Source: Phoronis australis
Taxonomy: Eukaryota; Animalia; Phoronida
Length of the DNA stretch: 64,000 nt
Reading direction: 5' to 3'
NCBI GenBank assembly: GCA_002633005.1
Contig: NMRA01000179.1
Coordinates: 341,954 to 405,953 of the forward strand
The position numbers were made by a program, and so were the translations under genes. Within the stretch, counting starts at the first letter, position 1. The number at the start of each line of letters is the position of its first letter. Shown here piece by piece: positions 1-64,000 of this stretch. The notes beneath the pieces are model-generated. The model was not told the origin of the DNA. It ran no database searches and was given only the letters and a program-made list of their open reading frames with translations.

Positions 1-373
1 AAACACGGTCACGGACGCATGAACACTACTCACGGACCTGCAAACACCGTCCACTGACTCACAAGCACGGGAACGGACTCACAAAACACAATCCATTCAC
101 CCAAATACACGGGACACTGACTCATATTCACGAGGAAACACGGCTAACGGACCACCAAACACGGGTCATGGACTCATCGGCTTCCTGGGTCAGCTGACAT
201 CAACATTTTGCCCGTAAACCGTTTTTGGCGGTCCGATAACCGTGTTTTTTCTTGAATGCGAGTCCGTGTCCCGTGTATTTGGATGAATGGAGTGAGTCCG
301 TTCCCGTGCTTGTGAGTCAGTGGACGGTGTTTGCAGGTCCGTGAGTAGTGATCATGCGTCCGTGACCGTGTTT
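1..373. repeat. Foldback inverted repeat (MITE-like), truncated by the window start
   Basis: 1-82 is the near-perfect reverse complement of 292-373 and 92-130 of 253-291; internal subrepeats (cacgg..aacggac..aaacacgg). Confidence 0.85.
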
Positions 374-2086
374 ATGAGTCCGTTAACCGTGTAGTTTAGG
401 TACCTTGGATGTCAAACAGGATCATTTCGTTTAAATCCTTTCTGTCACTAAATTTTGATTAATAAGATACACACATTTAGTTCAAATGCATACATGTACA
501 GTGCCACTTGATAACCAGCAATAAAATATTTTCTTGGTTTCAGTCTAATACGTCTTTCAGTGAAAACACTATGTCTTGCCCGTCTTCACGTGTCATGACA
601 ACAACCAGATGAACGCCGCGCCGGGACAAAGTCATGTTATTTACCCTGTAGTTTTAGTATTAGTTTCGCATTACTTTCGTACCAGTCTTACTCATGTGTG
701 CCATAAGTTCTTTAAGGCTGCCGTCTTCGGTTTCGGTCATGGTCCTGAACCATTCATGTCTTGTTTCCCGTTCACGTTCGAGGGCACGTCTAATTCAGAC
801 CCCGGACGCACCGCAATGTTGAGCAGCAGATTCCTGCCGTCGTTGGCTGTCGTCTTAGACCCGAAATCCTATTCTGCCCTATGGTGCGGTCCATTCTTAT
901 TCGCAGTTTCCTTTTTATGACACTGGCTTCAGTTTCACAGTTCATTGCTTGTACATTCAAATTTTTACTGAAGTGTCTGCCACGCCTTTCAAGGGATTTG
1001 TCATACTCTCTAAACAGCACGTCGAGTTTTACTGATTTATTGCAAATTTCTGAACCATGTTACAACGTACCCTCGCCACTCGCAACATCAAGATCAGTAA
1101 CGTGGGCGCAGTCGGAGCAGAACCATAAAATCTTGCTGATGTCTCAAACGACATGGCACGAACGACATTCAAAATTCCGCCTTGAGTTGAAAGTAATAGC
1201 TGACTTTCGAAATAGCTGCGCCATATTGAAACTCATTATCCCACCAGACGGCGATATCGTTCAGCGCCACCTAAGGACCCCAAGTAATGACGACAAGAGG
1301 TGAAGTATTCTGCCACATCACCGGTAATATCTTTAAATTTACACCGATTTCACGACTGTGAAACGTTTTCGGTTGATTTTCAGTTCTGTTTATATTTATG
1401 TATTGGCTAGCCAATGCATTATCTCAAATAGAGCTGAAGATCCATCAAAAACTTCAAGATAAAATAAAGATTCCAGTACAACGTTAGTGCTGAAGCCAAA
1501 ATGCTATAATTTCAGGTACTCCAAATCAGAAAAGAACGCGTTTGCGAGTACTCATACGTTCAGCGACGTAACAAAATCAGTAAACTGGGAACGATTTCAA
1601 CGAAATTTTTGTGAATCGGATATGAAAAGATCGACATATGCTGATCTAACCTCATGTTCTGTGCTCTGAGATCGTGCACTTTGCGCCCACTCTTTTCCTC
1701 ATCAGGCAAAGGAATTTCCTTGACTATGTTGACACTGAGTGGAGCTGACTAGGAACAGTGAGTCATTTCAAAAGAAGGTTCGGTGTCGGGGAGACAAATC
1801 CATGACTACACCATCTTCAACACTTTTCATACTGTGTAAGCTTTTGTGACGGAAGGTGGACTTTTCCGTTCAGTGTTGACAATTTGACTGAATAGCAAAC
1901 GAGTTTATACAGCGGTGACCAAAATCATGAGGAATGGTTGATACTACTTTGAAAAGTCCAAGGCAGCAATTAAATCACTTTGGGGTTTTGGGTCACCTTT
2001 TCTTTTGGGACTCAGACAACAAAACTCCAATATCGAGGCAAGTGTCAGTTTTTTACGAGACTGGAGTAACCCTTGGCAAAGCAGTT

Positions 2087-2290
2087 CTAGATTTCCCAAC
2101 AGTTGTATCGGAACAGGGTGGCACTCATTGCCAAAGTAACACGTACAATTCTTGTTTCTTCGAAAATGGAAGCTGCACCTGATTCCTTATCAGTTACAGA
2201 CGTCGTTGGAGCAGATGTCGATGAACATGGTGACTCCGTTGTTGGTGGGCGATCCGTCCATGAAGGAGGGCACAACTTGCTTCCGTCGAC
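2087..2290 (-). CDS. MOXD1: DBH-like monooxygenase, exon 11 (terminal; Ser/Thr-rich stalk and C-terminal tail)
   Basis: Acceptor ttttacag|GTC; VDGSKLCPPSW...TLFRYNCWEI*; phase 0 fits exon 10. Confidence 0.75.
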   Translation of the reverse strand, partial: VDGSKLCPPSWTDRPPTTESPCSSTSAPTTSVTDKESGAASIFEETRIVRVTLAMSATLFRYNCWEI

Positions 2291-2607
2291 CTGTAAAATC
2301 CAACATGACCTGCTTTACATCGTACACCTAAACATTTTTCGTAAAAGGCAGGGTTGAAAATTTAAGAACTTGCTTTTAATGGACGAGATCCAGGAATAAT
2401 TTACATGTAGAACGAAACTACACAGTGAATTTAATGAAATAGGCATTTGGTGGGAAAAAACAAACCACTTTGGAATTTAAGTATGAAAAATATGCAAATG
2501 ACGCAAGGTGTCAACAGTTACTTCTGACTTTCACATCATTGTTGCTTTGAAACATGAGTATCACGAGTTCAAAAAGCACTGCAGTTATCTTTGGTAATAG
2601 GGCTTAC

Positions 2608-2785
2608 GTCCACATAGCTATCAGTGCCTCCTCTGTAACAGCTTATCTTTACTTTATCGTTCTTTACACTTCTCTGCAAGGACTGGACATTAGTGTTATT
2701 CGTCCAGTCAGTCATGGCTAATATTTCCAGCCACGACTTATCCTTAAAACGTGACGGTGTAAGTCCAACGTAATATGGGGAGCGT
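2608..2785 (-). CDS. MOXD1: DBH-like monooxygenase, exon 10
   Basis: ttccag|A...GAC|gtaagc; RSPYYVGLTPSRFKDKSWLEILAMTDWTNNTNVQSLQ...CYRGG; phase 2 matches exon 9. Confidence 0.8.
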
Positions 2786-2837
2786 CTGGAAGAGAAATAA
2801 GACCACCAGTTACACTGCAGTGAGGTGAAAGTGTCCG

Positions 2838-2891
2838 TGATGACGACGATGATGATAATGATGGTGATGATGATGATGATGATGATGATGA
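2838..2891. repeat. (GAT)n microsatellite
   Basis: Run of gat triplets with a few variants; produces spurious poly-His/poly-Ser ORFs. Confidence 0.95.
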
Positions 2892-3919
2892 GACGAACAT
2901 ATCAGGGTTAGTAGTGATAGTGTAGCCAAAAACGATATTAAAGACGCCGTGATTGTTGCAACATTGGTGTCAATAAGAGCTGAAATACGACATTTTGGTG
3001 AGTTGTGCAATTTGAGGATCATCATCGTAGACTCGATTACTGAGCACACAGGCGCGCAAGGAATGCACACTGAATTCCTGCCTTCCACTATAACTGCGAT
3101 TCCTATTTGTGCTTGAGGACGACAGTGCATGGATTGTAAAAACTCTGGGACTTGAGCCCCGGTAAAGAGAGAAATGTTGACGACTTAACGTTTTCATTAC
3201 GTGTCCCTTGACGTACGTATGGACTGAGATCGAGCGTGCGCTCCGCAGACCTAGTTTCTTACATGCAATTTAACTCCTGCAGAGAAACCAAGGAGAACTT
3301 TCCCAATGTGATCGAACCAAAAGGTTAAAAAAAAAAACGTCTGTGTCTTAACAGGTTGGGCATAAGACACGTCAACCAAATTTGGATGGGTCACGGTAAC
3401 CAAGACCGACACAGACACTTCGCAGGGCATATGGGAAGCCCCAGTGTCCCATTTATGGTTCTGAAGTCGAAACGAATAGTCTTGCCCAGCTCTTCTAGGC
3501 TAGGAGCAAACTACTGGATGACACTGTTACATGCCTACAACGTATAGTGCATGGCAACAAATGGAAAAATATGCCCGTTTTCTTAAAGGAGACAGAAAAA
3601 CTTGAAAGCCTCTATTACAAAGAATCTTTTAGTCGATAACAGGGCAGTCGTGTTTTAGCTCAGGTGTTTGGCCCAACCATGAGGCCTGCGAACGTCTGAT
3701 GGGCCGTAAATGACATTAGACCACCTACATTCTTTTTTCTTGTGAGCAAAGCAAGAAATCACAAGCAAAGCATGTGGTCACAAATTTTCTAACTGCGAAT
3801 TACGCGTCTACAAAGCTCTTCTCTGATTTCAGACAGTTATGCTCTTGAACTTAACGTTTAATATTACTTCACATATTGAACATTTGTCAATATTTTGTCG
3901 ATGGGCTGCAGGTACATAC

Positions 3920-4062
3920 GAAATTTCTTTGATTTTAGTCACCCCAACGGACTTCATAACACTCTCTCTCGTCGGTGAGCTAAGGCAGTTGTCCAGGTTG
4001 TCAATTTTCGGGTAGTAGTGGATGTACGCAAGACATTCTTCGTTTTGGTCGCCACGTCCACT
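3920..4062 (-). CDS. MOXD1: DBH-like monooxygenase, exon 9
   Basis: SGRGDQNEECLAYIHYYPKIDNLDNCLSSP aligns to MOXD1 GGLSTRSEMCLSYLLYYPRINLTRCAS; ag/gt borders. Confidence 0.9.
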
Positions 4063-4745
4063 CTTAAATAGGGAAAAAGTTATAGTTTCATAATGTGACT
4101 GTCATCTTTCATATCTAACACTGCTCGTGAAACGTCAGCGATACCCATTGTGCTATACACACTAAACACATGCATTTTATAAAACAAGGGATAGCATCCA
4201 GTCTTTGAAATGTTTTTGTTTCTGTGGAACATATTTCTGTTCAACTTTCCAGAAGTCACCTAATTTGTCATAGCAAAACTGCAGAATAAGACATAGGCAC
4301 CCTGACTAACGCATATGAGCATCAATTTTACATAACTAGCTTAAATCGCCTACAAAACACATTACAAAGGGACATTATTTGTTTATCGTTCAATAGTTTT
4401 TGGACAGTGTCGAGTGTATGTGACAGGATGCACTCAGTACTGGTGAAGAACTCACTGCTCAAAATGGATAGCCGTTTGAGATCTAACTCGAACACAAAAA
4501 GTAGGGTATAATTCATTAGCTGGTTTTATCAAATCACTACACCGTAGACTGGTCCTCCTTGGTTATTTTGCAGTTAATTGTTAGTCGTTCTATAAAAGTT
4601 GCTTGGAATTAGACAATATCTAGAGCTTAGGATAAACGAAGTAAGTTCCAGACACCTGATTTACTAGAAAGTATATTACATTTCAATGACAGCAATTGCA
4701 CAGCAAAATGTCTCATTTGTCTTCGTAGCATCCTAGATACATTAC

Positions 4746-4805
4746 CAAGGTGACTTTTGTCTTGGTGGTTGTTGAGTACGAGCATTCAAGGACCAGATCG
4801 TCTGT
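4746..4805 (-). CDS. MOXD1: DBH-like monooxygenase, exon 8
   Basis: TDDLVLECSYSTTTKTKVTL aligns to GDNLITECRYNTKDRAEMTW; tttcag and gtaatg borders. Confidence 0.88.
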
Positions 4806-5270
4806 CTGAAAGAAAGGTACGCTAGCATAAGCTTTGCGTATCATTCCGCCTACGTGTATGTTTCAGCGCTGCCACGACCCCTGTATTCAACTCATGCATG
4901 TAGGCCTACACCTGTAACTTACGCGGACATTAGAAAATATGTGAACCAGTAAATATAATCAACACAGCGTGTAATGAAATCAATCTATGATCAAAAGGAT
5001 TCCACTCCTCAATTTACTTAAATTGGCTTCCTAATAAACCGTGTAAATTTCAATTTTTATCAGAGGTGCCTCTGTTTTGGCAGCTCTAATGGGATTCCCG
5101 ATTTGGTGACCTCATATTTTGGCAGATTTGTAGGTAAAAACCAAAAAACACGTGGTAACAATTAAGACATTAAAGATATATTGAAATTGCCTCGAAACCA
5201 GTTTTAGTTTGTTGGGATTGACATATCCATATACAGTTTAGGGTGTCCACAAAAGGTTTGCTAAACTTAC

Positions 5271-5450
5271 CGGCAGTACATTTACTTCACTGATGTAGCG
5301 AGTGGTTGGAAATCGGTAGTCGTAGAAGTTATCCGCCGATATGACTGGTTGTTCAGCTCCTTCACGAATATGACGCAATCTTACACTTTTTGCTAAAGAA
5401 TGTGCGTTAAATGCAACTGCAATGAGTTTGATTCCCCCATCTGGAACACC
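5271..5450 (-). CDS. MOXD1: DBH-like monooxygenase, exon 7 (Cu monooxygenase C-terminal domain)
   Basis: GIKLIAVAFNAHSLAKSVRLRHIREGAEQPVISADNFYDYRF aligns to GIHVFAVLLHAHLAGRGIRLRHFRKG...DFDFNFQ; tacag and gtaagt borders. Confidence 0.92.
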
Positions 5451-5838
5451 CTGTAAAGACACTGGAGTTGTATTAGACCAACAACTCGCCTTCAATATTT
5501 ACAAGTAGCTAAGCGGCACAAAAAATGTTCATTCAGACGCCGTAAGTCCACAGTGAGTAAGCTATTTTGTATAACTGAAATTAATGATTGCAAATGGCCA
5601 GTAGCTTCATCATCTATTTCATACTTTACGCATCAACTGTAGACATAATCCATGCCACTGTAATGTGGCAGTGAACGCCTGTAGGTCTTCTTGGCTCACA
5701 TTTGAAACTTTTGTTGGATACCTAGCAAATGACAGAATCACGAGAACAACTGACCTATCTACAAGAAGACCCAGCGTTCCGAGTACAGAGCACTCTTCAA
5801 ACTATCAGCTGACTTAGCGCCTGAAGCTGTTCAGTTAC

Positions 5839-6120
5839 CTGGGAGAGGCACTGCCGCACACAGTAACCAAAGTTTGAGAATGAAGCAACACCCGGTGGAA
5901 GTATTTGCGTTTCTTTCTGGTTCGATGAGTATTCGTGTCCGACTTTAAGCAAACCGGCATCAAAGCGACGTAACGATGATGTAATGGTCAGCTTGAGACC
6001 AGAAGAATCTTGAGCATTGTTGTGTCGTTTTTGATTGTGGAAATGTTTCTCAAAAATAATAAATTTTGGCGACTTGTTTCCACCAAGAGGGAAACCGGTG
6101 TTCTCAGGATAGACGTAATG
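5839..6120 (-). CDS. MOXD1: DBH-like monooxygenase, exon 6
   Basis: HYVYPENTGFPLGG...FEKHFHN...DSSGLKL...RRFDAGLLKVG...ILPPG...GYCVRQC; 282 nt, phase 0/0. Confidence 0.92.
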
Positions 6121-7948
6121 CTGGAATAGAAGAACAAAAAAAATAACTACAACGTAATTGAAAAGAAATAAAAATCAGTGTTCAAGCACAACAATGTGTC
6201 CATGCCAGTTGATTCTCAGTGTTATGACCACACAAAATGGGTCCAGGGAGATCAAAGCATCTCTCCCGTGGAACTAAATCGGCAAATTTTATCTACCATA
6301 AAAATTATTCAGTAGCCATAGGATGGTAGTATTTCAAATTCTCTGTGTAACAGTCGCCGGTTCGTAAACATCGTCTGGCTCATTGGCTGGCATTCGTGTT
6401 ATTACTAATTATTTGGTGACGTAATAGCGGGCCAAATTTAAGAGTACAAGATGGTAGACGATTTGATTCGTCGATAACAGGGAAGGGTAAACAGAGATGA
6501 TTAGGTTGTTTATGGTTCGCTAAATGTATTAAGGGAATTTGATTTGGTCTGTACTAGCACACTCATCAAGCAGTAATAATCACTCCAGTTTTCTGATTTA
6601 TGACCATTCCGCATGTTTGTGAAAACAATTTCAGAGGACCCCCAGCCCAGTTACAGCTATATATATCTCCGTATCGGCTCATGAAAACAGGGACCTTCGG
6701 CAAGTCCTTTGTGCGGAAAATTATCGAGGCAGGCACCGTCAAAACATGATGCATTAACTAATGTACTTGAGCACAGAACACAATAAGCGCAGAATTCGCA
6801 AAAATGTAGAACGGAAAATGACAAAAATAATTTCGAGGTCGATTTCGAGTAGGGAGATTAGAATACCCTCTTGGCTGCCGCAAAAAATAAAACAGCAAGA
6901 GCGTAGGGAAATGTTTAGTTTATTGATGAACCCCGGCAATTAACATTATACGGCTGAAACAACATTTAAATGTGCGCAAATTTAGAATGTTTGCGGGGGG
7001 GGGCGGGGCTCAAGTGTCAAATTCGGAACACGGCGCAAACATAACGGAACTCTGGCTAAGTATAGGCTCTCCCGCTATACCCCCAGACTACCTGCAGTGA
7101 CGCTGCGCACTATGACTCCGTTTCTGTCGTCTGCTTCACTGTGCAATGAAGAAAACTACTTCATTTTTTTAAAGAAAATGGAATCTGAGTGACGATGAAA
7201 AGACAGAAGCTGCTGGTAAGATGTGAATTTTAATCGAAGCCTTAGTGAATCACTCAGAAACTCATAATTCTCTCTTTGTCAAACCTTAACTTAAGACGAT
7301 TTCCAAAGCAATCGCGTCATTAATACAAACACAAAAAACGGCTTTGGTCTTATGGGCAATTGAAGACTATTTTAAATACAATAAATTTGTTACGAAATGA
7401 TTGCAAAAATGTAAAAAAATGTAAGAAGCATTACAAAAAGAAGTAGGTTTCGCGCTCTCTATCCGCCAGGTCGTGAGTTCGAGTCTGTGGTAATTGCAAT
7501 TTTTCAAGTTTGACACGTTCTCCGTGTTTGTTTCTTGGATAATACTTCAGGAATCAAGGAAATGCTGGATTTTTAGAGGAAAAGTCAGAAAAAATTTCCT
7601 GGGCGGGAGGGGGACAAACCCCCCTCCCGACTTCCCCCCATTCGGTGCTATGCGCATCTACAATTGTGCTTTGCGCAAATATTTACAGACAAAATGTTGC
7701 CCCCTTGTGATATCCTAGATCCGCCACTGATTAGAAACCGGCCCCAGGTTTGCGTTACGTAGACCACAGAAGCACGAGAAAACGTAAATTCGCTACAGAT
7801 TCGGATGCTTTGCAACAATCCCAGTTACTTCTCGTTACTTTTCAATAGCAGACACCAGTTCGCCTATTTCATTTTTTGTAGAAATGAAACATCGTTTTAA
7901 TATCAACCATAGTGATGAAATAAATAGCTTCTATTTCCTGACACTTAC

Positions 7949-8122
7949 ACTAGTACCGACATTCCAAAGGAAGAGCACGTCGACGCACGGAGGCACACCA
8001 TTCAGAGGGGACAGGCAGTCGTATTTCTGTTTCAGCAGCCGTCTAGGTATATCGTCCGTGCATGCGTACACAATCACGTGGCGCAGAAGTCCTCTATCAG
8101 TTTCGTTAACATGAGGTTCAAT
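7949..8122 (-). CDS. MOXD1: DBH-like monooxygenase, exon 5 (Cu monooxygenase N-terminal domain)
   Basis: IEPHVNETDRGLLRHVIVYAC...CVDVLFLWNVG aligns to VEPVIQRGHESLVHHILLYQC...CETVIFAWAIG. Confidence 0.9.
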
Positions 8123-8678
8123 CTGAAATATAGGTCTATTTAAAATTCTTAATAATTTCCTGTTGCCTGACAGAAGGCGAGATCCACCGATCCTCATCTA
8201 CTCTACTCTCTCGCTGTTGCCTACCACAGTACTAAAATGCGTCGATTCCGTAATTCGTATTCGCCCATCAGTCAGAAGATCGTTGTTCTTGGCCACCCGC
8301 CTAGGTTACACAATGGCCTTCACACTTTCACAAAAATTCGCCGCCTCAAAATACTGAAATCTGCCGTTTAAAAGAACGCCACTGAAAGTCCTCAAGAAGC
8401 AAACCACTTCTAGTAATTGTCACCTATACACGTCCCATGACCCCCTGGCGTATACAAATTGTCCCATTCGTCAATCCTTGTCAATGAGATGTTCAACAAG
8501 CTTCTGTTACCAAATCCCTTACAGGCATAGTTCGAGACAACGATGCAATTTGCTATGGGCTCGTGAACAAACTCGACACCAGCGTCTGAACTCGGGATAT
8601 ACATGTAGATCGGTAGCCCAAAGCACTTAGCATGCCAAAGCTGATTTAAAACGAACAACCGTGGCTCACTGACCCATA

Positions 8679-9712
8679 CCAGACAAATTACGCTCCTGAA
8701 AGGGTCCGCCAGAAACCTTAAAATGGCCTCCCAAAAATGAGCTAGCTCATACATTCGAGGCACCACAAAAAGCCGATTGCATGTGAGTCAATACATGTCA
8801 CTGATCATTAAATTTGCGATGACAGACAAATTACACTCTGTGTTGTGACGGCCAGAAACCCAGAAAATTCTTAAAAACGTCAAATCAATGACAATTTGAG
8901 CTAGATCAGATATTCTCTAGGTAACGGTCAAAACTAAGTTACAACGAACAATATTGTGCCGCACAAACCCTGAATTACCAAGACAGACAAATTGCACTCT
9001 GTATGGATCGGCCAGAAACCCAAAAAGGACCTAGTTCTTTACAGCGTCCTGTCCTTCAGTAACTTTTCCAGACGTGAGGGGTGCTGAACGTGCGATAACT
9101 TCTGGCTTAATTAAACTTTCATTTTTATCAGCCCACCCCAGTCAGGCTAGATACGATCTGATCGGAGATTAGAGCAATTATCAAGCAAAATAGCGCAGGC
9201 CCTCCAATCGTCAACGCCAGAATGGAGTTAATTGGCTACGGGGGTAAACTTATCAACTTATTGTTGGGCTATACAATCGAGCAAGTTGGGAGCAACGAGA
9301 TGTCGCCGTCATGTCATACACTCCAGATACCACAAAACACATACATTATTTTTGAAATACATGCCACTGATCACTTAATTGCCTATGACAGACAAATTAC
9401 ACTCTGGGCTGTGCCCGCCATAAACCCACAAAAATCTCAACCACCGTATGCCCATGAAAATTTGAGCTAGATTATATATTTGAGGTGTGGGTCAGCACTA
9501 ATTTAAAACGAATAATACTACAGTACTGAACACCAAATGACCCGACAGACAAATTTTACCCTGGAAAGAGTCCGCTAGAAACCCAAACAGAACCCCCAAA
9601 ATCAGCTAGTTCACACATCCGTGTGATTCAATATATGCCACTGCCCACGAAATGGCCTATGACAGACATTATACTTTTTGGGCTGTGTCCGGGAAAAACT
9701 CCCAAAAATCTC
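8679..9712. repeat. Degenerate satellite-like array in MOXD1 intron 4
   Basis: Motif gacagacaaattacactctg...gccagaaacccaaaa recurs at ~8679, 8821, 8982, 9387, 9544, 9661. Confidence 0.75.
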
Positions 9713-11308
9713 AAACACGGCCTGCTAATGGAAGGCCTCTCCTACCTTAGATATCCGAGATCCCTTTTAAAACTGACTTCAGTATCTTAGAAGCAAAAAT
9801 CTCCATATGAAAGCTTTTGTGATCATGTGCTTCGCTTACAGTACATGCATGGCGACATCTCAGTCTTTCGTTTTGTTGCACTTCCGTAATGTTGCACTTC
9901 CGTAATATTTTCGCGTATACAAGACAGTGTATTGTGTTTGCCTAATAGTATACTGAACACGTACATGTAACATATGGCCGAGGACAGAAAGGAAGCATCT
10001 TAGAAAACGTGTGGTAAGCATCAAACTTTCGGATACCAGAGACTGTCAAAAAGTTAGCCTATAGTATAACGACCTATCAAAACTGTTACCTGGAATGATA
10101 TTTCAACGACAAACATAGCTCCTAAATTCGTTTTAGGTTGAGAAATAATAAAAATAATCTCCAGTGATTTCTTTTATTCCATGGACTACTGGTCAACGTT
10201 TTTACAGAAAAACAGAAACGTGTTTTTAAACACTTTAGACGCTCCTAAAATAATCCCCAACACGGAAAATTTAGAGGTCGGCATGGTCGCGCAGTAATGA
10301 AGCGAACTCAATTGACAGCATGGGAGATAACCAGTGTTTTTCTCTCACGATGTGGTCCATCTAGGTCTTTCTGTCATTCAGGTAGTAGGAAGGTCGCTTA
10401 ACTCTAGTTCTGCAACATGAGACCAAGGCTTTAATGAATGGAAGTTATCGAACATTATTTGGGTTTCGATCAACCCCACGGTCACACCCAGAATGCAGAC
10501 AATGACAGACACCCATTTCTGTACATACTGAGGTGGACTCTAAGCTTCACGGGGTTTAGATGTAGGTACCTAGTTCAAGTGCTGTGGCTGCCGGTCTAAT
10601 ACATTGTATGCCAGCCACGACGAGACGAGGCAGCAGACAGGGGACCTGTCGAGAATCTGAATAGCTCATGAAAACGGCAGAATTGTTGGTATTAACTGCG
10701 ACCAGATTACAAGACATCTAATCCATTTCGCAGTGAAAAGTATAAGCTCTATCTTTTGCTTCATGGTACTCTGATTTTACGTAGTATATTTCGACCAATA
10801 AATGCTCGTAACTCGAGATCTGCTAATTAACAAGTCGTCAGATAGTGTTTGTAGGTGTTCTAATTTGACAGCAGTTCGACTGGTGTGGTTCTTTTTGTTG
10901 TTTTGACATGAAATTGAAGATTTAAAGGACTTTAATACTAGTTCCAAAGTCTTCAGATTTTCGAACAGGGACACCAAACACATCTATTAGGTTTCGTGAA
11001 TGCGAAAAGCACTTATTGGCTTTGGAAAACGTTCTCGTCCTTTATTGGCGCTCTAGTGGACAGAAGGCACATTTGAAAGTCAACCCAATGCACATATAGC
11101 CGCGACGGTTGCTTTAATCTCGAGCACTTGTAAACTGTGGTGGAAGTGGAGACAGCATCACGCAAAGCAAAGAACTCCTCTCTGCATGGTTGCTCCTGTT
11201 GCAAGCAAACCTTCTTAGGTTAGACCAGCGAGAGAAGCGACCACACTACAATTAAGCTTAACTCATTCCAGGAGTAATTTGTGCTAGGGCAACTGGTAGT
11301 GTGGACAG

Positions 11309-11356
11309 CTCGCTGGTTCCCTGCGTGCTGGGCTAAGCACGCAGGGAACCAGCGAG
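11309..11356. mobile_element. 48-bp hairpin micro-element with 10-bp flanking direct repeat
   Basis: Perfect 21-bp arms ctcgctggttccctgcgtgct / agcacgcagggaaccagcgag, 6-nt loop; gtgtggacag at 11299-11308 and 11357-11366. Confidence 0.8.
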
Positions 11357-12237
11357 GTGTGGACAGTACTTTGGAGCCATGATAATTAAATGACCTGTGA
11401 GTCGTGATGCTGTATGAAAGACCACGGGAACGCTAAACAGTGGACCAGATTAGTGTCTGAATTTAGCCTCAACTTGGAAACCGCTGTTGTCTGAAGTTGA
11501 AACCAAACGGAAAGATTTTGTATTGACGTCTGGACTATTTTCCTCTGTTTATGATCAGATAATGTCACGCTTGATAATGCAAGCGAGCCATTTAGCATGC
11601 ATGTTGACTCTAAGTCTTTGTATAAGAGCAAGGTCTGCGAGACCGTACACCATCGCTTTAGGGCCGAAAATATATTTTCGGGATTGTTGTTGGATAAGAT
11701 ATACATCTTAAAGCCCTCTACAGAACAGTAAAATGTGTTGTTTTGTTATTTGATTATATTAACCGCTGCAACGCCCAGTCATTCGGTAGAATTAACTAAA
11801 CTCGATGCAGGTGATCATATCAACTAAATAAGATTAACATAGCTATGGACCGCCATTCGTCTGAGAAAAAAAAAACAAGAGAAACAAACTGCGATTTAGA
11901 CCACTCATCGCTGAAAATTTGGCCCCAAATTCTTCCCTTCTCAGATGACAACTGGTTTCTGGACTTGCACAGCAACTGACAATTTGTTAATCCTCGAGAC
12001 ATTGTTGGCCTCATTAAATTACGCCGTGACAACCCAAAGTGTAGAGCCTTGTCTAAAGCACAAACGTGTCGTCAATTCCTTTGAAATCATTCCTCCAATT
12101 TGTTTCAAGAACAATTTGAGACCAAATTCATAACGGCAAGTAATCTAAATCAAACATTTTTTTGCGATGAAGACAAGTTTATAGCCTGGCTGGAAACGAC
12201 TGGAACCAGTTGGAATGTTCTTTGTCAGCATGTTTAC

Positions 12238-12321
12238 CTTGACAACATGATGCCTTGAATTAAGCTTCGGGAGTTCCATTGCCATGCACTGGTAAGAAGA
12301 CGCGACGCTGGGAACGGGTAC
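12238..12321 (-). CDS. MOXD1: DBH-like monooxygenase, exon 4
   Basis: VPVPSVASSYQCMAMELPKLNSRHHVVK aligns to VPIPNKDTTYWCQMFKIPVFQEKHHVIK; ctcag and gtaaac borders. Confidence 0.9.
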
Positions 12322-12734
12322 CTGAGTGAAAAAATTCTAAAGTTTACAAACAAGACACAGATCGAGTTCTTAAACGAAACATAGCGGCGGACTGAGAAGT
12401 GGATGTCCAACAAATAAACTTTAAAGCACCTGTCAGGGATGGCCGATGCAGTAGGTCTCATTTAGATAGATAACAACTCGTACTCAGTAGGTAATTTGCA
12501 GTATGAGTTACTTTTTCCGGATGGTATTCACATGAGTTATATGAAGATATTTACCTCAAAAGAAGAAACAAGTCTTTGCAATAGGTTATTAGGTCGCTTA
12601 TGCCAGACTCTCAAGGCGTGCCTCTTTGAGAATAAATATGATTCACGAAACGATGCTTAAAAATCAAGACTGTATGGATACCCTTTACATCATTGGTTCG
12701 AACTGCCCAAATAATTGACCAAATCACAACATAC

Positions 12735-12908
12735 TGAATTTTGCAATGTGATAAGTCTGACATTGCTTGGAAACGGAGGAGGTGAGGGACTGTTGTTGAG
12801 AAGGTGAACCGCTCTAGATCCTCGGAAGTTCTGGTGGTAGCTTGGTGTTGCCGCACAATCCGAAGGTTCAGTGTTGTGGTACCCATATATTACTTGAATC
12901 GTGTCGTC
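12735..12908 (-). CDS. MOXD1: DBH-like monooxygenase, exon 3 (end of DOMON)
   Basis: DDTIQVIYGYHNTEP...YHQNFRGSRAVHLLN aligns to DSTVRVIWAYHHED...YHDSNRGTKSLRLLN. Confidence 0.9.
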
Positions 12909-13411
12909 CTGAAAAATTCCGAACGGTTGGATAAATTATGAACGTCCTGAAGTAATATCGCAGCAACATGAAAAGATTTCTTGAATGGACCCGGTTTGTG
13001 ATCTAAATCAAAGTTTTTTTTTGTATTGAAGGCGGATTTATAGCTTGAATGGGAACGGCTGCAGCCCACTGGAGTGTTCTTCGTCAATATACATGTATTT
13101 ACCTTCCTTGACAACGTGATGCTTTGAAATAACTTTTTACTGCATCCGTAAATTTCAAACACAGGCGAAATCAGTAAAGCCTGTTTACACCCGTAGCAAG
13201 GTACACTGTAGAAGATTGTTGCTGTACTGTCCAAATTATGCATCATTTTTTACAATTTTCTGAAAACATGCTTCCAAATATTTCGGAACTGATGCAAGAG
13301 ATGTCTTTCAAAATCTCACTGGCAAACTCACTTAAAGCGGATCTCTGGAGTGGCAACAGGGTATACATAGTTATCAGGGTTTATAAAAGGTAAAAAATAA
13401 GTGATACAAAC

Positions 13412-13561
13412 GGTAATTGGTATGTCATCATCGTCGCAAGTAATAAGTTTCCTCTGCATCTTCAGAATGGTGTAGCCGGCTTGTTCTTTTGTAGTGAGTG
13501 AGATCCAGTCCTGTGACTGATCGACAATTGGCATGGCGTTATCCTGGGCGCCATGATAATC
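13412..13561 (-). CDS. MOXD1: DBH-like monooxygenase, exon 2 (DOMON)
   Basis: DYHGAQDNAMPIVDQSQDW...YTILKMQRKLITCDDDDIPIT; ctgcag acceptor, gtttgt donor. Confidence 0.88.
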
Positions 13562-14132
13562 CTGCAGCAAGTTCATATGCACACAAGCGTCAACATTAAA
13601 TTGATACTTGTACGAGTGGAAATCTGGCGGGCTCCATCTATTCGTCAGCCGTCTCAGGGTTAGACCAAAGATGGCCAAAACGATCAGAGGCAAAATTGCA
13701 AAAAACTTTTGGATTTTAATGGAGAATAGTTCGAAAAACCAATCTGTATAAAATGTCCAAATAATGTTGCTCAAGGGCAAAAACTGATTATTCATTTTCC
13801 AGGTGCATAACACCCAGCCGGTTTCCGACTGCGTACGCACACAAAAACGGCCTTAGGTTTTATATGGACCAAAGTTTTAGTGACCAGTTTTGGTTCACTT
13901 TTGTATTGAAGTCTACTTGAAAACTGATATTACTAATAAAATTCTCTACAACTGATCATGAAAAGCGGTAAAATGAGTCAACTACCGGTGTTTTTTTGTT
14001 ATTTTTTCTACAGTTGTTACGAGATAAAGATATTGAACCATCTTCCAGTTAATTTCTACTGCGCTCGAAACACAAAAAGAATTGTGATTGGCGTCCTAAC
14101 TGAAAACGGTATTTTTTCAAGAAGATCAAAAC

Positions 14133-14397
14133 CATGCGCGCACCCAGGGGGTCTTGGGGGGGGGGTTGCCTCGAACGAGCCCCCCATTTGGCAAAGTGGG
14201 CAAAAAGGTCCGCCTCAGAGAAACAAAAAGTTCTAGAAAACGAGACAAAAGTGCAAAGGAATTCGGCGCGAGTGCACAATTCGTAAGTCTGAACCTAGTA
14301 CTCCGTACTCTTTTATCCTCGATTACTTTTTTTAGGAAAAGGTCCACTTATGGGCAAAATTCGAGCCCCCCTATATTTTAGGCTGGTTGCGCGCATG
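14133..14397. mobile_element. MITE-like element in MOXD1 intron 1
   Basis: 15-bp TIR catgcgcgcacccag / ctggttgcgcgcatg (1 mismatch) with G/C-run subterminal motifs; no clear TSD. Confidence 0.65.
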
Positions 14398-14485
14398 AAA
14401 AGGTGTTGCTTTTTGAGCTAACGTTAAATGCGAGACACCTACATGACATAAGTGAATGTGTCGCACCTCAACAATCGACTCTCAC

Positions 14486-14800
14486 CTGAAAGCACACGTT
14501 TCCATCCTTCACCCATCCAATCACAATGTCGGCTCCCAGCATTTGTCCAGTGCGACTCAATCCAAGTCCGACCCATCCGAGTGTCTTTGCATGCACCTCG
14601 AATGTGACGACATCAGAGTCATAAGTCCAGAATAGTTTGTAGACATCCGGCGCATCCAATAGCACGCTGTGCGAGTACGCTTGCGTCGGAAGAACTTGTG
14701 AATTGACTGGTCCTTGCAATGAAAATAGAAACACAACTACAAAACAAAAAGTCGCTGTTTCCGCGACACAATCTACAACACGTCCCTTAAATTCCCGCAT
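14486..14800 (-). CDS. MOXD1: DBH-like monooxygenase, exon 1 (signal peptide plus DOMON)
   Basis: Hydrophobic leader then YKLFWTYD...FEVHAKTLGWVGLGLSRTGQMLGADIVIGWV (DOMON signature); donor CAG|gtgag. Confidence 0.92.
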
Positions 14801-17068
14801 AACCGTCCTTGGAGAAGTGCACGACAGTTATATGACTAATAAAAACGATTTTCATCTGTAACTTGTTCCTACATCTTGTCCAGTAGGCCTAATCGCGATG
14901 CCGCCCTTTTCATGTAGCAATATTTTCTCCCATTACCGTATCCCAGTGTATGGTCGGTACTGTTTATAAACTAGACAAACGAAGTTTACGTTATCGATGC
15001 TACATGTCAAGGTTTCGATTAAATCATGGTGGAATAGGTCAACAAATTAGCTGTGACGCTATCACCATGTTTGCATAATGATAACAATTCAGCGGAATTT
15101 GTTCAGTATGCGCGCAAAAAAGGCGAATCACAAGCTCAGCGCAGTAGACCAATTTGACTTACGTACATAATTGCAACGCAAACTTGCTTATAAAAGTGTC
15201 ACGTGTTTTTTAAGTCTTTCGCGGAGCTCACGCCAGAGGCCTGTTTCATAGGTGAAAATAAGCAAATTTATCTTGGGTCCTATTTTTGAAATATAATAAA
15301 ATCTCACTTGCAAGTCTCTAAGAAGATACCTGAACTGCTACACGAAGTTGCTCAGAAAATTTATACAAAAATATTTCTAGGCAGTGATAATCTTGTTACT
15401 TTTCTAAACCTTTATCCAGAAATTGTCAAGTGGAAGGCAAATTTCTGCAACCTTAAGTTACAGCTATGTGAAGGACCTTGTCCATGTATCATGGGCGACT
15501 CGGGACGCACAATAGGGGGATCCGGCGCCCATGGTCTATGGGCGGTGAACCACAGGGGGGGGCTGGGAAGGGGGCTATCGCCCTCCACTTTTTTCAGTGC
15601 TGCGCCGCTCATGTTTTTAGCCAAATATCAAAAAAATAATAATAAATAAATTTCAACCCAGTAAAAGTAAATATTTTCTGAAATCAGAAAGCCTGTACAA
15701 TTTAATTTTTAACTTCGTACCGATCTGTCATAAAGTTGGAGATACAAGGCCATGTCTTTTGTGAAAATTCACCCAACAAAGAAAAAGTTCATCAATCACA
15801 GACCAAATTTCATTTCAAAACATATTCAAGATTTAATCTCAAAAAACGATTTTACGGCTTCCTAAATTAACATTTCTTTTCCTGCATGTTTTTGTTTTTC
15901 ATGAAAACAATGCCATATTTTATTTCTCTTCATACAAAAGAGGGACATTTTTAATACAATGCTTCTTGGTAGAGTAGTGCATAACACATAGTATTTGTTT
16001 CATATACATGTAAATCTGATCAGTCATTTATGAAACACGGTGTTCCGAAGTTAGGGTCCAACAAAATTAGCTTAACTAAACGCCACCAACTAGAGACCTG
16101 CCGTACACTCGAGTCCAGAGCACTTCACGCTAGGCAATAAGTTGCAATTTCAAAAAAATAAGGTGACTTTACAAACTGTCACATTTAGATCCCAGTTTGC
16201 TAGTATTTGATACAAAGATAGGCATCGTTTCGTCATGAAAGTTACGCTCTGTTCCATTTGTCGGTTTTCGGAATCTAAGAAACAGCTCCGATATCTGGCG
16301 AGCAGTCGTTCATCCGTGTCAAGAGGGTTGCTGGATGTGCACGACGGCAAGCAGCAACTGCGTACTCTCATCTTATTTCAGAACAACCCCTGACCTAAGT
16401 ACTTTTTCAATGGGTAACTTGACAGTGTTTTGAAACAGTCTCGTGATTTACTGAAATAAACCTTCATCCACGTCACCTGCGGCAATCACTGAGTTAGGTT
16501 GTACATGCATGTTTTAACAGAACACGAGATTTGTGTTGGTAATAACTTAACTCCTACTGACCATTATTAATGCCAGTGCCAGAAATGCTGCGGCATCAGC
16601 TCACAAGAAATTTAACATTTTGTAATCCATGGTTTCAGTGACAAGAATCACATGGATTTCTATAGTTTCAAGTGTTTTTGTGTAGTTTTAGTACAAATGA
16701 ACATCAATGACTAGTTTAACGTTTCGTTGTGTGTTCTCTCTGGTCATCATCAGGCGAACGACTGAAGTTGTCCATCAATAATACCAAAACAGTTAACGAA
16801 GATCCAACTATATTAACATTAACAAAAACAATGGTACACACGACCTAAGGACTAATTAACCATGGACAGACCGTCTGAAAAAGTCAAAACAAAAGCAAAA
16901 ATACTAATAATATAGTGATTGCACCAATTAACATCTCAATCTTATACAATGACTTCGTTTCAGGAGACAAATATATCAACAAAAAAGAAGTCATTGGCAA
17001 AGTCAAATAGTCACGTGATCAAATAGTTACATGATCAAGAAGAACGACAGTTTCTGACAGTGCTATCG

Positions 17069-17109
17069 CAATAAAGACACAATAAAGACACAATAAAGAC
17101 ACAATAAAG
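17069..17109. repeat. 11-bp tandem repeat (caataaagaca), nearly 4 copies
   Basis: Direct reading. Confidence 0.9.
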
Positions 17110-19704
17110 TACACCTATAAAGGCTGACATAGTTTAATTAACACCTTGTGTACGAACCACACTTAAATACATATATGTGCATGTATTTATAAATTCGCCG
17201 TTCATCTGCACTAGCAAAATATTAACAAGTCATTGCTTTGCATGACAAAGGGCCGGCCGGCAATACACTTTATGGCTCTGGTCAAAAGTTTTGTAGCAAA
17301 CCTTGCCACTTGAAAGTTACAGAAGACTCTTTGCATAATGAAAGTTAAAAATAACGAAGCCTTGACAGTTGTGTCAGGAACTGCCATGACGTAATATTTA
17401 CATGACCTGCTGATGAAGCGCCAGTACAGGACAGTTTGGATCACTTTCCTGGCTAATCTCCTTACAAAATAGACCAAAACAGACATCAAAATTATAAATG
17501 AAATACCCTGTACTTGGGTTGGCATACAGCAGATACGCTTGGAGTTTCATCTTAAACTTCTAGCACGCATCACCCAATTGTTTCTTGTTGAATACACTAA
17601 ACATCAGTTGGACTACAGATGCCTGACATCTACTTTTACAACAACATAATTCGCCAGAACTCGGCCAATTTCACACCTTGTTCTGGGTCCAAAAATTTGT
17701 ACAAGAACGGCTGGCACAACCATTCTTCTTCACATGAGCACTGATCTAAGATCCTTTTGTGTGGAGAAGGACATGACCACATTTGCAGTGACTTGAATCC
17801 ATAAAACACTAGCTGAGTAATCAAACAAAATAACATTTTCTAAAATGATTGGGTTCAGAAATTAAATTCCTCTAAGAAAAGTTTTGAATTTTTCCTCAGA
17901 GATATACAGTAAAAAATAGACAAAAATGATCAGAGGTGTTTACCTTAAGTTAATATAAACCCAATCATCCTGGTACATCACTGATATTGAGTTGTGATGT
18001 TGAACAAAATACTGCACTAATGCTTAGCAATGGACGAGACTGATATCTGGATTCAGAAACCGTTGCCATCTGGAGTTGAAGCTAAACAAAAAATATTTGT
18101 AATGCTTCATTATTGAAACTATCAAATTGATGCAAATTTAAAAATTTAACAAACTACCAAAACAAAATATCCTTTCTTGCCAAAAAGTAAAGCTCCAATA
18201 AAAATCTTTCCAAAACACAAAAATGTATTTAACGATACTTTAAATAATTGTCTTGTGTTCTTGTTGTGTAAAGCCAGACATAAGGCAGATGAAACCCAGG
18301 ACAAACAAGGAGTTTATTCAGCCTTCAAAAAATAGGGCGTCCAAAATGAGTTTCCAATTTCTCAAGAGAGTCCAAGACCAATGGCACTTGAATACGATTT
18401 CATGACCTGCATTCAAATTGTTGTTTCAGTGTGGTTTGTTATTGTGACAACATTGTTCTACAAAAGTTTTTGTATCTTGCATCATTTCTAAATAACTTTT
18501 TTGTTCTGGACAGGCCATTGAGCTCCAAGAGCTGTTGAAGGTTAGTGAAAAGAGACAGCCTTGCTTACTCGTTCATTTTACATAGGTGTTGAAAGGTTGA
18601 ACAGAGCATCCTAGCCAGAGCGACTGAATTTGAGTTAGGGCGTCCTGTAGACGAAGACCTGGGACCAACTCGTTCATAGATGTGATGACCGTCTTACAAT
18701 CAGTGGAATATTTTCGCAATCTTTGTAAACATGGCAGCACCAAACAAAGAAAATCCATGGCAAAATGAGTTACACAATCATGTAACCACAAGAAAAAAAT
18801 GCATGACTATGTTTAAAAAAATGAGACTCACTAATTCCTCCCGGAAAAAGCCATTTGGAATGCAACATGAAAGGCTCGTTTTGCACAAGAAAGAAACAAG
18901 TCAGTAAAGTTAGACAGTGTGTCTTGCTTGTAATGTCTGGTGATACATCGCGACAAATTAATGGGTGCTCTTGTTTTCTGGTAAGAACCGTGCCCTACGG
19001 AATGCAACCCAGATCACGTTCTACATTTCAAGAGGCCGAACTCTAAGGGAGTCATTGGCAACTGGTGGTGTTCAGCATACACAAGTCATGTGATAAGACT
19101 GGTCCGTGTCCTTGTACTCTATCACTAACTAGTCATCGACATTACAAGTCCCCCTCACAAAACACATAATTATCTAGTACCTAGATTTTGTTTAAAGTAT
19201 TTCTTGAATTGAGTTTTATTGTCTTAGATGTATTGGGCTACTCAAACGGTTGCAGCCTACACCAGAAAACACAATTTTCATCACGGGAATGTAGGCTGGC
19301 CAAACATACTGCGTCACCACAGAAACACAGACCAAGTAGTTGAAGGGGGGTCTGAATAAAACACCGTAAAAGGATTCTAGCTGTGACATAGATAAAAATA
19401 TAAGTCAATAAACCTATTGTTCACGACATTTGGCAATTCATGGCACTGGTGTACTCAAATGTGATGCTCATAATATGTTGTAGGATCCAGACTCATGTGT
19501 CTCACTAGTCATGGTAGACTTCAAATTATCACTCAATCACTAGAGTTAACACACAGTCCCCTCTCAAAACTTTGACCGCGTCATCTTCAGGTCTATACAT
19601 TAGAGCTTTCATTGATCTAAGTGTAAAGACATTGAACAGCTGTCAAAACAGATCTCCTGGAGCTCTGTTGACAATTTGACACTTGACCTTTGACCTCCTG
19701 CCTG

Positions 19705-19961
19705 TCAAGAATCAGTCCCCTCATCATTATCTCCACAATCCATGAGCCCTGCTGCATCGTTATTGTCGCTGCATTGCTGACCCTTCGGGCAACGTAGACG
19801 AGCTAAACAGGAAGCACCACTGTACTTCTGCCACAACCAATGAACCGCTAGTCCTAACAACGGTATAAGGAAGACAGCGGTGATGCTGGCGATGACGAAG
19901 GCGGCAATTTGTAATGTGGTGAACCGTGGTGGCATGGTATAGCCACACTTTGATGTGTCAC
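19705..19961 (-). CDS. BACE1: Beta-secretase, coding exon 9 (transmembrane helix and cytoplasmic tail)
   Basis: DTSKCGY...TLQIAAFVIASITAVFLIPLLGLAVHW..., like BACE1 CGYNIP..TLMTIAYVMAAICALFMLPLCLMV; stop at 19705. Confidence 0.88.
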
Positions 19962-20264
19962 CTAGACAGACAGAGAAACAAGAACAACATTTGTATTGGG
20001 ATGATTCATAAATCAATCCAAATGCAAATATTGTAGATTTTACATTAAAATTAACTTCCCTAAACCGAAGGTGTGTAAGGCAGATCTTTGCATAACTTAG
20101 ACACAGTTCCACACTACCTTGTTCTAATTTGCAAATGTGGTAGTTTATAGAAGTCACGTTTTGCCTTGTTCGTACGAAATGTCCGACTCAAGTTGAATGC
20201 AACATAAGCAAGTTTAATTATACAGAAAAAAAACTCTGAACTGAAAGGTCACATTCATGAGTTC

Positions 20265-20573
20265 TTTTATTGGTCATCACAGAGTATAAAATATCCGACA
20301 GAAATAATTGCATTTCAAGGAAAATGTTCTTTTTACAGAAAATGTGTGCCTCGCCATACCTGGCTAGTTTTAATGTTCCTTAATGGAACAGTCCTAAATT
20401 AAGAGTTTTTACTGAATAAAATAGACATAATGGTAAAATTTTTAATTTAGGACCGCCCCATTAAGAAACAATAAAACTAGCCAGGTAAGGCGAGGAATGC
20501 ATTTTCTAAAAAAGAATATTTCCTTGATGTGTAAATATTTCTTATATTTCATACTCTGTGATGACCAATAAAA
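20265..20573. mobile_element. Foldback/MITE palindrome in BACE intron
   Basis: Roughly 140-bp imperfect inverted arms: ttttattggtcatcacagagtat / atactctgtgatgaccaataaaa; cctggctagtttta / taaaactagccagg. Confidence 0.8.
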
Positions 20574-20822
20574 ATTATGAAGTCAACATGAGGGGCAATC
20601 CTCACAAAACAGTCAGTGTGTTCAATTTTAAAGTGCAACATGCCATTGTTTTTTGAGCAGCTGAAAGAGGGCGCAATATGTCATAAAGGAATAATCAACT
20701 CTCCTTTTGTATACTCCTTGTTTTTTGATATTTGTTTTCTTTTTCTCATTCAACATAGATCACTCTCCTGTTATGCAAATTTTGACAATATCCATTTCAT
20801 CAAAAATTAAGTGCAAATTTCA

Positions 20823-21065
<243 letters not shown>

Positions 21066-21345
21066 CTACACAAAATAGCTACAAAAATCAGTTTTAATCG
21101 GCCCTTGAAAAGCACAGCCAGCACGGAGTATCTCGTTCATCTTTCATTCGTATCCCGTTCACCTTTCGTCGCTAAGAGAAAATTTGAAGGTTTCAACAAT
21201 CCTCTATCTGCATCATCCTTCGTGACATAAACAACATTTAAATTGGACACATTAGACAACATACAATGGCCAGAACCAGAGTGCTCTGAGAAAATTATCT
21301 AACTTAACCAACAGTTCATCAACCAACACTTAGACATGCACGCAC

Positions 21346-21430
21346 CACGTGAAGAACTGGCAATGGCGAACTTGTAGCAATCGACACCAGGCGACACGTC
21401 CAGATCATCGCCGACAGCACGGAGATATTG
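21346..21430 (-). CDS. BACE1: Beta-secretase, coding exon 7
   Basis: QYLRAVGDD...DCYKFAIASSS matches QYLRPVED...DCYKFAISQSS. Confidence 0.93.
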
Positions 21431-22067
21431 CTGAAGGAGAAACAACAGTAGCAAGGGTCAATAAACGGGCACGATGCACTGAACTGACACCACAAGATGG
21501 TGTTAAATTGTAACACCAGGCATTTTGACAAGAACTTGAGCCAATATAAACAAAGTCAATAAATTTAAATCTTATGGCACTAAGCAGACTTTTTTAAAGT
21601 GTCTCAGTGTGGATGTGTGCACATATTTTCCCAATTTAGCCATAATGAGGGAAGCAATCATTTTTGTTGTCACCTTCAGTAAAATGATAGATCACTGGAT
21701 AAAATAAAATTGGTCTCTTGGCTATAAATATAAAGTGACCTAAACGGCCCAGCAAAAGGCCCACATCTTGGTTCAGGGTTCACCTCCATACATAACATCT
21801 GCATAGACTGCCAGTAGGACAATGTATTTGCCCAATCTACTTTAAGAGTCTGTTTCACAAAAGACTAACAACAGAAATTTGGTCTTACGTTTCCACTTCA
21901 CAATTGGTGAATAGTTAAGTCAAGTAATTATGATTGCATCTTCAAGTCTTAAGTCGCCTTTCATGAAACACGCCCCAGGAGTAGAGAATGTGGTTACATG
22001 GCATGTGGCTTGCTTTGGACTGACTGATGGGTTGATTATTACATAAACATTCAGAGCAATAGCATAC

Positions 22068-22331
22068 CTGTGGAGTGATATCCAATTGAATAGAACTCTT
22101 GTTACCAGTGCCATCCTCTGCCAAACTGATGTAGATGTTTGGGAACCCATAGAAAGGCGGAGAACTATCATTGAAGCACATGACTACCTTCCCACGCCAG
22201 AAATCTTCAGGGATCTGCCTATCCAGTAGTCGAGTTTCTGATTTGATTTCTTTGACAAGTGTGGAGAAGACGTCTTCTGGAAGACGCAGGTTTGTTGTCC
22301 CACTGTCCACAATAGATTTGTCTGTATTGTA
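22068..22331 (-). CDS. BACE1: Beta-secretase, coding exon 6 (second catalytic Asp, DSGT)
   Basis: YNTDKSIVDSGTTNLRLP...FWRG...LDITPQ; ag/gt borders. Confidence 0.96.
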
Positions 22332-22912
22332 CTGGAGAAAAATGAAGACAATGTGAGGTTTTGAGTCATTTTATGATGGCTGCCATTAAGTCTCCTGAGT
22401 GACCCTGAATTGTTGACCATTTTAGCATGTATGACCATAGGACATTCAAAAATATCAAAAAAAAAAATCTTGAACAAACTTCATAGAGTCAGTTTTGCTT
22501 GGAACTGGTAAGAAAGCAATAAGCTACTTTTGCTGTTGGTGTTGTCCCAGTATTGTGTTGCATTTCACCCTCTACTTATCTGGCTAAAAACAAAAATCAA
22601 ATACGAGCTTTTAATCTCATAAAATCAGTATCAATACTGGGATTATAGAATTCTATTCAGCTACCAACTCGACAAGTTACAGGAAATGCGTACATGTGCC
22701 ATTTTCAAGCTCGTAATTTAAGGGTTGTCCAACCCCAATAAATTCTGTCTTGATCGCTGGTGGTTTTGACGTACATGTTGGTAGTGTAACTAGAGTCCTG
22801 GAACTGTAAGGAACATTATGGGTCTGACCAATTTATGAGAGCAAAAGGCCTAATTTGATTATGCTTTTCTGCCAGCAGAGCAGGGAAAATGCAGCATTTA
22901 CTACTATCCACA

Positions 22913-23017
22913 TGACTTGTACAGGTGTTCAGTCTTGGACCCAGCTGACTTGTACAGGTGTTCAGTCCTGGGCCCAGCTGACTTGTACAGGTGTTCAGTC
23001 CTGGGCCCAGCTGACTT
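22913..23017. repeat. 33-bp minisatellite x3
   Basis: tgacttgtacaggtgttcagtcctgggcccagc repeated head to tail. Confidence 0.95.
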
Positions 23018-23747
23018 TGTCAATATGGGGCCAAGATAACTGACTAAGCCACGACAAATCTTAAAGTTTAATAAGTAATTTTAAAATAAAACTTGAGATT
23101 TGTCTTAAGAGATCTCTTACTAAACGCTGTTTTGATGATTTCAACAAATCCTCATTTTTCCACCTCCAAATGCATCATTGGTGTCAACCTTCCAAGTAAA
23201 ACGCAAGAATCAACTGAAAACTCATACTCCCTATGTCACAGACTGGAAATTATTATGGTCTTTGGTGGGTGGTCTTTCCCCACAGCTGAGAGCGTGGGTC
23301 ATGCTTGCACATTTAGCAGATTTTGAAAGGAGTTATCAAATTTTCCTTTGAGGGTTGTTGAGGATTACAGAGCATTATTTTGTTTCAGAGAAATGGAAGG
23401 AAGAGTCACTTTTAGTATCTGTTATGGTCAAATCTGGGTTTGGTATCCTTTTAAGTTGGACTCATTTTTTTACTTAAGTTTTGTCTTAATTTTGACTATC
23501 TCACTGGATGTGGAAGTTTCAAAGTTTGGAAGTTGACAAAAATTCTTAGTCTTAAGTCTAAAATGAACGTAAGCCAGTTTCTTGAACGGGCCCCAAGAAC
23601 TGCTGGCGAGCATCTACATGCTGCACAGTAAGCTGCATCTCATTGTAGCCAATGGTTTGGGCATATGGAGACGTCCAAGCTCCCCCTGGATCTACCACAG
23701 AATCAACAAGTGGGACAGCATGCCATCTAAAGTACAAATTGTCTCAC

Positions 23748-23882
23748 CTTTATACAATCCATAGCAAGACTGCGATGATCAACTCCCATGTCTGTGATGA
23801 TGACCTCATAGTACCACTCTTGGCGAATGGGCGTATAGAAGAGTGATCCAAGGTACAGAGAACTGTCGACTTCTCCAAGGAC
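23748..23882 (-). CDS. BACE1: Beta-secretase, coding exon 5
   Basis: [31 protein letters not shown]...MDCIK matches BACE1 [22 protein letters not shown]. Confidence 0.96.
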
Positions 23883-24369
23883 CTGACAAAAAGACAGAGG
23901 TGATACAGAGAAACTGACAACGGCAATAAACCTATGGGGGTCGTTATGGGACTGTTGCTCATACTATTCTAGCTAGAATACAGGAAAGTCTTGGATGAAC
24001 ACAGAAGGATGGTTTAGAAATGCTTACAGTAAATTAAAACCCGTTGTCTCAACCTGTTCCTTACTCCAGCAAGACGTGATTTCTGGGTTACCAATGAACT
24101 ACCAGTGCGTTCTTCCATGAGAATAAGTTTGGCACATAAAATAACACGCTGTATTAAACCAACTTGAAATGTCTGCTGTCACGCAATAGTGAACATTCAG
24201 TTATTTCGAGACATTAAAATAACTTCCAATTTGACTAGTATATAAACACCAATTTGAGAGGATTTAAAAATTCAAAAGTTGTTTTTTGTGATCATGGAAG
24301 ACAGGTTTATTGCTGCAAATTTCACCGTTAATATGTATCACTGTTTACCAGTTTTGAATAATCTCTTAA

Positions 24370-24641
24370 AAGGACATTATCGTTTTTACCACCAAAATAT
24401 TTTTGGGAAATACCGTTAGATGAGATAGATTTTTTAATTTGTTATTAGCTTTGAACAAAGCTACAAAAAAGTAAAATCTGTTATTTTCACGATTTAATCA
24501 CATACTGCTTATTCTCGTCGTCGAGTGGAATTTAGCTCTGCCAGTGGAGTATTTGATTGAAATCACAAAAGTTCCAGGTGCAAATCCACGCTGCGGCTGA
24601 TTTCAGAAATTTAAACCACTTTTCTCGCCGATAATGTCACT
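24370..24641. mobile_element. Possible Kolobok-type MITE
   Basis: TTAA on both sides; TIR aaggacattatcg / cgataatgtcact (11/13). Confidence 0.5.
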
Positions 24642-24948
24642 TTAAATCAACAAACCCAACAATCTAATGTGTAAATTGGAAGTGGGGTTGCCTTACTAGG
24701 GTTGAGTTTCTAGCACAACAGCATCACTAATGGGAAACTGGCTGTTCTCACACAACATCTCCGTCAAAATTAATTTGAAATTCATAAGGAAAAACAAAGT
24801 CATTTGTTTCACAAGGGTTTGGCTGGTTTCCTAGCGACAGTCCAAAGCAGTCAATCAGTTTTTGCAACCAACTTGAAGTTGGAAAATTCTATGTGAGGTG
24901 GTCACTCATGCGAGAGTTTTCTTTAGTCAGGAAGGTGGCGCCACTCAC

Positions 24949-25080
24949 CAAAGTTCCTCCCATGCTGGCATCAGTCCTATTTGGAGTGTCAATAGTGCCA
25001 CATAGTAACATACAAAACTCGTTGGGTATACCAAAAGTTTTGACAATGCCATCAAAGTACGGCATGACACTGGGATCAGG
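24949..25080 (-). CDS. BACE1: Beta-secretase, coding exon 4
   Basis: PDPSVMPYFDGIVKTFGIPNEFCMLLCG...SMGGTL matches [28 protein letters not shown]...SVGGSM. Confidence 0.93.
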
Positions 25081-25973
25081 CTAAAAGAAAAAATATAATT
25101 TATTCATAACACATGAAGAAAGAAGCAGTCAAAGTAAATTAACTGTTATGATAGAAGCCTAAAAGTATTCACCTAGCATACATTACACAAAACACTACCC
25201 AGTGCTCTTAAAAGTTTATATTTTCATAACAGAACCACTTTCACAGCATTTGCAGTCCATTTTCGGGCATTGGTCCAAAAACAGTGTCCACACAGGCAAG
25301 GCGGGCATTGTGTTTATTTACTCAGTCCATTTTTCGCACACACCCACAGGTTGTCGCTGGAGTACAGGAAACATTGATGGCGGTGACCAATCTGGTTATT
25401 TTTCCAATCAATTCGCCTTTACTCATTTATTTTTTACAAAGCTCAATTTTTGAATTCCAGTAATACAAATTTAAACTTGAATCTCTCAAAAAACACTGTG
25501 TATTTAAGGAACTAACGATGATTAATTGCTGAGGTAGAGAAAAATACCTGAAAATTCTAAAAGTGACGACACATGTTTTAAAAAAGACATCCGTCAAATT
25601 ATTTTCTTCATTATACGTGGATATTTTAACTGCAATGATGACACCCTTCAAACGAGTTATTTGACAGCAGCCCATCAAGAAGATTAATTGATTTCGTAAA
25701 ATGCACAACAGTGTTGTCAGTTGATGATTTTCATACATACTTCCTCAAACTTTCAAGGTGTTTATTTGTCCGTCATCCTAGGCACATTGTGTTGTGTCTC
25801 TTGACAGACTTTTCTATTGCTGCCTGAGGATGATCAACAAAATTAATATACATGAGAGCATGTCTGACATTCATCAACCAGCAACACCGTCATGCATCTG
25901 ATGAATTCTATTACCCTTAATCTGGAATATCTTGTGATCTCAAGCTAACCACGTCAACCAGATATTCACTTAC

Positions 25974-26193
25974 TCTGGCAATATCCTTGAAGGCCAAGCC
26001 AAAGATGCCCTGCCACCCAGACCCATTAATGAAGAAGTGTTTAGAGCTGGTAATGAGTGCAATGTCTGCCCGAATGGACGTTATATTGGTCAAACCAGGC
26101 AAAGCGATGAAATCTGAGGCCAGATGACCATGCCAATTCCCCTGTGTATAGAGTACTTCCACTTCTCTGCTTAGGTTAAGAAAGGTTGATGAG
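25974..26193 (-). CDS. BACE1: Beta-secretase, coding exon 3 (flap YTQG)
   Basis: SSTF...VLYTQGNWHG...FFINGSGWQGIFGLAFKDIAR. Confidence 0.96.
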
Positions 26194-27176
26194 CTGAAAT
26201 GTAATCGTAAACACTGCTAGTGATCAAGTTATGAACACTGTAGATTATGTACAAATTATGAACAGTGCAGATTATGATGCATGCAATTAGGATGATTCCA
26301 CCTAAGGTACTGCTGTCCTTTTTCAAGTGCATTGTGGGACGATTGTTGTGTCGGTGAATCACTGATAACTCGGTGGCCTGTAAACACTATGAAGTGGAGA
26401 ACGACAGTTGTCACTTGAGCACATCAGAATTGAAAGCATACTTCCACTTTAATATTTTTTTGTGCAACTGCACCAGTTGCTATCATTACTACACAAAAAT
26501 AAGATTGAAAGCGAGGCTTCAAAACATATCGAAGAAATGCACAACAAAATCTTTCGCGCAAAATATTCTCGAGGCGTGTCCCATCCAATCACGGTGAAGC
26601 TAAATCTTACCATCAAAAAGCATGGATCGCAAATTATAAATCAAACCTACATTCCATAGACCACAATATGCATGGAAACGGAAATCTTTAAGACATGATT
26701 ACATCATTGTCTTGGCTTTACAAAAAGAAAGCCCAAAACAGACCTGCGATGATAACGGATGTTTACAAGCTTAATAACCCTCCAACAATGCATTTAACAA
26801 AATCCCTCAATTACATTATAATTCAAAAATTAATTTCTTTCTACTGGGCTCCTCAGTGGCCAACTATAACTTGCCAACAATCTAATTTTCATCACCCTAG
26901 CTCTCCAAAAGAGCCATCAAGTACAGGTTAGGCAAGATTTCCATTATAGTGTTTAGTACAATGTCTTCTGTCCGGACAAATGAACAGCCAAGAGTCTGTA
27001 GAGTTTGCGTTTTAGGATGCCAAGAATCATACCATCTCAAAGTATGTCTGATTACAGGTAAGTAACTGCGAAGGAAAAGTTCAGCTTGACAGCTAACTGT
27101 TGGTAACTCCTTGACTAATGTAACTTGTCCAATTCTTTGAACATTGCAAGTGTTATCAATTAAGATGAGGGCAAAA

Positions 27177-27357
27177 TCAATTGGAGGAATACAACTAGGG
27201 TAGCAAATGAGTCAATTGGAGGAATACAACTAGGGTAGCAAATGAGTCAATTGGAGGAATACAACTAGGGTAGCAAATGAGTCAATTGGAGGAATACAAC
27301 TAGGGTAGCAAATGAGTCAATTGGAGGAATACAACTAGGGTAGCAAATGAGTCAATT
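27177..27357. repeat. Perfect 35-bp minisatellite x5
   Basis: tcaattggaggaatacaactagggtagcaaatgag at 27177, 27212, 27247, 27282, 27317; no spacers. Confidence 0.97.
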
Positions 27358-27681
27358 TCGTAAAAAACACCAAAATCCTTGCTTTTCTCACTCAGGAACG
27401 ACATCACATAGATTTACTGCCATTCAATTGCATATTCATTTAGAGAAATCTTAAGGAAATATTTAATTTATTTAGTACATACACTAACAATTTGCAGTCA
27501 AAACTAATACTACTTTCTTTAGTTAAATAAAATAAATCCTGAAGAAAGCATCTTACAGCTGATAAACAAATTCTGTTATATATATAATACATGCCAAAGA
27601 ATATTTGTTTTCAACTAATTTTGTAGAGACGTAAGCTGGACATTCCCTTTGAACCTAGAATTGGAAGAGCGTGAAACTTAC

Positions 27682-27776
27682 CGAGACGTGTCAAAGAAGT
27701 CGGTCACATAGCCTTGTTCACCGGCACAGGCTGCGACGGCAAAGTTTGAAGAACCCGTATCTACCAGAATATTCAA
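27682..27776 (-). CDS. BACE1: Beta-secretase, coding exon 2 (first catalytic Asp, DTGS)
   Basis: LNILVDTGSSNFAVAA; tacag and gtaag borders. Confidence 0.97.
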
Positions 27777-27986
27777 CTGTAAAAACAATTAAAGACTACA
27801 ACAGCGTATGAAACCGTACCGTCACACATACGTAAATTACATGCCAAAAGTATTCAGTACAAAATGACCCAGAAATCCCCACCACGACGGCTGGGTGGAC
27901 AGACAATTGATGGACGGAGTAAACTTCCCATACAACCTAGAACGAAGAGGAATTACCAGGAAAGTTAGGTGGCTTAGTCATTTCGT

Positions 27987-28322
27987 AATTAGAACTTTGC
28001 TCCAATAGTTTTTACCCGTCATTTTTGTTGTTAAAACCCTTTAAGCCTTCATGACGGGAAACTAATACTTTTGTCTTGCATCATACGCACTGTGAACACA
28101 ATCTTTCCACAAGACCAGTAAAAACATATTTCTGGTTATGGGCAAAAGAATTAGAATTTTGCTCCAATGATAAAGTTTACCAGTCATTTTGTTGTTAAAA
28201 GCGTTGCGTTCATGCGAGGGAAAATGCATTTTGTCTGAATAATTTTGTCTTGTATCATGGTTACTGAAACCACAATCTCTCCAAAGGACCAGTAAAAACA
28301 CTTCTCTGGTTATGGGCAAAAG
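27987..28322. repeat. Diverged tandem duplication, ~165 bp x2
   Basis: Both units run aattagaa.tttgctccaat...gaccagtaaaaaca...tctggttatgggcaaaag. Confidence 0.85.
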
Positions 28323-29401
28323 GTTGTCGCCGACATTCTTTGGGTTTGTGCTATTACAAAGCACAAAGTTCATGAGAAAAGGTTAGATAACTTTCCATGA
28401 AAATATTCTGCAAAATTGTGTCCTGTGAGGAATTCTTGCGAAATTCTGTAATGTGTCTAAATTATCCCCCAAGTTGACATTGAAGTGCACATTAACAACC
28501 AATGGCACTGCTGTCATATTAGGGTTCAGTCAGTACATCAATGAAATAAGGACATTTTTAGCAAGTGAAAAAACAATTGCATTAGATTTGGAGTTTTTGC
28601 AATTGCACTGGACCACTTTCTAAGAACTGGTTCCCATAATAACAACGTATCGTGGTAAATGCTAGCCTTTGTGCAAATACACAAATTTGGATCAGTTTGG
28701 GTAAAATGTGAGCAAACTAAAATCATAAATAAATTTTTTATCCTTGAGTACACAAACTTGAATACCACACTGAAAACCAATGTTGTTAGTTCATTATTCT
28801 GCAGTTAAATTTGTGTCAACTTTGCCAGCACCATTAAATAGAGCACTATCTGTTGGCCAACTTCTGTTTTCACCAATTCTTCAATCCACGTAAATTTAAG
28901 CACAAATTACGAGAAATAGTTGCAGTTAGTAGTTTTGAATACTTTATTACCAGAGAACTTAAATTCTGAAGCAATCTTACTTCCAGTTTTCATCATCTCC
29001 CAAAAGAACCCACTTCACATATCAAACAAAATCAAGCAAATGGCACATGCATATGTCACTACCTGACTGTTTTGCAATTGCCATCTGACTTACTAAGCAT
29101 GAAACTGATGTTTAAGAACGGCATTAATCAAACTGCATTAACATTACAGTAATTGCATTAACATTACAGTAACAAACAAGGCAGGTGTCATATAAATGTG
29201 GGTGTTGTGAAAACTAACGGCATAATTAAGCACGCCACATTTTAATCAAGTTTCCTTGCGAGAGGACAGCAAATTGAGTTTGAGTAAACTGAAAAAGCAA
29301 GCTTCATTCGTACTCACAGCTTTTTACACCCACATTGTTTAGCTACATTTTAATGCTTTTCAATATACAGCTAGCAAGCTGGCTTATGTTTACCACCTTA
29401 C

Positions 29402-29665
29402 CTTCTGTGGAGGAGACCCTATGTTCACCTCGGTGTAGTACCCTTGACCTGGCTTGCCATGGAGTTCCACATCGTAGGACATATAGTGACCACTAGCGTC
29501 TATTGCCATGAACCCCCTTGGAACCACGGACTTGCCCATTAGTCCAGAGGCACGCTTCAGTGGCACCTTTAATGTTGTGCAGAGAGTGAGAGCCCCACAA
29601 ACAATGTTAACAACCAGCAGGAAAACTTTCAGCATCACAGGTGTTCTTGGTGCCATGATATGCAT
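29402..29665 (-). CDS. BACE1: Beta-secretase, coding exon 1 (signal peptide, propeptide)
   Basis: Hydrophobic leader, then LHGKPGQGYYTEVNIGSPPQK (BACE1 [21 protein letters not shown]); donor gtaagg; acceptor at 29799/29800 implies an upstream UTR exon. Start Met uncertain (29665, 29656 or later). BACE1 vs BACE2 cannot be assigned for an invertebrate gene. Confidence 0.92.
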
Positions 29666-32600
29666 GGAATGACCCCTAGTGTAAAGGGTAAAGACACATC
29701 CTTTTGGAGTTGTTAACCAGTCATTTTAGCCCCTCTTCTTGGCTCTTACGAGACTAAGATTCATCATGCTCCTAATGCAGCTTTGAGCCAATATGTTACC
29801 TGGAAACAAAACTTAGGCTAATCAGTTATGAGCCTGGGTTACACTCTCCTCACAATCAACTGACATATTTTCTAAACCCCTTCCCACCCTAAACCCCTTC
29901 CTTCCTTCAGTGGTGACATAAAATGGGAGTAATGTCTTTGGGAATAATTGTTTCACCAGCCCAATGACAAACTGTTGTCAGTACCTGCACTTAATTCAAC
30001 AGATTGAAATCAGTGAATCAGGAACTTCCAGGAAGATTTAAAGAAAGGGTAAAACCACCAATTTAAGATACAATATGTCCGACAAGTGAAATTCTATATT
30101 TTCATTTTTTAAGCAGCACCAAATAAATGCTGTTCTATTTTAAAGACTTATGCCACACCTGCCTTCAGACAAAATGATAATTCTGAGAAACTGTAGACAT
30201 TCAAAAATGAAAAGATCAATTTGGCAATTGTGGTTAGTAAACTTAAAACAGTCCTCAGTGGATGCCTAAGTCAGCAAAGCTCTCCTCAGTAGGAACCCGT
30301 CTGTTACCCTTCAAGGCAACATCTGACATCAGCTGCTGTTTCTATAACCCCCCTGTATTTTGTGAATTCCGCAGGTATATTATGTTATGGATGGTCGGCC
30401 ACCAGTGAATTTACAGATACCGATCCAGCAACAGACATATTCTTTTTGTCCCACTTTTAGATGGATCTGACTCGAAAACATTAAAAATGGCCACTACATG
30501 TAGATGGCACAGGATGTATTGAATCCATCCAAAAACGAACAGGCGGTATCATCTCTCTAATAGATTCATACCTATTTGCCAGTTCCATGAAGATCATTCT
30601 GTAAAGGAACCATGAAGATACAGAGGCAAACGTAAAACATAACAACACTACTAAAGGACACAATGGTAGCCGGACCCATCCAAAAATTCGCTTGTCATCC
30701 CATCCATGACAGGAACAAGTCTGCCAAATTTTATGAACACGCATCCTGGGGTTTTGGAGCCATAGCACCGGATGCTGCGCGAGCAGGTAAGGATGACATG
30801 TGGGCACACAAAAAAAGTTCAGGTGAGGACTAAAACAATAGCATGGAAAGGATTTCTGGAACAACTAAAATAATCATTAAACACCGTTTTACTAGCTTTG
30901 CCTTCAAGTAATGTGAAAATGTCATCAATAACAATTTTGAGCAACGATTATTATAATTTCAGCAAAGAAGCTAGCTTTAACAAATAAAAATGGCACTTTC
31001 ACAATTATTTTAATTTGTAATAAATTGGAGAAATTTTACCTTTACTAAAATCAGCAATAAAGTGCTTAGGGCAAAATCAAGACAACTGTGTTCAGCTGCC
31101 AATCTGCTTTGTCAATAAATCTAAATATTACAGCTTCTAATTGTCTTCAACAACTAAATTACTCATAAATTATATCAAAGCTGTACTGATCAATATATTG
31201 CAAGAATTTGTGTGTTCTTTTTTCAAAGCCCACCTGCAAAAATGGGTAAACCAGGGCCATTTTCCCCAATAGCTTGTGCTAAATTGAAATCCTGTCGATA
31301 GCTGCATGTAGAACTCTAACTTGTAGTGAATGAAAAAACACTTAAGAAACACCTGTTTAATTTTTCATACAGGCAGGTGTATGGGTGCACAGCGTGATAT
31401 TTTTCTTCTGCACTTACTGTATACATGACTAAATGTTTTTCTTATCAAAAGTTAAATGTACTGTACATAATCACCTATTCCTGTTGCAAGCACAACATTC
31501 GCCAATTGCTGCTTTTCATCAGGAGGGTTACAATTATTTTCCCCATGATAAATACTGCACAAGACAAAATGGCCACAAAACAAGTACACTGGACATGGGT
31601 GTCATCTGGCTTTAATTCTCAGTCAGCAGCGTAAAACAAATTTAGATTTAACAAAATATTCTCTTCAGTATATGTATTTACCAACAGGTCTACAGCAAAA
31701 AGGAACAACTTCAATGAAGTCCATTTGTTAGATTCGATACTTAGATAAATATGCACTTAAGTAAGTCTTGTTAATGTACATACATGTAAACTATGGAAAT
31801 AGTGGAGACTGTCATGAGAAATCCTACACGCACACTGTATAAACTTGAAATTTATTGAAATCAAATGGACGTTGGAATGCCGTGTAGTCACCGACGAATA
31901 AAAATATAAAATACTGGTAGTAAAACTAAACCGACGATCCATCTACATATACTCAGCAGTCTGTAGCACACACAATTGAAAAAGAGCGCATCGCTTGAAA
32001 CGTGGGAATATTTTAATATATTTTAGTACCGACGCTCATCGTTTTAGTTTTACTATTTTATAATTTATTGAACATGACTCAAAATGACTTTTCATAGTCA
32101 CAATGCCTAATCATTTATATGATAACAATGTTCAAGATTATTTCATCAGAGTTACTCATTGAATCATCAATATTTCCAGGCACAATAACTCATCTTTATT
32201 GAAGCAACACATCAGAAATTAAACATTTAACAACATTGGAAAAAGAAAACAATATATGGAAGATCATGCTATTAAACAGGTTATATCGGCGACCATGGAA
32301 TATGAGACTACCAGAGAAGTCAGTGAGATAAAGTAGGTCACACTGCTCTGGACATCTCATAAACCCACGCAAAATAATACCTAAGAACATACTCAAAAAC
32401 ATGTGATGTCCTCGCTACATATGGATATCAAACTACCTCCTCCCTCACTGACACGTGAATCATCAAATATCTCCTCAATTCCAGGCATGTGAAGCAAAAC
32501 TTGGACATTCATACAGGCCTTGGCATAGGCAATTAACGACAATATAGGACCTTGTTGATCCAATACCTACAATGCTTTAGCTTTTAACTTGATGAAGTAA

Positions 32601-32962
32601 ATGAATACTGAAAGCAGAAAACCTTGAAGAATTGGATTTTTTAAATTTTACTGATGTGCCTTTATTTGGGTCACATGACCATGTCCTTTTTGATAACCCC
32701 TCGTGCATAAGGGGTGCATTAACCATAGTATCTGAAAGTTTCGTATGATATTGATCAGCCATTTTGAGGTCTGCACAAATGTTTCGAAGTTACTCAAATT
32801 TGGACATTTTTCTAAAGTGCTCCATAGATTTAATAACTACATGTACAAGTCACACTGCAATATTTTAGCAACATATAACTCAAACCACAACACAACTGAC
32901 AATGTCAGGACTGTCAACATGTTGTTTCAAATGAATACCACAATCATTAATTGTAAGAACTT

Positions 32963-33520
32963 TCATTTCGGCTGGCAAAGATTCCTCGATTTCTGATGTC
33001 GCGATGCAGGTTTTTTGTTTTTGTTTTCCATCCTTTGGGTCCGTGATTGAAATGTTCCATTCTTTAAATCTTGCCTAAGCTCCATTAGGAGTTTCCCAAA
33101 CACATTTTGACCACCTTCACCATTCAATCCCGTCCCCCAGTATAAATCATCAACAGTATGCAATAAAGTTTTGTCACCAGTGTTCAACAGAGTTTCGCGA
33201 AAAATGTCAACTTGTACAGCCTTCTCCCCTAGTAGTTCTTTCATCAACTTTGCTCGTTGCCCAATCCACTTTCTGTCAGTAACAATCTGATGTGACAAAC
33301 GCTTTGCGTCAACAGCGAACTCCGCTTGCTCAATCACCGCCTCCAATTCAAAGTTTTTGTGGTGTTTGGCTTTTATGGCCTGATAGGCATGCTCGGTAGA
33401 TTTGTACTTCGTTTCTCTTACTTTTACGTCACACATGAAAAAATTCGACAAAACGTCACCGGCGCCTTGTACATTTCTATAGAGAATGTCAGAATCGCGA
33501 TCACTAGGGTCAGTTGACAT
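32963..33520 (-). CDS. NADAR (YbiA/DUF1768-like) N-glycosidase domain protein, 185 aa, CDS without introns
   Basis: LSNFF, STEHAYQAIKA, W..QR..LM.E.L..K, FRETLLNTGDK, DLYWGTG...GQNVFGKLLMELR are NADAR family motifs; splice acceptor tttcag 32 nt upstream of the ATG. Confidence 0.88.
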   Translation of the reverse strand: MSTDPSDRDSDILYRNVQGAGDVLSNFFMCDVKVRETKYKSTEHAYQAIKAKHHKNFELEAVIEQAEFAVDAKRLSHQIVTDRKWIGQRAKLMKELLGEKAVQVDIFRETLLNTGDKTLLHTVDDLYWGTGLNGEGGQNVFGKLLMELRQDLKNGTFQSRTQRMENKNKKPASRHQKSRNLCQPK

Positions 33521-34566
33521 TCTTCTTCTACCAGGTTAGTCTTGAACGATACCTGAAACGTCCAAGGTGTCAATCCTCAATCCTCGCATTGCTTCCCCAC
33601 ATAATCATTGTACATAATATCCCTTTAATGATAAGCTAACAGTATATATAGATACTTGAAATGTCTTAGTTTGTTTTACTCACAGAACACTTTACACTGT
33701 CAGGCATCAACACCAAGCAAACACAACTTGACAGAAAAACATCATGGGTGACTCAAACAAGGCTTTTGTATACCTGTTTATCCCATCACAAACTTTGTTG
33801 AGGACTACATGAAAGCAACACTTTGTTTAATTTAGTGCAACTTTCAGAATTTAAAAATGAGCATGATACACTAATTGTTGCCTGTCACTTATCATTGCAA
33901 ATAAAACAGTGTTGAAAGAAAGAAATTTGTCCCATCAAGTGTAAACAAAGCCAAAATAAGAGAAAGTTAAGTGTAGACAACAGTAGGTCTGTTACGACCC
34001 AAATAGGAATCTGATCCATTTTGGAATGACATCATGTTAACACAGGAAGTAGTTTCTGGCCCATATCGGAATGTGTGATCACTGACGTTGCATTGCTCTA
34101 AGTGAGTGGAGGTGGGCAGGATTGCTGTGTTTAATTCTTGAGATGGACGGTTTTTTATCCAAAATTTTGTGAGGTTCAATCAGGAATTCTATAATTCCAA
34201 AATTTGTGTACATTTCTATTCCGTTAAAAATTACTATTTTTGGATACTCGTGTTACTGGTGATTTTTCAATGTTTCCAACAGGCCTCTCAATTCTTGCTG
34301 GTTTTGACTTTTATCTGTACATGTTTTCTATTTTTACGATTCTTCAATCAGGTATGAGCATGCATCGTCAGCACATGGACAAGTATCATGCTGAAGCTGT
34401 GAAGTTTAAGAGCAGCCGGATCATCTCTTGACACTATAGACAAGATATCCAGTGTCGTTACTTGTCAGTGACCTCAATTTAAAATGGTTCAGCAATAAGA
34501 ACATCTGCCCATTGAATCCTCCAAATAATGAATGTCACTGACATCCTGGCTGTTCTCAGGGAAGGT

Positions 34567-35870
34567 AAAACAAGAGCAACGCAGAGCGTTGAAATTCGCC
34601 CACAATTGCACCGTATACGGTATCCTTCTAGGGTTGTTTATTGGTACCATAAAGTGGCCAGTAGAGGACATATATATGTAGTATGTTGTACTTTGCAAAA
34701 TGGAAAGGCATGTTCATTGTCTCCTCAACAGGCTTGGGGCAAAATGTGAGTGATCTTCATAATACAGGCACATCCTATACATCAGTTGCTTAAAGCACCA
34801 CAGAAACATAGAATTAAAAACAAATTTATCAACATACGAGATTAGCACAGCATTAGAATGCCAGAAACAAAATTCTACTCGGAACTTTTCCTTCATAGTC
34901 ACGAAGTAACACAAAGTATACACCTGAAAATGCAGAGGTCAATGTAAAATACTAAAATTGCCACTAGAGGCATACCGGTAGTCAGAATCATCCTAAAGTC
35001 GTCATCGTCCGTTGTCAACATCACATAAATACACTTGCTAAATTTAGTAAAGATCCTGCAATTGGTTTGGGAGATACAGCCATGGGCGCAAAAAAAAAAC
35101 TGCCACTAGGAGGCGCCACAGTAATCAAAGTCATGGGAAATTCAGCGTCAACCGTCCTCTTCATAGTAAGAACATACATACCAATTTTCACAATCATACT
35201 TAGAGCGGTTTGGTTTATAGAGGGGTGGATGCCAAAAAACAGACTCAAAAACAGTAAAAATGGCCACTGGGTGTCGCAAACTGGGTCAAATCCATCCGAA
35301 AACGGGAGGATAGCGTCATCGCACTAATAGGTGCCTACATACCAAATTTCATGAAAATCTGTTAAGGAAAAAGTTTGTGAAGATACAGAGGTAAACATAA
35401 AAAAATAAAATTGCCACTAGGGGGCACACTGGTAGGCGGATCCGTCCAAAAGTCGTCATCGTCTGTTGTTAACATCATATAAATACACTTATTAAATTTC
35501 GTAAAGATCCTGCGAACGGTTTAGGAGATACAGCCATAGGCGCAAAAAAAAAAAAACTGCCACTAGGAGGCGCCACAGTAGTCCAAGTCGTCTGAAAATC
35601 ATTGTCAGTTGTCCTCTTTACAGTAAGCACATACATGCCAATTTTCACAATCATCCTTTGCGCGGTTTGGTTGATACAGGGGTGGACGCAAAAATACAGA
35701 CTCGAAAACAGTAAAAATGGCCACTAGGTAGCGCAAACTATGTCGAATCCATCTGAAAACGGGAGGGTAGCGTCATCTCACTAATAGGTGCCTACATACC
35801 AAATTTCATGAAAATCCGTTCAGGACTTTTGAAGATACAAAGGTAAGCGTAAATATGAGGGCGCATAAAA
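34567..35870 (-). mobile_element. Helentron-associated (HINE/DINE-like) element, copy A, with ~455-bp internal tandem units
   Basis: Ends aaacaagagcaacgcagagcgttg... and ...gggcgcataaaa; reverse complement of copies B and C; unit repeats at 35101 and 35557. Confidence 0.75.
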
Positions 35871-36953
35871 ATTAGTTGGTAGAATTTAAGTTACTATCCG
35901 AGTAAATTTGCATTGACTTGTCCACTAACACTGATAAATTTATTACGCAGCCAAATGATTGAAACTGGGTTAATGACTTTGAATGGAGGCTCCATTCCTC
36001 ATCTAAGACCAGGCATGATTCAGTTGACTGGGAACCAAGGTAAAGACACATGCGTTCAGACATACCCCCCAAAAATACACCAATAACTATAAGCATTTAC
36101 TATTAATATTCAATAATTCAATTCAAATCATAAAAAATATTCCAACTTATCGGAATTCCGATACGAGAACGACCCAAATCAGAATATTGCAATTATTCCT
36201 TTAAGCTAAAAGAAGCATCTATTACTTTAACTGTTACTGTATCTCATCAGTTAGTGTAAATTATTCTGAAGGACTACATAGTCTGAAGGACCAGTATTCC
36301 GAAATATTTACAAAAGTTTGAGAACCACTCGTAGTCAACAGTCTGAAAGGCCATTGGTTCAAAGGGCAGATTGTTCAAACCTAGTAAACGATAACCTGAA
36401 AGGCCAATATTTGGAAAGTGACCTTTCTACTATTCAGATCACTGGGTAGCTTTTCAAATTATTTATCGTGCACCTTCGTGAGTTTCTTGGCTAGCAGTTG
36501 GATGGAAGCTTGATTGTTGTTTCCATCAGAACACCTGTTAATAATGATTACCAGTGGTTGGTTAATGAGTAGACAAGTTCACCATCATTATATTTAAAAC
36601 CCATATTTTTCTATAGGCCTAACCTAAACAATCATTAGTTATAGACTATTATTTAAGAAATTTGTTCACCAGGTTGGTTTACTCTCAGCCCTTCGGACTA
36701 TTGACCCATCGGACTAAAGTGTCTGTGGGGTTTTCATTTCGGACTAACGGTCTTTGGCATTTATCTTTGAAGTAATGTTCCTTCGGAATGTCTATATGAT
36801 GGAGCCTCGGAGGTAACCCCAATCAGACTCAGCGGTCTAGTACTGAATTTGGGACACGTCTATGACAATATATCACAATTACCACAGTACTTCGTCTGGA
36901 TATTCTGTTACGACGTCAACGAATTGTGAACTATCCAGCTATACTAACCTTAC

Positions 36954-37157
36954 CAAGGTAAACGGGGCTTAATTATCATTTCGAAGAAAATCGAAACTGC
37001 TTGTAACCCAGTTGTCGTCCTTGTTTGTTGAAATCTTCGGGGATCTCTGCGCTAAACCGGAAAGCGGAAGTGTAAACAGCTCCCTCTTTTAGTTGAATAT
37101 GGCGATATTTTGCAATTTCTCGTTTGCCTGAAAGTCAGAGATTTAGCAGTAAAGCAG
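36954..37157. promoter_or_regulatory. Putative bidirectional promoter with non-coding first exons of BACE (minus) and DNMBP (plus)
   Basis: Tandem ETS motifs ccggaaagcggaagtg (37057-37072), YY1-like aatatggcg (37096-37104), local CpG enrichment, outward-facing donors TTG|gtaagg (minus, 36954) and CAG|gtgagg (plus, 37157). Confidence 0.65.
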
Positions 37158-37989
37158 GTGAGGTGCAGTTGATTTCACCGTGACTTCAGCGTTGATATGC
37201 TTAGAAACATAGAACAAGGGACTTCCTGTACTTTGTTTTGAATACCCACTTGGAACAAATGGGTTATCTGGGGTTTATGGAATGTGACATAGGCCTACTA
37301 TGATTCATGCCGTATTCAATTTATCGTTTCAAATTCAATCGTAAAAAAGACGTAAAATAAAGTCCATTAAGGGCCAACCAGTCCATATTGGAATTCTGAT
37401 GCCGGAACGACTTGCGCCGGATTCAAATACTCGCTGGAACATGAATACAGGTGTGTATTTACATGACCAACCCCGTCGGCGTCGACTGTCTTGGGAGTTG
37501 TTGCATGGCCTCGGCCCTATACTGTACTATTATTCTACTTTTCTATTATGTTGGGTCTATACTAATTTAGATTCTCTACTATAATTAGAAATTGTGAAAT
37601 TTCCGGTCTATACTATCACTGTTGTCTCTACAACTATTCGAAACTCGAGAGTAGGCTACATAAATTTGGTCGTGTCCATGAAGTTCTGTTGGGTGTCACT
37701 TGTGCTTCCCTCGCCCTCGTTCTCGGCAAACGTCATTTTGAGGAGGTTTCGTGAAGTCATGCCAATTATCAAACAAAAAATTGCAAGTGATTTTAGCCTC
37801 CCAAGTTCCTCCAGAAGATGGCTTTTTCAACAACAAAACTTCCTGTGCTATCAGTCTAACGAGTGCGTATTGTAGTATTGTACATGGGTAAAAAAGTTTT
37901 AACGGCAACCCAAAAATGGAGTTAGTAGTCTTAATTGAGGTCATAAAGATTGCTGAAGAACGAAAATGATTTTATAACTGTCATTACTT

Positions 37990-39289
37990 ATTATGTGCCC
38001 ACATATTGATATGTGGTCGCATATTGCCATCATCTCTGTCTGGACATCCAGTGTCCCCCGTTTGCAGCTGTACCTCCTAAGCCCCCTACATGATCTTGAT
38101 GAGATTTCGGAAACTTGCTCATATGAAGCTGACAATGTATGATGACAAATTTCGGATCTCTCCGACTACAGGTATGCCCCCTAGTGGTAATTTTAGTTTT
38201 TTACACTTACCTCTGCATCTTCGGAAGTCCTCAACCGATTTTCATCAAATGTGGCAGTTATGCGTATATTAAACAGATGACGCTATCCTCCCATTTTCGG
38301 ATGGATTCAAGTTGTTTTACGCTACCTAGTGGCCATCTTTTACTGTTTACAAAAGTCTGTTTTTTGAAAATTGGAATATATGTTTTTACTGTGGAGAGGG
38401 TGGGTGACGATGATTTTTCGACTACTGTGGTGCCTCCTAGTGGCAGTTTTGTTTGTTTTTGCGCCCATGGCTGTATCTTCTAACTGCTCTACAGGATCTT
38501 TATTGAATTTTACTGCTGAATGTATATGAAATTGAAAGCAGAGTACGACAACGTTCGATTGGACCGGATTATCGGTGTGTGACCATATTTTTGTTTTTTA
38601 TGTTTACCTCTGTATCTTCAAAGATTCTCAACAGATTTTCATAAAATTTAGCAAATACTGTACTGAGTAGGCATCTATTGGTGAGGTGACGCTTTCCACT
38701 TGTTCTCGGTTGAATTCAAGATATTTTGTGCCACCTAGTGGCTATTTTTACTTTTTTTGAGTCTGTTTTTCGGCATCTGCCCTGCTGTCAACCAAACCAC
38801 TCTAAGGATGATTGTGGAAATTGGCATGTAAGTTCCTAATGTGAAGAGAAGGGCTGATGATTTTCCCACGAATTTGAGTACTGTGGCATCTCTTAGTGGC
38901 AGCTTTGTTTTTTTTTGTGCCCATAGCTGTATCTTCTAAACACTCTGCAGGATGTTTAGTTAAATTTTAGCAAATGTATTCATATGAAGGTGACAACGGA
39001 CAACAATGACTTTCAGACGTATCTGAGTATCGCTGTACCCCAATAGTGGCAATTTCATTTTTAACATTTTCCATTTTCCTTTGTTTCTCTGAAGCTCCTT
39101 TACAGATTTTTATGAAATTCAAAATAGTTTTGTATTAAAAAACGATGACATGTTCCCGTTTTCGGATGAATTCGACATATTTTGCGCTATTTAGTGGTCA
39201 TTTTTATGATATAAATAAACACCCCTAGAAGCACACCATTTACAACTGCATTCATGGGCGTATTTCAATGCTCTGCGTTGCTCTTGTTT
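37990..39289 (+). mobile_element. HINE-like element, copy B
   Basis: Starts ttatgtgcccac, ends atgggcgtat + hairpin caatgctctgcgttg + ctcttgttt; same internal units as A. Confidence 0.75.
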
Positions 39290-40343
39290 GCTAATGACAT
39301 GAAAGAACTATTGGTGAAGTAGACTTCGTCCTAGACGTAAATTTTTTGGTCGGATGTGTGCAGGCCACAACACACATTAAATGGAAACTTACAAATTGAA
39401 TGTATACCGTTTATGCACATATTTAGGCCCATGCTCCAAAATCCAAAGTACTGTCTTTCGAACATTGACATATATGTTGAAGCTTCCCTTCTATACATAG
39501 GCTGCTGTCTCTTATATTTCAGGCATAGGCAGCTGTTTCCCTCCCTTATATTACAGGCATGGACAAGTGCTCCATTTCTATGTGTCTGCAAAAATTGGGC
39601 ATTCACGGCATGATATTAAGAATAGTTGTATTTTAACAAAATTGTCGACGTAATTCAGCACTGGATGTTGTGCCCAATAAGTTTTATGAATTTCAAAACT
39701 AAGTATTTGAATTGCAGACGTGCTTTTGACTTGAAACATACAGAGATCAGACAGTTTCCTGTAAGTTACGACAGTTGGGCTTTATCAGCTGCTTGCATCA
39801 ACAAGTCAGAGCAACTGGGTTGTTAGAAATGAAATGCCACCAAAGAGTGTACTGACCTATGCATTACCGTTTTTCATCTTCTGATTCCTATGCAACATCA
39901 TAATTTTGCGATTCGCCAGATAGTGTTGTAAACATTTGACACAGAACTGGTAATGTTGTCCAAGACCTGTGAGTACTGAGTTTGGATTTTGTCACGTGAC
40001 TAGTTTAATTGACTTCCTGCAATGAGCATGAGAATTGTGTTATGCAGGGCATTAGTCACTTGAAGATCATTTAGTGGCTTTATTTCTTTTGACTTTATTG
40101 TTGATCCTGCCAAAGTCATGAAAGTTCTTGTCTTAACTTGTACCCAAATCTTCCTTAGAACCATTTAACCAGGAAATTTCTTACTTCAAGGACCAAAATT
40201 ACGCAAGTCTGAAATTGCTCGGAGCTAAAACTGAAGGTGAGCTAGCTACAGAGTAGGATTAAAATCGTAAATTTTGGGTTTTCTTCTTCAAAAATATATT
40301 CTTTTTTATCACATCCACTGAACAAAATTGTCACTGATAGCCA

Positions 40344-42630
40344 TTTTTATGCGCCCACATCTCTCTGGGCGTCAGGCGTCAGCAGCTTTATCTCCTAATC
40401 CCTTCTTAGGATCTTGATGAGATATGACATGTGTTTCTATGAAGCTGACGGCTGACGACGACAAATTTCAAACCTCTCCGACTACTGGTGTGCCCCCTAG
40501 TGGCAATTTTAGTTTTTTACGATTACCTCTGTATCTAGGGAGGTCCTCTACGGATTTTCATACAATTTGGCAGTTAGGCATCTATTAGTGAGATGATGCC
40601 ATCCTTCTGTTTGTGGATGGATTTGAGGTAGTTTGTACCACGTAGTGCCCATTTTTACAGTTTTCGAGTCTGTTTTTTTGCCATCCGCTGTTCTATCAAC
40701 CAAACTGCTCTATGGATGATTTTGAAAATTGGCTTATGTGTTCTTACTGTGAAGCACAGGCGCTTGGGTTTATCGCAAATGACATCACTCAATAAAACAT
40801 AAAGGTTGGACACTTACACTTTGCCAAGCCGAGGCTCCCAACTTCAACCGTCCAAAATCCAAATAAAATCTGCGTGCACCTCCCTCAGTCTGGTGTTGCA
40901 TAAACCTTCGAAGCCTTATCTTTCCTAGATCCCATTAACTGTATTCGTGAGAGGTGAATTGGCGATGGAATTTCTAAAACAATCTCAAAACTCTGAATTC
41001 AAGGAAAACATGGCGGATTTCAGTTGTGCTTCAACTTGTACGCCTGTCGTAGGTGAAACTTCGAGTTTGAGCAGGCAACCTATATTTCAAATTCAATAAT
41101 TCTAATCCAAAACTCAACTAATTGAGAATGTTAAAGTTAGTATTTTAATGATTATTTGTAACTTTATTCCACTGACGGCTCATTTTAGCCCTTAACTTAG
41201 AATTTTATTACATAAACTGGCGTATCTTGTTTCTCATCTTGACATCACGCACTTTTTTGATTGAAGCACAATACACACTCGGCCAGGAAACGCAGTCCGT
41301 GCAAGTATTACAATGTGTGTGGCCGACGAGTTAACTCAATGGTTTTGGCCAAAAGTAAAACCTTCATAAAAAATCACAGTACACAAAAAACTTCGCATAT
41401 CAATACAGTATCAGGATAATTTATATTTGACACAAATATGTGAGTAATTACATTTATTTGGCAATAAAGTGCTCTCTGCTTCTCATGATCAAGTAGTCGA
41501 TGGATTGACGGCGAAAGCCGAGCGAAATTAGACTTTTGGATTTAGCTCGGGAGCGTCTGTCAAAATCCGGATGTGCGAATACCGTCTGCCATGACATCAC
41601 GGAATTAGGTCCTTGAATTTGTGATTTTGGCATTCTTTTGGCATTTTTGTCGCCAAATTACCACTTGAAGGCAATTTGAAGAGATCGAATGAAAGAAAGT
41701 ATTCTAAGAGTTCTTCGATGCTAGTTTCGTGGAGTTCCATGCACATTTGAGTAGAAAATTCTGAGCAAACAGATTTCGAGTGTCCAACCTTTATGTTTTC
41801 TTATATATTATGAGTGATGTCATTTGCGATAAACCCAAGCGCCTGTGCTGTGAAGAAGGCAGCTGACGATGATTTTCCAACGACTTTGACTACTGTGGTG
41901 CCTCCTGGCGGCAGTTTTATTTGTTTTTGCGCTCGTGGCTGTATCCCCTACATGTAAATGCTCTACAGGATTGAATTTTGTTGGTGTATTTATATGAAGT
42001 TGACAACAGAGGATGATGACTTTCCGACGGATTGGGATACGGGTGTTCCCCCTCGTGGCAATTTTACCTTTTTATGTTTACCTCTGTATCTTAAATGGTC
42101 GTCAATGGATTTTTATAAAATTTGGCTGTTAGGCATCTATTAGTGAGATGACGCTATCATCCAGTTTTCGGCAAAATTCGAGGCTTTTTATGCCACCTTG
42201 TGGCCACTTTTACTGTTTTCTATTCTTTTTATTTGGCATCTGCCCCTCTGTCACCTAAACCACTCTAAGGATGGTTGTGGAAATTGGCATGTATGTTCCT
42301 AATGTGAATCCAAAGTCTGACGATGATTTTGCGATGGCTTTATGAAGTTGACAACGGACGACGACAACTTTGAGACGGATCTGACGGAATGCTGTGCCCC
42401 TAGTGGCAGTTTCATTTTTTCTGTTTTTCTGTTTCTATGAAGCTCCATTACGGATTTGTATGAAATAAATAACTTTCTATTAAACATGATGGCATGTTCC
42501 CGTTTTTGTATGGAGTTGACGTATTTTGCGCCATTTAGTGGCCATTTTTATGATACAAATAACACCCCTGGAAGCACACCATTTTCGGTGCATTCATGGG
42601 CACATTTCAACGCCCTGCGTTGCTCTTGTT
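40344..42630 (+). mobile_element. HINE-like element, copy C (interrupted by a nested DNA transposon)
   Basis: Starts tttttatgcgcccac, ends atgggcacat + hairpin caacgccctgcgttg + ctcttgtt. Confidence 0.75.
40755..41847. mobile_element. Non-autonomous TIR DNA transposon with 8-bp TSD (P- or hAT-like)
   Basis: Perfect 37-bp TIR cacaggcgcttgggtttatcgcaaatgacatcactca; TSD ctgtgaag at 40747-40754 and 41848-41855; no ORF. Confidence 0.93.
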
Positions 42631-44437
42631 CACTTAGGCCCCACATAATGTCAAACTGAAGATGGTCTAATATATAAACGCTTTTGAGTGTGGGTCTTTG
42701 ATAAAGTACAGTACGTAATTCTTCACCTATGCTACACAGATTCATCTCCCAAAGTGGTTGCTTTTCTGCCTTTCAAAGGCTACCTTTGCTGCAAATAAAG
42801 GAAACATTGCTATTGAATATACAACTGGTACAAGATATGTGTTAGAAATACACAGTAGACTAAAGACAATGTTCTTGATATTTATTTTCTGGAAAAATTT
42901 AACAAAACAAGATTTCATTTGTCAGGCCTATTGTGTCTGCTGAGTAAAATGCTCTGCAAGGACTACTGCTAACTTATCACATCTCACATTGTGTTCAGGT
43001 CATCCCACTTATCTTAGGTGCAGTCAAATGACCCATCTGTTAGACCCTTTGACCCTACTTAGATTGACTATCTGTTGCACAGTGTGTGGATAGATATGGT
43101 ATTTCAATGACATTGGTTAGATTGAAATACTTTCAATTTTGCTCGAACTGTGAGACAGTATCACATTCTCTTCAGTTCTGCATAAGGCTAACTTAAGTAT
43201 TAGACTTGCAGATCTCTCTTTACACTCATAGTAAACCATAAAGTGTGACCAGTTTGATGTTTGATGCTGTCAAGGGAGTTTGACACAGTTGTTTATGTGT
43301 CTTCAACTGAATTTCATCAATTTTGTGTACTACAAATCTGCAAAAAATGGTGGTCACTGAATTAGTTTTTTCTTCAGTTACAAATGCATAAACAAAGGCA
43401 ACTCTGGCAAAACAAATAATTTATTTGGGTCACTAGATAACCAGAAACTTTTGAAAATGGATTAGTTTCATTGTACATTGTCACTTTTATGTCAATAACT
43501 TTTAATTGTAATTATCTGGTTTATGATTTTCTGACATTTGCACATGCTTTATTTCAATGCCCATCATGTTTCAGCAGTAAGGTGCCCTGTTTTGTTTTTA
43601 TGTCATCATCCCCTCTGTCCGCTGTACCCTGGTGTACCTCTACAAACCATTGATGGAGGCTAGTTAAATTTTGCAGATGCATTTCTATCATGTATGGGAC
43701 AGCATATCTCAGTGAATTTTTTGACGAGTAACAATTTTTTGTTTTTGCCCCGTATCTTTGGAGTTACTTTACATATTTTCATGATGCATGGCAAGAAGGT
43801 CTCTATTAAAAATGATATCTTCCCATTTTCAGATGGGTTCAATGTATTGTACGCTACTTAGTGACCACTGTTATTAGTTTTTAGTCTGGCTTTTGACACC
43901 TGTCTCTCTGTCAGCAAAAGTTCATTATCAAAATTGGCATCATGTGGTCTTTCAGAGAAGTGCATGGCTCCTGATGATTTTTCAATTGGTGTGACTGTTG
44001 TGATGTCCTGTTGTGACAATTTTATTTTTTGCACGTGGCTCAATACACGTTCCTTGATCTATAGTCATGAAAATTATCTACAATATTTCAGTGCAATTTA
44101 ATATCACATTTGACCACTATGTCCGGTGCGTTAAAATGCACATGCAGTCTGCACTACTCATCTTCTTGCGGTATAATAGCGAAATAGTGAACGCAGAGTG
44201 TTATCATGACATAGCTCAATGGTTAAAGGGAAATCGGTTCAACGTGTACACATGCCTGTACATATAGTGTTTCGAAACCTCTCTTATGCTCTCTTTGTTC
44301 TAGGCTGACTACAGGTGTTACCGACAGGCGACATGTCTCTGTACAATACTAAGCACATTATTTTGGATCAATAAATGTTGATCTGTCATTTGTAATAATT
44401 GTTTGTTCTAATTTTTCGTTTTGCTTCAGATGTTGCC

Positions 44438-44558
44438 ATGGCTCATGGGTTTGTGAAGGCAACCTATCCATTCTCCACCAACGAGCCAGGGGAGATAAGT
44501 CTAGAGGTGGGCGATGTTGTTGAAGTTGTGTCAGTTGTGGATAGCAACTGGCTCAAGG
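44438..44558 (+). CDS. DNMBP: Dynamin-binding protein (Tuba), coding exon 1 (SH3-1)
   Basis: Acceptor at 44429, gccATGg; MAHGFVKATYPFSTNEPGEISLEVGDVVEVVSVVDSNWLKG; donor gtacgt. Confidence 0.88.
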
Positions 44559-45178
44559 GTACGTTATCTGAAATGGGTCATGTAACACTCCAGGTCTTGT
44601 TGTTGCCAAGGTCGCAGACTGGGCCTTACGTCTTATTCATGGTTGTTGTCAGATATTGCAATGTGTTTTTATTAAGACCAATATTAGGATAAGTTGTATC
44701 GAAGACCAAATTATTTTGTAAAAATCCAGCTTATTCTTCTAATGCATGTTGAGGCTCACTTAATAATTATAATATAAGTTGTTTGTGATGTCTCTGCATG
44801 TTTACATGCCAACAATTGTCCCACAATCTATTTGAAAAACAACATCAGTGGCAATAAGTCAATAAGTTTTACTCCTACATGAAATTCCCAGAATAACACC
44901 AAGTCAAAATTGCGAGTTTTCTATTTGTCAGAGGTTGTTGCTGAAAACAATGTAAACTTATCAAATGTTGCTTTGCGGCATTTACTCAGTATGAACCAAC
45001 TTTAAGCTAATAACAGACTCAAGCATTTTCTTAATCTTTGTTTCTGCTGAGAAATTTGACGAAAATTCACTTGTCCACCATATTGTGCTAACTAGGTGAA
45101 GAATTATTGTACAACAGTACTGAAGAACGCACTGCACAGTTTTAGTCATTGCGGAATTTTTCTAGGGTATGTTAAGTG

Positions 45179-45446
45179 CAGGGCTTGGAATTTTCCTCTT
45201 TTAAGAAGATTTCCTCTTTTTTGGTTTCGATTTCCTCTTATTTGATTTCCATTTTCTTCATATTTGTCTCTGTTTTAATCATTGTTTTGACTTAAGTTTA
45301 TTCAGTGTAAAAGCATTGTATTTCTGTAATCAGTTAAATTTTACAACTTACAAAAAATGTCTCTATCATACTAGCCTGTTTATTTATGGAACGATAAATC
45401 ACCTGGAAAAATTTTCTCTTTCTGACATTAGTCATTTCAAGTCTTG
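45179..45446. mobile_element. hAT-like MITE with 6-bp TSD
   Basis: cagggcttggaa...ttcaagtcttg flanked by taagtg on both sides; same left end as 60079. Confidence 0.65.
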
Positions 45447-45762
45447 TAAGTGTTTTAAGGCTTTAGACAGAAATTTGTTGTGACCTTCCCACTTCACAAT
45501 TCTGAAAATTTTTGACCAAATGGTTATGAGTGTATCACAGTCTAGAAATAATTTTTAGAAATTATGTTAACTTGCAGTTAGGTATTCCTCAGAGACTTTT
45601 GCTCGAGTGAGATTTAAATATTTTTCAGAAATAGTTGTCATAGAAGGTAAGACCAAATTTCATACTAAAATGAGCCACTTTTCATGAAAAAGGTTAGACG
45701 GATGCATGCAAGTGTACTGAACACTGAACAGAATGCTTCTACATTATCTATTGGTTTTGTAG

Positions 45763-45906
45763 GTAAGCTAGATGACAAAACAGGCAATTTTCCCGTAAAC
45801 TTCGTAGAGAAAGTTCAACTACCCTCTTTGTCAGCTGGCCAGAAGGTGTTTGCAGCTATCAAAGACTTCCCTGGTGATACACAAGGGGATCTGGGCTTCA
45901 AGAAAG
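45763..45906 (+). CDS. DNMBP: DNMBP coding exon 2 (SH3-1/SH3-2)
   Basis: GKLDDKTGNFPVNFVE...VFAAIKDFPGDTQGDLGFKKG; phase 1/1. Confidence 0.9.
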
Positions 45907-46582
45907 GTACATTACATGCCAAAGATTAATCGGGAAAAATTCCTTTTCTGTAACGGCCAGTCTTCATGATGGGAAATTCTGACTGATTTTTACTGAATGG
46001 GCATCATGTGACAGACAATAATTATCCTTTTTAATGAGTTTTGCAAGAACATTGTGTTGTAACCAATCAGTCCGCTGGCGCATTTGCAATTCAAAGAGTT
46101 TTTAGTCAAATCTCTGTTAGTTAATTGTTTAGTTACATTTTTGTGTTTAGAAAACTAGGAGACTAATTATGGGCCAGCTTCCGACAAACATTTCATTTCA
46201 AAATGTCGTCTACTTTAACAAAATGCACTCAGTCCACTCTAGACTGTGGTCCATTGTGTACTCAGTAGCAGAAGACCTGTAAGAATTAATACTGACTCGA
46301 CGTATGAAAATCTCTTATTAAAGTCCTATGTAGCATGTATCAGGTCTTGCCCAAGTTGCAAACTTCTAACTCCAAGGAATCAAGTCTGTGGGTCACGATT
46401 CCTTCTGTTTAACCCTTCATTCTATCCATGTTTTCATGAATATGTAGGTAGGAATGCAAACTCATTGAATTAAAAAAAATAGACTGAGTTGGCACTGCAT
46501 AAGGCTTTAAGATTTCTGCAGAGAATTAGAACCTTCTAAAGACGTTGCCTAATCTGGTTTAAACTCCTACGATAAATTTCAG

Positions 46583-46690
46583 GTGATGTAATTCATGGTC
46601 TTCACGCTGTAGACCAGAACTGGTGGAAGGGTAGACTGGGCCCTAATGAAGGAATATTTCCTATTATTTTAACCAAGGAACTTCCTTCTG
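46583..46690 (+). CDS. DNMBP: DNMBP coding exon 3 (SH3-2)
   Basis: GDVIHGLHAVDQNWWKGRLGPNEGIFP; tttcag and gtaagt borders. Confidence 0.9.
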
Positions 46691-47396
46691 GTAAGTACAT
46701 TAAAACTTCCATCAAAAAATGTCACTCACTATTGAAAAACTGGGACCTAGACTGCAAATAAGTTGGCTTGTTGCAGAGCTGAGCATTGGCTCAAGTTAAC
46801 TGACAGTTCTTTTCAAGCCCAAAATCACTTATACTGTGAGTAAGAAATAAGTTTTGTATACATACCATAATACACTAAACATGATTGTCCAGTTGTGACA
46901 CTTTAATAGACAGCAAATCCTAACTAAAATGTATTTTCTATCAGACAGGCTGGGGTACAGCACAGCTCGCATATTTTACTAACCAAACGGGACATCCTGA
47001 TGGCTAATGGATGGCTCACGATGGCTATCTTGACTGCTTAGCTGGGTAGTTGGTTGTTTTCCCTTGTCATACTTTAAAGACATCCAAGCAAGGCTACATA
47101 TTTGTGAACTGTTTTGCTTGTAATGCTTAGTTTGAAAGCAGACGTAAACCTGGCTGAATTAGACCTCTTAAACAGTATAAAATCCCTTTTCTTAGACTTC
47201 TTTCTTTGGATTCACATAATTATACAGTCGTATCTGATAGGAACAATTACTCTTGAGGTGCAAAAACGAAACTGCTGCTGATTATTTTATGTTTTTTTCT
47301 GTAATCTCCCTAGTAAGGGTTTGGTGCAAGAAGGTAATGTAAGATTAAGATTAATTGTCTTCTTGATTTCGAATAAACCTTTGGATTCTGTTTCAG

Positions 47397-48811
47397 TGGA
47401 AGCAAATGATGACACATCACATGCAAGCTCATCTCAACAACTTAGTACAGAGCTTTTCAAGGTGAAGGCCCTGGTGGACTGTAAAGCCCAATTAGACGAG
47501 GAACTCGGCTTCGTAGCTGGCGACATAATATGTGTAACAAAAGTACAGGACGATGGCTGGTACTATGGTCACTGTGGTGGTCAGCAGGGGATCTTCCTCC
47601 CAGATCTTACTGAGCCCCTTGGCGGTGCCCCTAGTGCACTGACAGTGGACGCTGGTCAGTCCAGGGGTAAATTAGAATCCACCCAAAGCAGTGCATTTCA
47701 GGCCAAACCGCCAACAGATGTCTCTGTTCAAGATCAGAATGGTGTTGGATATAGGGAAAAGAGCAGCAGCTTCACTAAGGAGAACACACGCTCAAGTATG
47801 AACTCTGTCGAGGATGGAGTGACACCTTATGGAAGGACGTTGTATCCATTCACCGCTGAGGCGAGCAATGAACTCAGTTTTCGCGAGAACGAAATCGTGA
47901 CGTTACTGTGTCATGTTGACCCATGCTGGCTAGAAGGAGAAATTGATGGCAGGGTAGGGTTGCTGCCAGCTAACTATGTTGATATTATTGTTGATTGTGC
48001 TTGGAGCCAGGAACAAATGATTGAAAATTCCCTCGGGGTCATTTCCGCCGAGTCTTATGCAAAAGAGGGATCTCGTGAGAGCTCAACAGAAGCAAGTGTT
48101 TCCGTATTGCCTGTGGTCAGTAGTGTTTCCCGTGATGATCATGTGGGACAAAGCAGTGCAGTTGATGAGGTGTATGCCTTAGTGCTGTACAACTATGAGC
48201 CAGTCAACGATGGTGAACTGCAGCTGTCGGAAGGCGACACGATAACAATACTCAGACAGGCAGATGAACACTGGTATGAGGCCCGTTTAGACTCGGGTCA
48301 GTTGGGCTACTGTCCGATCAGCTATGTGGAGGTAATCGGAGGTGGTCCATTGCCTCCGAGTTCCACTGCTAAAGTACATGATGATGTGGTTAGCAGTAAT
48401 GTTGAAAATACAATTCAAACTGAGTCGCATGAAAAAATGCATAGTGCTAAGGATGTCGAGTTTAAGGTTTCAAGTACTGTTCATCAAAATGTAGAAGAAA
48501 AAGATCACAGTACTTCAGATAGTCAGTCATCTGATGACTACGTTAGACAGAGACCTTCTTCGAGCATAATCACTAGTTCGCAAAAGCCGTTGCTCAGGCC
48601 GAAACCCAATGTGAAGCCAAAGCCATTGCTCAGTAATGCTGCATCAAGAATGTCAGCCCCTGTGGGTCATCAAGAGAGGCTTTCTGTGGAACTAGATGAC
48701 ATGATCAAAGCTGAGCTACATAAGGCTAATACAGAAGCTAACCAGAGGCTGAGGCCCTCTAGTGGGGAGATCACTGAAAACCCAACTAAAAGTGCAAAGG
48801 TGACATCACAG
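47397..48811 (+). CDS. DNMBP: DNMBP coding exon 4 (three SH3 domains and low-complexity linker)
   Basis: KVKALVDCKAQLDEELGF, PYGRTLYPFTAEASNELSFRENE, YALVLYNYEPVNDGELQLSEGD; 1415 nt, phase 1/0. Confidence 0.92.
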
Positions 48812-49620
48812 GTAGGGTTTCACAGTATGTAACGAGTCAGTGGTCTGAATTGAAAGTGCTGGTTTATTTGTGCTAGACAAATCACCATTTTCTTAGTGTG
48901 TAACGTTGTTAAATACCATATACTTGAGATAAGAACCCCCCACTTATAATATGAGCCCCTTTTTACACAAGAATTCCATGATTATCTATTTTTTGATTCT
49001 GACGCAGTTATAGACCTCTCTGATCTTTGAGAGCCTGAATTTAGGCATTAGGTGAAATATTGAAACTCAAAAGGTGCGCGAAATATGAATCATCAATGGA
49101 CAGGTTACGTAAGGTTGTCCTCAAATGGTTGGCCTCAGTCCATATCAGTTACACTGGTAGCAGCTAAATGTTATAATTGTTTGTGAGCATTTCAACAGGG
49201 TGTGTAGGACTCAGGTTTAAATCTAGCACAAGCTATAACTTTACTCCTCATGGGTCAATTTTGATGCTTCAAAAACAAAGTAATGTTAAGTTGTATTTAT
49301 TGTAAACAAACTATGTTTATTTGTTTACAATATATACAAATTCACCTTACATATTTAGGTAAAAAACTTTTTAGGTGTAGCCAGGCTAGGTTGATTTGTA
49401 ACGAGCAACCAAACGTGGCAGAGAGGATCTCCACACTCAGAATGACATTTTCACAACAGAAATCTGGGTAAAGTTGAGATGTGCGCAAGATCAAAAAAAT
49501 TTGACCTGCTACATCCACTGATTGGGTTTTGAAATTCAGCATATTCTCCTAATGGAAAGCCAATAATATTGATTGTGGTTTAGAGTCAAAAGTCTCCAGA
49601 TAACAGTTTTGTTGGTACAG

Positions 49621-49978
49621 GTTGGACAAGTGCAGCAGCTATCTGAACCTCTTTCTGACTACTCTGCTCTGAGAGAGGCCATCGACATGGACTCAGGGTT
49701 GGCAGCACCTAAGAGCCCCTCTCCCAAGAAGGGTCCCCCGCCTCGGCCTGTAGGACCACGTGCGACCGCTACCACACTCAAAGCGCCCTTAATACCTCTA
49801 CCGAGGAACGTTCCGAAGCCAGTTCCACAACGTGTGGCTCCGTCTAGGCCACAGCAATCAACACCACCTCCACGACCAATGCAGTCCCCTGTCAAACCGA
49901 CTTCCCCAACTGACAGGGGTATACCACCTCCTAGGCCAAGGCCCATCAGTCATCCAGTCCGACAGTCTTCCATTACAG
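49621..49978 (+). CDS. DNMBP: DNMBP coding exon 5 (proline-rich)
   Basis: PxxP-rich (GPPPRPVGPR, TPPPRP); tacag and gtactt borders, phase 0/1. Confidence 0.82.
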
Positions 49979-50796
49979 GTACTTGTTGTAAAGAATGTCT
50001 GGTATAATTAGACCACCTCTCGTCAATTTAGTTCTAGACATTGTTAAGGTCACGTAGGCCCCTATTAAAATGTCCAAATTTGGCGAACTTTGAAACATCA
50101 TATCTCAAACATGACTTCATATGAAGCTTGCACATACTAGGCTTTGATGCATCCAGGAAGCTGGAAATTTATTGTTTTAAATTAAAAAGTGTTCCACTTT
50201 TGCATGAGGAGCTATATAAAACAGGACTATTTTTGACGTGTAAAAATGTACATAGTTTATCAAATAAAGTTTTATCAAGACATGTTATTGATACTGTTGT
50301 TTTGCTATTAATGTACCTTTTTTGCTAAATTTTATGAAACGACATGGTCATGTGACCCAATTAATGACTGATTGGTAAAAAGTCAAAAATGAACTGATCT
50401 TACAGTCACGTTTTATTTTCAGGAAATATGTATTTTAAAAGGTTGAAATTATAATTCTGTAGGTATAAGGTTAATTGAGCAGACTTGTCAATGAAGTTCT
50501 ACATAATTTTGACATCATTTTTATAATGTGGGGATTCAGTTACTCAAAACTGATTTATTACCAACACCAGTTGATTTTTTGGTTTGATTTGACTAATGTG
50601 GCATCCCTGTTGGCCTTTTTAGTTTTCAACAAAATATTGGTTGTCTGTCAATTACTATATGTTGTGTTTACTGCAGCTAAGATACGTTGATGAATCTTTG
50701 TTATTTTGTGATCATTTTTGGAGGTCTATTTGGTCATGATTTTGCCTTGTTAAAATTGAATTTCCCAAATAACATTATCACTTCTTTCTGTTTCAG

Positions 50797-50873
50797 ATCC
50801 TGGTTTAGCTGATAATGAGGAATTAATCGCTGACCTCAAACGAAGGAAAACTGAAAAGCAACACGATATCGAG
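50797..50873 (+). CDS. DNMBP: DNMBP coding exon 6 (apparent GC donor)
   Basis: Strong acceptor; DPGLADNEELIADLKRRKTEKQHDIE; bridges phase 1 to phase 0 using GAG|gcatgt. Confidence 0.7.
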
Positions 50874-51408
50874 GCATGTTTTCATATAATATGACATAAT
50901 CTAGTTTCTCTAGTAAACAAGAGCGTTACTTCCAGAAAATATGATATGTTTGTTCATTTAAGGTTTCATTTTCATTGTCTGCAGTCTCTGAATGGTCGAT
51001 TAGGGTGTACACTGTTTTATCAGCTCTGGGTAGTCATGTTTCTGTTGTCTCTATCTAGCAATTCTTGACTCATCGCAGCGTTCTGTACAGTGTTCCGCAG
51101 GACGAGACAACTTGGAGAATTTGTTCATTACAGAAATTGGGAATGTGTACTCTGATACTAAACATGTTTCAATTTAAGGTCACTGTCACATATCAGAGTT
51201 GTCAAAGGTATGGTGAACATAATGATGGGAAAAAATTGGGAAAATTAGCTATTATATCACATTTTCAAAACTCAATATACTGTACAGTTTGATTGCAACA
51301 TACTTGTTGAAATTTCGTTTACAATAACCATTTAAGATTAATGATACATTGTAAATCATTCAAGTATAGCTTCAGTAAAATTTGATTGAATTTATGATTT
51401 TACTTCAG

Positions 51409-51553
51409 AATTGCAAGAAAGCTGAACAAGAGTTGAGGATTATGCTGGCCAACCCTTCTACAACTGAGGTTGAACGTGTGGAGATTGAGGAGAATATTGA
51501 GTTCTATGAGGCTAACATCAATGGACTCACTAATGAACTGAAACACATGAATG
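51409..51553 (+). CDS. DNMBP: DNMBP coding exon 7 (coiled coil)
   Basis: NCKKAEQELR...EIEENIEFYEANINGLTNELKHMN. Confidence 0.85.
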
Positions 51554-51950
51554 GTAAACGTGAATTTTCAATCGTGCAACTTGTATTTTGTAGTAATGAA
51601 CTCAAGCAATTGAATTGTAACTATGGCAAGAAACTTTTCATGTGTGTTGGCAGAGTCTGGCTGAGTTCTGTTGAAGTCTGTCTACTTTATTTTGAAAACT
51701 ATACGTCAGTATTTCTGATGATTGGACTTCCTTTGGATGTCAATAATTGGCATTTACATTTTCGGTAAATTAGCATTTTTATTATAATTCCATTGTCATA
51801 AAAATTTCATCCTCACGTGTCATGGATTCAAACCACAACAGGTGTGAGTCCAGTTCTTTTACTACTCAACCACTGAGCATTCAAGATGACAATATTCAAT
51901 GTGTAGTCAATGTCTCATTTTACCAACACAGTCTTTTGTTTCTGTTGTAG

Positions 51951-52162
51951 ACGAATTGCGCCATCTGCAGCCAGGCTACAGAGACACGGTGGAGGAACGT
52001 CTGCGTGAGGAAGCTATACAGAAACAGATGCAGCAGGAACTGGTCAAGAAACACATGGACACCAGGGAACGGGTCATTGCTGAATTACTGACCACAGAAC
52101 AACACTACCTGCGTGACATGCAGATGTGTTGGGACAGTTTCAAAGGAGACAGGGCTCTACAG
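51951..52162 (+). CDS. DNMBP: DNMBP coding exon 8 (start of RhoGEF/DH)
   Basis: RERVIAELLTTEQHYLRDMQMC is the DH domain CR1 motif. Confidence 0.93.
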
Positions 52163-53129
52163 GTAATAAATCACAGGTGACTGGTAACCAAGGATTGTTT
52201 AATGAATTGAATGATTGACCATTCGTCTCAATCTCTTTTCTGTATTTGCTGTCTACATTCGCAAGCTTCACTATTTATTTTATTTTTCATTGTAAACAGT
52301 GTCCATGAAGCTGCATTACCATGTAGATAGGAATATCTCATTTTCTGTTACCAAAATGAACATACAAAGAAACACAGTAGAAAAAACTGTCAATTTTACT
52401 GGGGTTGGCCAACCCTGAAATTCGAAAATGACGCGCAGGGGACTTTCATTAATTTGAAAGCGAGCCAGTCATATTACTCAACACAGTGACCATTTCCGCT
52501 GAGTACATATTCACAGATCTTCAGTTAAGAGCTCAAAAGTTACAGCCAAACAGGGCGGAATGCAGCTTTAAATGAATCTAATTTGCAGTCAATTATGTTT
52601 TAGTTATAGCACATTTGTCTTGACATGACCATACAATATCCATGTTGTGTCCATGTGACAACCCAAAAGGTTATCGTATGTCCTGGAATGAAATTAGAGT
52701 TGACAAAGAAATGTGGGTTAAAAATTAATCTTTTTAGTCAGAGTAGATATTTCAAACTACATGTCTTTGTTTTAAATTTTAGTTGGTTGCCTTGCTAAGC
52801 TAGTACTTTGCTCAGCGCTGCAAGCTCAGTTAATCACTTCAACCATATAAAATCGATATGTAGTTTATTTTATTCACTTTAGCTTTCTTGTCTTGTCTGG
52901 TACAGTGACTTAGCCAATTCTCTGTTTAAGTGTCAAAATTTGTCTAGTAATTGGTCAATTTTGTACTGTAACATTATTTTCTTTTTCATCATATTTGTTT
53001 TAAAACTTTGTTGAAACTAGATGACAGTGCTGTTGCCTTTTGAGTTTTTTTATTTTGAATTACAAAATTAATATGTGTTGACCTTGCACTGTTTATCTCA
53101 TGACAATTGCTTCTCTGGTTGTTATTCAG

Positions 53130-53256
53130 AATCCTGATGGCACAGACACTGAGACTCTTTTTGGCAATATGAACGAGGTGTGCGAGGTGTCTCAGAAGCT
53201 GTTGACCAGTCTAGAGTCAGCTGTGAATGGAAAGGATTTTAACAACCAAGTAATAG
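53130..53256 (+). CDS. DNMBP: DNMBP coding exon 9 (DH)
   Basis: DTETLFGNMNEVCEVSQKLLTSLE...QVIG. Confidence 0.92.
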
Positions 53257-53287
53257 GTGGGTACCAGTTAGGATATGCCACGATTAT

Positions 53288-54054
53288 TGTTCTGGCGCAG
53301 TGTCAGCGAACAATCGAGAGAAACACAGGTGATTCTACGTACAGCCTAATTCTTTTATTCGAGTGCCGTCAGTACATAGACAAACCCGTAAACTGAAATA
53401 AACAAAACCCCGAGTCACTACTACGAAATATAATACAAGCGCAGGCATTGACAATATATACAAAAACCGTTATTTACATCAACGAAGAAAATGTACAAGT
53501 AACGAAATGGCTACATCAGATAAACTGAATCTTATATGAAAATACTATATACAAAAACGAACCTAATTCATACACAATTCTGCCGTGAGACCGTGACGCA
53601 AACTAGATATCAAGTCACGCTAAAGTTACAATAATATGAGCTAGAAACAGACCGGTTTGTGAATTGCAATCTCAAGGTCGCAGCGAACAACGCCCAAACC
53701 CTCGACACGAACCACAAAGGACGAAATACGGGGAAGTAAATAAAGCGAAATTACTGAAACTACGCGGGACACGAGAGAATGCATTGCACAAACCAGAAAT
53801 AACGATAAGCAAAAGAACAACACTTACATCATGAAAACCCTGCAATCTCTACGACGAAACCAATGACATGCATACACTGCACACAGATAGATACGAAATA
53901 TGAAATACGAATGAATGGAACTGGCGGGTAGAACGCTTTTAAATGTCAGTACCACGTGACAAGTTCCCAATCTGGGGGGTAATTGAAAATGAGTACAACA
54001 GGAAACAATACTTAATATACACAGGCAATATGAATGATTGCGTCTGCAGTAACA
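53288..54054 (-). mobile_element. Solo LTR, 767 bp
   Basis: TGTT...AACA termini, 5-bp TSD attat on both sides, minus-strand AATAAA near 53353 about 65 bp from the end. Confidence 0.8.
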
Positions 54055-55185
54055 ATTATTGTCATTTGTAACATTGTTGAAGCTTTGATGAAGAGGAAAT
54101 AATGGCTTGATAATATCAATGAGTTATGCAATGATTCAAAAGACTTCAATGACAATTAATGTTATATAAATTAGGTACTACACACAAGTTATACCATAAA
54201 TAAATGACATCTATTTATTGCTACAGTGGCCAGGGGATATACTAATACACAAGACAGTTATCCTAAATGTATATCATCAGTCCCTGTGTTAATATTTTAA
54301 GTGTCTATGTACGAGCTGCCCCATAATCATAACAATACATAACACTTCAATAAACTGGAAACCTAGTACATGAAATGTTACGTATCAGACTGTAAAACAT
54401 CAACTAGTAAGTAACAGGTGGATACACTATTAATGCCAGTTTTACCATTTCGATATGAGATACCAAGAACCAGACATATTAGATGACCTTTCCACTTGAA
54501 TTATGGTGATGACAGCAGTTTGATGCAACTGTCCTGAAATTTACTGACTAGAATGTGCATGTCTACAGCTGTTTTGTACTAACTGCATCACAAATCTAAC
54601 GTGCCGTGTAGTGATTTTTTATACTTTAGCACAGGGCGCGGCAGAAAATTGGGGTGTATACCGTAAATGCAAGACAATCATGACACTTAATGTGTTGTGA
54701 AGTCTTGGTGTATTGAATGGAAATCATGAATCTCACCGACATCTCTTTTAATTGGCGGCCATTTTGCTACACATGTGTGCGAGTAAGATCCCAAAGTTAC
54801 TCGCGAAGACTTTTATTTGTCCCATTTTATCGAGTGTATTCTTGCTCTTGGAGAACATTGCCGTGCAGATATCAGCTCTGGATAAATGGTCAATGATCAT
54901 TAAAAAGGATTTCACTACTTGTTGCTTGAATGTATGGTTTATTATTGAACAAACTCAAAACATTTATTCTCAGCCACTTATTAAATGGATGTAGTCAATG
55001 TGATAATTGGTAATTTTGGTAGTCTGTTGTGAGAAAATTATGATTCCAGTGTGAGAGAATGTGGATTTGGTGGACTTTTTCTTGCTAAATAATTCAAGGT
55101 TCCTGTTAACTATTCCATTTCCACAGTGTGCATTCCAGTACACAACCTATGACTGTGTGTTGAACCATTGTCCCTGCATTTCTAG

Positions 55186-55277
55186 GAGCATGCTTCATAG
55201 CCCATACTGAGCAGATGAAAAAAACTTATGCTGTTTACTGCCGTAACCACGACGATGTGCTGGCACTTTTAGAAAAG
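55186..55277 (+). CDS. DNMBP: DNMBP coding exon 10 (DH)
   Basis: ACFIAHTEQMKKTYAVYCRNHDDVLALLEK. Confidence 0.93.
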
Positions 55278-55767
55278 GTAGGTGTCTAATGTAGAATGAA
55301 TGTTGCCATCTCTTTGTTTAATCTTTCAAAACTTAACACTGGTAAGAGGATAATTTTTGAATGTTACGTGTAATACAGACTATTGTACATCTAGGTTTTC
55401 CATTAGGGTCTAAATTAAATCTTAAGTTTGAAATGTTCCCTTTCAGAAAGCGCCTCTATACAAGTCATGTATGTGTGCTAGTATAATGCATTTTACAAAT
55501 TAAATAAATTTAGTTTCTATTTTTTGTAACAAAATATTTTATGTACAGTGTTGCCATTGATATTGGTTGACTGTACACATCTGTGTTTCTGTCCATCTGA
55601 TGATGTTATCATTCATCTTGTAGAAATAGTTGATTCATCCACATACCCCGTCTCAGAGTGTGAGGATAGGGAGAGGACATAAAAGTAGTTTAGAGACAGC
55701 CTTAAATAATTTGGCAGTAAAAATGGAAAGCTCCAAAACTAAATCTTGTCATTTCTCTCACCCGTAG

Positions 55768-55917
55768 TATGATGACTATGCAGACATTCAGGATTACTTC
55801 AACAAAGGTCTGCAGTCCTTGAGACAACAGTCTACAGTATTTGATCTCGGCTCTGTTCTGATCAAGCCCGTGCAGCGGATACTGAAGTACCCTCTATTGT
55901 TGAACGAGCTACTGAAG
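55768..55917 (+). CDS. DNMBP: DNMBP coding exon 11 (DH)
   Basis: DLGSVLIKPVQRILKYPLLLNELLK is the DH CR3 motif. Confidence 0.95.
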
Positions 55918-56576
55918 GTAAAAACTAGGGTATTATATAGGAATTATGTGCAGATTTGAATGATGACTTTCTCAGTGACGTGAACAGACATGTTACTAGC
56001 TTTTTGCCTCTGCCTCTTCACCGTCTTGGCTTTCCTTAGTTGTTTGTACAAGCAATATGATCGTAATCAATTAGATAAAAGTTGCAGGCTGTAATTGTTT
56101 ATTATTAATAAGTAAGTAGTATATTATGGTCAAAGCTCTGCTACAGCAAAATTCTATTTTGATCTTTTAATCAGAATAATTTGGTAGCAGCCCCTCCTGT
56201 GGACAAAATTCATTGAACACAAAACAATGTTGAGGCTCAATAATTTTCAACAATACTTGCTCAAGCTCTCTGTATCTCTGATGGTTGTTTGCAGCTCAAC
56301 CATGAAACAAATGGTTAAGAGACAAGAAAACTAATGATAAAAATGACACTATGTTAACTTTCAAGATTGCTCTTGTATCATCATCAAGACTAAAAATAAA
56401 ATGACATAAGGTTACAAGAGTGTGTGAACAGAGTTATGACCCACTCCAGTGCAAGCCTTTAGCAGTGCCAAATAAATACATATTGGCAAAATGTGTATAC
56501 ATGTAGCTCATAATGTGTTATATGTCCACTTCTGCTCTTTTGCTGTATAAAGTATTCGTGCTGTTTGCTTTCTCAG

Positions 56577-56682
56577 TCCACAGAAGAAGGCCACCCTGAC
56601 AAGCAGCCTCTAGTGACGGCCATAGGTGCAATGACAGATGTGGCCACTGCCATCAACGAATACAAGAGGAGAAAGGACTTGG
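56577..56682 (+). CDS. DNMBP: DNMBP coding exon 12
   Basis: STEEGHPDK...AINEYKRRKDL, typical of DNMBP/ARHGEF37/38. Confidence 0.94.
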
Positions 56683-57346
56683 GTAATAATGATTATTGTA
56701 ATGATCATGATGTCTAATGATTGTAAGTTATACAATAACTGTGTGTTGTTTATGTATTCCGAACGCGGGTACTGTTTCTTGTTATAGTGAAGCACCAGTC
56801 ACCGGTTCTCATTATCACCTGAAAGGTGTATGAGGTCTTTCCACTATATATTCAAACCATGCATGTCAGTTTCCAGTTGGATGTTATCTCGTGAAAAACT
56901 TAAAAATTTCTGAATGGGACTAGTGAAACAACATTCTGCCCTGTATAGTGTGTTCAGGGCACATGGAACTGTTGTCCTACAAATGTTGTTATGCTGCTGA
57001 ACACATCAAATTTTCATTTCAAACTGTTCAGGTCATAAAATATGTAATGTCTCTTAGTTTGTGAATTAGTGCTATTTACATTGAAGTCTTTCCAATTGAA
57101 GACATCATATGGCGGAACATTGAACTTATTAATTTTTTTCATAACAATAAGTAGCTCCAAATAGAAGTTTTTGTTATTTTTAAGTTCTCAACAAACTGTT
57201 GGTACAAGCAGACAATGTTTTTTTTGAGAATTTGTTGGTATTCACAGCAATGTTAGAAGATGAAAATAGGTCATTTTTGCAATTTTTTTTAAATTGAAAA
57301 GATTTTACCGTACTGATTAGAATGTGTTCACCATTGCTTTCTTCAG

Positions 57347-57477
57347 CTTACAAGTACAGGAAGGTGAAGGAGGAGCGTGTGTCAGACAAGATGTCAAAGC
57401 TCACACTGCACTCCATCAAGAAGAAGTCAAACAGGTTCAGCATGAGATTATCCACCAACTTGGGAATGGGTCAGCAG
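57347..57477 (+). CDS. DNMBP: DNMBP coding exon 13
   Basis: KYRK...KMSKLTLHSIKKKSNRFS. Confidence 0.93.
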
Positions 57478-58385
57478 GTAATGCCACTCCTGATTTGGAA
57501 TATGTTGATTGTAGCGTGAACATCCTGAGCCTAGGGTCCGCGGTCTAGGTTTGTGTAATCAAACTCAAATTTAGTTTTGGTTCTTCCGTTTTAATTTTGT
57601 GTGAACTCAGGATAAGTTGTCTGTTCCGTGCTTGAGTTTGTTATGGTTTACGTGGATGACCTTTTCATCCTAGGTTGCATGTGATCACCTCAGCATGAAA
57701 GCTTAAGTCTGAGTGCAAAATCTAAAATTGTTACTCAAAATCTTACTTGAATTTTTAGTTTTAGTCATCAAGAAAGTGTAAAACTTGGACTAGAAATTCA
57801 GCTTAAGTTTGTAAGTCATAATGTACTCTCGCGAAGAATAATAAACACTACACTGAGTTCACACAGAAATAAAATGAAAAATGTCGGACGCTTTCTTATT
57901 GTTCTCGGCGAATAAAATGACAGGCGGCGACAAGCCGACTTCTAGAGCCAGGTCTCCAGTATTATAATGACAGGCGACGTAAGTTACCAGTGTGCTGTAA
58001 GTCACAAAATCCCATGTTCAGTATTGAATCCTGGACCAATATAGCTCAATTAACCAATCACAAACAGTCTTTCATGAATACTTGGGAACTTATGCTTGTC
58101 TACAAGCAACCCAACCTAACCAGACCTTTTTAAATTTTCTGATCGGCTATTATTTTTTAATTGAGTTTGACCTAAGTCAATGCAAGACAGATGGAGGATT
58201 CCAGCATTAGCCAGCCAGCCTGGAATGTTGATACTGGATAAACATCTGGTTAGTAGGACTAGGGTAAATTGAGCTATCTGCTCACTTTCCAATTTCAGGT
58301 CAAAAGCTATGAACATTAAGGTGGCTAATGTAGTTTTACAAATCACAACAGTCTTAATTGGATGTCGTCTTAATCTTAATTTTAG

Positions 58386-58490
58386 ACGAGGGATGAACAG
58401 TTTGACCGAGAAGAAATGAAGTTCCATGACCTTGAGAGAGCTGTCAAATCATTCCTGAGAGATGTGGGCCTTTACTGTGAACAACTACAG
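58386..58490 (+). CDS. DNMBP: DNMBP coding exon 14 (BAR)
   Basis: TRDEQFDREEMKFHDLERAVKSFLRDV. Confidence 0.92.
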
Positions 58491-58660
58491 GTAATACCAT
58501 CTATTGGACAATCTGGGCTCTGTACAAGTTAGGTTACAGACATTTGATCAACAGGCAACCAAAAGTTGCTGGATATATTAGGGGTTGTTCAGCTAAGAAG
58601 CTTAATGCGGAGTACTGTATTTGCACACTGAACGCACACCTGGCTTATTTCACTTGACAG

Positions 58661-58792
58661 GATGCTGCGGTTGGTTATGAGACTATCTCCGACGACTTGG
58701 GTGACTTCTACGACCAGGACTACAGCACACCAGAAGTACAGAAATATCAGGAGACTCAGAGGCAGTTGACGCATGAGTTATTCGATCAGTTT
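58661..58792 (+). CDS. DNMBP: DNMBP coding exon 15 (BAR)
   Basis: DAAVGYETISDDLGDFY...LFDQF; gacag and gtaagt borders. Confidence 0.88.
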
Positions 58793-59204
58793 GTAAGTCA
58801 CGTGACACGTCTTGATCACATGATTATCTATTGTGGTGTTCAAAATGGTTTAACAAACCCAGCATAGTATGTTCTCACCAAAGAATGCTGTGATGTAAAG
58901 TGTGAGTAACAGTCATTGGCATCTGCCCCAGAATTTTGGTGGAAACTGAGAAAATTTTTAGTAAACTACAGCAGTGATTACAGCTTTCATTTCTGATGAC
59001 AGTCAATCAGATGCTTTGAAATTGAGGTTGTCAGTTTGCTTTCAACTTCATTTTCCATGTCTCACAAGCTCTTGGATTTGGTCAGACATGGTCTATACAG
59101 CTCAGTCCTGTACTAGTATTCATTTTATGATTAAAACCTGTTGTTGCTTGAGTTACATTAAACACATGGTTAAACTTTTGCTAATGTCTGCGTTTCTGTT
59201 TCAG

Positions 59205-59366
59205 AAATCCTTCACAGAGGAGCGGGTTATCTCGCCTCTCAACAAACTGATTCTCTTGTTCCAAGGGCCGAACAACGTGATCGAAAAGCGCAATGACAAA
59301 CTGCTGGACTACGACAGTTGCAGTCTCAAGGCGGAAAAGGTCAAGGACATTAATCGTGTCAAAGCT
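59205..59366 (+). CDS. DNMBP: DNMBP coding exon 16 (BAR)
   Basis: TEERVISPLNKLILLFQGPNNVIEKRNDKLLDYD. Confidence 0.94.
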
Positions 59367-59707
59367 GTAAGTGAACACGGAATATTAGCAGTACTGTCCC
59401 TTTCTTAAAAACCAATAAACCAGAGCCCTCTGCCTAAAATTAGCTTTGCTTTAGCCATATGTTGTTACAAAATAGGACTTATCTTGTTCCTTCCTCGGAT
59501 TAGAAATGGTTTTTGGCCTTAAGAAGACCTGACTGGTCATAATTAATAATACTTCAGACTATTCCCATTAGGTTACTTGCCGCTACAGGTCAGTTTCAGT
59601 GTGTATTTTGAAAACTGCTTTAGGCTTTTAAATTTTATTCGAGTACTGCATTCTATGGTAAATACTGCAGATTTGTTCTTTAACGGTGTCCACCTTTACC
59701 ATTCAAG

Positions 59708-59890
59708 GCCCAGGACGAACTTTTGAAGGCCAAGAACAACTACGAGGCGATGAACGCTCAGCTGTTGGATGAACTTCCTCGCCTGTATGAGATTGCATCC
59801 ACTGTGTTCCGTCAGTGTGTTTCCAACTACCTGCAGGCATACAAGAACTTCCTGGGCAAAGCTTTGCACAACATGTACCCTTTACTCGAG
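59708..59890 (+). CDS. DNMBP: DNMBP coding exon 17 (BAR)
   Basis: AKNNYEAMNAQLLDELP. Confidence 0.94.
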
Positions 59891-60078
59891 GTAGGAATCG
59901 ATACGTTTTATTGTACTTGAGAAATGACAAAGGCAAGTTACGGAGGGAGGGTAAAAGAAACATCGGGCATGTTTCATCATAAAGTGACTTAAGACTTAAG
60001 ACTGCTTCCATATCACCGTCAATTGCCTAGTGAAGGCTGAGACAAGTTATTATGAGCAACTAAACCTAGAAATAATTT

Positions 60079-60591
60079 CAGGGCTTGGAATTTTCCGCGG
60101 AAACGCAGATTTCCGCTTTTTTCAAATGTGCTTTCCGCTTTTTTATAATATTTCCGCGTAAAAAAATCGGATTTGATATAAAATTTCCGCGGCAAATTCC
60201 TTTCTTACCGCGGCGTTGCAGACGACGTTCCCCTCGAAAAGCGGAAGTTGCTCTTTATGTTTCGGAGGAACGTAAATTGTCAACATTGCCGGGGCATCTG
60301 GGACAGCGTGGTGGGATTTTCAATGGCGTCTCGTGTTATTGTTAAGCGCGGCGACAAATACTACCGCCCTGCAGCCAAAAATGTGTGGGTTGGGAGTGGA
60401 CGGGCGAGCTAAAAGGATACAGACGCATGCTACTGATGGTGGTAACTTTTTTTGTTTTTTTTTTAGTCCTCCCGATTTTTGTCGGGGAAAGGTTCACATT
60501 GACCATTTCAAGGCTGGTTATCGGGCATGATTTGGGCCGTAAAAGTTTCTAAGTTTCCGCGTTTTTTTTTCATTGGTCATTACAAGCCCTG
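60079..60591. mobile_element. hAT-like MITE with 6-bp TSD
   Basis: TIR cagggcttg / caagccctg, taattt on both sides, multiple ttccgc subterminal motifs. Confidence 0.75.
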
Positions 60592-61576
60592 TAATTTACA
60601 GAAATTTTCTCAGTAACTAACAGTTCATGTCTCTGTTTTCTGAAACTTTTTTGCTCACAAAAGAAATTTTAATATTCAAAAATAGTTGTACAGAGCACAA
60701 GACCAAACTTGTGACTTAGTCTTCCATCATTTTTATGGCTCACTTGGGTCTTTTATGTCAGTCCAAACAAAAGTACATGAAAATATAATTTTTGATACAT
60801 ACTCAGATGAGATGTCCACACTGCTGTTGATAGCAATAGGTATAACACTAATACTCTGCATTTCATCCTGGTTTGCTGGCTAAAAAATTGAATTGGGTAT
60901 TTTGCTTTGTCATTAATTCGGTCATGTAATTTTCCTATAACCAAAAAGAACATCAAAACCATCAGCAGCTGAAAATGAAACTTCAGACTGAGTTTAATGG
61001 GGTAGGTCAAGTCTAAAATTTATTGCAGATTGATTTCAAAATGGCACATGTACACATTGTCTGATTATAGTCGCTGGCTCATTGAGAGGCAGTTACAGAT
61101 GAGATGTGCATAGCAATATTTTTAATCCCTTAAGCACTTTGGTTAAGAATTCGACATTGACGACTAACTATGGCAAAATGCGGCTTTAAGCAAATGGGCT
61201 CACCCTAATTTTGCGAATGATGATTGTGCATATCATTGAGGAGTTACAATGCTCACTCATTTTTGTGTATAAAATTGATTTTCTTGATAGTTACCTGGCT
61301 CAAAGTAAACTAGTACAAAAATGGGTGGAACCATTCCTGCCACCTACTTTGAGACTAGATGAGAAAGTCTCACTGGAAAAAATGTTGCCTTCTGTAAATT
61401 AATAAAAAACAAAATGTTTAATATCAAAAAGTATGCATGGTCTGAGAAACACAGGGAAATTCCTGAACAGAAAGATATGTCCCCATCGCCTTGTCGCATT
61501 CCCAACATTATTGAAAGAGAAAGCATGCGTGATGCTGCGGAATTAAACTGTTGGTGTACTTAAATTTGTTTTCTAG

Positions 61577-61750
61577 ATTCCTTCATTGGCCTCCTCCAGG
61601 GACCCTCTCCTGGAGACCTTTAGCCAGGAACACAGTGAGGCCTGTGACCAGCTAGCCACACTCAGCTTCATTCCCAAGGGGTTCAGTTCTAAGGCGCGAA
61701 CTGAAGGAAGGGGCCGTCCTTCCCTAGAGCCAGCTAAACAGCCTGTGATG
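61577..61750 (+). CDS. DNMBP: DNMBP coding exon 18
   Basis: IPSLASSRDPLLETFSQEH...LSFIPKGF...; ttctag and gtgagg borders, phase 0/0. Confidence 0.85.
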
Positions 61751-62414
61751 GTGAGGTTTAGGGATACCGATGATTATATAGTACTTTCTCCAGTGTATAA
61801 TTCCATGGTTTGAAACTCTAACTCTAAAGTTCTTCAGTTTCTGCGAGTGATAAGTGGCTGAATATACTCCCATGGTTATCAATGGAAGCCATTACTGAAG
61901 CTTGGGTGGAACATTTCAGATAAAACTTGTTTCAATAATTCACATTTTTTGCAGACTAGCTTAATTATTATCTCTGTTTTTGCCCAAAGAGTATTTTCAG
62001 CATGGCTTTTATACAGAAATCTGCGGTACTGTATCCCTTTCAGAGGTTGATGTATACAAATGACCTATTGTCTTGCATTATTCTGTGCACATTAGAGCCG
62101 TCTGAATTTGTCGTGAGATGTCCTGTGCTGCTGTGCATTTAACCACTGGCAGGTATTGGCTGCACAGCAGTGAACAGTCATTTTTCAAGAATGGTGGACA
62201 CATTTGGCCGAAATACATATAGTCTGTGTCAAAGCTATAATGAAAATCGAGAATCAGTCTAGAAATATCTGTAAATCATTTCAAAATTACTCTAAAATTT
62301 TCTGTTTCAAAATTTCGCTGCTTTTTGTTAAGGAACTACAGAATGTACACTAAACCTAACTTCATTGAGCCAATGGCATTTTCTGTTGGTGCTAAATATA
62401 CTCCTCATCTCCAG

Positions 62415-62607
62415 GCTGATGTCCAAACTGCTGCCCAGAGGTCAGCTCTACTGAGTGCATATTCGCTGGACAAAATCTACTCCTGCATTGAGGCTTACCA
62501 GTCTTCAGACATGATGGAACTCACCCTAGCAACAGGCACTATTGTTGGCATTGTTAAAGATCAAGACCCTATGGGCAGCAAGGATCGGTGGTTTGTTGAT
62601 AATGGAG
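62415..62607 (+). CDS. DNMBP: DNMBP coding exon 19 (C-terminal SH3)
   Basis: GTIVGIVKDQDPMGSKDRWFVDNG is the DNMBP/ARHGEF37 C-terminal SH3 signature. Confidence 0.93.
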
Positions 62608-62929
62608 GTATGACATTGAGGATTTGCTTGTCTTGTTCTTGTACTTGGCCTTGTAGATTTTGAATTAGTCTAGAATGATCGTGTAGCTTTCATTTGCAGC
62701 ACAAACCTTTGAAGCATCCAACTTTATTTCATAGAAAGATTTGTAGTTGTTGAAGAACAGATGAATATCCTGGTAACAATTTTCATATTGTAATGGAAAC
62801 AGCTGAACAGAATCATAACTGAAACAAAATAAAGGTTTGCAGTAAAACAAGGAAACAATTTTAATCTCAAAAACTTTGCAGATTTTTTATTAGAATTCCT
62901 TAGTTACTTTTTTGTTCGTGAAATTTCAG

Positions 62930-63030
62930 CAACTAAAGGTTTCATTCCCAAGAGAATCCTGTCAGCGTACGACCCATCCAAAGTTGAACCAGCCAGTGTC
63001 ACGTCACTGCTGGGCAGTGGTCACGCGGAG
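62930..63030 (+). CDS. DNMBP: DNMBP coding exon 20 (gene continues beyond the window)
   Basis: ATKGFIPKRILSAY completes the SH3; donor gtaacc; no stop reached. Confidence 0.88.
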
Positions 63031-64000
63031 GTAACCGAGTACATGTTGTCCGGCAGCACGATTTGGTACACGCATGTAGAGGTTAGAGTTTAGTTGCTGC
63101 TTAATTTTCACAGCTCTTTATTTTCTTTTATCTCTTTGGTTAAAGGGCTTAGGGCCATGTCACACCAAGTCGGATCTCAGCATGATATCAGTGACAAGGA
63201 AAAACTGAGTGTGAAATGACTAACTGTGGAAACTTATTAAAAACCTTGTGGATGGTGTAGCCTTTGAGACATTTTTTGCCAACGTTGCTCGTTCGCGCCC
63301 ATTTCATCAAGATATTTACAGTTACACTGAAAGCCAACTTCAACCTTTATAGACAAAATAAGAAGGAAGCAGTTTGTTAAGCCAAAGCTCACATCCATGA
63401 GCTTCATTCCAATCACAGTATAACCATAAAAACAACATCTAATATAAAACTTGCATCATTTTGCTACTCAATTTTTGTGATCATTGGAATATTTATTCAA
63501 AACATCTAACATTTAATTTTGTAAATGTGAGAAATGGTTAAAAAAGAGCATAAATGAGGTTCTTTTGAACAAAGTTTTTGTCCGTGTATTCTTAAGTATG
63601 TCGCCAGGCTTTTTCGTTGCTGCCGTGCACTTTACGTTGTTGTCATGTGATAATGCCATCCACAGGTGCTCGCTCCATAACCTTAAGTGTTTCAATATCA
63701 GTAGCACAGGCTGCACCGAGATATGCATGTTCCGCTCTAGGTTGCAGGGACCTCGATACAGTCTTGTTACCTAAACAAAGCTCGGATGCTATGAGAATGA
63801 ATTTGGTGTGTCAGGGTTTTCGCGGATCCATTTTCCAAACATTTTACCAATCAATGATATTCTGTCCTTGTTAAATCTGTTCTACCTTATGCCATAACTT
63901 CATCAATGCGATGTATAATGAAACAATATACTTGACTCCCTAACTGACTGGAGGATGGGTAACATGCTCTGTATAATTGTCATGTCGTTAAATGTGCCAC

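Follow-up and report, generated by a model that had tools for sequence, protein, structure and literature searches.

The cholinergic gene locus (C. elegans unc-17/cha-1; VAChT/ChAT) has a gene layout that, as described in parts of PMC3875643, works in the same way as the one reported here. The two products of that locus act in one pathway, whereas BACE and NADAR have no evident link. The nested gene here also differs in that it looks transposon-derived.

PGBD3, in CSB/ERCC6, is a transposon-derived, intron-free ORF. Like the NADAR gene, it has an acceptor just upstream and is used as an alternative 3' terminal exon, and its level is comparable to that of the host mRNA (portions of PMC2268245). 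It makes an in-frame fusion protein, whereas exon 1 here contributes 0 residues. PGBD3 keeps its terminal repeats, according to the same portions. At the NADAR locus no element ends were found, and the donor was likely a retrotransposon.

NADARs as modules of retroelements are described, in the excerpts of PMC12477816, for Tx1 ORF1 in oyster and for Gypsy Pol in Ectocarpus. They are parts of these elements and are described there as YbiA-family. We likewise recovered LINE loci with a NADAR ORF1. Unlike the Tx1 and Gypsy domains, the NADAR here is stand-alone and driven by a host promoter. It carries a His on its last strand (the His type), like the NADARs of Penelope-like loci.

The architecture is already known from the cholinergic locus and PGBD3, and NADARs are likewise known from retrotransposons. 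The combination appears new within the open-licence literature searched. Among the matches listed, none placed a NADAR in a Penelope-like ORF1, and none placed a NADAR on a BACE leader (NADAR and BACE not combined as terms).

The window (the whole 64,000-nucleotide stretch of Phoronis australis DNA analysed here) contains a BACE gene with a NADAR gene in its first intron. We take the latter to be a real, expressed shared-leader nested gene that is probably retrotransposon-derived and has a predicted activity. The features are as follows.

32963..33520, minus strand: intron-free NADAR ORF of 185 aa (intact ORF, Pfam, stranded reads).
33521..33552, minus strand: NADAR acceptor and 32-nt leader with an in-frame stop (sequence, reads).
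32175..32962, minus strand: probable NADAR 3' UTR with a putative cleavage site (depth decay, hexamer, contig end).
36949..37039, minus strand: leader exon 1 common to both mRNAs, ~91 nt, with an approximate start site (loose-end consensus, molecule ends).
36950..36979, minus strand: 9-codon uORF within exon 1, on both mRNAs (read from sequence).
29402..29799, minus strand: BACE exon 2 (acceptor 29799, short uORFs, start codon at 29665 or 29656).
19708..27775, minus strand: BACE coding exons 3-10 (DTG and DSG catalytic motifs, C-terminal hydrophobic segment; some boundaries off by one base).
34568..35853, no strand assigned: dispersed high-copy intron repeats, two ~453-bp units that are 84% alike and unrelated to NADAR (RNA read mapping).
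44438-62609, plus strand: DNMBP/Tuba gene, head to head with BACE (read from sequence).
14468-14800, minus strand: DOMON-domain exon of a probable monooxygenase, downstream of BACE (Pfam).

Stranded RNA-seq runs (X2 to X4, all of one study, with ~18-19% of each used) and an older contig set (X1) were used for the transcripts. Repeats in the intron swamped wider mapping, and junctions were resolved on a narrower stretch from the loose ends of reads. The loose ends at acceptors 33552 and 29799 gave the same 30-letter consensus. It occurs once in the window, which places the donor at 36949. Junction reads to the NADAR acceptor numbered 6, 4, and 13 in X2, X3, and X4 (n=23 listed), so that this junction was present in 3/3 raw-read runs, all of the one study. 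Those to the BACE acceptor numbered 6(+4), 4, and 12+9 (n=31-35 listed). The NADAR share of the listed junction reads was 23/54-58, or ~40%.

The main donor lies after 36949 (AAG/GTTAGT). It joins the BACE acceptor in 6, 4, and 12 reads of the three runs and in one X1 contig. A second donor lies after 36954 and, among the loose-end rows listed, is joined to BACE only (9 reads in X4 and a mixed row of 4 in X2). The mixed row consists of 4 reads at the BACE acceptor (29800) with an agreement of 0.62. The second sequence of this end had no match in the window even when as many as 3 mismatches were allowed, and it may come from another upstream exon or allele. In X4, 6 molecules terminate at 37039, which is the basis of the ~91-nt leader. 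We infer from these ends and from the loose-end lengths that the NADAR and BACE mRNAs have one start site.

The gene has a common 5' untranslated exon, is nested in the first intron, and has no coding overlap with BACE, as expected of a shared-leader nested gene. The sequence-only reading had proposed that one leader exon could yield BACE or NADAR by choice of acceptor, and the reads bear this out with the donor shifted by 5 nt. Its predicted donor, 36954, is used and is listed for BACE only; the main donor is 36949. Of the junctions it had named for a search of RNA-seq data, 36954->29799 was seen and 36954->33552 was not among the listed rows. The junctions 36949->33552 and 36949->29799 were both seen.

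The NADAR acceptor is TTTCAG/G. Its exon begins at 33552, 32 nt upstream of the ATG. The earlier claim of an intact 185-aa ORF with its own acceptor holds, with a full domain and an acceptor that is used in reads. When the intron was shuffled, 0/200 shuffles yielded an ORF of at least 185 aa, and the longest was 146. Read depth over the ORF was 9-19 (6-17 in the last bin) from the minus-strand transcript only, compared with 0-4 over the intron and 11-35 over BACE exon 2. X1 contigs do not cover the NADAR ORF (32963-33552), though they cover BACE exon 2 and the exon-1 junction; such holes prove nothing.

The probable 3' UTR contains AATAAA at 32200-32195. Further candidates are at 32834, 32666, 32069, and 31856. 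Stranded depth drops from 6-17 to ~0.4-3 by 32167-32317, and an X1 contig terminates ~20 nt beyond the hexamer at 32200. No poly(A) reads were listed near this AATAAA, and the 3' end is placed from the hexamer, the depth drop, and the contig end. Given the depth decay to the hexamer and the contig end, the most likely role of the NADAR exon is that of an alternative terminal exon. X1 also has a contig at 32184-32324, at the end of the probable 3' UTR (depth 35), unlike the uncovered ORF.

Exon 1 contains a closed 9-codon uORF whose stop is 33 nt upstream of the NADAR ATG. With the in-frame stop in the 32-nt leader, this means that no fusion protein is made, and NADAR is predicted to be stand-alone, without fusion to BACE. 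An N-terminal extension from exon 1 was ruled out by the same in-frame stop. Fusion of NADAR to BACE, or read-through splicing, was rejected because the joints listed for RNA reads on the locus include none that connects the NADAR exon with BACE.

Reads contained 6 variants in the ORF, of which 3 were silent and 3 missense, with 0 stops and 0 indels. The pN/pS was 0.26, which is not significant with 3 + 3 variants (p=0.11). NADAR read depth was equal at 90% and 96% likeness, and there are therefore no near-identical transcribed copies.

The ORF matches Pfam NADAR (PF08719) with 73.1 bits against a cut-off of 35.1. Sequence matches included E. coli YbiA and a Phytophthora NADAR. The domain covers approximately residues 10-156 of 185 and is followed by a basic, low-confidence tail. 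The predicted model has a pLDDT of 91. It shares its fold with 8BAU (Phytophthora NADAR; Z 17.9, rmsd 1.9, 145 residues) and with 2B3W (E. coli YbiA; Z 16.7, rmsd 2.4, 143 aligned). The nearest clusters in the ESM Atlas are bacterial or viral NADARs.

The protein contains E43, K50, K73, W85, R89, H121, D125, and W128. In the alignment, the equivalents of 8BAU E43, K50, K75, W89, R93, D130, and W133 are retained (paper numbering matched with an offset of 2). In contrast to 8BAU, both Glu125 and R79 are replaced by His, at His121 and His77. His121 occupies the last-strand column in the multiple alignment and in the alignment to 8BAU. In the pairwise alignment to E. coli YbiA, L120 rather than H121 stands opposite the Glu.

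Membership in the YbiA subfamily was rejected. Its last-strand Glu, as given in excerpts of PMC11125620, is replaced by His121, and TIGR02464 scores 70.2, below its cut-off of 73.7. The YbiA label given to the gene earlier is dropped, as the defining last-strand residue is His and not Glu. The DarG1/BC4488 antitoxin class was also rejected. Its last-strand Asp is absent (His121), and its N-terminal extension was not found here. 8BAT aligns from its residue 48 only (Z 8.6, rmsd 4.3). The last-strand His is shared with the phage NADAR gp30.3/AdfN, as described in excerpts of PMC11125620. PF08010 (gp30.3) gave no match at E 0.001, and the trees contained no gp30.3 row.

Phage NADARs with a last-strand His remain active on guanine-ADPr (excerpts of PMC11125620). 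Guanine-ADPr is hydrolysed by every NADAR family assayed, among them a sponge NADAR and the phage enzyme of the His type (PMC11125620 and PMC12945103, in the portions covering these assays). As every assayed family removes G-ADPr, the protein is likely an ADP-ribosylhydrolase and is predicted to act on guanine in RNA or DNA. Hydrolysis would use E43, K50, and H121. Animals do not make riboflavin, and riboflavin damage control was discarded as a role for this reason. NADARs occur in arthropods, nematodes, molluscs, echinoderms, sponges, cnidarians, and Branchiostoma, and their roles in animals are described as unclear (both in excerpts of PMC11125620). The sequence-only reading had called the family patchy in Metazoa, which overstates its rarity in view of this list.

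A full HMMER search gave 6,875 matches with a best identity of 46%. No orthologue was found in it, nor in a word-based homologue search, and viral contigs scanned with the NADAR protein held no relative. The best matches were mostly NADAR domains within longer proteins. By Pfam alone, 19 of the top 60 had a GDSL esterase, CCHC knuckle, or PHD. By our own profiles and regex, 75 of the best 150 had an esterase, a CCHC knuckle, or a Penelope-ORF1-like N-terminus. PHD, CCHC, and esterase are known as ORF1 modules (portions of PMC4120745). Several short matches were stand-alone (P0013, P0017, and P0019). P0001, P0002, P0006, and P0008 are long proteins of low complexity, each containing two or three NADAR domains, and one of them is from the annelid Paralvinella palmiformis. 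They are possibly further domesticated or duplicated ORF1 modules.

Loci were fetched with an alignment of six esterase-type (Penelope-type) matches, and the best 80 of 180 were kept; the set is therefore enriched in that class. It contained nine loci with a NADAR(+esterase) ORF1 followed by a long downstream ORF. Matches to RT and/or GIY-YIG were present in 8/9 of these, and in three a single ORF matched both, as in Penelope-like elements. APE or APE+RT ORFs, the arrangement of LINEs, were present in five further loci. In the Penelope-like loci (L001-L005, L013, L015, L017, and L026), ORF1 consists of a helical N-terminus, a His-type NADAR, and an SGNH esterase and is followed by an RT/GIY-YIG-type ORF. 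L026 is a tandem array (4622-7510, then 7420-9822). L018 contains a LINE-like ORF1 at 1840-4710, with DnaJ, NADAR, and a weak GDSL, directly upstream of an APE endonuclease ORF. L027 (3956-7435) and L031 (4034-7435) encode an mRNA capping enzyme with a C-terminal NADAR and a last-strand Asn. We take both to be giant-virus contigs, probably.

The last-strand His is present in the query, in 9/9 Penelope loci, and in 8/8 Penelope-ORF1-like matches. A Glu is present in 19/19 microbial, 8/8 phage, and 4/5 LINE rows, where microbial denotes NADARs that stand alone, on contigs that are mostly gene-dense, and is not a taxonomic term. The best phage domain scored 56 bits, compared with 104 for Penelope-ORF1-like domains.

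The query groups with ORF1-borne NADARs of Penelope-like and LINE retrotransposons, apart from microbial and phage YbiA. The larger tree held 90 of 293 domains (context-labelled loci, matches of at least 86.5 bits, and four tandem proteins). Here the query fell into a group of 51 rows, among them every Penelope and LINE row, with a split support of 95/91 from bootstraps that had not converged. The other side held 39 microbial, phage, capping-enzyme-fused, and tandem rows. Forcing the query among those 39 rows was rejected by the AU test (p=0.034). A 47-row tree gave the same split (100/99) and joined the query to P0035 and P0052 (96/94), also with bootstraps not converged and with the deep order not settled. 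P0035 has a CCHC knuckle and a Cys-rich N-terminus, and P0052 has a PHD; both are known here from protein domains alone. The third member of the query's group differs between trees (P0015 with 90 rows, P0052 with 47 rows). The picorna-like viral polyprotein P0143 lies within the same broad clade and has the same His. An earlier 171-row tree came from a quick search and has no prokaryotic rows.

The phylogeny proposed earlier has thus been run with microbial, phage, and transposon-borne rows, and it puts the query with the retroelement rows. Of the origins that had been listed for the gene, a mobile element is favoured, and direct bacterial or phage transfer is disfavoured by the trees, the AU test, and the scores. 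NADAR was likely taken from a retrotransposon ORF1.

An intact retrotransposon, Penelope-like or LINE, was rejected as a description of the locus, which has no other ORF1 domains and no RT/endonuclease ORF beside NADAR. No RT, endonuclease, esterase, or Penelope N-terminus was found near the NADAR ORF. A search of the window with 357 proteins/ORFs (tblastn) and 2 profiles gave nothing convincing outside the NADAR region. The interval 31500-34600 contains no A run of at least 7 and no convincing flanking repeat. Old retroelement insertions lose terminal repeats, target-site duplications, and A tails.

The reading that we favour, and judge somewhat more probable than its rivals together, is as follows. 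The BACE leader is spliced either to BACE exon 2 or to an intronic terminal exon that encodes a stand-alone NADAR. This NADAR would be a domesticated retrotransposon ORF1 module and a predicted remover of ADP-ribose from guanine in RNA or DNA. The data show both splice junctions, transcription from one strand, and an unbroken ORF with the NADAR fold and its conserved residues, and the reading is built on these. The event behind it would have been the insertion of a retroelement, or of its RNA, in BACE intron 1. The insertion would have left a NADAR module with an acceptor, an ATG, and a poly(A) signal, and the PHD, zinc-knuckle, esterase, and RT parts of the element would then have been lost. 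Transcripts from the BACE promoter would choose the NADAR exon or BACE exon 2. Polyadenylation probably occurs near 32175, which would make the NADAR and BACE mRNAs mutually exclusive per transcript. Translation would proceed past the 9-codon uORF. Domestication of NADAR by the host is the step that we infer from these data.

Other explanations were weighed against a domesticated module. The exon could be a functionless passenger, that is, an exonized retroelement fragment with a chance acceptor and poly(A) site that is transcribed while its protein is not needed. We regard this as rather unlikely. The lack of an orthologue, the nonsignificant pN/pS, the uORF that ends 33 nt before the NADAR ATG, and the absence of the ORF from X1 contigs are consistent with a passenger. 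However, no other part of an element could be detected, and the surviving NADAR module is intact and starts at its own ATG. It retains its active-site residues, has no indel or stop in reads, and receives ~40% of the junction reads at a conserved gene. It is less likely again that an old NADAR gene of the animal host gave rise to a retrocopy or relocated copy, which captured the BACE leader. No match exceeds 46% identity, the His variant tracks Penelope-like ORF1, and the nearest rows, in trees without named animal host NADARs, are PHD/CCHC multi-domain proteins. These points weigh against the intron-free coding sequence, the short stand-alone matches P0013, P0017, and P0019, and the wide occurrence of NADARs in invertebrates (excerpts of PMC11125620), which would suit such a copy.

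NADARs are present in annelid and bivalve picornaviruses (portions of PMC9503650), and P0143 (RdRP, helicase, and NADAR) is a His-type member of the same broad clade among the best 150 matches. The gene could accordingly be a fragment that was endogenized from the polyprotein of a positive-strand RNA virus. We consider this improbable: P0143 ranks 143/150 (38%), the tree does not place it as the sister of the query, and no further part of it matched the window. The least probable origin, and one that is largely refuted, is that a ybiA gene came directly from bacteria or phage by horizontal transfer. The gene is intron-free and stand-alone, its Atlas neighbours are bacterial or viral, and a ladybird precedent is cited in the portions of PMC12945103 concerned. 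Against this stand the His in place of Glu, a phage domain of 56 bits at best compared with 104 for Penelope-ORF1-like domains, the AU test (p=0.034), and the absence of a relative in the viral contigs.

As a domesticated module, the locus is an expressed, small, stand-alone NADAR with a traceable source and a predicted activity, amid unclear animal NADAR roles. It suggests that retroelements, and not direct transfer from bacteria, may be the source of some animal NADARs. In addition, reads support the sharing of one leader exon by two unrelated proteins here, and ~40% of the listed junction reads go to NADAR instead of BACE. The presence of NADAR in Penelope-like ORF1 makes it worth asking whether the nucleic acids of retrotransposons are ADP-ribosylated in animals. 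A bolder reading, which we offer tentatively and think doubtful, is that, in invertebrates, ORF1 NADARs of Penelope-like elements and several LINE groups erase host ADP-ribosylation of element RNA/cDNA. The host would have domesticated one His-type eraser on the BACE promoter, with splice choice setting the beta-secretase:hydrolase ratio. If this is true, animals would have an unrecognised defence against retroelements that works by ADP-ribosylation.

Nine BACE exons could be read from the sequence on the minus strand, between 29799 and ~19708. One of them matches human BACE1 with an E value of 3e-13. The BACE leader in exon 2 (29656-29799, minus strand) contains three more short uORFs of 13, 3, and 7 codons. 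The mammalian BACE1 leader is also uORF-rich. The closest relatives of DNMBP (44%) are from a nemertean and a bivalve, which weakly places the host as an invertebrate and probably a lophotrochozoan. Repeats of a ~450-bp family are present at 34568-35853 and 38064-42630, tandem and inverted, and flank the BACE promoter. Their RNA depth reaches ~2000, from copies elsewhere.
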